Below, piece by piece: positions 1-46,593 of a DNA stretch of 46,593 nt. Below the pieces are notes generated by a model. The model was not told the origin of the DNA. It searched no databases and was given only the letters and a program-made list of their open reading frames with translations. Location: assembly GCA_010015805.1 (NCBI GenBank), contig ML978124.1:2542001-2588593 (forward strand), read 5' to 3'. The translations under genes were made by a program, and so were the position numbers. Numbering within the stretch: the first letter of the stretch is position 1; each line of letters starts with the position of its first letter. This DNA is from Rhizodiscina lignyota. Lineage: Eukaryota.

Positions 1-103
1 GGAAATTGAGTACAGAAGTTGATTTGGCCTCGGAGGCGTCGACACTGAAGAAAAGTGCCTGAAGACAAACAACGAACGCCAGCATATTGAGAGAGGCAAG
101 CAT
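1..103 (-). CDS. Possible 5' end of a secreted protein gene running off the window edge (partial)
   Basis: ATG at 103 (minus) reads MLASLNMLAFVVCLQALFFSVDASEAKSTSVLNF with no stop before the edge. The hydrophobic stretch ending in VDA resembles a signal peptide. Too short to confirm. Confidence 0.3.
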   Translation of the reverse strand, partial: MLASLNMLAFVVCLQALFFSVDASEAKSTSVLNF

Positions 104-1558
104 CTTGACTGTTGAGAGAAAGGTTCGATGGTGCTTTTGAATTCGGAGGTGCGCGTCAGCGTTCGGCGGTGTAGGCTGCACACGCTTGACGGACTGACAA
201 ATCTTCCATGCGCGGTATATGCTGTTGTGGAAAAAGGGAAAGACTGTGAGAGGCGTATTTCAGCTATCTTACAATGCTGCGGCGTTTGGAGAGGAGAGAG
301 TTGTAGCGAGTGAGAAGCTACTTAGATACCGCAGTGTGGTGACGATGTCGACTTCTTAGCGCCTTCTTGAAGGAGTGGCAAGAACGTAAAAACCAACAGA
401 CGCAGGCACACAAATCCACCGAGTACGATAAATCTGAAACAGCTCGCCAGCTCACTACAAATATCGTCGGCTTCACGTCCGAATTCAAGATTCTCACCGT
501 AATCGGGTTGCCCTGGCCCCCAACGTCATCTTACCTGACGAACCCTCCGCTGTGCCGCGTGGGTGCAGGCTTCAGCTGCAGGTGCTAACTTACTGAAGAG
601 AGATGTGCCAGCCACAGCGGCAATCGAGCGGATCTCCGCTAGGAAGAAATTTATAAAAAGAATCCACTAACTTTTCATATCCCGCTTGATCTCGACTCCG
701 GAGGGTCGGCTGTCGAGCTGGACTTGGCGAAGGTGACGAAAGACGAGAGTACCTATCGTAACGGACGCTGAGGCAAGATCTTATCTTATCTTCGGAGATC
801 AGACGGAACATTGAAGACAGACGCCAGCCTGAAAGAATTTGAAGCCACCACGGACTACGCAAGATGCCTGCCGGAGTTGCAAGGAATGTAAATCAATCTC
901 TTCTTTAACAAATGCCTGATCATCTTCAGCGGGCGAGATGTAGTTCACAGTGCGTTAAGTGAGATAGGCTGACAGATCTCGCAAGCTATGACAGATTATC
1001 ACAGCCATTTTTGCCGAAGGGTTGGATGACACTCTGCGGCAGAAAGACTGATGTCGTTCACGACACTTTGCTCGATTGCTTGTTTGATGAACACAGTGAC
1101 CGCGGGCCTCATTGTACTGGAGTCGAACTGAGGAGCATGAATGCGCCTCGTTGTTCACGAATACCATTTTACTCAGTGAGGCCGAGCCAGAAATGCCACA
1201 AGCTACACAGCATAGGATACAAGACAATAAAGGATTGAACCGGGTACGATATCTAGCCGAGACCTACTAATTAGCGACATAGATCTACCTAACCACTCAA
1301 TGAGACATCACCTCAGCCACCAGCTCAGCCCGCTTGCGAGGCAAAGTTACTGGCAACGGTGGGGAAGGTAGCTAACCTCAAAACGGAGGTGAGGACAGTT
1401 TCGAATCTACTGTGATTCCTCTTAGGGAGAATGCTTCGAGTGCTACGGCCGATTCCAGATCAATAGTCCCAGTTGACGTGAAGCCTAATAGATGTATTTG
1501 ATTTCTATACGAGTATTCCAAAAGAGATCGAGGTTCCATATCAGTTCTCAGCTACTGG

Positions 1559-1564
1559 TATAAA
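1559..1564 (+). promoter_or_regulatory. Putative TATA box of the small secreted protein gene
   Basis: TATAAA about 90 bp upstream of the ATG at 1653. Confidence 0.4.
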
Positions 1565-1652
1565 GGGCCTTTTCATTCCACGCGTCTCATTGTTCGTTGC
1601 TTCGTCGAATCGAAATTTCATTCACGCCTTCCAGCACTTTACAAGGTCCCAC

Positions 1653-2128
1653 ATGAAGTTGGCAGTTTTTCTAACCCTGGCTGCTTCGGCGGCCGCTGAT
1701 ATCATCTACCTAGCCAACTGTAACGCTGCAGGCTCGCCTTTCGGATTCCGAGCCGCGGTCTTCCACACCGGCGGTGGTGCAGGCAACGGGCAGCTCAATC
1801 CATCGACTGGGAACATTGGCATCGCCGGCTCGGAAGAGTTTTGGGGACAGTCGGAAGAGATAATTGTGATATACCCTGACACGCAGGAGGTTCTCGTCGT
1901 CCAGCCACTCAATGACGATGACGCCACTGTCGGATTTGTCGCCGGTACGGCAAGCAACAGGCAGGGGAAGTTTACGTGTAGGAGGGATACCGACACGCAG
2001 CTCTTCAATAATGGCTTCATCACTTGTGACAGGAACTTTTTCTGCCAGCCAGTAAGTGACACGACATTTTCCAGTGTCACTTCTATCACCAGATCATGGA
2101 CCGGCTAACCGGGACTCTTTAGTCATAA
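1653..2128 (+). CDS. Small secreted Cys-containing protein (about 134 aa, effector-like); intron 2052-2122
   Basis: Signal-peptide-like start MKLAVFLTLAASAAA. Four Cys (LANC, FTCRRD, TCDRNFFC). GTAAGT donor at 2052, GCTAAC branch site and TTTAG acceptor at 2122 give a terminal exon of TCA TAA. Confidence 0.75.
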
Positions 2129-3608
2129 GGAGAACAAAACATAATAATGGACGCTATCTGCACGGTTGTGTGTGAATTAACGCTTAATCAACAATTATCG
2201 GATTGACTTGACTGCAATGAAACCGTCGAAAGAAGAAACGGTCATTTTCTGAAGAGTTGCTGAAAGACTAGACTTTGGGAACTTTGTGAAAAGTCTATAT
2301 TGTTACAAAGCCACAGGGCAGGAAAGCCAATTCTTCCACAATTGCTCGGTTATCTGCAGCGGATCAAGTGAGATGTGATTCATTGTTGCGCCGAGCAAGA
2401 GTAAAGACAAACTGACAAACCTCACATGCCATTATCACGGGTATTTTTGCCAAAGTCGGCTCGGATGACTCGCTGAGCAGAACGGATTGATGTCCATTCA
2501 CGATATCTCGGTTGATTGTTTATCTGATTGAGCTTGCCTTAATTGTCGATGATACCTTAATATTGCTGATTGAGACGCGTGACGAGCTACTAAAGTTTGT
2601 CTCTCGGCCTCGAGGCCTTCAGCAATCGACAAGTGGACTTTGGAAGTAATCTCCATGGTCGATGCTTCATCACTCTCCAAAACTCACCACCATGGCGGAG
2701 TTTGTGACCTTTACGCGTGAGCAATTGTGGGACCGTGCTATTCCATAATTTCAACATGCGAGGTCTTCATTTTGCACTCAATGCGTCGTCAGAGCCTTTA
2801 AAATATTTGAAACCCGAACAGATAAAAGTGCACTCGCCATGAGATTTACTGCCTTCCTTAAAGATGACCTGAAGAGTATTAACACGCTTGAGCTTGAGGA
2901 CAAAAGTTATCTCGTAAACTCGGTTTACTGGGTCACTGTACCGCTTGCAGGTGGAGTGTACGTGTGCATTCGATATGGAAGAAATAAGGCACTTCTGCTG
3001 CGACGGACACGTTCTTTCTCGTGTGCTGGTGTCACAATATAGATGATCGAGGAAAATGGCACAGTTGGAGCTTGCCGAACAGGCTTCATCGGGAATCTGA
3101 ATACACGCAATTCCATGGCGGATTCCACGACGTGGTCTCTGGCCAGCAGATGCAAGAGGAACTAGAAGGCCATAGGCTTGCGAAAAGAGAGAGCTCAACC
3201 TTGAACTGGCATTTGAGTGATGACAAAGAGAGCCTGTGGACGACAAACCGAAAGACTAGACACAGAAGTGGTAAACTACGACAATGCCAATGCCTTTATG
3301 AAAGTTATCTATTCATAAGTGGTTTTTGTGTCCGACTGGTAAATTTCAATCACAGTTCACAAATATGCAAGTCTGGATGTCAAGACTTCTCTGCGGATTG
3401 CGCTTTGAACATCCGCACGTGCAGAGGCTTTTGACTTGTTGTGGATCAGTTGAGGTACCTGCTGCTCCAAGTGTGTCGGCCAGAAACTCTAATTCTCTCC
3501 CAGATGCCGCTAAGCTACACGATACAAGACCACCTGCGATGAGCGAGGCGCGGAAAGCCTTAGCTAGCAAGCTCTCAAATCAACACAGTCATAGTATGGC
3601 ATCCCCGC

Positions 3609-4595
3609 TCATTCTTCAACCGTAGCAATCGGTTTCCATCCATCGACCTGAGCAACTGCATAGTTCCTCCCCTTTGCCAGCATATACAGGAGTCTTAAAT
3701 ATGGCGTCTCAACCTTCAACCCCTGCGCGATACGCACCGCATTTCCCAGAATCGCCTCAACTTCAATCGGCCGATTGTGACGAATGTCAGTCAACATGCT
3801 CGGCTCCTTACCGCCGGTCACAAGCCGATCGACATGCCGCTGCATGTGCTCTTCAATCACCTTCTCCGTGATGATGGGGTACCCGGCCGCAGAAGCAATC
3901 CGACCAACCTCACGCATCACGTCCTTCGCCATGTCTAGTGCTCCCGGCGAGGAGCGGATGAAATTAGCATCGTCGCAGAGAGTTAAGGCGGTTATGGGGT
4001 TTAATGTCGCATTCAAGGCAAGCTTGTTCCACCGTGCCACTTGGACGTCATCGAACACGGGTGCTTTTGCTCCTGCTGCTTTCCAGAGGTCTGAGAGGCG
4101 TTGACACTGCGCTTTGGCAGAAGCTGATGCGTTGGCGGGAAATGTGCCAATCTCGAATTGTTCGAGGAATGTTGTGTGTACTGCGACTCCTGGTTCTACT
4201 TGTGTGACCGGAAGATATACGATGCCAGATACTATCGTATTGTCGGGGTATAATTTTGCGTATTCGTCTTCAATGCCGATGCCATTCTGTGCCAATACGA
4301 TAGCTGTATTCTCTGATACTGCGTCTTTGATGAGTCCCGCTGTCCCTGGGAAGGCCTTACTACAAACCAGAATATAGTCGAATGGTCCATGAGACCGAGC
4401 TTCTGCTGCCGTCCGTACGGTTATAGGGTTGTACTGTTGCTTACCCCATTTCGTCGATCTGATCCTGATGCCGTTCCGTTTCACAGCTTCATAGTTGGTT
4501 CGACATGCTGCGGTCACTCGCGCCCCGGCTTTGCTCAGAATCCACCCATAGACACAGCCAACTCCTCCAGCACCGAAGATGAATGTGTTCACCAT
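3609..4595 (-). CDS. Ketopantoate reductase (ApbA/PanE) family 2-ketoacid reductase
   Basis: Intronless ORF starting MVNTFIFGAGGVG (Rossmann motif). Family motifs DYILVCSKA, QNGIG, WNKLALN, SMLTD and EVEAILG are present. Confidence 0.9.
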   Translation of the reverse strand: MVNTFIFGAGGVGCVYGWILSKAGARVTAACRTNYEAVKRNGIRIRSTKWGKQQYNPITVRTAAEARSHGPFDYILVCSKAFPGTAGLIKDAVSENTAIVLAQNGIGIEDEYAKLYPDNTIVSGIVYLPVTQVEPGVAVHTTFLEQFEIGTFPANASASAKAQCQRLSDLWKAAGAKAPVFDDVQVARWNKLALNATLNPITALTLCDDANFIRSSPGALDMAKDVMREVGRIASAAGYPIITEKVIEEHMQRHVDRLVTGGKEPSMLTDIRHNRPIEVEAILGNAVRIAQGLKVETPYLRLLYMLAKGRNYAVAQVDGWKPIATVEE

Positions 4596-5100
4596 TTCTA
4601 TTATCTCGAAGAAAAGCGAATGTCCATTTTGATACGTGAGTAAGATGAAAGATATGATATGGACTACCATGGGAGGTGCCGGTGTCGGCGAGATATCCTA
4701 ACCCGCGGAAGCAATTTGTCCGCCCCCTTTTCCGCATGCCAGCTTTTCCGTGCAACATCGTAGAGTCCTCAAAGTATGCATCTTTTGCTCCTTTATGATC
4801 TTCAAGAATCCTTCGATCCACATACAATTTGCTCATAATCGTCGTATTCGAAATTCGACAGTGCCGAACACGAATGATGCCCGCTAAGCAATATTTGGCA
4901 AAAGTAAATCTCCACTTTTTAGCAGAGCTAAGCCGTAAGCAGCAATGGGAATTTCTTCACACTCGACTGCGCCGCTCTCCTCATGTCATTTGTCTCATCT
5001 TTTAGAAGACGTACTTTGCACCTCGTTTGAAGCATGGAGACCTTTTATTTTGTACATTCTCTGTATCCTCTGAATCACACCATCTCACACGTGGGCTGCA

Positions 5101-7302
5101 ATGGCTCAGAGTCTCCGTTGGGTGCCTCAGGACTCAAAGCCTCGTGCTCCTCGCATATCCAACGATGAATGGAACCGACACAAAGATGAGCTGTGCAATC
5201 TGTACCGAATCAAGACGCTACAAGAAGTGATGGTGCATATGAGCGCTGTTTATGGCTTTCATGCAACGTCAGTCTCCCGATCATTTGATCGTCATTCCCA
5301 AAGTAGGGCGTCGACGCAGGGAATCTGACGAATTAGTAGACAGAGGCAATATGTCTCTCAGTTCGAGAAATGGGGTATCCGAAAGTATAGCAAGGCAAGC
5401 GAAGCCAGCTTTACATCACTTCGAATGTTCCCATCTAGCACGACGGGTCTATCCGACGCAGAAACGTTGCATACGATCAAGGTTGAAACACGGTCGCTTA
5501 AACGTGGCCTCCCAAGCTTTTCCAACTCTTATACAGACGACGTACATGACAGATCCGATACCATCAAGAAGAAGCATCGTTTCCTTGATGGGTACCGAAA
5601 CGATTTCCTTCCGAAGACAACATCGAAGACCCGCATCACATCCGAAGAATTAATGGGCAATGTCAATGCGAATCTTGAGAAGGATCGTGATGTGCCTCTT
5701 AAACGTGTTGAGGCATGGGCGGAAGGGCGGCCGCTGTTCCATATCCACGCCAGAGGCAACGTGATTTACCAAACTGGTTTACCTCCACTCGACCAAGCAC
5801 TAGTGAAGGCTGACCTCCGAAATCTGAAACACGCGGCAGAGTTCAATCATACTTTAGGTTACGGCACAAGAGCATTCGATTTGTACGACAAGATCATCTA
5901 TCTCTTGCAAAACTCCGATGCCTCCCCAGTATGGGAATGGACATGGGCGTTTACTGGGTACATTCAGAGCGCCATCAAATTTCGCTGCGATTTAGGCAAA
6001 GACAAAGTAGAGGCCGCCAGAACGTTACTGGAGGCTGCGATCAACGACTTGCATGGCAACGACTCGCTTGCGCCAATTTATATCCTGAAGAGTCTTCTTA
6101 TGGATATGACCAAGGCCATTCCGAAAGCTGTGCCGGAGAAACCGGAAGAACTTCTTAGCTCGCCCAAGCCCGACATTACTGGAGATGCATTGATCAAATA
6201 TCTTCCAGATCACGATCGGTCAATGGATCTCTGGACATACACCTCGTGGGAACTTCAGGCGAAACGGCAGTTGCTTGATAAAGACGACGTTTCATACAGA
6301 ATCAAATTCCTCGCTGAAGATGCGGCAATGAAAGATCGGCTTATCTATCGTCTTCCTGGCCCTTTCGAGCTCGAATTTGGCGTTATGAAGAATCCATGTC
6401 TACGTTCATGTATCCGGTGGTGTTATCACACGCTTGCTGAACTCCGCTGCGATACGGACAAACTTACGGACGAGTTTTCTGCAGCAGTTGCGGCAGCTGA
6501 CTTCGATGGTGGTAACGAACAAATTGTCACCTTTGCTTTGCTATGTCTGAAGTGGCACGCTGAGCAGCTTGGGTCGCCTGAGTGGTCATATCCAGCTGTC
6601 GAATGTCTCTCATGGATAGCCAATGCTGAATTATGGATGGGCATATCTGCATACAAGGTTCTCCGCACTGTGGTCGAGATGCTCTTCACCTTTAAACCAG
6701 AATCCTATGAGCAGTGGATAAACGCCGCTAATTCATGGATGGGGTTCGAGTCACTTCATTCGAAATACAAGGATGCCTTGGACTACGTCAACCAAAGTGC
6801 TGCAGCTCTCATGCGGCAGAACGATACCTATTTGGCGCGCTTATTTCTTGACACTTTTGCAACTCTACATGTTACCATAAAATCGGAGAGTGAAACTGTT
6901 AGACGAAGGGTGGAAGTGGACAAGCCGCCACAAAGATTACACGTCCGAGAAGCTCATTCTTTGTTGGAGTACACAGCACGATTTCCAAACGCGAATGCAA
7001 CACATCAAGGAGGGGAAGAAGAAGGTCTCGGACCAGTCAGCTCAACCACTACATCAACCAATACCGCTGCAAGAGCCCTCCCTCCTTTGGGGACCTCGCC
7101 ACAATCCGAGGGATCAGAGTCCTTTCGCCAACTGAAATCCATCCGAGACCGTATGCAGCTGTCTCGCCCTGCAGGAAATGAATCGTCAACACCATCAAAA
7201 GTCTTCAAATCGGGATCCACCGATACTAACTTCGTCTCGTGGATATCACATTTATGTGGCTCGTTTCAGAGTTCACTTAGCCTATCGTCGCCACGGACTT
7301 GA
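5101..7302 (+). CDS. Clr5-domain protein; intron about 5268-5336
   Basis: Spliced N-terminus EWNRHKDELCNLY...LQEVMVHM..YGFHAT..RQYVSQFEKWGIRKY matches the fungal Clr5 domain pattern. It joins in frame to the 625-aa ORF 5425-7302. Confidence 0.8.
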
Positions 7303-7430
7303 TGTTCATAAGCGGGTGAATTGTTGTAGGCGGCGACCAGGACGATGTCCGTGAACACCGCGAATAAGGTTTCATGAACCCAAGCGGAGAAATGACTGTC
7401 AGCTGTGGTTCATGGGCCTGCATTGGACTC

Positions 7431-9896
7431 TCAGCCGAGATCCCATCGTTCACCGTCGAAAAAGCCCTCCATATTCGTAAAGTCCATACCGTGGCTAAAT
7501 AGATCGAAGCAACTAGCCGTTGGCGTAAGCGAATCATCTAGGTCATTCTCGCGTAGGAAGTTTTCCTGCAGTGAGATATACGAGCCGGAGCCCACTGCGT
7601 TGGTCTGTAATCCCTCGTCCAATTGGACGAAGCTATCTGTGACGATAGTATCGGATTCGTCATTCGCAGGCCCGACGTCTTCAGCTTCTTGGCTTGTTCC
7701 GTGACTATTTGGTCGGTTATCGTCTTGTTCGTCATCGTCTTGATCTGGAGAACTGGGTTCTGACGGATTGTAGGGCCGAAGAATGAACGCACCTTCAGTG
7801 CGGTGTGGCAGTTTAAAAAGGGCTTTGCTGGGAAGCAGAACATCGTGTATATTCTTCTCTGAAGTGAACGAGGGAGTTCCATATACCAGGTCCCGTACTA
7901 TTTCTTCCGAAAATGAGAACATTCTGCCGTAGCCGAAATAAAGCTGTTTTTGCAAAGCTTGATACTACAAGGCAATCCAATATGTCAGCAAGAAATGCAA
8001 TTGTACCCAATGCTCGATTCGTAAATGCGTGGCGTACCAGGGAATTAAGAACTGGCCAGTACTCCTTCAGCTCCTGTAGAATGAGGAGGCACACTGCACA
8101 TTTGGCCCATGAAGAGTACGAAGCCGACGAGGTCGATTTGGGGCTACACATTGTGCCGTGGACAGATCCAGCCATGAATGCGCAGTAACCCACGAAGCAA
8201 GGCACCTTGGAGAAGTCTGGGGTAGTCGCCAGATATGCTTTGCTCAGATTTGCGAATTGATCCGCGTTGGAAAGCGTTGCTCTTGCGCAGAACTCCACCA
8301 GGTTCGGAGAGAGCTTCTGCCTTGCTTTGGACCCAGAGAAGCAAGGCACTGCAGAAGCGTTCAAATACACTAAGCAAAGATGGTACATTGATCGAAGGAA
8401 ATACGAGTTCCTCTGCACTCGTTCTGGGTTGTCTGGCCTCATAACATCGTCGTCCATTAGCTCCCCCGGAACGATGCTTTGGAATCGCTGCAACTTCGAA
8501 TCTAGCTCGAAGAACGATGTCAGGTAGACGGAAGAAGTGGCATTCCAGGATCGGCGCACGAATTGTTTAGCTTGTCTCCTTCACAGTGAGTTAGGTCAAA
8601 CATCTAGCAACGTTCATTAAAGCTTACCAGAGGTTGAAAAGTCCAACACAGTAGAATGAGCAATCTCTGAAGCTGCGATCATCCCAAAGCATCCAGTCAC
8701 TGATATCTGTAGCTCTGGTATCTCCATGCGTGGAAGTGTCTTGCTCGGATTCATTGGAATTCTCCAACTCCGGGACGGGATTGAAAGATTCATCTGCGTC
8801 GCAATCAGAACATACAGAGGCGGAATCGAGCAAGCAGCTCTTGATCCAACAAGCCCAACGCAACTTCATAGGCATGGAGGTGTTGTTTGGAATGCGCATC
8901 GAGCCTCCGCCGCCATTTCTCTGCAACCTCCGCAAGAGAATACGAGATGACTCGCGAGAGACACCTGTACTATTTGTTATCTTTCTGCCTTGAGAGATGT
9001 GTTTGGGAAGATACAGTCGCATGGATTCTCTTAGACTTACTGGAATAGATTGTGCTTCGATCCAATTCTCCAACAGCAAACCAGTACAACCCCAGAATCT
9101 CACACGCACGAATAGTAGCGAGACAGGGCTTGTCGCAGTTTGTCAGAACCAGTTTACTGCCAGCTTCCGCCCATGAACGGCCCTTTGTGCCTAGCGTGGC
9201 AAACGCCTCTAATCCAGTCTTCTTCGCAACGAGGCTGTTTTTGGGTGCGTGAAGGAATCTGTGCGAAATACTCAAGTTAGCGGCTGATGCGAATGTCATG
9301 CATCAAAAATGCTTGCGTTGGGAATACCGACAAAGATGCTAGAGCAAACACGCTCAGCAGAACGTATTCCGGAAGGGTTGACGCGTGGTAATCCTCGACG
9401 AAGCTTTTGTGCTCGAAGAGAAGAGAAGCGGTAAAGACGCGCGTGAAGTAAATCTCAATGAGGAAGAGGCCAACTTCCGTCTCAGGCAGTTGTCTTTCTT
9501 CTGCAGAGACATTTCGATGTGGTTGTTCGGCCATGGTCTGCCCAGACTTGTTCAGTCCACGCCCTGTCCTGGTCTTGTATTGCCATCTCGCACTGTGTCT
9601 CGAAAACTCACTCGAGGTTGTTCAGCGCTGATCCTCATGTTCGTTGGTGAAGGCATTTGTGCTGGCACGCCTCGAATGGACGCTAGATGTCGTCTATCTG
9701 GCGGTCGTGGGTATTGGCATTGCCAGTGCCGTTGGGTGCACCGGAGACATGAAGGTTTTCGTCTGGAGCATCGTATCTATATAACGGGTCCATGTATTAG
9801 CTTCCAAATTCCTGGGCGAGAATTTAGGCACTGTAGAAACATGCTGACCTTTTGTGAACGACAGCGCAAGCAAGCTGTTTCTGAGAGTCGTTCCAT
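7431..9896 (-). CDS. Zn(II)2Cys6 transcription factor with fungal-specific middle homology region (TF1), multi-exon
   Basis: ATG at 9896 gives MERLSETACLRCRSQK, then intron 9848-9777, then IRCSRRKPSCLRCTQRHWQCQYP (6-Cys cluster). Downstream exons contain LIEIYF, LLSVFALAS, ILGLYWF, WACW and LQELKEYW, followed by an acidic C-terminus. Internal exon boundaries are approximate. Confidence 0.85.
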
Positions 9897-10278
9897 AGAG
9901 GAAGTTGGTCGAGTCTGATTCAACTATCCTTGTCGTCGCTTGAGGATTTAACCAACGCCTGTCTGTTTTGCGCTTTGGTATGCAAGAATGAACAAGATAC
10001 CCAAGGCATGAGGAAAGCTTTGGCACACATTTCGGACAATCGCGATTACGGTCTGATGTCTCCGGGCATGGAGAGGAGCGGAAGCGTGGGATCAGCTGAA
10101 GGGACAAATGCGGGGAAAGCACCCTGAGCTAGAGAATCTCGGGGGCTTAGCGTGCCCAGAATTTCGGTACATGCCCTCCCCGAGCTGCGAGTTCACTCTG
10201 AACTTCTTCAACATCATTCTACTCTGTATGGAGCACATCCACTGAGCTCTCGCTCCATTGTCTTTAAATACAATGCTA

Positions 10279-11364
10279 TCAAAAGTCCCATTCGCCTTCC
10301 AAAGTATCTGTATGAGCAATCCAAATCAATGCGTTGGAACCTTCGCCCTTTTTTAACTCGGCCGTCTGCCGGATGATTTCGCGAGCCCCCTCTTCATGTT
10401 CATGAAACGTATTTGTTGGCACGACCGAGACCCCTTTTCCAAATGGCGCTTCCGGATGATGGACAAAATGATAGCAGTGGAAGCAATCGCCTCCCAGAAA
10501 TGCCCACTTCACTTCGCCAGACTTTGACTTCAGACGCGCCAAGGCGGCCAAATTTCCTGGACAATGTCCTGGCGCATCGATAATCCAGAAGCTGCCGTCG
10601 CCAAAGAAGTCGTGCGCATTTTTAAAAGGCCCAAGAGGCTGCCACTTGTGCGGGAGTTTGGATGGCGATGGCAGCTCTTCGATGGGCAGCTCAGACTTTG
10701 TCTTGTCCCAAACTCGGCCATCAAAAGTACTGTCGTCTTCTGTGGGCCACGACTGTCCAGTATATTCGAGTGTACCAGGTCCACAGAGCACTCGAGCATT
10801 TGGATGAAAAGCAGCGGCTGGAAAATGTGGTCCCAGTGAGCATGACTATGGACGATTCTGTCAGCCAGGGACATTCATATGTGGTATCAGACGAAACCGA
10901 CGCCCAGACATCTAGCAGTCCCGGGATATTCTCCACTCACCTTGCGATGATATATTTCACATCGTTTGGATCTAGACCAAGGGACTTGACGTCCTGATCT
11001 GGACTTGTTGCCGCCGGCTCCGTATTGAACACCTTGTGCTGCACTCTTTGTATCCTTGGTGGGTACAGTGAAAGGTCCTTCACCGGATTCATTTGTCAGC
11101 AATGCTCCGAATAATCGAGCCGGTACTATGGCCAGAGCATTGGAAGTTCCTTACGTGCGCGACACCCAAGTCAAACCACAGCGTCGTGTTTGTCGGTTCA
11201 TGAGAGATGAAGAACATCCAGGATGTCGGCGAAAGCCTCCCCTGTAGTCCCTCTATCGCCAATGATGCTGGAATACTGAAATGACACGTGTAAAATGGCG
11301 TGACCTTCACGAAGGCATCCTCGGTGTTTGGCAAGGGAAGTGGGTTATTCGACTTGTAGGCCAT
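10279..11364 (-). pseudogene. Metallo-beta-lactamase-fold hydrolase (lactonase/lactamase-like) with an apparent 1-bp frameshift near 10820-10826
   Basis: Motifs WFDLG, HAHWDH (HxHxDH), DFFGDGS, APGHCPGN, GGDCFH and IAH. HAHWDH (ORF 10530-10874) and the downstream LCGPG... region (ORF 10279-10791) are in different frames with no room for an intron. May be an assembly error. Confidence 0.75.
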
Positions 11365-11745
11365 TTCGGTCAGATTTTCAAGAGTTTGCTAGCGAGTACT
11401 GTAAAGAGAAGGGCACAACTGATTCCATCTTCTTTTCTATAATGTTCAACTCGTGCTTTCCTACTGTCACATCTCATTCTCTCCGATGATACAGGCAACC
11501 CTGCTGCAGGCTGACCGCCGCAGACAGTACAACATTCCCTTCGGTCCGAGCCCCCGGCCCGACCTGATCTTCAGCCTTCCTGCGAAGTTTACAGAATTAG
11601 CGGATCTCGAGATAGAATACGCCACTTTGGTCGTCTATTGGCATTTGTACTTTTGGGCATCTGAGATGCGTTATATATGCACTCCACGGCATCAAGTATT
11701 TACTCCGGACACGCTTAGGAAGACAAGTCAACATTCAGAACCACT

Positions 11746-13364
11746 ATGGGAGTCAGCTTTCCAATAGACATTGCACCCGACTGCCCGTTCGGTCATCATA
11801 ATATTCCATTCGGCATATTCAGCACAGCTTCGGATGTCGGACTCGGAGTGAGTACCAACCAATACCTTGAAGGACCTAAAAGAGAAGCCAAGCTGATGAG
11901 TTTCCTTACAGAATCAACGGCGAGCGGGTGTCGCAATTGGAAATTTCGTTTTGGAGCTCGACGTACTCGCCAAACACGGATTCTTCGAGGGAACGACGCT
12001 TTCAAGACCCCTGGGGGATGTGTTTCTATCTGTACGTTGACACCTGTTCCGTACAGAATCCCTGGACACCTTGGGGAGAACGATGAGAACTTATCACTGA
12101 CACTCAGCCTGCAGACAGATCTTAATGCATTCGCCACATTTCCAGCAGCAGATCGGAGAGCGGTTCGCACCACCATCGTAGAGAATCTGACAAATGGCTC
12201 TTCCGCTCTCTACAAAGACGATGCCCTCAATACTGCAGCATTTGTACCCCTTGGCAAAATACAGATGCACCTCCCGATGACCATTACTGACTACACGGAC
12301 TTCTTCTGCTCCCTTGTTCATGCGGAGAACGTGAGTTTCATTTATACCCTTTAGTTCTATCATGCACTAACACTTCTGATAGGCATTACGTCTTTTAAGT
12401 CTTCCAGTTCCGCAGGCCTTTTATGAGTATCCTATGGGATACAACGGTCGAATATCATCCATCGCTGTGTCGAATACTGACGTTGTCCGACCGAGGGGAT
12501 TTTTCAGGAGTCCAGGTACGGACCACCCCATATATCAACCAACTCAACAACTCGACTTTGAAGTTGAATTTGGTGCCTTCCTCGCCTCGCCTGTAGAGGC
12601 AGGGAAAAACGTAACGGCCAGGGAAGCAGAAGACTTGATATTTGGCTATGTCCTTCTCAACGACTGGTCATCGAGAGATATACAGAAATATGAGATGCAT
12701 CCATTTGGGCCGTTCCATTCGAAAAGCTTCCTTACCAGCATATCTGCTTGGGTTGTGATGCCCGAAGCAATGAGCAACTGCCCGTGCAGAGCGCCTCCTT
12801 CACTTTCCAGCCAGATCTCACCAACGCTGGAAGTTGATGACGCAAACCATGGCCTACACGACGTCCAATTCTCCGTGAAAGTATCTCGTAAGTCGGTGAA
12901 CTTGTCTCTCTCTGATCGAACACTAACTATCGAGATCTCAGGCAAGGGAGCACAGGACGTTGACATTGTTCGCTCGAACTTGGCAGATGCGTTCTGGAGC
13001 CATTACCAAATGATCGCTTATCAGTCTTCGTCTGGGTGTGGTATGTCCACAGGTGACTTGCTTGGTAGCGGAACTCTCTCATCTCCGGTTAGTACTTGTA
13101 CAAACTTCGTGTAATTTATGCACAGCTGATATTCTGGCATCTTTCTAGCCTGATAAAATCCAAGAAGACAGCAAGGTCGCGGGCAACGGTTGTCTCGCAG
13201 AGATCTTGGCGTGCAAGCACATTCTTCCTGACGTTGGTGGCCGACCGATGCAATGGCTGGAAGATGGAGATGGTTTGACGATAGAGGGATGGTTCACGGC
13301 GGCGGATGGAACAAAGGCTGGCTTTGGTGGTGTTACCGGTCTTGTAGTGCCTGCAGTACTCTAG
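11746..13364 (+). CDS. Fumarylacetoacetase (FAH) paralogue, multi-exon
   Basis: Motifs PFGHHNIPFGIFS, GVAIG, DYTDF, YNGRISS, LDFEVE, NDWSSRDIQ, GPF.SKSF, GDLLGSGT and WLEDGD. Stop TAG at 13362-13364. Confidence 0.9.
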
Positions 13365-14246
13365 GTGGACTTGGATCAAATGCATTGGCGCCATACGTGG
13401 TCGTTTCACGAAATCGGCTTTCAACGGAAGTTGCTACCCCTCCTGGCCGACCCCGAGCACCATTTAGCCATCCATGAATATCTTCTGCAGACATTCACCA
13501 AATCCATTCCGTGAAATCAGTGCTCAGCCTGAGATCTCAACTCCTTGTAAGACCGGAGCGGGTCATGTGACCCGGGCCGGCCCCTGACATCCATCGGAGT
13601 TCCACAAACGTTCTTCTCAGCCTCCACAAACTTCTCCAGCTTTCTCCAAGGTCACCATGTGCATCCACAGCCCCCCTTGATCGCGGATTTTGTCGCGGTA
13701 GTGGTCTCAGCCTTGTCGCACATGATTCTGCAGCAATATGTCGGCTGATCAAGAATGCAGATGTTGAGCATGAGTCACCCTGAATTCGACCGACCCTTTC
13801 CTCCGCCATCTTCCAAGTGTGCGCTCCCGTAGCCTCTTCATTAATTATCCAAGTTATGTCGCGTTCTCAAGCTCGGTGTATCCCAAATTCAGCCCGCATG
13901 CTTCTCTTCCACGCCATTTGGGCGGCACAGCACTTAGCATACAGTCTAAGAGACCGGTCCGGTGACTCTTAGCCACTTCCTTCAGTCTCAAGTTTCCATT
14001 AGTGCCCAATCCGACCACTTGAATACAAGGTATGCCATATACATTCATGACCTACGGACACAGGCAAACCACTGTCAACAATGAGGTCGGGCCGCGGTTC
14101 GCAATCGTGTCTTCTTTCCCCTTCCTCCGTGATATCACACTGGGTCTTCATTTTTATGTCCCGTTCTGCTATCTTATTTGTCTCCGCAACTGTCTGCTCG
14201 GTTCATACTCGATTTTGTCACTGGAGGGCATACACAGGCAAACATA

Positions 14247-15474
14247 ATGACTGCACAGAATACTCTCGATTCAATCGAAGACGCGATCCAGCATGAGCGG
14301 GCGCGACGCAGCACCACAAGGGCGGTTGGAGAGGAACTGTTCGATCCTCATATCTACGACGACCAGGAAGATCCTCACCGTGCTGCGCACGAGGATGTCG
14401 ATGTCGATGTCAAGGTCAGCATATCCACTTGGATCACAATCCTCTTCATCAATTTCACATTTCAGTCATCTTTGATCTCCACGCTCCTCACCGTGTTTCC
14501 TATAATTGTGCTAATTACTCTGGAGCTCCAAGGATCGACACTGAGCTCCAACTGGATGGCTTCTGCCGACCTTTGTCCGGGAGCTTGGCTTTTGCAATTG
14601 CGGGCCAGTTGAGTGACTGCTTTGAAGGTTTGGCCGCCGACATATCCTCTTGTGCGGTCAGAAATTTCTCATTGTTGGCCACATCGTTGGTGCCACTTCA
14701 CACAGCGTCGGGTAGAGCATCGCGGCAATGACGATACTTGGTCTGGGAACTGGGACAACGCTTGTGTAAGTTGGCATTGCTTAGTGGGCGACATTTATAT
14801 CGGCTTTCGAATTTCACTTAAGATTTGCAGAGTTTATCTTGGCACCAAGGGCACCTCGGAGCTGCTCCCGAACGAGTATCGCTCCGTTGATCTGCATCTA
14901 CAGAGGTGCAGCTTCTCGTTTTCAGTACCTTTGGGCCCTTAAAGTTAATTGCACGCTCGCTATTTAACAACACAACATGGTGATGGCTCTATTATATTGG
15001 TCTGATCGCAGGTCGGTGCTTTCAAATAGAATGGCCGACTCCATCCCTCGCAGGGCGGCCGACGCCGTGATTGCTTTGGGTTTTACTGTCGACCGTATTC
15101 CTTCTCTTGTCGTGGCGTGGCACCAGGAGAGCCATCACAGCTTTTTGGCATCCATATTCGAATTGTTCAAGCTGCCGACGAAGCTGTTAGATGGGAATAC
15201 ACCGACGCTTTCAAGGTTGTGTGGCTAGTGTCGATACCCTTGGGTGGTAGCTCTCTTTTTCGCGGATATTGTTCGAAACCCGTTGCCATATTTTACAAAT
15301 CACACTGCTGTCACTACGGAGAAAGAAAACATGAAGCTACGAGATTGGCGAGGTAAGCAAGTAGCTAAGCAAGGAGATGGTAGTAAGTTTAGCCCGGATA
15401 TGTTGGGGAATGAGCACATCGAAGACACCGGTGCCTACAAATACAACCGCCCGAAATCATTGGTTAGTCATTGA
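14247..15474 (+). pseudogene. Degenerate TRI12-like (fungal trichothecene efflux pump family) MFS transporter relic
   Basis: N-terminal fragments (DPHRAA...STWITILF, NWMASA, AFAIAGQLSD) and C-terminal fragments (YTDAFKVVWLVSIP, YFTNHTAV) lie in different frames. The span is far too short for a 14-TM protein, implying frameshifts and an internal deletion. Confidence 0.6.
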
Positions 15475-15617
15475 ATAGTGTAACAATATCCCAAAACAAC
15501 TCTTTACAGAATCCACCATGCCAGGACTTAGATAAAGGAGCGAGGAAGGAATTGTTCACCGGGGTCACTTGGACAATTGCGGAGCGGAGGTTCATTACTT
15601 CTTTAGGAATATGGTTA

Positions 15618-15702
15618 TTCGTTAAATGGTAGGCCACGAGGCTTGGCGCGAACACCAGACGCGTTTCTAAGCGATTTCTTATATAATCGCGTCTGTATCT
15701 CG
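15618..15702 (+). repeat. Left terminal inverted repeat (85 bp)
   Basis: TTCGTTAAATGGTAGGCCACGAGGCTTGGCGCGAACACCAGACGCG... is the reverse complement of 19078-19162, with two transition mismatches. Confidence 0.95.
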
Positions 15703-15840
15703 CAACGCATATGGTTTAAAGGTATTATTTAAATACTAAAAATTAATTCCTGGTTCTAAGTGTATACCTACGCGGTTTTTCTGTTATTAAGGGTATTTTA
15801 ATCCTACTATAGGCCTTTATAAATGCCTTACTTAAAATAT

Positions 15841-17535
15841 ATGCCTATAATAATTACCTTAGTTAACGATACTACTACTATTCTAAGTACTATACGTACT
15901 AATAATTAGAGAGATAGTAAAGAGGAAGAGGAGGAGGGTACTAAGGAGGATAAATATAAAAGTAGTACTAAAAATAAGGCTAAAGATACTAGTAAAACTA
16001 AATTAGACGATATTATAGTAGTTAAAAGTACTTCTCCTCCTATTTTAAGTAGCCTACCTATATCTACTATACCTCTTTTATCTTTTACTATACTATTAAC
16101 TTAAATATAAAGATCTTTACGCCTTTTAAAGCCTTCTAAAAAGCGTATTACTAATAATAATAAACCTATATAGACTTAAGAGCTAAGCTAATAGAAAGGC
16201 TATAAAAAAGGTTAGAAAACGACTTAGAAAACAACTTAAAAAAAGACTATAAAGTAGACTATAAAGTAGACTATAAAATAGACTATAAAATAGACTATAA
16301 AGCTAGCTACGAACTTAGTACCCTTACTAATTAGGTAGCTCTTAAAACGATATAAATCTTTAAAGTTAGTTAACTCTCTTAAATATCTATATATAAATAT
16401 CGATATAAAGATCTTACTAAGTATAGTAGTTAAGTAGGCGTTAGATAAATTTACTTTTAAGTGTATATAGCTTATAAAGGTATATAAGCTTAATAGCTAT
16501 AAAAAGAAGTAAATAAAAGACTTTATAGTAGCCTTTTAAGAGGAGTAGAGTATAAATATTAAGAAGTATAATCTAGCTATAAAGATTATAGTATTAATAA
16601 ATAGTAAAGGTATAAAGACTAATAAGTTTACGTATTTTAATAATAAATAGGTTTACTTATAAGACCTTATTCAAAATTATAATTCGTATAGTAGGAAGGA
16701 TATTATAGTCGAATTCTCGTACATATTTACGAGCCTAGATTTAGAATTTATAAAAGAGAACTATATTAAGCTTATAAAGGTAGGACTAGTATTAAAGTAG
16801 TTATCTAAATTAAAAAAGACTTTAAGTAGTAGTAGGACTTTAATAATAAAGTAGTAAAAGACTTTAATAGTATAAATAGTAGAGAATATAACTATTATAG
16901 CTAAAGAATTAAAGCTTTTCTTTAGTAAGTAGGCCTACTTTACTACTAGTTATAAGAATTATAAGAGAGGACTATACTAAAGAGAACTAGATATAAATAA
17001 CGATAATCCTTAGTATTACTACTTAATTAGCCTAAATATAAGATGTTACTAGGTATTTTAAATTGCTTTTAAAAAGGTATTAGCTAAAGAACCTTTTTTA
17101 GTAACTGTAAAACGACTTTTAGTAGCTAGAAATAGCGTTAAAAACTACCTTATTAAGTAGTAGCCTTTATAGTAGCTATAAGTAGTTAGATTTCCTCTAT
17201 TCTAGCTATTTATATTCTTTAAGGTATTATAAGCACTTATATAAACTATAAAGTAGTAGTAGTAATTATAACCTCTTTAATTAAGTCTTATATAACTTAA
17301 TAATAACGCTAAGGTATAGCTTAAGCGCTTTTTTAAGTATATAAAAGAGTAGCCTACATTTTAAAAGTATAAAGTATAGCTAATAGCGATTAAAATAGTA
17401 CTAAATAAAGAATAATACGACTTAAAATACTTATAGAATAAGGTAAGAGAAGACTAATAAATAGAGTAAAGCTTTAAGAATAGAATACTATACTATTTAA
17501 GGCGTTAGATTCGCCTATTTAAGAACTATAATTAG
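15841..17535 (+). pseudogene. RIP-degraded second ORF inside the transposon (about 560 codons, unknown function)
   Basis: One frame from ATG 15841 reads as protein-like throughout (EEEEEG acidic tract, RKDIIVEFSYIF), interrupted by TAA/TAG codons derivable from CAA/CAG/TGG. A reconstructable W-x-C-x4-C-x-N...C-W...H motif lies at about 16930-17020. Confidence 0.6.
16245..16301 (+). repeat. 12-bp tandem repeat (GACTATAAARTA, about 4.5 copies) within transposon ORF2
   Basis: Directly visible. The unit length is a multiple of 3, consistent with an ancestral 4-aa coding repeat. Confidence 0.8.
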
Positions 17536-17736
17536 TTAAATTTCGACTCGTAAAATACTTTATATTTATCTATATAATATCCCTTATAAATTTAGTATAG
17601 TCTTACATTTATCTTAATAGCAATTTATATCGAAAAGTACGAAAATTAAGCGCTTTTTCTATTTTCCTACGAAAGTTTCTTATATCTATATAACGACCAT
17701 AAATTTTAGAGGAGGCGAAGTTAATTTTCTTAGTAA

Positions 17737-17987
17737 ATTACTAACAAACTATAAGGGTAGTAAATAATTAGGAGTATATAGCTAAAATAGGCTTTTAAAG
17801 CTATTTTAGGGCTAAATTTACATTTTTCTAAGCTTAAATCGATATTTTTTTCGTTTCCCCATTAAATTAATTAATCTTATTTACCTTTAGTAAATCTTAG
17901 ATAAGGTAAGGTTAGTTTTATTAGGGATTTACTAACAAACTGTAAAGGTAGTAAATAATTAGGAATCTAGACGAAAATAGGCTTTAA
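17737..17987 (+). repeat. Pair of about 60-bp imperfect direct repeats between the two convergent transposon ORFs
   Basis: TTACTAACAAACTRTAARGGTAGTAAATAATTAGGA...AAAATAGGCTTT at about 17738-17797 and 17929-17987. Confidence 0.7.
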
Positions 17988-18109
17988 TAAGAGTCTTAGA
18001 CTATATTTCGAGTAAAATTCAATTTTAATTCCTTAAATTATCTTAATTACTAATAAAATTAAGTATAGCTAAGATAGAATTAGAGTAATTTATTAGATAC
18101 TTTTTATTA

Positions 18110-19050
18110 TATATCTTACCTTCTAAAAATATCCCCTATAGGCCTTAAGACTAGCTACTTACTATATACTATCTACTAAAAACTAGCTAAAAGACTTATA
18201 AGCCTATACCTTATTACTATACTACTTAATCTACTACTTTAATTTATTAAAGCTATACTTTATTAGGTTAAAATCTAGGCTATATAGTAGTAGAAACTCT
18301 ATAATTACGCTAGCTACCTTATATAGCTTAATAAAGCGTATATTCTTATAGATTAAGTAGTTATCTATAATTAAAATAGACTTTTCTAGCGTTATATATA
18401 GTAGTATAAAGTATTTAACCTATTCTATAAATACCTCTTAAAGTACTAAACTTTTAGTTACTAATATACTAAGAAGATAGCTATTAATACTTATAGTAGG
18501 GTATATACTCTATTACTTACCTCTACTTAAAGAGCTTTTATTCCTAGCTAGTATACTAATATAACTTTATATAAACCTTTAAATACTAGTCTTTCTATTT
18601 ATAGCGCTTTTATTAATAAAGATAAGGTATACTACTATATTACTACCTTCTAAGACTAGCCTTTCCTTTCTAGTATACTATATATATTCTATACTTTTAT
18701 ATTAATATTATACTTAAATAATATATAGTCTTTAACTTTATTAATATATGCTTTTAGTTAGTAATTAAAGTAGTTAAGAATTGCCTATATTATATCTTAA
18801 TTAGCTATACGACCTTAATACTATATACTAAGTATTATAAACTTCCTTTTCTATAATAGTAAAGAATCTAAGCCTTCTTAAAGTACGTATAGTAAGAGGA
18901 TAAGAGGTCCTAAATAGTTTAAGAGTAAGGCGAATACGCCGAATAGTATGCGTAGAGTACTTAGACTTACTTATAATACGCGCTAGTTCGAAATCAAGCT
19001 CTAATAAATTTATAATTCTATTAACCTTCTATAGCGCAATTCTTAGAGGT
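18110..19050 (-). pseudogene. RIP-degraded Tc1/IS630-like DD34E transposase
   Basis: Minus-strand reading LIFINKSA (ancestral LIFIDESA, codon 18612-18614), SILIIDNYLIYK (SILIMDNCSIHK, D at 18363-18365) and EFLLLYSLDFNLIK (EFLPPYSPDFNPIE, E at 18258-18260). All are in one frame with exactly 34 residues between D2 and E. N-terminal HTH-like TIRRIR...LF(G)T.YP...(G)R(P)R. Ends are approximate. Confidence 0.85.
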
Positions 19051-19077
19051 ATTATAAGGTAAGATATAACGTTATTA

Positions 19078-19162
19078 CGAGATATAGACGCGATTATATG
19101 AGAAATCGCTTAGAAACGCGTCTGGTGTTCGCGCCAAGCCTCGTGGCCTACCATTTAACGAA
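19078..19162 (-). repeat. Right terminal inverted repeat (85 bp)
   Basis: Reverse complement of 15618-15702. Confidence 0.95.
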
Positions 19163-20081
19163 TAATAGTACATATCGTGTCTTTTCTCCCGAAGATCTGC
19201 CTTGAAAACACCTCTCCTCGAACGACAGGACGACCGATCTGTTTGTGATGACTGTCCTTTGGTCGCCCGTCAGAGTTTTTGATGACTTTACCATCCCGAT
19301 TATCCTCCATTTAGCTCCATTTGCTAAGTCACGACGACATGGCCTCTATGTACACGCACCCGCCCTCCCCGGAACTCGAACATAACCCCTGAGACATCCA
19401 CCTGTGCACCTTCAACATTCCGCTCTTCTGGTGGCCTACAGTTGAATGAGGTCATCTATATATGATGTATCCTTTATTTCGAGGAAGACACCCTTTCTGA
19501 ATGTGAATGTGCAATTAATATGGACCGTTCATCTCAACAGAGAGGCTTGGGCTTCTCCTGGCACCACTATTGTAGGCCCTAGAATTAAATTTCACAGCTC
19601 ATGATGACCCCATCAGTGCGTTCATGAATACACTTCTCATACATAAAAAGCTGACTGCTGCACGTTTCCTACTGTAGTGAAACTATAGCATAACTACGCT
19701 TCTCATGTCCTCGATCCGAGCGAGCCTCAAGTCTCCTTCACGAAAGCCACATTTGCTCCACGAACGAATAAGTTATTTTGCCTCAACAGCGAATGGAATA
19801 CCAAGGCACTGTACACCATGTGGATACCCGAAAATTAACGCATGCTGAAGCCAGTCCCAAGAGTCGGTAAGGATAAACGAGCTGAAATATCGGCGCAATA
19901 CCAGCGCGTTGTGTTGGCCATTATTCAAACGCCGTCGATGCTGCAATTGTCTACCGTTGAGATATATACAACTCTTCTGTCCGCAGTGAGCGGCTTTTTG
20001 TTAAGGAAAGCAGTGAACAGAGAACTGACCATACGCTTGGAACCGCCACCGGTTACTGAGAGCATGGGTGCACATCAACGA

Positions 20082-20635
20082 TCATAACTTCGACCGGTCA
20101 GGATCCTGCTCACCGCCTTTTAATAAACGCTGAAGAGGTTCCTTGATCCATGCAGGCACACCCTCGTCCGTCACCTTGTTCGTTGCTCGCTCCACCCATA
20201 TCTGGATGAAACCGCCCACGGCCTTGACCTGCTCACTTCCTTCTTGGAAGATTCCCACTTCATACATCACACTGCTCTTTCCCATCTTCACGACTCTCAG
20301 TCCAATGTCCAACATTCCGGGATACTGTGCAGAGCCGAAGTAGTCGCAGTACGTGTTCGCGACCAGGCCGATATACTTCGACTCGGCGGTGCTGTATCCG
20401 CATTTGGTGATGAGATACGAGTTGATGATTGAATCGATCAGCACGCCGTAGACTGGATTATTGATATGATGGAACATGTCATTATCGTTCCTAAATCGTG
20501 TCTCAGTAATGCGATTTGGCGCACGCGACTTAATATTGAATCGCACCATCTTGTCCGATAATCTTCATGATACGGATAATCGCTTCGCTTTCGTTTCCTT
20601 TTTGAAGTCAAGTCCACCCCAAGAGATTGTGCCAT
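20082..20635 (-). CDS. Hotdog-fold acyl-CoA thioesterase (4HBT-like) with C-terminal SKL; one intron
   Basis: Spliced YRTRW-NDNDMFHHINNPVY motif, G.SSV.YEVGIF, and C-terminus DRSKL (PTS1). Confidence 0.85.
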
Positions 20636-21169
20636 TTTATCAGTTTATGAAATTTTAGAAAATCATAAAAGTATTGTCGTCCTCAACAGTCGATCCGGCA
20701 GCGGCTCTTGTGAGCCCCACGTTCCGTCGTTGCCTCGGCTTTTCGCGACACCGCCGAACTTGATTATTTTTACAAGCCTTGGGCTTGGAAGCAACTGATC
20801 ATTAAACAGGAGGCAATATAAAAGGCACAAAGTACTAATCGAACATCTAACCTTGTCAGTGCTATCACTGGCCCTCGAGTGAGCTCTACCCCCTCTCTGC
20901 TGCGGAAGAGCGGGAAAATATCTGGATGCTTGTCTTAAACGCAGCTCCTTGGCTCCGGTAACACCCCTGAATCAGGAAGGTATTGTCATTGATGGAGCGG
21001 ATTGCATATCTTGTGCATTTAGTTGTCTCGTTCTGTTTAGCAAGGAGAGGAGACGTGCACTCTCCTTGAGCTCCCTCAACATGAACAGATTGCGGCTCTC
21101 TGATTTCCTTCGTTTCATATCACATTCCCACATTTCCCAGACTCATTCGAAACTTGCACGTATTGAAAG

Positions 21170-22291
21170 ATGTACAAACTGATCTGCGTCATCGGCGCAA
21201 CCGGCAACCAGGGCGGTTCTGTCGCACGACGATTCCTGAAGGATCCTGAGTACCACGTTCGAGGAATAACGCGCAATCCGCATTCACCAGCAGCACAACA
21301 GCTTGCCGAAGTAGGAGTTGAGATTGTGCAAGCAGATCTGGACGATGTGAAGAGCTTGGAGTCTGCATTCGCCGGAGCTCACGTCATATTCAGTGTCACC
21401 AATTTCTGGGAGCCGTTTTTCCGTCCTGATTGTCGCACAAACGCACAAGAGCTTGGAATCAGTTGCAACAAGTACGCTTACAATGTTGAACTTCAACAAG
21501 GAAAGAACATAGCCGATGCTGTTGCCACTACTATTGACTCCCTGGCATCGAATGGCTTTCTTGTTTCCACATTGAGCCATGCGCGGAAGTGCAGTGGTGG
21601 AGCATTTCAGGAAGCGTACCATTTCGATGCAAAGGCGGACGTATTCCCATACTACGTACAAGAACATTACCCAGCGCTGGCAAAGAAGATGTCATGCATC
21701 CAAACTGGATTCTTCACTTCGAGCTACAAGCTCTTACCAACTGCGTACCTCGCAAAGGTCTGGGTGCCGCCGTCCATCACGTAACAATCTCGGTCTGTGA
21801 AGCTGACAATGTCCCAGCTTCCGGACGATAGCTTTCAAATGAGTTTCACTACCGATCCCGACAAGCCGGTTCCACATCTCGCTGTCAACGCCGATACCGG
21901 CAATTTCGTCTACGCTGTCGCAAAGATGCCTCCTGGGAAGCAATACATGGCCGAAGGCTCGACATGCAGCTGGAGCGAGTATATTAGGATATGGGGCAAA
22001 GTCACAGGTATGAAGGTCTCGTACAAGCAGATCACCTCGGACGAACTTGTCGCCGTGGTACCGGATAAAGCATTTGGGCGAGAAGTTGCCGACATGTTCT
22101 CGTATTCTTCAGATCCTGGGTATGACGGTGGAGTGAACTTGCTCACAGCCAGAGACATTCGCGACGTAAGTCTTCACTTTGCTTTAACGGATTGTGAACT
22201 GACGATGAAGGCTGGCATTGACTGTCCGATGACGAGTCTGGAAGACTGGATGAAGGAAGAAGATTGGAACGCAATACTAATCAATGAATGA
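21170..22291 (+). CDS. NmrA-like NAD(P)-binding protein (atypical SDR), two introns
   Basis: Motifs VIGATGNQGGSV, RGITRNP, ADLDD, FSVTNFWE, QGKNIADA and HFDAKA. Confidence 0.9.
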
Positions 22292-22757
22292 TATCGGCGC
22301 TTGAAATGAAATAAAACGGCTCGTCTACAACTTCGCCGCTCTCGTTATCGCGATATGTCAAGAAGCGGTAACAGCCTCAAGAGTCAAGCTAAGCTGTTCC
22401 ACGGCGCGGAGTATTCAATATATGCACAGGGCCACAACAGAATGCAGCGGGAAAGCTGTCGAGCTATCAATTGCTTGGCCTAGCGTCTTTTAGTCTTCTC
22501 CCTCATTCGCTTAAGCGGCGTGCTATCAGCAGTAATCATCATTTCATCTCAAACAAGTTTTCTGGCAATTCAAATCCTCCAACATTGATACAACGTTGCC
22601 CCAAACCGCCTGCGTTGTATTAATTGGCAGCGCATTTGGAGACAGCTAATCCTTTCTGGTTTCTACATTCGCCACTTGACTTCTTGCTCTCGAACTCCTG
22701 TTCGCCGCAGTACAATTTTATCCATCCCGGTTCATTAAGCGTACGATGGCGCTCATA

Positions 22758-24540
22758 TCATTGTATCTTGGCCAGCAGCTCGTCGTATATTGATGAATCT
22801 TCCATCTCTTTCGGCCGATCCACCTCTGCCCTCTCTCGGATCATCTGCGCCGCAGCTTCATTACGCGGCTTGACGGCACACTGGAAGACTGCCGGTCCAA
22901 ATACTGGGAAAGCACCCGCTACAGACATTATTAGCCAAATCCATTTTCAACAGGAGTGACAACGTACAATAGCCATCCGGTGGTGGAGAATTTGGCTTCG
23001 GCGTAATGTCAAAAGCCCAGAGAATCCGACTCATTACGATATACAAGCTCGCATCCGCGACATGCCGTCCTGGGCATTCTCTTCGACCAACTCCGAACGC
23101 AAAGTGCTGCCCTCCAGGACTTGCTCCTGGAGATGATCTCGGATCCCTCGGGTCAAGAAATCTCTCCGGCATGAACTTGTCCGGTTCGGGATAGTACTGC
23201 GAGTTCTTGTGGATCGCGTTCACATTTGGAATTACTGTAGCTCCTTTTGGTATCGACTTGCCTCTGTAAACATCTGCCTCGCTTGTGGCATGGATGAAAG
23301 CTAATGGCGTTGCAGTAGCCCATCTATGTAGCTCGTTGATCACGGCGTTCAAGTACGGCAGCTTCTCTCGGTCTTCCCAGTTTGGTAGACGGTTACGGCC
23401 CACTACTCGATCAATCTCTTTCTGCGCATGCTTCATCTGCTCAGGAAAAAGCACGGCTGCTTTGAAAAACCACTGTAGTGTCGTCGCAGTCGTTTCTGTA
23501 CCGGCTGTGATCAGTTCGGCAATCAGATGCGCGTACTCTGTCTCTGATAATTTCGTCCCTTCGTTCTGGAGTACTCGGGCTACGAAACAGTCTGGTGCAG
23601 TGCCATTGCGCACTCGTTCTTTCATTTGTTCATAAAAGACTAGATAGAAGGGCATGATCTGCCGTCGAATCTCAACTGCTTGCTTTCGCCATGGTGCAAG
23701 AGCATCAGGGAGATAGTCAAGGATGGGAATCCAATCAACCAGCCACGCTCCAGGCCGAATGTCTGTACCCATCAGTTGCTGATGCAAAATCTGGGTTTGA
23801 AAAGAGCTCTTACGTGTGAAGAAGTTTTGCATCTTCTTTCCAATTTGTTGAGGAATGAAGGCGTCTGATCGGTCGAATCGGCAGCCCATTCTAGCTGAAA
23901 TGTTAATTCCCATAGATCGAATTCGCACAGAAGTGACCCTTACAACATGCTGAACGTCACGCTTCCAGAATATCGAGCGACCTCTTGGAAGAAGGCGTCC
24001 GGTTCATCCAACAGATGCTTCAGCGTACGTCTGCTCTCATACTCTTGGTACGGCAAGAATATCTTTGCATTCTGCATTCCCAAGAAGCCATGGATAATTT
24101 TTCTATGCTCCTGAGACGGCCATTCAGTCGCTGCTGGAATGAACAAATCAAAGAGTACTTACACGCCATAAATCGCCATATTGCATATTCACAATTCTTG
24201 CTCCCTCTGTAATGAGCGTAGCCTGGTTCGAAGCTCTCGGTCTTGAACTGTACTTCTGGCCCTTCTTGATGAACAGATCATTGAACGACTCAGGGCTGTT
24301 CAAGACGATGACTGAAGACTGTCCCATCTTGTACGCGAATACGTCGCCGTACTGTTGACTCCATTCTGTGAGTTTAACGTGTAGTAGAGATCCTCGAAAG
24401 TCGAATATGTTGCCAAATATGGGCAGTCCCGGTGGCCCATTGGGAAGGTTCCGTGCTATGTTGCTAGCAATATAGAGCACAAATATGATGAGGAGGGAAA
24501 ACAAGATGTAAATCGTAAACTTGGAATTCGAGGTATCCAT
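22758..24540 (-). CDS. Cytochrome P450 (CYP64-clan-like), three introns
   Basis: N-terminal TM anchor with PNGPPGLPIFGN, I-helix AGTETT, ExxR (ELHR), PERF and heme motif FGVGRRECPG. The last exon ends LLAKIQ-TGA at 22758. Confidence 0.92.
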
Positions 24541-25011
24541 TGTGATGTCGATTTTGTGAGTTTGTCCGATTACAGATCAACAGCGGAACAGGTGGATTTG
24601 CAGGTCTGCTTATGATTAACGAGTATGTTCTGATTAATCAAGCCTCTCACACCCATCTCCGATTGTCCGATGATGATACTGAATTCCGTATGTCATGCAT
24701 GAAGCATTTTCTTCATTCCGACATTGCTGGTTGGCGGTCGTGCCGCCCTCCGACAATCACCGTTAACCGCCGTGCTCTCTTCAGGACATGAGGCTCTATC
24801 CAGGATTTGACAAAAATGCACGCAGAATTCTCGGGCATGAGTGTTAAGATGTAAATGTTTACGTGATAATCTGGCTTCTGTTTGTGGGTCGCGACAAACG
24901 TCGGCGCGAGGTGGTACTCCGAGTTATCCTAAATAATGAAACTCGTTGTTTGATACTCCGCAGAAAACACAAAAAAGACTATAGGCATCGCGAAAGGGCG
25001 TATCAGGAAAC

Positions 25012-26132
25012 ATGAAAATGAAAGAGGCACATGTTTCCCCAGACACTAGTGTACAGATTGTCGATAGTGCCGTTCCGCAACCTGGTCCAGAAGAAGTTCT
25101 CATCAAGGTTGTGTGTGCCGGTTGCAACCCGAAAGATTGGAAGTATCCTCATTTTTCGGGGGTTACCATCAATTCGGGGGATGATATCGCTGGATTTGTT
25201 GAGCGTGTGGGAGAAGAGGTGTACGAATTCAGGCCAGGTGATCGTGTCGCTGCCTTCCATCAAATGAGAGTTGGAGGAGGAGCATTCGCCGAGTTTGCGA
25301 TTGCGCCAGCTTCGACGACCTTCCATATTCCAGAGAAAATCTCATTTGAAGAGGTATTCAACTACAATGACAAATATTTGCCGGACTATTGGGAACTGAC
25401 ATGTGTCAGGCATCAACGGTTCCGCTGGCTGCTCTCACTGCAGCCGTTGCGCTCTATCATAATCTCAAACTTCCACTTCCATGGGAGCCAGCGAAAGAAA
25501 AAATACCACTGCTCATCTACGGAGGTTCGAGTGCGATCGGTTCTTTTGCTATTAAACTCGCTCGCCGCTCGAACATTCATCCCATCATTGCCGTGGCAGG
25601 AAAGAGCAAGGATTATGTCGAATCGCTTCTTGACCCATCCCAGGGAGATGCGGTTATCGACTATCGAGATGGAATTGACGCTGTTGTGTTTGGTATACAG
25701 CAAGCGTTGAAGGCGGCTGATGCTGGATCGGCGTTTCATGCGTTCGACGCAATATCGGAGAAGAATACTTTTCACGCTTTGAGCAAGGCTCTCGATCCGA
25801 TCGGACACATTACGTTGGTGCTACTTGAAAGCAATTACACATCAATACCTGAGTCAATACGAACTTCGTTGACGTTTGTTGGCATCGTACACACCGGACC
25901 GCCGCCTTTAGACCCAAAGCAAGGCGTCCGATATGTTGCTGAAGGGAATGGAAGGGATTTCGGCTTCGTATTCTCTCGATTGATCGGAAGAGCCATGCAA
26001 GAAGGTTGGCTTTCTGGGCATCCTCAGGAGGTCGTTCCTGGTGGGCTTAGTGGGCTGTCCACCGCTCTGAACAATCTGAAGGCAGGAAAGGCAAATGCTG
26101 TTAAATATGTTATCAAGCCAGTTGATACATAG
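25012..26132 (+). CDS. MDR-superfamily enoyl-reductase-like / quinone oxidoreductase; one intron
   Basis: Motifs NPKDWK, GDDIAG.VE.VG, FRPGDRVAAFH, SFEEASTVPLA and LLIYGGSSAIG. Confidence 0.9.
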
Positions 26133-26495
26133 AGCAATCAAAATGGGGATTATTTCAACTTCATCTTTGTCACAAACTGGGGCATCGACACGACAATCTG
26201 AAGACTCCAGTCGCGTCTACTTTACGTCGCATCTGATTGCATCTATGATCACTAACTCTCTTCGATGCGTCTGCAGCCTGTTTTCGATGATCTATACGGT
26301 TTGTGATTACTACGGAGACTTATCGGGGTGCGGGTTGGTAAGCGTTAACATATGCCCAATAGAATAAGTCAGTCTGAAATGTTCCGATGCTTCTGAGGCC
26401 GACATTAACAATTCTCATTTTGTTCCGACATCGTTTAAATACAATCTGGACGCGTCGATTCCCTATCCTGGCTTTGTCAGTTGACTGCGAATCTA

Positions 26496-28176
26496 TTATA
26501 ATCTTGCGACCTCTCCTTGGACGAATTTGTCGAACGCACAATCAGCATCGGCGATAAAGTCAAAGCTGAGCATGTTTCGCTGATACTCCAGGTTATTCCA
26601 GCTAAACACAGTTGGAGTTTGCGTCTCCCAGTTCGTCTGTCCAAGAATTCGGTCCCGCTCGTCACGCCCCGGTCCATCTGGCATGTGGAACAGCCGCTGG
26701 TTGTTGATCGCACCTCGCACATTGACGGTAGTTCGATGCTTGCGAAGTTGCTCGAACATCTTGAGGATATGAGGGATGGAAAGCTTTTCTGGAATCTGGC
26801 CAGAGGAAGCACTCTTTCCCAGCCGACCAAGAAGATGTCCAAGGATTGCTCCGTCTTCCACGGCCATTGCAGCTCCTTGTGCTTGATAAGGCAATGTTGG
26901 ATGAGATGCATCTCCGATGATCACTACGTTGCCTTTGGTCCATCGAAGAAGTTCGTCATTGTGGCATAGTCGCCATTTGAGCACATGGGATACGAGCCCG
27001 AGCACATCGGTCAGCCTGGCAGAGAGATCAGTACAAGCATGCAGCTGCTGGAAATTAAAGCTTTACATGGGATCCCATCCAGAAAAGGCACTTTGCATCT
27101 CCTTCACGTCGCCTTGGATTGTGCTGAAACCCGGCGGAAGCGTGTCAGGACAAACTAGGACCAGATTGTACACCGAGCCACCCTTCACCGAATAGAGGAC
27201 CGCGTGGGAATTTGGGCCCATCCAAACATTTGTCTCTGGTGTCTTGATCAAAGCATTGAGCTTCTCATTGTTCAGGCTCTGTAGTTGCTCGACAGTGAAG
27301 GTGGCACGGTATGCCATGTCCCCAGTCGCCATTGGTGACGCATCATGTTGCAGGAGAAGGCTCCGCGTCTTCGACCACAAGCCGTCTGCACCGACCACAA
27401 CGTCGCCATAAAACTTCTGCCCTGACTTGGTTGTTACGCTCGCCTGGTCTATTGTAAAGTCGACGCTTTCAATTTCCACTCCGAGATGGGTTCGGACGCC
27501 GCGGCGAATGGTCTCGTCATAGAGAAATCGGTGGTAATCGGCACGGTGGATGACGCTATGCACATGTCAGTAATTCAATCCAAAATGCAATTCAGGACCA
27601 ATTCATGGCACATACTACCAAGGCGCACCGTAATCCCTCACATATGCCTCGCCTCCAGCTCGTCGGAGCAGATTGCGGCCATCTTTGTAACTCCGAAGGT
27701 TTCCGGCCTGTACAGCGACAGCTCCACTGCTTTGAACTTTGTCATCGACGCCGAGATATCTCAGGGCCCGTACTCCATTTGGAGGTATCTGGATACCTGC
27801 CCCAATCTGGATCCAATTCAGCTTCAATACTCCGTACTTTATGGCGGAACCGGGAACTGGAAGTATCGTACTGGGAGGATCTCGGGCGTCTTTTCAAAGA
27901 CTTGAACTTTCAGACCATTCTGCACGCACGAGAGGGCAGTGGCCAGACCTCCTGCGAGCTTATCAGTGAGGAGTCGAGTTTTTTTTCTCCTTTGGGCGGA
28001 AATGCCTTGGAGATTGTTGCTGCATTGTGGAGGACAGAGACTCGAAATTGTGGGTCTGAGCGGAAGTGGTGTGGGTGCACCTTACCAAGCCCGGCTCCGA
28101 TTATGATTACTTCCATCACTCCTTTCTCAACGGACAGTTCCTTTGAACCATCGGTCATTTCTATATCAGCTTCCAT
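26496..28176 (-). CDS. Salicylate-hydroxylase-like FAD monooxygenase, multi-exon, C-terminal ARL
   Basis: Motifs IIGAGLGGL, IGAGIQIPPNG, HRADY, VGADGLWS and GDASHPTLPYQAQGAAMAVEDG. The start may instead be 28158. Confidence 0.9.
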
Positions 28177-28501
28177 TTCCTCCAGTAGCCCGCGGCATAC
28201 CCCACTGTACATTTCAATCCCGGAGACCGGTACCCTTGTTATGCGAGAGACCTAGAAGATGCCAAATCCACCGAGAACCAAGCGAGGCACGGCAGATGAC
28301 GGTGTCTCGCTCTTTTGGGTTTCCCATGGATTCTGGGGCTATTGATAGATGACGATGTTCCGCCAATTCCCAAAATTATACGGAGCTTAAAGTTCATACG
28401 CTTCGGAGCAGGATACGCCTTAGTTCGGTATGACTTGAGATCCAAACCAATCTTTCCCTTGTCTTTCAACTTTTTTTCAGCATCAGTCACTATTGTCTCC
28501 C

Positions 28502-29431
28502 ATGATGTCAATCAAATCCTTTATTCGTTTTCTTGATACACAAGGCAACACGGCGTACGGAGAGCCGACAACAAGCCTCTCCGAACCTTTAGAAGGAAAA
28601 AAAGTCGAAGTTCTGACCGGTGATCCATTGACAGGGTTGTCAAAGACTGGGAAGCAGGCGGAAGTATCGAAAGTAGGTTTTGACGAAGTTTCCTTGCTGT
28701 GCTGACTTTTGTAGCTCCTTTGTCCTCTACCAACAACGCCGATTGTTCTCTGTATTGGTTTGAACTACCAAAAACACGTGAATGAAGCAAAGGTACTTCC
28801 AATCGCCATCCATATTGAAACGGTTTAACATGAGAGCCAGCTCCCTGTACCCAAGTACCCATCGGTATTCACAAAACCGGCAGACGCTCTCACAGGATCA
28901 TCAACTTCCATCAGCATACATCAGGATCTCCAGAAGCAACTCGACTACGAAGGGGAGCTCACCGTCGTCATTCGTAAGACGGCAAAGGATGTATCCGAAG
29001 CAGATGCATTGCAGTATGTATTGGGCTACACAAACGGGAATGACCTTACGTGTCGCTACTATCAAGTCCCGGAGAACTCGGGAGGCCAGTTCGGTTACGC
29101 AAAGTCATTCGACAGTTTCGCACCCATCGGTCCAGCCATTGTGATGGCTGAGGTCATTCCTGATCCACAGAAACTGAAATATCAAACAAAGGTCAACGGA
29201 GAGGTTAGACAGAGTACTGGGACGGATGATATGATTGCCAGTGTTGCGAAAATCATTGCACACCTCAGCCGTGCCACGACACTCCGACCGGGCACGGTCA
29301 TCATGACAGGTACGCCTTCAGGTGTGGGATTCTTTATGGAGCCCAAAAATTTCCTGAAAGATGGCGATGTTGTCGCTATAGAATGTGATGAGTTGGGCGT
29401 GTTGTCAAATAAGATGGTGTTTGAGAAATAG
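28502..29431 (+). CDS. FAH-superfamily hydrolase (FAHD1/FAHD2, acylpyruvate/fumarylpyruvate-hydrolase-like), two introns
   Basis: Motifs CIGLNYQKH, VFTKP, LDYEGEL, GYTNGND, KSFDSFAPIGP and GTVIMTGTPSGVG. Confidence 0.92.
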
Positions 29432-29764
29432 AGCAATAGACCTTCAAGTACTCTTCAAATGAACTACCCGCATTATTGATGGAAAATAATCTTGCTACGG
29501 CAAGGGTGCCATTACTTGGAATCAGTACACCGAACAAGCTCTCGCAGTATCCGAAATGGCCCACTGCTGCAGTCCGTTTTCATTGTCATCCATTGTATTG
29601 AAGAACCTGAGCAACGCGAGAACTTTGATAATTTGACTGCTCCAGTTCACTTCAACGGCAATACGCCCTGTCATCTTCACCTCACGATACGAAGTATATC
29701 ATTCTTCCTGTATCATATAACTCGGCTCATAATACTCAGATTATAAATTGCTACACGGATTCAG

Positions 29765-30894
29765 TTAAGCGGGAGCCGGAATAGGAACATTCGCATCATT
29801 CATTTCAGTAGTCACAAATCCCAACGGAATGTTTGGACCCCACACATACAGACTCTCTGGAGACTCAATCTCTCGACCCCATGGTGTGTCCTCATTCACA
29901 AGATCACCATCAGCGTAATGCTCAAGAATGTTACCCATTGCATCGAACCTGGAGTATGGAATGAATCAGTGATCTTATCATAGTGCAACTTGGAACTTGT
30001 GGAGAACAGGAGATTGTACCAGTAATCAAATACCTGGCTCCCAAGGACATGCCGTCCAACACCCCAACAGTTTGTCCAGCCCTTGTTCGTGAGCCAGTCA
30101 TGGCCAAGGAGCTGATCATCCATGTGTTGTACCTCGAAGCTGGCATGATGAACATGCGCTTTGGATTTAGGGGTGTGTCCGAGAAAGAATGACTACAAGA
30201 CACTCATTGTTAGCTTAAGGCATTCAATTTATAAATCCAAATAACCCACGTGATGATCTGTATATGTCTGTCCCTTGTCAATGTGAAGGAAGCATGTTAG
30301 ATCCTCGTTGGTCTCTGGATTGTACACGCTGTCTGTTACTTTGAGATTGAACGTTGACGTGTACCAGCTCAGCGTTTTCTTGTAATCTGCTGGCGGAATC
30401 ATGAAACCGTAATGTCCCAGTTTGTGAATGTGTGACGGGCCGGTTTTCATGCGAACAAACTCGCCCTTTCGTTGCTTTTCAGAAGGGGTGTTAATCGATG
30501 TCATTGGTTCGGATTTCTCCCCCAATGTTTCCTGTCCGTAGAGTAGTCGAATTTCCACTCCGTTTGGATCTTTCAGTGTCACGACCTTTCCGCCTCCTGG
30601 TTCCTTTGAATCTTTGATGCTCGAAGCAGCTGGCAAGCTACTTGCTCGTTCCAAGTCATCAATAGATTGTACCAGCCAACCTCCTGCCACAAAACGTTTT
30701 CCTTGCGGGTCGGTGCTCTGCTCCGCGACGTAGACGAAAGGCTGAGGACCTGTCCCTCTATAGTAGACTCGCGAGTCGACTCTTTCCACTTCTTCTAGCC
30801 CAAAATCCTTTAAGAATTTTTCTTCCTTGGCCAGATCTTGGTGACTGTAGTGCACGTATGCAAGACTGTCGAGGTTGATCTTACTGCCACCCAT
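29765..30894 (-). CDS. Two-domain VOC/glyoxalase-fold extradiol ring-cleavage dioxygenase (trihydroxytoluene-oxygenase-like), two introns
   Basis: Motifs LAYVHY, FLKDFGL, PGGG..V.L.DPNG, HKLGHYG, TDHHSFF, HVHHASFEV, WGVGRHVLGSQVFDYW and LEHYADGD. His/His/Glu metal ligands lie in the C-terminal domain. Confidence 0.88.
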
Positions 30895-31497
30895 TGTCGG
30901 CTGGATGCGGAGTTCGGGGGTTACTACTCGATTGGGAATCGTACACGTGACGGGCACCGATCGATCGTTGATGGATTTGCGGGTTGATGCAAACGACTGC
31001 AGGAAACTGTCACGATTTCCGGCCCAGATAATCGGCGGTACTGACTCTTTTACACCGGGCAGCGTGCAGCTGTAGTGGTTGAGCCGTACGTCAGCCTTTA
31101 CCCAAATTGATCAAGATCCGCGAAGCACCGAGGAGAGCCGCGCGGAGGGTGCGGGAGGATGAGTCTGGAGTACAGACAGTTGCTCGCAACCTAATATGCC
31201 GGTGGATTTTGATGCTTTCATATCTTTTTGATTTGATTTCAGAAATATTAGTAAGATTTGCAGCCCGAACTGGTTGTTGATTGACAGGGGAAGGGCGTCG
31301 GAACTGCGAACTGCTAATTTCTTACTAGGATACGAGGATCACGCTGATTAGCGAATTCAGGAGGCTATTGTGTGGACAAGCCACAGTGGTGCAGGTGTGC
31401 GGAGTGACCAGCCTTCAATAAATCCAGCGAAATTGCTCAATTGAAAGGTTTTTCGGTTTTTCAATTGATGACGTCCGAGCGAGACTTTGTACTCTGA

Positions 31498-33586
31498 ATG
31501 GTCACCCAAGCGACACAATTGATAATGCCAATGGCGTCTTCAGTTCCAGTTTTAATTGCAGGAGGAGGCCCAGTTGGTCTCGTTGCAGCATACACACTTG
31601 CGCATCATGGAATCCGATGCGTGCTCATTGAGCGAAACGAGACGACGACAAAATGGCCGAAGATGGATATCACTAATGTTCGCTCGATGGAGATACTTCG
31701 TGGTCTTGGTTTGGCAGATGAGCTCAGAGAACAAGGTATGTTGTCGACTGAAGGAATTCTGCGAAGGACTGTGAGGCGCGGCCGTCTGCGGCCGCATCAA
31801 CTGAACGACACACAGGAGTCGGTCAAGACTTTTCTTTCGACGTTATCATCAGTACAGGATTGGGTGGAAAATGCGAAGATATTACAAGATGGGTGTGTCT
31901 TAATTGCGACGGAGTAAGACTTTGATAGCTGACGGCTTATTTTCAGAAATTGCAATCGCCAAATGAATGGCGGAAGATTATTAAACAGCAAAACGATGGG
32001 TCAATGCCGCGCGAACCTTACCAGCGGTGTTCCCAGGCCATTTTTGAAGCATGGCTAAAAGTGAAGATTGAAGCGAATGAATTGATTGAAAGCCACTGGA
32101 GCACGAAGCTTGTTGATGTGCAAGAGGAGGCTGGTAAAGTTTTTGCGACGGTTCAGGAAGGCGCGACTGGTTCAACACGAACAATCGAAGCTCAGTATCT
32201 GATAGGATGCGATGGTGGAGGGAGCATAACTAGAAAGAAGATGGGACTTGGCCTCACTGGAGGCCCTCTGTAAGTGATCCGCCTGGTGGTACAATGATTG
32301 CGCCCACACTCACACTGACTCTGCTGAAGCCCCCTCGCAATGGGTCTGGTCCACTTCAAATCCCGTGATCTTACTCGACTTCATAAACAAGGTCAATTCT
32401 GGCATATCTTCTTCACTCATGGCGGTGTCATCATTTCGCAAGACGAAATCGACACGTGGACAGTGCATCTCCCTGTACCTCTAGACTTTGACATCAAGAC
32501 GCTCGATCCGGAAAAGCATATCTTCCAAGTACTTGGTGGACAAGGAGATTCGTATGAGATTGACGTCGATGAGATATTGGTGTCGAGTTCTTGGAGACCG
32601 AATAACGCGATCGCGGATCGGTATCGGTCGGACGGAGGGCGGGTATTCATTGCTGGTGATGCTTGTATGAAATTCATTTGACTATCAAGGCGCAATGTCA
32701 GAAAGCTAACATGTAGCTGCTGAAAGGTCACCAGAACATTCCCACCGGCGGATATGGGATGAATACAGGCCTTGCTGATGCATATGATATATCCTGGAAG
32801 CTCGCAATGGTTTTGAAAGGTGCCGGCGGGGAAGACTTGCTGGAATCATACGAAGTTGAGAGGCGCCCTGTTGCGATACGAAATGTCCAGCGTGCAGCGG
32901 AGCACATGAGTGTCCACCAAGGCTATGCCCAAAAGGCAATGGAAGCTGGATCCGAGGTTATGCTTAGCAACTCGGAGGAGGCCCAAGCAATCAAAGCGCT
33001 CACCAAGGAGCATGTCGAAACCAATGATGGAGAGAACAAGGACCACGGAATAGAGTTGGATTATAGACTACGGCCATCTCCAGTGATTCCAGTCGAGGTT
33101 GGAGTAAAAGAACCAGAATGGACACGGCAGGCATATGCTCCTTCAACAATACCTGGATCTCGAGCACCACATGTATTTCTCAAAGACGGTTCCACAAGCA
33201 TCTTTGACCTCCTCAGTAAGGACTACACGGTTGTCGATTTTTCGCAAGAGGGCTCGATTTCTTTGCAATTGGAGAAATTGGCGCGACAAGGAGGATTCCC
33301 ACTTGCTCGAGTGCATCTACCAAACGAAGAGCATGTGAGGAAAGTTTGGGAACGTGATGTTGTCCTCGTTCGGCCTGACTATTACGTCGGTTGGCGATCC
33401 GATTCGAAAGAGAACTACGACGATCAACAGTTGGATGATGTTCTATCAAAGGTATTTGGCAAAGACTCCTCCGGCAAGGCGAAGAGAGAACACATAAATG
33501 GAGACCACATTGTATTTGCAGGAGCTCAGAGGTCATTTAACCAAGATGAAGAGAAAGTAGAAAAGTTGGCCGAGTTTCAACGTTAG
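31498..33586 (+). CDS. PheA/TfdB-family FAD-dependent aromatic hydroxylase (FAD_binding_3), multi-exon
   Basis: Motifs VLIAGGGPVG, YLIGCDGGGS, GRVFIAGDA.HQNIPTGGYGMNTG, LLESYEVERRP, PGSRAPH and VLVRPD. The start may instead be 31531. Confidence 0.9.
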
Positions 33587-33630
33587 AGAATACGAGTGAA
33601 CTCGTAGTTCTTTCCAAGTATTTCCAAGCA

Positions 33631-36123
33631 TCAGGAGACAGTTGTATGTGGTGGAGTGCTCTGACGAGGCATCAAGCATTTTAAGAGGAAATGATCATCC
33701 GAGTCGGTCAAAGTAGAGTTCGAACTGAAGCGTTCAGTCAATATGTCCATCACATCTGTTTGTTGTCAGCAAATCGAGATATTTTCTATTCTTGCAGCGT
33801 TGGCAGCGAACCGAGAGTAGCAGTTCCGACATCCCAGTATTCCGAGATGCGCGCCACGGTTTCACGAATCATTTCTCTCTCAAGTTCTCCTCGAGCAGGA
33901 GTTGGTGCTGCAAAAGTCGCTTGCAGATAGGCACCATATGGACCAAGGAATGCGCAGACTTGGAAAGGCTGTATAGTGATGCAATACTCTGGCCGCCATA
34001 TTCGAATCGCTCGGAGAACAGGATTGAGCGTACGTCGGTACCTTGGAGCGTATGAGAGATTGATTGTTCCGCTTGCTGAGACTGGACGACGTGAATTGTT
34101 TGGATGAGCCTCTGATGGTGATTCTCGTGTCGGCTCGCTTGCGGAGTTTTCATTGCTCGCATCCATGACGTATGTAAATGCACTGCCTCTGTCAATCAAA
34201 TGGAAGGACTGGAGAGATAAGGAACGATTAACGTTACCCTTGAAGCATTATATGCATTGCGATGATCCAATTATCATGACCCACAGACTCCTCCTCAAAC
34301 AATAATGTGTCGGAGCTCACATGGAATTGGGCTGGGATGCTCATTGCAAAGCAATGGATCACATCTCCGAGATCGCGCATCTCCATGGAACAGCCTTTGC
34401 CTTTGAGTGACATCTCATGGCTGCAAATCATAAGTTGATTTGCAACGAGATACCACGCATGCGGGTTGAGATTGGTAGATGCTTTTAATTGCTTCCATGA
34501 ACTCAGGACGTCGTCATCGAGAAATGCGGAAGTGCGTGGAGTTTCTGAATACCAACTTTCATCTGTGCTTGGAAGTAACACATGCATCCGACCGCGGTCA
34601 ATGGTGAGTGGGCGGCACCTTATGACTGACGCAAAGTTGTCGCACTCTACGGCGGCCCACCAAGCTCGGCGAAGTTCCTCTCGGCGAACCCATTCGATCG
34701 CAGGGAGAGATTGAGTCTTTGATCCTCGCAAATCCTCATCAATGGTATTGAGTGAAAGACTGTACGCTGCACGGACGCAGTTTCCAGCAAGAAACCAAGC
34801 CTTTCCGCCTGGTGCGCAAGCCAGCCAGAAGAATGCAGCCAACAGAGAGCCGTGGAGGAACGTGAGGGATGGTGTGTCCATTTCGGCATACATCAGAAGC
34901 CGATTGATGAGTAGCCCTGACTGCCGTGCAAATAGGCGGCCTCTTTTCTTTCGCGGGATTGCTGAAAATATTGGAAGATTTGAGAATCGAGCTGATAGTG
35001 CCATCATTCCGTAAATGACGAGTGCATCCTCGATGGGAAGTGTCGGTTTGTCGTCTGCAATACCCAGGAGTTCTGGGAGGCGACTCTGGTATTTTGGTCG
35101 ATTGATTATGGGCACGAAGGCGTGGATCTTCTCAAAGTATGTTTGGATTCTGTGATAAATATCAGAGGGATTGGCGAGAGGGGAAGGAATGGGCTCACAA
35201 AGCACGCGCAACAGAAGCATTCACCATGAGAGTAACGTTTGTTTCCATCTCTTCATCATCCAGTTCCCCAATTGAGTGATCGATGTGGTGTGAACTGCTG
35301 ATCTGTTAGTATCCTGATAGTGAAGATGTACCGCCGACTACCTTGACATATACTTGCTGCTCTGTCGGCTTGTTTCGCTGCTGTCGCTACCATTCATGGC
35401 GGAAAGCAAATTGGGGAAGCCAGGGCTCGGCAAAGACATGCCGAATGTCTCTGAATTTGAGAGTTCTGGAAATAAATCACCATCCGTGGGAGACCACGAG
35501 AATCCGGCCGCGAAGTCTGGTAGACTGGGGCTTTGCTGTACATCTCCGGGCCCTCCAGATTCTTGTATCAGCCAGTTGCTTGATCTTTGAAGTCCGTAAT
35601 ACATGTCGAGGACATTCTTTTGAGGTTGTATCGTAGTCTGATCTGGTTGAGACTGAGGGTAAAAGCCAGTGTGCGTGTCGCCCACAGCATTCTGAGCGAT
35701 CGAAGGACCGGCATCCTGGATCTGGATTTCTCCAGAAGACTTGCCATCAGCTTCACATGTCTGTGTCACCAGGCTTGTCCCATTCGTGTCTCCGAGCGTG
35801 TGTGCTTCAGAACTTCCTGGAGAGCTTTGTTCGGATGTGTCACGCTCTAGCGTTACGCGTCGTCGCTTTTCTGGCGGTCTGGCTGATGTTTCCACTGTTG
35901 GTAGCCTGCGTGTCGTTGGAAACACGCACAAATTCCCAGTCCGCATGCAAAGAGAGCAGATTGGGCGCTTCATGTCACATTTTGTCTTTTTTCGTTTGCA
36001 AGCTTCACAGGCGCGATGCGGGAGAATTGTCGCTCGAACTCCCTCTGTCGTGCTGACAAGTCCGTACCGACCGTTCATGTCTTGCCGCGGACCCGCTGAA
36101 AAGGGTACAAATATCGCTTCCAT
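33631..36123 (-). CDS. Zn(II)2Cys6 transcription factor with fungal_trans domain (TF2), multi-exon
   Basis: 6-Cys cluster ACEACKRKKTKCDMKRPICSLCMRTGNLCVFP, plus YFEKIH..VPII and EELRRAWW. The end is 33631 if a final short intron is used, otherwise 33786. Confidence 0.88.
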
Positions 36124-36898
36124 GATGGACTGTGACCGATTGAGAGTCCTCTAGCCCATGGCCTTACGAAGACGGCGGTTCAATAGAGACGGGAGTGGAT
36201 GGTGATTAATGAAAGTGTAGGTCTTTTTGCGGGGACGCCAAGATCTGGGGTGTTCAGGCCGGGGTTCGTGTCCGCCCTGCTTTCCTCCTGCAATCCGCCA
36301 CATTTCCCGAGCGATCCCGAGGATTACATATAAATTGATAATCTCGTGCCTTTTAAATGTCATCTTTTGACTATGCGATACTGTCGAAATGAATGCACTT
36401 GCGCTAGAGCCATCTTCGTCCCAATTCGATTTCCGCACAATGCTGCAACTGCTGCCGCCCGCTTTCTTCGCCAAGATTAGCACTTCTCTTGGAGCGGACA
36501 TGGATTTCTTATGATTCTTTGAGACTATTCATCTCTTAGTGGCTGTGCAAAGTGCTGTGGTGCATTGAGGAACATGTAGCTTGCGACTATCTTCGAGATG
36601 GAGAGCCTCCGCCCTCATAACCAGTGTGTTTGAGACCGAATCGACCCAACCAGAGCAAGTCTATCTCATAGACTAAATGATAGAGATGGTTTCAACAACT
36701 AATAGACACTGCAGATAGTATCACGATAGAACGGAATACCGATCCCGATTGAAGCTACATGGTAAATTCCAGACGTAACGGTAATGTGCCGGCTGCTAGC
36801 TTTTCTATCCCTCTATTCTTTATTTCTTTTCCCCTAGCACTCACATACTTACAATATCAACCTGATCCTCTCTATCTTCAATCGAAGATTTCTTCTAT

Positions 36899-38775
36899 TC
36901 AAGTCCGTTCAAGACCTTTGCCTCTTGTGAAGAGCGCCGCAACGAAGCCGATAAAAGCGAAACCAGAAGACGCGATGAATGCCAGTCTGATACCCTCGTA
37001 GTACACCATTTGTGCAGACATTCGCACTTCTAGCGGCAAATCGCGGAGTGCTGCAACTGAATGTCGAACTTCGTCAATGACCTGTACAAGCGAGCAAGAA
37101 AGGTTAGCTATTTCGCGCCTCCATGTCGTATGAGTGTATGGAAGGGGGAAACGATGAAAGGCGCACTCTCCATTTATTTGGAATCTCTCCGAGAGCCACA
37201 GGCAAGCGGCTTTTAAGCACGTTCTGAGTAATTGCGGAGGTTACTGCAACGCCCCAGACGGTACCAAGAGAACGAATAAGGTACACTGTTGAAGAAGAAA
37301 CAGCGTGGTCTATTCGGCCTATCAGTCAAATTTCCTTGGAACAAAGAGAGTTTTTTGCTGACCGGAATGATCAAATATAGCCAGGAACGTAAACAATGTG
37401 CCGGGATAAGCCATTCCTTGCCCAAGATTGGCAGGAAAGAGGTACACGATGTACTTCCAATCCGCATCCCGGAAACTGAGAGAAGCAGCCAGAGCATTGC
37501 CAACCAGCATGAGGAAGGCCCCAACCCTGACCAGCACTGCAAGCTTCCCCCAGCGGGACATGACTACTCCAGCAATCACGCCGCCGACTGGTGTCGCGAG
37601 CGAAGGAATCACAAGTCTACTTCCAGCCTTGGTAGCAGACTCGAGAAGAACGACTTGGAAGAACAAGGGAATGAGGAAGAGATACTGCTGAGAATTAGCA
37701 TGCGTGTTTCATTTTCAGGCTTCAAAGTCGAGCACTCACCGCATATGCAGCCATTCCGAAGAAAACGTTTGCCAATTGTGTGGCAACTGGCTGCTTACCA
37801 TGAAGCATCCGCAGCGGGATGACCGGCATCGCCTTTGTCTTTGCTTCTACAACGAGGAACAGTGCGAGCAACACCACACTTCCGACCAAGGTCGATATCA
37901 CCCACGGGCTACTCCAAGGAAGTTCGTTCCCCCCAAGGCTCAGAGCAACAAGCTGAGAGGACAAACTCAAGATCAGCAGCGTAGCTCCAGCGATATCAAG
38001 CTTCCCCCAGACTGAGCGTTTCTGGTCACCGTCGGGAGCAACACCCGTGAGATTCTCCGGGGACTTTATAGCAACATGGCCAATACCCAGGGCGAGAAGA
38101 GAGATTGGAACTTGCAGCAGGAAGCACCATCGCCATCCAATTGTGTCTGCAATCGCACCGCCAACGCTGGCTCCGCATATGCTTCCGAAACCGAACAAGA
38201 CGTTCTGCACTGCTTGGTAAGCCCCTCTCTTCCTGAACGGAATCAGGTCGCTGTTGACGATCGTGGCCACTGTCATTAAGCCGCCGCCTCCGACGCCCGT
38301 CAATGCTCTCATTGTATTGAGTAGCCAGATGTATTTTGCTAGTCCGCAGCCCAGACATCCAATCATAAAGGTGAGTGTAGCGATGAAGAAGCAGATGCGT
38401 CGACCGAAGATGTCCGAGAAGCGGCCATAAAGAGGCTGGAACGCCGTATACGTGATTAGATATGAGGTAGTCAGCCACGACGCAGTATTTGCGGCCGAGA
38501 ACTCTGAAGCGATGAGGGCGTACGTCGACGCTGTGATTGTGCCATCAAAACCCGAAAGGAAGACATTTGCGAATATTGCTGCTCCCATAATCAGTCCAGC
38601 TTTGAAATCAAATCTGAAGTTATTCAGCATACATACCGATCTCAATCCAAATAAATCCTTTCGGAGCCTTCCACCGCTGTTGATCTTCCAAAAGCGTCGT
38701 GGTTTCTCCCACGTCTTGTTCCTCGTCTTGATCGGATGATGACCCTGTCAACAACCTATGAGAGAATTGATCCAT
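36899..38775 (-). CDS. MFS transporter, DHA2/Vba-type (14 TM), multi-exon
   Basis: Motifs FLSGFDGTITAS, SWLTTSYL, QPLYGRFSDIFGRR, RALTGVGGGG and GWRWCFLLQVP. The last exon ends KGLERT-TGA. Confidence 0.88.
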
Positions 38776-39148
38776 TAAAATGTACGAAGAGAGGCCATTC
38801 TCAATTTCTTTTTGTTTCGAAAAGGGATTTTGATTGACTGTGCAAATTTCTGCAACGAGCATCGTCATAAGCGATTGCCCCTCGTTTGGCTGCATAACGC
38901 AACCTACACGTGGAATTACGCCACACTCTCCGATCGGAGCAGGTGAAGCTATAAAGAGCTCCAACTGTGCATCTTGGGCGAGGGACCAAGATAGCTCTTC
39001 ATCCGACGGCCATTCTGCTGCTGTCTGAAAACTGCCTCTTTCTTGCGCATATTTGAACAGAGCGCAGAAACATCAACAAGGTCAATGTACCCTTCAATCC
39101 CCATGGCGACCGTAATGTCTTCTAACGGGGCTAGAAGTATCGTCCGTC

Positions 39149-40878
39149 ATGAAGAATATCCTTGTGCATTTATCTGCAGGCATTGCGTGCTTGCCGTTGG
39201 CTTTCGCAGACTGGCAATTCAAGTCCAGGCCCGATTTGGCACCACCGCGCCTGAATATAACAATTCCCGTTGCTTCAGATGCGGATAAAGGGTATCTCTT
39301 TGTCGCGCCCTTTGCAGGCTTTCCTGACAAGCCTGGAGAAACATATGGCCCTCGCCAAGCGGCACCGTACAGCTTCCGCGACAATGGGAACTTGGTCTGG
39401 TCTGGATACGGGTATTACTCTATTTGGGCAACCAACTTTTAAAAGGCACGCTGGAATGGCAAAGATGTGCTCTTTTCTTTCGAAGGCGATCATAGTGTGT
39501 TATATCTGTACAGCATGTATGTTGTTAATATGGCCTAACTGAATGCAACAGATGCTCTGCACGGGCATGGTCATGGGCACACCACGATCTTGGACCAGCA
39601 CTATGAGACTATCCGGGAGCTGCGAGCTGGCAATCACAAGCTCACGGATAAACATGAGTTTCATGTCATCAACGAGAAAACTGCATTGATTCAGATATAT
39701 CAACCGGTGCCTCGAGATCTCTCCAAATGGGGTGCATCACCAGAGCAGCAATAGATTGTGGATGCCATCTTCCAAGGTCTGCTCTGTCGTCTGTCAATCA
39801 AGTTCGATCGGATCACTGACTCATCGCAGAACTCGATATTGAGACTGGCAAGCTTCTCTTTGAGTGGTCAAGCCTGGAACATGTGCTCCCGGACGAGGCA
39901 GTTCTTCCCCTCAACCCCGGCCAAGCTGGTTCAGGCTACAACTCTTCCGATGCTTGGGACTACTTTCATATTAACTTGGTCGACAAAGACAAACATGGTA
40001 ATTATCTCATCTCCGCTCGTGACGCTTGCTCCGTTCACAAGATCAACGGGACCAGCGGCGAGATCATCTGGCGCCTGGACGGAAAGAAATCCGACTTTAT
40101 GTTGGGGCGTGGCGTCAAGTTTTGCTTCCAGCATCACGCACGGTTTGTCTCCTATGAAGGAGATGAAGAGATCATCTCACTTTACGATAACTCTGCACAT
40201 GGCACTGAAGACGGTCGCGGTCGCGAAGTCCACACGGCTTCGACGTCTTCTGGGAAGATTATCAAGCTCAACACTCGAACTTGGGAGGCTACGCTCGTAC
40301 AAAGCTTCTACCCACCGGATGGTTTGCGTTCGAAATCCCAGGGAGGCACACAGCTTCTCCCTGGCGGTAATGTTCTTGTAAACTGGGGGTCCGAAGGTGC
40401 CGTCACAGAGTTCCGAGCGGATGGTACCCCGATCTTCCATGCCTATATGGACTCTGGCTTCCTCGGCGAGGGCGTTGAGAACTATCGTGCATTCAAGTAC
40501 AATTGGATTGGCTTGCCGAACGAGCCGCCTGCGATTGCGTACCTCGGGCATGGCAATGATGTCGCAGCGTACGTATCGTGGAACGGAGACACGGAGACTG
40601 CGGCTTGGAGATTCTATTCTGTGATTGGAGACTTGGGCGCAAGAGAGTTTCTCGGCGAAGCTAACAGGACGAGCTTTGAGACTTTGCTCTCTCTGAAAGG
40701 ACTGCGAGTTGAAAAGATAGTTGCTGATGCATTGTCTGCTGACTGGAAAGTCCTGGCAACGACTGGTATCGCGACACTTGAACAGGACGTTGAACCCGTG
40801 GAGCTGTTGCCTGGCTCTGCAGAAGAAAAGGAGCAATTTATTATCAAGCCTGGCGGGATCCGCACAGATCTGAGGTAA
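39149..40878 (+). pseudogene. Secreted arylsulfotransferase (ASST-domain) gene with two in-frame nonsense codons
   Basis: Signal peptide followed by FKSRPDL.PP, DKHEF, WDYFHIN, FQHHARF, SLYDN, SQGG.Q.LP.GNVLVNWG, YRAFK, YVSWNGDTE and SFET. Premature TAA at 39440-39442 and TAG at 39752-39754 fall within exons. Confidence 0.85.
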
Positions 40879-41631
40879 ACCTACAGCGCAAGCATTAGCC
40901 CCTCGTCTGAAGAGGCTTGGGCGCTACCACATATGCTAAACTGTCGATAACTGTCCTGATCTTACGTAAGATGTGAACTGGTGATGGATCGTTTGCACTT
41001 GACCTGAGCAGAGAAATTCGGAGAATCAACTTTTCATTGTACACAAAAAATCAATCTATGGAAGCATCAGAAAAATCAAGTTCGGCTCCAACCGAAGCTT
41101 GCGGTGCTCCCATAAGTCGTCAGCTCTGAAGGGGAATTCCTTGACATATCTTAAAGCGATAATACTATGCTCTTAAGGCCGGACAAGAAATTGCGGCCTG
41201 CATTTGGTTTATTGCGAGACGCAGCTGGAAGAATGTGAGTGGCTTCCTCTTTTAGAGAATATCTCACATTCTGGAGTTCACGGATGGCGGGGTTTCCGAC
41301 CCGTCGCTACGTATCGCGCGAGTCAAAATGATGGTGAAAGAGCGAGGTCTGCTTTCGTAATCGCTCTGGAGTTGCTCTGAGCCACACGACACTAGCCAAT
41401 CGGATGCGCAGATCACATCCGGTGTGGCGCCTTGCCTGCTTTGAAAGCACTTGGAACGAAGGTACAAAGCTCCCCGGCCCGTGGATGAAGTGGACGATAT
41501 AGTAGACGTCTGGGCGAAAGATGGACGAAGGATGGGCATAAAGCAAGTCGAACTAAAGTCAATTTGACTGGCAGATCGCAATTGCAAAGTTCACATCCCG
41601 GCATCTCGAACCTAATCACAGAACAAGCACA

Positions 41632-42900
41632 ATGGCAGAGCAGCACATAGTCGTTGTCGGAGCCTCATACGGCGGCATTCTGGTCGCGCACTACGTCGCC
41701 AAACACATTGTCACGAACCCTAACCTCCAGAACCTCCGCCTCGTCATCATCAATCCGTCTCCAGACTTTTATCATCAAGTCGGCGCACCCCGAGCGATCA
41801 TTGACGGCAAACTGCTCCCCAATGAGAAGGCGTTTTACAGCCTCGCCGACGGCTTCGCGCAGTATCCGTCTAAATCTTACAAGATCGTCGTCGGGACGGT
41901 GACTGCCGTGGACACAAATGCGAGGAGCATAAAATGTGAGACGAAAGATGGCAAGACAGAGGAGGTCCCTTATCACGCCCTCGTCCTTGCAACAGGCGCG
42001 TCAGCGACATCACCGCTTTTTACGTCTTTCCCGGACACGGACAACACTCGCGCCGCGCTTGCTGCTTTCCGCAAAGCTCTTCCGACCGCGAAATCAATCG
42101 TTATTGGTGGAGGTGGGCCTGTCGCAGTCGAGTCGGCGGGGGAGATTGGCGAGTTTCTGAATGGAAGAGCGGGATGGTTCTCCTCGAGGCCGTCGAATCC
42201 AAAAGCGAAAGTGACTGTCGTCACAGCGGGGAAGAAGCTTCTGCCAATATTGCGCGAAGATGTTGCTGCACGAGCTGAGAAGTATCTGAACAATGTTGGA
42301 GTGGATGTGGTGTACAACAGGAAGGTCGTCTCGGTCAGCCCGAAGGATGCTGGATTTACAGTCGACACGCTTGTGCAAGAGAAGAACAAACCGATCAAGG
42401 TGCAGCTCGACGATGGGCAGATTCTTGAGGTAGACATCTACATTCCAGCTTATGGTGTCACACCGCAAGCGAGATACCTCCCTCAGAATCTCTTAACAGA
42501 GAGCGGGCACATTAAAACAAATTCGAAGACGCTACGAGTCGATGATGCCGGTCCACGCGTGTATGCTGTCGGTGACGCATCTTCTGCATCTCCGGGTGGC
42601 ATCTTCCATCTAATGAACATGCTGCCCGTCGTCTCGACGAACTTGAAGCGCGACCTGATGGCTGCTTCAAAAGGCAAATCAAAGCCAGACACCGGCAAAG
42701 ACAGGGAGTTTGAGATTGACAGCCGTGCAACGCAGGTCGTTCCTGTGGGAAGAGCAAAAGGCGTCGGTCAGGCGTTCGGTTGGTGGGTGCCAAGTTTTCT
42801 GGTCTGGGCCCTTAAGGGAAGAGACTTTATGGTCTCGATGATTAACAATTACCATCTCGGTAATATGGTGAAGAAGGAGTACACGTGGAAGTTTGAGTAG
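41632..42900 (+). CDS. AIF/AMID(FSP1)-like FAD/NAD(P)H oxidoreductase
   Basis: Intronless 422-aa ORF with IVVVGASYGG, YHALVLATG, IVIGGGGPVAVESAGE and VYAVGD. Confidence 0.9.
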   Translation: MAEQHIVVVGASYGGILVAHYVAKHIVTNPNLQNLRLVIINPSPDFYHQVGAPRAIIDGKLLPNEKAFYSLADGFAQYPSKSYKIVVGTVTAVDTNARSIKCETKDGKTEEVPYHALVLATGASATSPLFTSFPDTDNTRAALAAFRKALPTAKSIVIGGGGPVAVESAGEIGEFLNGRAGWFSSRPSNPKAKVTVVTAGKKLLPILREDVAARAEKYLNNVGVDVVYNRKVVSVSPKDAGFTVDTLVQEKNKPIKVQLDDGQILEVDIYIPAYGVTPQARYLPQNLLTESGHIKTNSKTLRVDDAGPRVYAVGDASSASPGGIFHLMNMLPVVSTNLKRDLMAASKGKSKPDTGKDREFEIDSRATQVVPVGRAKGVGQAFGWWVPSFLVWALKGRDFMVSMINNYHLGNMVKKEYTWKFE

Positions 42901-44899
42901 GAGGGTAAGTGTCTGTTTATTTCTGTAAGCGATTTGGTCGGGACACCCTTTGAAGAGGCATTTTCCACTCTTCTTTTCTTGTTGTATTTACCAAGAAGAG
43001 CGTCGTAGCGTTTCTATCATCTGGTATCTTTCGTCGCATCTGATATGAAGCAATCCGAGTTGTTTCGTATCGCAATTTTTCTGGCTCAGTCTCTGTCTGC
43101 ACTATACAACTCGCAATCGCATAGCTCCTAGAAATAGAAGCTTGTTTGATCTAAATGCTCCGGCGGACAGCCGGTCGGATGACGATTGATACGGGAGAGT
43201 TGGGATCTTGTTTGAATTGAGAGGTGAATCGTGACTGTGGCGGCTTACAAATCTGAAGCTCCAGTAGGCGCCGGTGCAATACCTCTGCACCGTTCTTTTA
43301 TGTTGGCAAGGGTGTGATCGAGTCTTCGATTATTGCGTTCAACGCCCTGGATCCTCTGCCCCTGCTTAGAAACCTTCGTGCAAGCTCCAGCCCCAGATAT
43401 TGTAGGCGAATGTCTCTTTCACCGTTGTGCTCTCGGCGGCCTCCGTGTTGGATCCATTTGAAAGCTGGTGGGCGAGTGAGCGTCGAGAGGAGAGGCGGAG
43501 GAAGCGCAACGGTAGAGGGAGCGCAAAGGGTCGAGGAAGCGCAAAGGATCAAGACCATCAGTTCGGCAGCTAATAATGAGTGGAGCGTTAGATTCGGTCG
43601 TTCGAAGTCGTGTTTGTGAGAGCATCTGCGGCTGATATTCGTGTTGTCGTCGATTGAAATGGGAGTGAGGCTCGGGAAGCGTGATTGAGAAGGCCACAAA
43701 AGTCTGACAAGCCGTTCTGATCGTCAAACCCGTTCCGACCACCCAAACACGTGCAGGTGGGCTCCCAATTGATTATCCTGCGTAAAACGATTGTTCGGGC
43801 TTCTAGTTGCTGTTGGTATCGTTGGAATTGAGTTGCGCTGCGGGGTTGTCGTCGTGAGGTGTCAACTTCCCGCTTTACTGCATGACGTGTTGAGGAGGAA
43901 AGTGCTTGGGTCCAAATTCAAAGCAAATTTGATAGAGTTTGAGTTGTTAACTTAAAAATCAACGTTTGCGCTTAATGACTGGAAGATGCAGCTTGGGATG
44001 GACAGAGCTTTGCGTGCCGACCTCGCCGGATCTACTGTGTTCGCCGTATCTGCAAAATTCACTGACTTTCTGCGACATGCTAGATTTTCTGCTTCAGCCC
44101 AGATATCTTGCGCAGAGAGGGCGGACAATTTTGATATGGGCGTGAAGCCTGCAATGTACTCTACACAACTACGTAGATATCTCTTGAAATGATGCCGTGC
44201 TTCTCGTTCGGCGTCGTCTCCGCTGACAGCCCTCAGAATGACTGATTTGGCTTCACTGATAGTTACCTGCGACATGTTTTGTCTGTTTCAATTGACCTGC
44301 AGTGCGTTGAGTAGAGCAGACCGAGAGCTTGCCGCCGATACTACGATGAATGCAAACGACCCCCAATTGGCTGAGTTGTCGTATCCCGAACGCTGGCAAG
44401 TCACCTTCTACCTTCTCATGGTGAGATATATGCCATTCTTCTTGCCATACCCTGAACATCTCTTAGTGCATAATTCAGAGTAGACTCTGGGCTTGCAGCT
44501 GATACAGATATCTTGAAGATTCTTGACCAATTGGCGATAGTCTTAGGCAACGCTCAGCAAAGTGGCAGTTTGGCCTATGTATTAGAGACAGTCGCCATTG
44601 CACATATAACCTCATTGATTTTGGAAACAAATATGTGCAGAAACTTCAGGTCTGACGATGTGTATAACAGTCTCATGGCACCTCACCTTGTTAGCCCATA
44701 ATCTTACGCTCCTCACTTAGAATGTAGTAGAAAGATGCCCAAGCCAACAGTCCTCCGTATCTGTAAAGAAACTTTAGCTGATATATAGTCTAAAAAATCG
44801 TAGAAATCGAGCACTCCTCTAGGATGCAAAATCGGGAAGCAACCTTGTAGGTTTGTCTTAGGACCGTGTAAACCAAGGGAGATGCATACCTGTAGGTGA

Positions 44900-46450
44900 G
44901 ATAGTCTTACTCCTCTTAAGCTTTTCAGGAGATTTGTAACCGGAATGTGTAGGAAAGCGTAGGAATTAGCATATATATGACTCTTAGGCATGTCTTAACT
45001 ACATTTCTACAATCTCGGGCAGTAAAGCGGAAATAGAGGAAATAGCAATACTCGCATATATTCTAGGTACCTTCGCACCGTAATTATGAGAATTCGATGT
45101 CAAATAGTTTAGAACGTCGATATGAACTTAAATCGACAGCAACTTTAGTGCGTCTTATCGCAACTCGTATAATCTTACTTACTATCTACGCAATTAACTA
45201 TAGGACCGCGATTCCTAGCGAAACAAGTTTAGGGAAAATCGGGAAAAATTAGGAAAGGTAATAGAATAGTCGGATAGGTTGAAAGGAAGTCGGAGAATTA
45301 AGAACTACGCAAGTACTCTCGGAAAGTTTCGAGATCCCTATTTAGCGGCCTCCTAATCTACGATAGGAATTTGTGAGAATACCCCTTGTAATTCTACGTC
45401 TAATCGACGCCTATACATATAGGGCCTCTAGAAATACTAAAATTTAAGAAGAGTACGGCTTGTTTTAGAAAGTTATTAATCTTTTTCTAATTTCTTGCAT
45501 TAAGGTAATAAATTCGGTAAGCGACCCTAATCGCCTAGCAATTATAACTACGACTTGAAAACTGTTATTCGACACTTAAAATAAATAAAAAACGTAATAG
45601 CTAAGTTGAATAAATACGCTAAAATCCAAAATCTAAAAATTATAAACTCGTAATATAGTAAACTAAACTCTATACAGGTATATTCCTTTAGTAGAATTAG
45701 AGTAAACTAACGTATCTTTAGACTCCGTAAAATAATAACGTCGTAGAAAATTTACTATGTTATTTTGTATAAACTATTAACACATTTCCTACTTAAATGT
45801 AATCGATTCTAAATGTTTCTAAGTTTGTCGCAAACCTATCTCCTGTCTCTAGCCTTTTAACTTAGTATAATTTTATTCCTTACCTTTATCGCCTGTTAAA
45901 CTTGTATTAACTATAACTTGAAAACTCTACTTTTCCAGGCTTAAAATAGAAGAGGTAATACTATTAACTTAAGTAAAAGAATCTAAATTATTAACTTACT
46001 ACGTATAAGTTAAGTAATATACAGCTAATTGTCTAATTTATCTTAGTAGAATGTACTAGAATAACGTAGAATTTAATGTATATTTCCCTTTATTAGAAAT
46101 TAATTTGTCTAAGTAGATTTAAATTCTATTATTTATAGGTTCTAAGTTAGTTATAAAGCTACGTTGTATCTTACGTTTCTAAGAGTTATAAAGCTATGTT
46201 ATCTTTCGCCTTCTAGCTTTTCTCGTCTTAAAGTTAAGTTGTATTTAAAGCTATAACTTAAAAATTTTGTTTAGGTTGTAGAAAATAGTATAATCGTCGA
46301 CTTAATTTAATAGGATTTAAACAGTTATTAATTCTATATGTAGTTAAAATAGCAACGTATAGTCGCTTATCTTACGTAGTTATACATACTCTCTTACGAC
46401 AAATTAGAAATTGTTATCTTTAGAGTAGTAGGAGAGTAAGAAAATTCTAT
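44900..46450. repeat. AT-rich RIP-mutated block (probable transposon relic, family not identifiable)
   Basis: AT content rises progressively from about 44.7 kb, with TpA excess, CpA/TpG depletion and no ORFs in the track beyond 44991. Confidence 0.7.
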
Positions 46451-46593
46451 GGCTCGGATTCGGGTTAGGGCTTAGGCGCGTAGTAGGCCTAACTCGTGCC
46501 ACACGACCGGTTCGAGTCGAACCGATTTGAACCTGCTAACAAATTTAGCGCCGGCAGGATAAGGAGGGGGTCGGACCGATTTAGGGTTTGGAG

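Follow-up and report, generated by a model that had tools for sequence, protein, structure and literature searches.

A candidate fungal gene cluster for extradiol (meta) cleavage of phenolic compounds in Rhizodiscina lignyota

Genes at the Locus

The window analyzed here is a 46.6-kb stretch of Rhizodiscina lignyota DNA, and the cluster under study lies at positions 20082–36123. Gene families were called by running Pfam on the 113 stop-to-stop open reading frames (ORFs) of at least 100 aa across the window. A scan of short ORFs covered 61 of the 139 that are 70–99 aa long (selected ORFs outside the cluster and five inside it). A preliminary description listed nine apparently intact genes, and all nine are there with open reading frames and the families named (Pfam and spliced models). 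In order, the Pfam-matching ORFs encode a 4HBT thioesterase (20085–20564, minus strand), an NmrA protein (21167–22288, plus), a P450 (22864–24576, minus), an MDR protein with ADH_N and ADH_zinc_N (24985–26129, plus), the FAD_binding_3 protein of an MNX1-type gene (26499–27566, minus), an FAA_hydrolase or FAHD protein (28829–29428, plus), a Glyoxalase/VOC protein (30232–31110, minus), the FAD_binding_3 plus Rng_hyd_C protein of a PheA-like gene (31498–33583, plus) and a Zn_clus plus Fungal_trans protein (34237–36150, minus). In hand-built spliced models, an uninterrupted reading frame runs from ATG to stop in the NmrA (338 aa), MDR (354 aa), FAHD (279 aa), VOC (333 aa) and PheA-like (610 aa) genes. 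The hand-built P450 model has a wrong frame remainder at one junction. The organism's own database proteins include the VOC protein (P0001, 333 aa, 100% identity), the P450 (P0060, 525 aa) and the thioesterase (P0180, 165 aa). An MFS gene, with a weak Pfam match to TRI12, neighbors the cluster.

PKS and NRPS domains are absent from the 46.6-kb window (113 longer and 61 shorter ORFs), as had been claimed, and none was found in 23 scanned related loci at distances of up to about 7 kb from the VOC gene. The same holds for terpene cyclases, both in the window (Pfam ORF scans) and in those 23 loci.

A Predicted VOC-Type Ring-Cleavage Enzyme

The VOC gene (29765–30894, minus strand) has three exons (30250–30894, 30020–30192, and 29765–29948) and a product of the same length as P0001. 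This is a two-domain protein that aligns full-length to the extradiol dioxygenases BphC (1han) and 3b59. The alignment identifies metal ligands H161, H231, and E282, located in the C-terminal domain, the same arrangement as in BphC, together with catalytic residues H215 and Y272. H161, H215, H231, and E282 are invariant in 87 relatives with identities down to 27%, and at least 90% of them retain Y272. The AF2 model (pLDDT 95.6, pTM 0.93) matches 3b59, catechol 2,3-dioxygenase and homoprotocatechuate 2,3-dioxygenase in Foldseek with TM scores of 0.72–0.82, and the matches listed are all extradiol dioxygenases or VOC-fold proteins (TM 0.64–0.82). Judged by its residues and predicted fold, the protein has the full type I catalytic equipment, which agrees with its earlier assignment as an extradiol dioxygenase.

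The enzyme scores about equally on the NCBIfam catechol 2,3-dioxygenase, HpaD, and BphC models, and it stays below the cut-offs of all characterized NCBIfam subfamilies (catechol 2,3-dioxygenase, 58 bits where 320 are required; HpaD, 51.7 against 321). Therefore, the substrate class is not fixed by family models. Fungal ring cleavage of the VOC type is called uncharacterized in the accessible text of two papers (PMC10512348 and PMC12420386; 2021 and 2025), in agreement with the preliminary statement that the characterized fungal routes use other enzyme types. Most likely, the compact cluster of this wood-dwelling fungus opens aromatic rings with a "bacterial-style" meta-cleavage enzyme of a type as yet uncharacterized in fungi.

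Conserved Linkage Defines a Core

The neighborhood of the VOC gene was surveyed in 76 related metagenomic loci from 48 lineages. A FAHD homologue (34–52% identity) stands beside it in 38 of the loci and 25 of the lineages, at a distance of 1.2 kb or less in 20 of those 25. Of the 17 lineages whose flanks reach 3 kb or more on each side, 12 carry it and five have no FAH neighbor; with flanks of 5 kb or more, the count is 10 of 15. Of the 22 lineages scanned for other neighbors, 13 have FAD_binding_3 genes and seven have fungal transcription factor genes in the vicinity of the VOC gene. On a bacterial-looking, high-GC contig (L027), which also carries genes for ribosomal protein L31 and PrmC, the hydroxylase, VOC, and FAH genes are consecutive. 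Two proteins, P0350 (910 aa) and P0424 (874 aa), fuse a PheA-type hydroxylase to a VOC protein, although these are gene predictions and could be merged calls. In a further representative, P0357, an aldehyde-dehydrogenase fragment is attached to a protein of this VOC family. Homologues of the transcription factor, VOC, MNX1-like, and PheA-like genes lie together in L001 and L077, where VOC identity is only 44% (PheA-like 45–63%, transcription factor 30–52%). The lineage of L001, L002, and L077 has no FAH gene within 8–10 kb of the cluster; in the single genome that was searched, FAH homologues are on other contigs.

The core genes adjoin one another far more often than chance would allow. The proposed trio of flavin hydroxylase, VOC dioxygenase, and FAH enzyme is borne out as a conserved module by the 38 loci with an FAH gene, by L027 and by the fusions. 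The evidence-backed core is five genes at about 26.5–36.1 kb: the MNX1-type, PheA/TfdB-type, VOC, FAH, and Zn2Cys6 genes.

Could the oxygenases and the VOC enzyme instead modify an aromatic natural product that is synthesized at another locus, with the neighboring MFS pump exporting the result? P450, NmrA-like, MDR, and MFS genes often belong to fungal secondary-metabolite clusters, and all four are present (the MDR protein distantly LovC-like, the TRI12 match of the MFS protein weak). Ring-cleaving dioxygenases do serve some biosyntheses, as accessible portions of PMC11371914 describe. However, neither the window nor the 23 scanned loci (to about 7 kb from the VOC gene) supplied the PKS, NRPS, or terpene cyclase genes of such a cluster. 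Moreover, the conserved partners are FAH, MNX1-type, and phenol hydroxylase genes, which the available part of PMC10832562 presents as hallmarks of aromatic catabolic clusters. A tailoring role is therefore very unlikely.

Two Flavoprotein Hydroxylases

The MNX1-type gene (26499–28212, minus strand) is divergent with the FAHD gene. It encodes a group A flavoprotein monooxygenase in five exons, with a start codon placed between 28116 and 28212; the model is 436 aa from the shortest start, with no internal stop. In addition to Pfam FAD_binding_3, two exons match PDB entry 8gsm, "4-hydroxybenzoate decarboxylase" (9.9e-39 and 4.6e-28), followed by 8x38 (PcMNX1) and 8r2t (GsMNX1). By these matches the enzyme is close to the fungal decarboxylating 4-hydroxybenzoate/vanillate 1-hydroxylases (PMC13559804, accessible text). 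The preliminary description called it "salicylate-hydroxylase-like" and proposed a pathway that hydroxylates or decarboxylates its substrate to a triol; the nearest relatives fit the decarboxylation.

The PheA/TfdB-type gene (31498–33586, plus strand; five exons, 610 aa) is divergent with the VOC gene. Four exons match FAD_binding_3, with Rng_hyd_C in addition, and the NCBIfam match is PRK06126. PDB relatives include RebC, 2-hydroxybiphenyl 3-monooxygenase, and 2,4-dichlorophenol 6-monooxygenase, and there is only a distant relationship to Trichosporon phenol hydroxylase (3.6e-7).

What if the VOC enzyme cleaves the MNX1-made hydroquinone directly, with no triol intermediate? PcpA and LinE are bacterial VOC-fold dioxygenases that act on hydroquinones, and here the MNX1-type enzyme adjoins the VOC enzyme. 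Fungi do cleave methoxyhydroquinones directly, but according to the accessible parts of PMC12420386 and PMC13559804 they use homogentisate-dioxygenase-type enzymes. Several observations make this scenario highly improbable. In both sequence and fold, the VOC enzyme matches catechol-type extradiol enzymes, with no PcpA/LinE-type entry in the phmmer search (E up to 10) or among the Foldseek matches listed, and the metal triad has the C-terminal position seen in BphC. In addition, the conserved PheA-type partner and the hydroxylase–VOC fusions favor hydroxylation just before cleavage.

The FAH-Family Enzyme

The FAHD/HpcE-like gene (28502–29431, plus strand) is convergent with the VOC gene and has three exons (28502–28672, 28715–28792, and 28841–29431). 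The protein matches Pfam FAA_hydrolase (5.1e-60), and its N-terminal exon matches Rv2993c-like_N. Its best PDB relative is HpaG (6.2e-48), with HHDD isomerases near it, followed by 8sky (2e-46), OPET decarboxylase (6.5e-40), diketo-deoxyrhamnonate hydrolase (8e-33), and the acylpyruvase FAHD1 (6e-26). Fumarylpyruvate and maleylpyruvate hydrolases are also among its relatives. In NCBIfam the top match is a 2,4-diketo-acid C-C hydrolase (153.8 bits) and the HpaG C-terminal model gives 144 bits against a cut-off of 276; all equivalog cut-offs are missed widely. The preliminary description called this protein a hydrolase. Its family placement holds, whereas the hydrolase role is less secure, the best solved relative being a decarboxylase/isomerase. 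We infer a hydrolase rather than a decarboxylase.

An alternative is that the pathway is catabolic and uses the same dioxygenase but different chemistry. The substrate would be an ordinary or carboxylated catechol (for example homoprotocatechuate, protocatechuate, or 2,3-dihydroxybenzoate), and the FAH enzyme would be a decarboxylase/isomerase like HpaG or OPET decarboxylase, or a hydratase on a muconate-type product. This would fit the solved relatives and the HpaG C-terminal score given above, the near-equal scores of the VOC protein on three catechol-type models and the aldehyde-dehydrogenase fragment of P0357. However, the aldehyde dehydrogenase, tautomerase, hydratase/aldolase pair, and alpha/beta meta-cleavage-product hydrolase that such chemistry needs are all missing from the window (Pfam ORF scans), and it is the diketo-acid hydrolase that tops the NCBIfam matches. 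Furthermore, the adjoining MNX1-type enzyme makes para-diols, so that one more hydroxylation is called for, which points to a triol. Catechol chemistry is thus unlikely.

A Putative Regulator and a Shared Promoter Motif

The Zn2Cys6 transcription factor gene (33789–36123, minus strand) has at least four exons and a provisional 3' end. It matches Zn_clus (7.8e-9) and Fungal_trans (4.7e-17), and two short introns close its reading frame. The factor may regulate the cluster genes. An open scan found the 9-mer AAATCCACC four times in the window. Three copies are in the three core divergent promoters: P450–MDR (24591–24599, minus), MNX1-like/FAHD (28264–28272, plus), and VOC/PheA-like (31201–31209, minus). 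A 9-mer common to these three promoters arose in four of 500 dinucleotide shuffles, and one common to any three of six regions in 143 of 500. AAATCCACC is not enriched in related loci (one copy against 5.7 expected) and does not occur in the thioesterase–NmrA promoter.

Accessory and Flanking Genes

The P450 gene (22756–24540, minus strand) encodes P0060, with a Pfam p450 match over 1–445 of 462. Its close homologues P0061 (75%) and P0143 (64%) are recorded on contigs of 11,544 and 77,742 bases, and the close VOC homologues P0002 (74%) and P0003 (71%) come from the same sources and contigs of equal size, an indirect sign that the two genes lie together. The P450 is probably an accessory member. 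The MDR-family reductase gene (25012–26132, plus strand; two exons) is divergent with the P450 gene and sits between it and the core, a position that makes membership possible. Its product is PIG3/quinone-oxidoreductase-like (NCBIfam quinone_pig3, 4.7e-16 for the N-terminal exon; distant PDB match to LovC, 6e-6). Membership of the NmrA-like gene (21170–22291, plus strand; three exons; Pfam NmrA 3.4e-29; PDB NMRAL1/HSCARG 1e-21) is undecided. The 4HBT-fold acyl-CoA thioesterase (20082–20564, minus strand) is 59–85% identical to 119 listed relatives across many Dothideomycetes and black yeasts, including Zymoseptoria, Dothistroma, Zasmidium, Pseudocercospora, and Hortaea. Its 120 listed entries include none from the 11,544- or 77,742-base contigs. 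By this pattern it is probably a conserved housekeeping gene outside the cluster.

Membership of all nine genes in a single cluster is thus not confirmed. Is the core simply next to the thioesterase, NmrA, P450, and MDR genes by chance? In favor of this, none of the 76 loci contains a homologue of the thioesterase, NmrA, or MDR gene, the thioesterase shows housekeeping-type conservation and the motif skips its promoter. However, none of these loci is closely related to the window (VOC identity at most 57%), so accessory genes are expected to vary among them. The motif does occur in the P450–MDR promoter, and in two close relatives the P450 and VOC homologues are on same-source, equal-size contigs. 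On balance, a purely accidental grouping is decidedly unlikely.

Proposed Pathway

Building on the observed gene families, on the intact catalytic residues of the dioxygenase and its fold, and on its conserved linkage to FAH and flavin hydroxylase genes, we propose with middling confidence that a substituted 4-hydroxybenzoate is converted via a hydroquinone to a benzenetriol, which is meta-cleaved to an acylpyruvate-type product that is then hydrolyzed. The MNX1-type flavoprotein would oxidatively decarboxylate the acid to the hydroquinone. The PheA/TfdB-type flavoprotein would then hydroxylate beside an existing hydroxyl to give a 1,2,4-benzenetriol (hydroxyquinol-type). Next, the Fe(II) type I VOC enzyme would open the ring beside the diol, yielding a 2,4-dihydroxy-6-oxo-dienoate, in its keto form a 2,4-diketo acid. 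From this acylpyruvate-type compound the FAH-family enzyme could release pyruvate, leaving a C3/C4 oxo-acid. The Zn2Cys6 factor would turn on the divergent gene pairs. We infer all substrates and products as well as the order of the two hydroxylases, and the starting substrate is a guess. With about evenly balanced confidence, the cluster can be read as self-regulated and as serving to catabolize or detoxify a phenolic acid; the P450 and the MDR reductase would be likely accessories.

Comparison with Known Systems

The homoprotocatechuate meta-pathway resembles the cluster in that HpaG is the best solved FAH relative and HpaD-type enzymes are among the best VOC fold matches. However, that pathway has HpaE, HpaF, HpaH, and HpaI, which have no equivalents in the window (Pfam ORF scans), and the NCBIfam scores are far under its equivalogs (HpaD 51.7 against 321; HpaG C-terminal 144 against 276).

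In the Burkholderia 2,4-dinitrotoluene route, DntD is a VOC-type enzyme and DntG belongs to the FAH family. Its lower pathway runs through the monooxygenase DntB, the trihydroxytoluene oxygenase DntD, and the isomerase/hydrolase DntG and ends in pyruvate (PMC10602510, accessible text). The likeness, at the level of pathway logic, is a flavin hydroxylase that makes a benzenetriol, extradiol opening and then a bifunctional isomerase/hydrolase that gives pyruvate. However, the Burkholderia pathway is bacterial and plasmid-borne, has a xenobiotic substrate and includes the CoA-dependent semialdehyde dehydrogenase DntE, a type of enzyme that Pfam ORF scans do not find in the window. The R. lignyota genes go beyond that set with an MNX1-type decarboxylating hydroxylase and a fungal transcription factor.

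The Herbaspirillum fde pathway had been offered as a second analogy; together with Variovorax ifc, it represents a flavonoid A-ring meta-pathway. The flavin hydroxylase FdeE, which gives a triol-type ring, and the VOC-fold dioxygenase FdeC, which opens it, sustain the analogy (PMC11069340, available sections). Those sections name no FAH enzyme, and the C-C hydrolase candidate in the Variovorax cluster is an alpha/beta hydrolase. The route is also bacterial.

Two fungal systems are similar in layout. The conserved 1,2,3,5-tetrahydroxybenzene (gallate) catabolic cluster combines a flavin monooxygenase, an FAH-like gene and non-classical ring cleavage, often with MFS and transcription factor genes (Martins et al., 2023, PMC10832562, in part). 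There the ring-cleavage gene is DUF3500, which has no match in the window (Pfam ORF scans); the VOC dioxygenase takes that place. The hydroxyquinol route of Candida parapsilosis and white-rot fungi starts from 4-hydroxybenzoate and uses MNX1, MNX3/phenol hydroxylase and an intradiol hydroxyquinol 1,2-dioxygenase (PMC13559804, accessible text). Like the present cluster, it pairs an MNX1-type decarboxylase with another flavin hydroxylase for the next step and includes a Zn2Cys6 regulator in the cluster, but the second hydroxylase of the window is PRK06126/TfdB-like. Finally, the hydroxyquinol route relies on an intradiol Fe(III) dioxygenase and a maleylacetate reductase, neither of which Pfam finds in the window, whereas the R. 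lignyota cluster has a VOC extradiol dioxygenase and an FAH-family enzyme instead.

Gene content of the locus

The window is fungal: its VOC gene encodes a product identical to a 333-aa R. lignyota protein (P0001), and its GC content is ~0.47-0.50 except in two AT-rich blocks. Pfam searches of 113 stop-to-stop ORFs of at least 100 aa bore out the preliminary description of nine genes between 20082 and 36123, family by family. They are arranged as four divergent pairs plus a transcription factor gene. The pairs consist of a 4HBT thioesterase (minus strand) and an NmrA-like protein (plus); a P450 (minus) and an MDR reductase (plus); an MNX1-like FAD_binding_3 monooxygenase (minus) and an FAA_hydrolase protein (FAHD, plus); and the Glyoxalase/VOC protein (minus) and a PheA-like monooxygenase with FAD_binding_3 and Rng_hyd_C domains (plus). 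The factor (TF, minus) carries Zn_clus and Fungal_trans domains.

Spliced models were built by hand from GT-AG introns of 42-80 bases. Those of the NmrA-like protein (338 aa), the MDR reductase (354 aa), FAHD (279 aa), the VOC protein (333 aa) and the PheA-like enzyme (610 aa) have uninterrupted reading frames from ATG to stop. No internal stop occurs in the MNX1-like model, and the TF model needs two short introns at the domain junction. The P450 is annotated as a 525-aa protein (P0060) that covers positions 1-445 of the 462 in the Pfam model. The annotated thioesterase (165 aa) differs at its N-terminus from the single ORF at 20085-20564, which makes a 5' intron likely. Neither the 113 ORFs of the 46.6-kb window nor the 61 of its 139 ORFs of 70-99 aa that were scanned, which lie mostly outside the cluster, showed a PKS, NRPS or terpene-cyclase domain. 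The absence of PKS and NRPS genes claimed for the locus holds for these ORFs.

The VOC protein as a predicted ring-cleavage enzyme

By sequence P0001 resembles solved structures weakly, yet the alignments run full length. The matches are to 23al/9x2g, entries named glyoxalase/bleomycin resistance protein/dioxygenase (2.9e-8), 3b59 (8.6e-7), BphC (1han, 1.5e-5) and catechol 2,3-dioxygenase (1mpy, 0.013). The metal triad of BphC consists of His146, His210 and Glu260, with His195 and Tyr250 as second-sphere catalytic residues. H161 and H231 of P0001 align with both metal-binding histidines of BphC, E282 aligns with the glutamate ligand of 3b59/23al, and H215 and Y272 align with the catalytic His and Tyr. 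The alignment places a 2-His-1-carboxylate triad in the C-terminal domain and shows the second-sphere His and Tyr to be present. A profile search of 1.84 billion representatives recovered 2375 relatives at E<=1e-3 and 285 at E<=1e-30. Across an alignment of 87 of these relatives, down to 27% identity, H161, H215, H231 and E282 never vary; for Y272, H214 and D213 the conservation is at least 90%.

The predicted fold agrees. A first AlphaFold (AF2) model from a 14-sequence alignment was poor (pLDDT 66) and was replaced by one from the 87-sequence alignment (pLDDT 95.6, pTM 0.93). Foldseek matched the latter to 3b59 (TM 0.75/0.82), 1mpy (0.72/0.78) and 1f1r (0.77/0.80), and every match listed is an extradiol dioxygenase or a VOC-fold protein (TM 0.64-0.82). 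The model has tandem VOC domains in the fold of BphC, catechol 2,3-dioxygenase and homoprotocatechuate 2,3-dioxygenase. With its catalytic residues intact and this two-domain prediction, the earlier assignment to the VOC extradiol dioxygenases is supported.

Which substrate subfamily does it belong to? Among the NCBI equivalog models for catechol 2,3-dioxygenase, HpaD, BphC and HsaC, P0001 reached none: it scored 58.4, 51.7, 50.3 and 14.9 bits against cut-offs of 320, 321, 366 and 450 bits, respectively. Falling below all of these cut-offs sets it in a separate clade of type I extradiol enzymes. P0001 is therefore a predicted type I (two-domain) VOC extradiol dioxygenase of a clade of its own.

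Two flavin hydroxylases and an FAH-family enzyme

The preliminary description called the first flavoprotein salicylate-hydroxylase-like. The flavoprotein family was right, but the nearest solved relatives are of the MNX1 type and the salicylate hydroxylases are far weaker matches (1e-7 or weaker). The two large exons match 8gsm, an entry named 4-hydroxybenzoate decarboxylase, at 9.9e-39 and 4.6e-28, followed by 8x38 (4.9e-22 and 5.9e-22) and 8r2t; entries of the 3HB6H type (4bjy and kin) score from 4.9e-11 to 1e-6. The closest solved relatives are thus decarboxylating 4-hydroxybenzoate 1-hydroxylases rather than plain salicylate or 3-hydroxybenzoate hydroxylases. In the accessible text of PMC13559804, 8x38 is PcMNX1 and 8r2t is GsMNX1, fungal flavoproteins that convert 4-hydroxybenzoate, vanillate, protocatechuate or syringate into hydroquinones by oxidative decarboxylation.

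The second flavoprotein is a PheA/TfdB-type hydroxylase of the PRK06126 subfamily. Pfam finds FAD_binding_3 on four of its exons and a C-terminal, thioredoxin-like Rng_hyd_C domain (9.6e-14). Its solved relatives are RebC, 2-hydroxybiphenyl 3-monooxygenase (HbpA) and 2,4-dichlorophenol 6-monooxygenase (TfdB).

The FAHD enzyme has a full-length catalytic FAA_hydrolase domain (5.1e-60, profile positions 22-213 of 214), preceded by a short N-terminal domain (Rv2993c-like_N on the first exon, 4e-4). Sequence does not single out one reaction type: C-C hydrolases, decarboxylases and isomerases score about alike among its NCBIfam and PDB relatives. On the hydrolase side are diketo-deoxyrhamnonate hydrolase, which is the top NCBIfam match (153.8 bits), FAHD1 acylpyruvase, and fumaryl- and maleylpyruvate hydrolases. 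The decarboxylase/isomerases are represented by HpaG, the top PDB match (6e-48). The second exon contains a His-x-x-Glu pair, and such a pair is common to several FAH reaction types.

Conservation of the core in related loci

The comparison set consisted of 76 metagenomic loci with VOC relatives of 30-57% identity, which merge into 48 lineages at >=93% DNA identity. FAH homologues (tblastn E<=1e-5; 34-52% identical to the window enzyme) are present on 38 of the 76 loci, or in 25 of the 48 lineages. Where there are at least 3 kb on both flanks the proportion is 12 of 17 lineages, the neighbour being missing in the other 5, and with at least 5 kb it is 10 of 15. In 20 of the 25 lineages no more than 1.2 kb separates the FAH gene from the VOC gene, and the two may be convergent or divergent.

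A Pfam survey of 348 ORFs on 23 long loci (22 lineages) extends the picture. Near the VOC gene there is a FAD_binding_3 monooxygenase in 13 of the 22 lineages, a P450 in 8, a fungal Zn2Cys6/Fungal_trans factor in 7, an SDR in 4, an RPE65-type cleavage oxygenase in 2 and an Amidohydro_2 protein in 1. If homologous clusters always sat beside a PKS, the genes could be read as tailoring functions; no PKS or NRPS domain occurs near the VOC gene in any of the 22 lineages. The upstream genes vary (RPE65-type, amidohydrolase-type, other flavoproteins, P450s) around a shared VOC plus FAH pair, and this suggests a common lower module that is fed by different phenolics.

Two lineages have RPE65-type (stilbene/carotenoid) cleavage oxygenase genes adjoining the VOC-FAH pair, at 2118-3958 of locus L044 and 11728-13626 of locus L047, a hint that the module may receive resorcinol-type stilbene fragments in these lineages. 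The Amidohydro_2 gene, at 15345-16253 of locus L037, lies ~4 kb from a VOC-FAH-hydroxylase group. Amidohydro_2 is the family of non-oxidative hydroxybenzoate decarboxylases.

Three more observations tie the hydroxylase to the dioxygenase. On one high-GC contig (L027), where L31 and PrmC genes are also present, the hydroxylase, VOC and FAH genes are consecutive. A PheA-type hydroxylase and a VOC protein of this family are joined in a single predicted chain in two database proteins, P0350 (910 aa) and P0424 (874 aa), although both are gene predictions and may result from merged calls. Ala and Arg are frequent in the stretches of P0350 that were inspected, a composition that suggests a high-GC bacterium as the source. 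A further database protein, P0357, joins an aldehyde-dehydrogenase fragment to a VOC domain.

The third observation concerns three loci, L001, L002 and L077, which represent one organism at 99% identity. Homologues of the TF, VOC, MNX1-like and PheA-like proteins, 30-63% identical to those of the window, are consecutive there, and the VOC protein itself is only 44% identical to P0001. This lineage has no FAH gene within 8-10 kb of the cluster; in the one genome of it that was searched, FAH homologues are on other contigs.

Is there a bacterial relative of the VOC gene? The sole candidate from a scan of bacterial and archaeal genomes with VOC patterns was L077. Its record is titled as a Deltaproteobacteria MAG, and it matches the fungal TF of the window by tblastn; L001 carries Zn_clus and Fungal_trans domains. 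Since L077 is 99% identical to L001 and its VOC match is split in three in an intron-like manner, it does not speak for a bacterial relative. L077 appears to be a contig of fungal origin that ended up in a bacterial MAG.

Extent of the cluster

Which of the nine genes belong together? Co-location is conserved for the core only, namely VOC plus FAH in the 25 lineages and VOC plus the two hydroxylases and TF in L001/L077. The thioesterase, NmrA and MDR genes are where the nine-gene proposal does not carry over, as their homologues occur in 0 of the 76 loci, all of which are distant. The P450 is a different case. A P450 of 75% identity (P0061) and a VOC protein of 74% (P0002) share a source whose longest contig measures 11,544 bases, and a second such pair (P450 P0143, 64%; VOC P0003, 71%) is on a 77,742-base contig. 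These matching sources and contig sizes in two close relatives strongly suggest, without proving it, that P450 and core move together. Between them is the MDR gene. Its product is PIG3/quinone-reductase-like and only distantly LovC-like, and the NmrA protein is NMRAL1-like.

The thioesterase is 59-85% identical to 119 listed relatives, including many from named Dothideomycetes and black yeasts, and none of those listed is on the 11,544- or 77,742-base contig. It is probably a housekeeping-like bystander beside an AT-rich block. The cluster is, then, smaller than nine genes, with a core that is firmer than the first reading could show.

Promoter motifs and flanking regions

Of the four window copies of the 9-mer AAATCCACC, three fall in the P450-MDR, MNX1-FAHD and VOC-PheA promoters. 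A 9-mer common to exactly these three promoters arose in 4 of 500 dinucleotide shuffles, and some 9-mer common to any three of six regions in 143 of 500. In 77 related loci AAATCCACC shows no enrichment (1 copy versus 5.7 expected). It is a weak hint that the six genes may have one regulator in common. CGG-N7-CGG and CGG-N4-CGG pairs are in apparent excess in the core promoters, and no claim is drawn from them.

The window has exactly three copies of a 10-mer, GTGCCTTTTA (at 20819, 36346 and 39440), each of them in a promoter region: between the thioesterase and NmrA genes, upstream of TF and upstream of an MFS gene. The rate of 143 in 500 shows how common such sharing by three of six regions is for a 9-mer.

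The AT-rich blocks, at 15651-19100 and 45351-46450, have a GC content of ~0.24-0.35 and contain no ORF of at least 100 aa. The first directly abuts the thioesterase side of the cluster and may be a RIP-degraded repeat serving as a boundary. Upstream, at 3612-13111, is a second catabolic-looking gene set. It comprises a ketopantoate-reductase-like gene (3612-4697, minus), a Clr5-domain protein (5074-7299, plus), another Zn2Cys6 factor (~7434-9776, minus) and a canonical two-domain fumarylacetoacetase (11719-13111, plus; TIGR01266, 2.5e-54). No homogentisate dioxygenase was seen with this set. Three genes follow downstream of TF, at 37325-42897: one for an MFS transporter, which matches TRI12 weakly, one for an arylsulfotransferase (Arylsulfotran_2, 3e-52) and one for a Pyr_redox_2 flavoprotein. 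Standing beside a phenolic-acid cluster, a transporter and a phenol sulfotransferase could be members of it; homologues of these three genes were found in none of the 76 related loci.

A possible route

The family-level chemistry fits one coherent route, which we take as the most likely mechanism. The MNX1-type enzyme would convert a substituted 4-hydroxybenzoate into a hydroquinone by oxidative decarboxylation, and the PheA/TfdB-type enzyme would hydroxylate this ortho to a hydroxyl to give a 1,2,4-triol. The VOC enzyme would then open the ring next to the diol. Cleavage distal to the third hydroxyl would yield a 2,4-dihydroxy-6-oxo-dienoate, the keto form of which would be an acylpyruvate, the substrate class of FAH-family hydrolases. 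Its hydrolysis would leave pyruvate together with malonate semialdehyde, or with a substituted analogue. As a guess, the P450 might hydroxylate or demethylate an upstream compound, and the MDR or NmrA protein might keep auto-oxidising diols and triols reduced.

What if the route is not peculiar to this fungus? A wider reading, somewhat less likely than not, is that fungi have a further, hitherto uncharacterised central ring-cleavage route, in which VOC-type meta-cleavage of hydroxyquinol-like triols and an FAH acylpyruvate hydrolase lead straight to pyruvate and not to 3-oxoadipate. The hydroxylase-VOC-FAH module would be an ancient, portable unit, its bacteria-like forms being the three-gene row and the hydroxylase-dioxygenase fusions. 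In many ascomycete lineages it would stand behind a changing set of upstream MNX1-type decarboxylases, P450s, stilbene/carotenoid-type oxygenases and amidohydrolase-type decarboxylases, and phenolics derived from lignin, stilbenes or lichens would all be funnelled into it. Should the proposed route operate, it would add a pyruvate-yielding meta-pathway to fungal aromatic catabolism, which would bear on how the carbon of lignin-derived phenolics and other plant phenolics is turned over, and on the engineering of fungi to funnel aromatics. The locus is a concrete, testable case: a dioxygenase with an intact active site, a conserved downstream partner, two plausible upstream hydroxylases and a regulator.

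Comparison with known systems

Known fungal ring cleavage is intradiol, of the cupin/homogentisate type or, lately, by DUF3500 enzymes, as far as the accessible parts of the sources go (PMC10512348, PMC12388069, PMC12420386, PMC10832562). The text available from 2021 describes intradiol cleavage alone for fungi (PMC10512348), and that from 2025 calls extradiol enzymes "less common in fungi" (PMC12388069). For lignin-related compounds, a further 2025 paper gives, in its accessible portion, homogentisate-dioxygenase-type enzymes as the only fungal extradiol enzymes to have been characterised (PMC12420386). The preliminary statement that characterised fungal ring cleavage is not of the VOC type agrees with the accessible text of PMC10512348 and PMC12420386. 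The latter also remarks that fungal VOC-type clades lack reference enzymes and "warrant further investigation", and its Supplementary Figure 34 and Table 20 may include the present clade. Subscription journals and supplements aside, no literature was found that gives a function for a fungal VOC-type ring-cleavage enzyme, or that describes a fungal trihydroxytoluene or orcinol gene set or black-yeast meta-cleavage genes. For a class of enzymes already marked in the field as unexplored, the locus offers a good point of entry.

The Burkholderia DNT lower pathway, as outlined in the available text of PMC10602510, has the same logic as the proposed route. The likeness drawn in the preliminary description is partial: the window has three of the four Dnt-like types (hydroxylase, extradiol oxygenase and FAH isomerase/hydrolase), but the set is incomplete, as no Aldedh domain for the semialdehyde dehydrogenase was found by Pfam among the ORFs scanned. 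The flavonoid A-ring meta-pathway, with FdeE and the glyoxalase-type FdeC, also resembles the route, to judge from the accessible text of PMC11069340. The nearest fungal parallel is the gallate cluster. The available text from 2023 describes it as conserved, with a flavin monooxygenase, an FAH-like protein and a DUF3500 ring-cleavage gene (PMC10832562), whereas in the window the predicted ring-cleavage enzyme is a VOC protein. In its logic the locus follows a known bacterial pathway, of which it is a new, fungal version.
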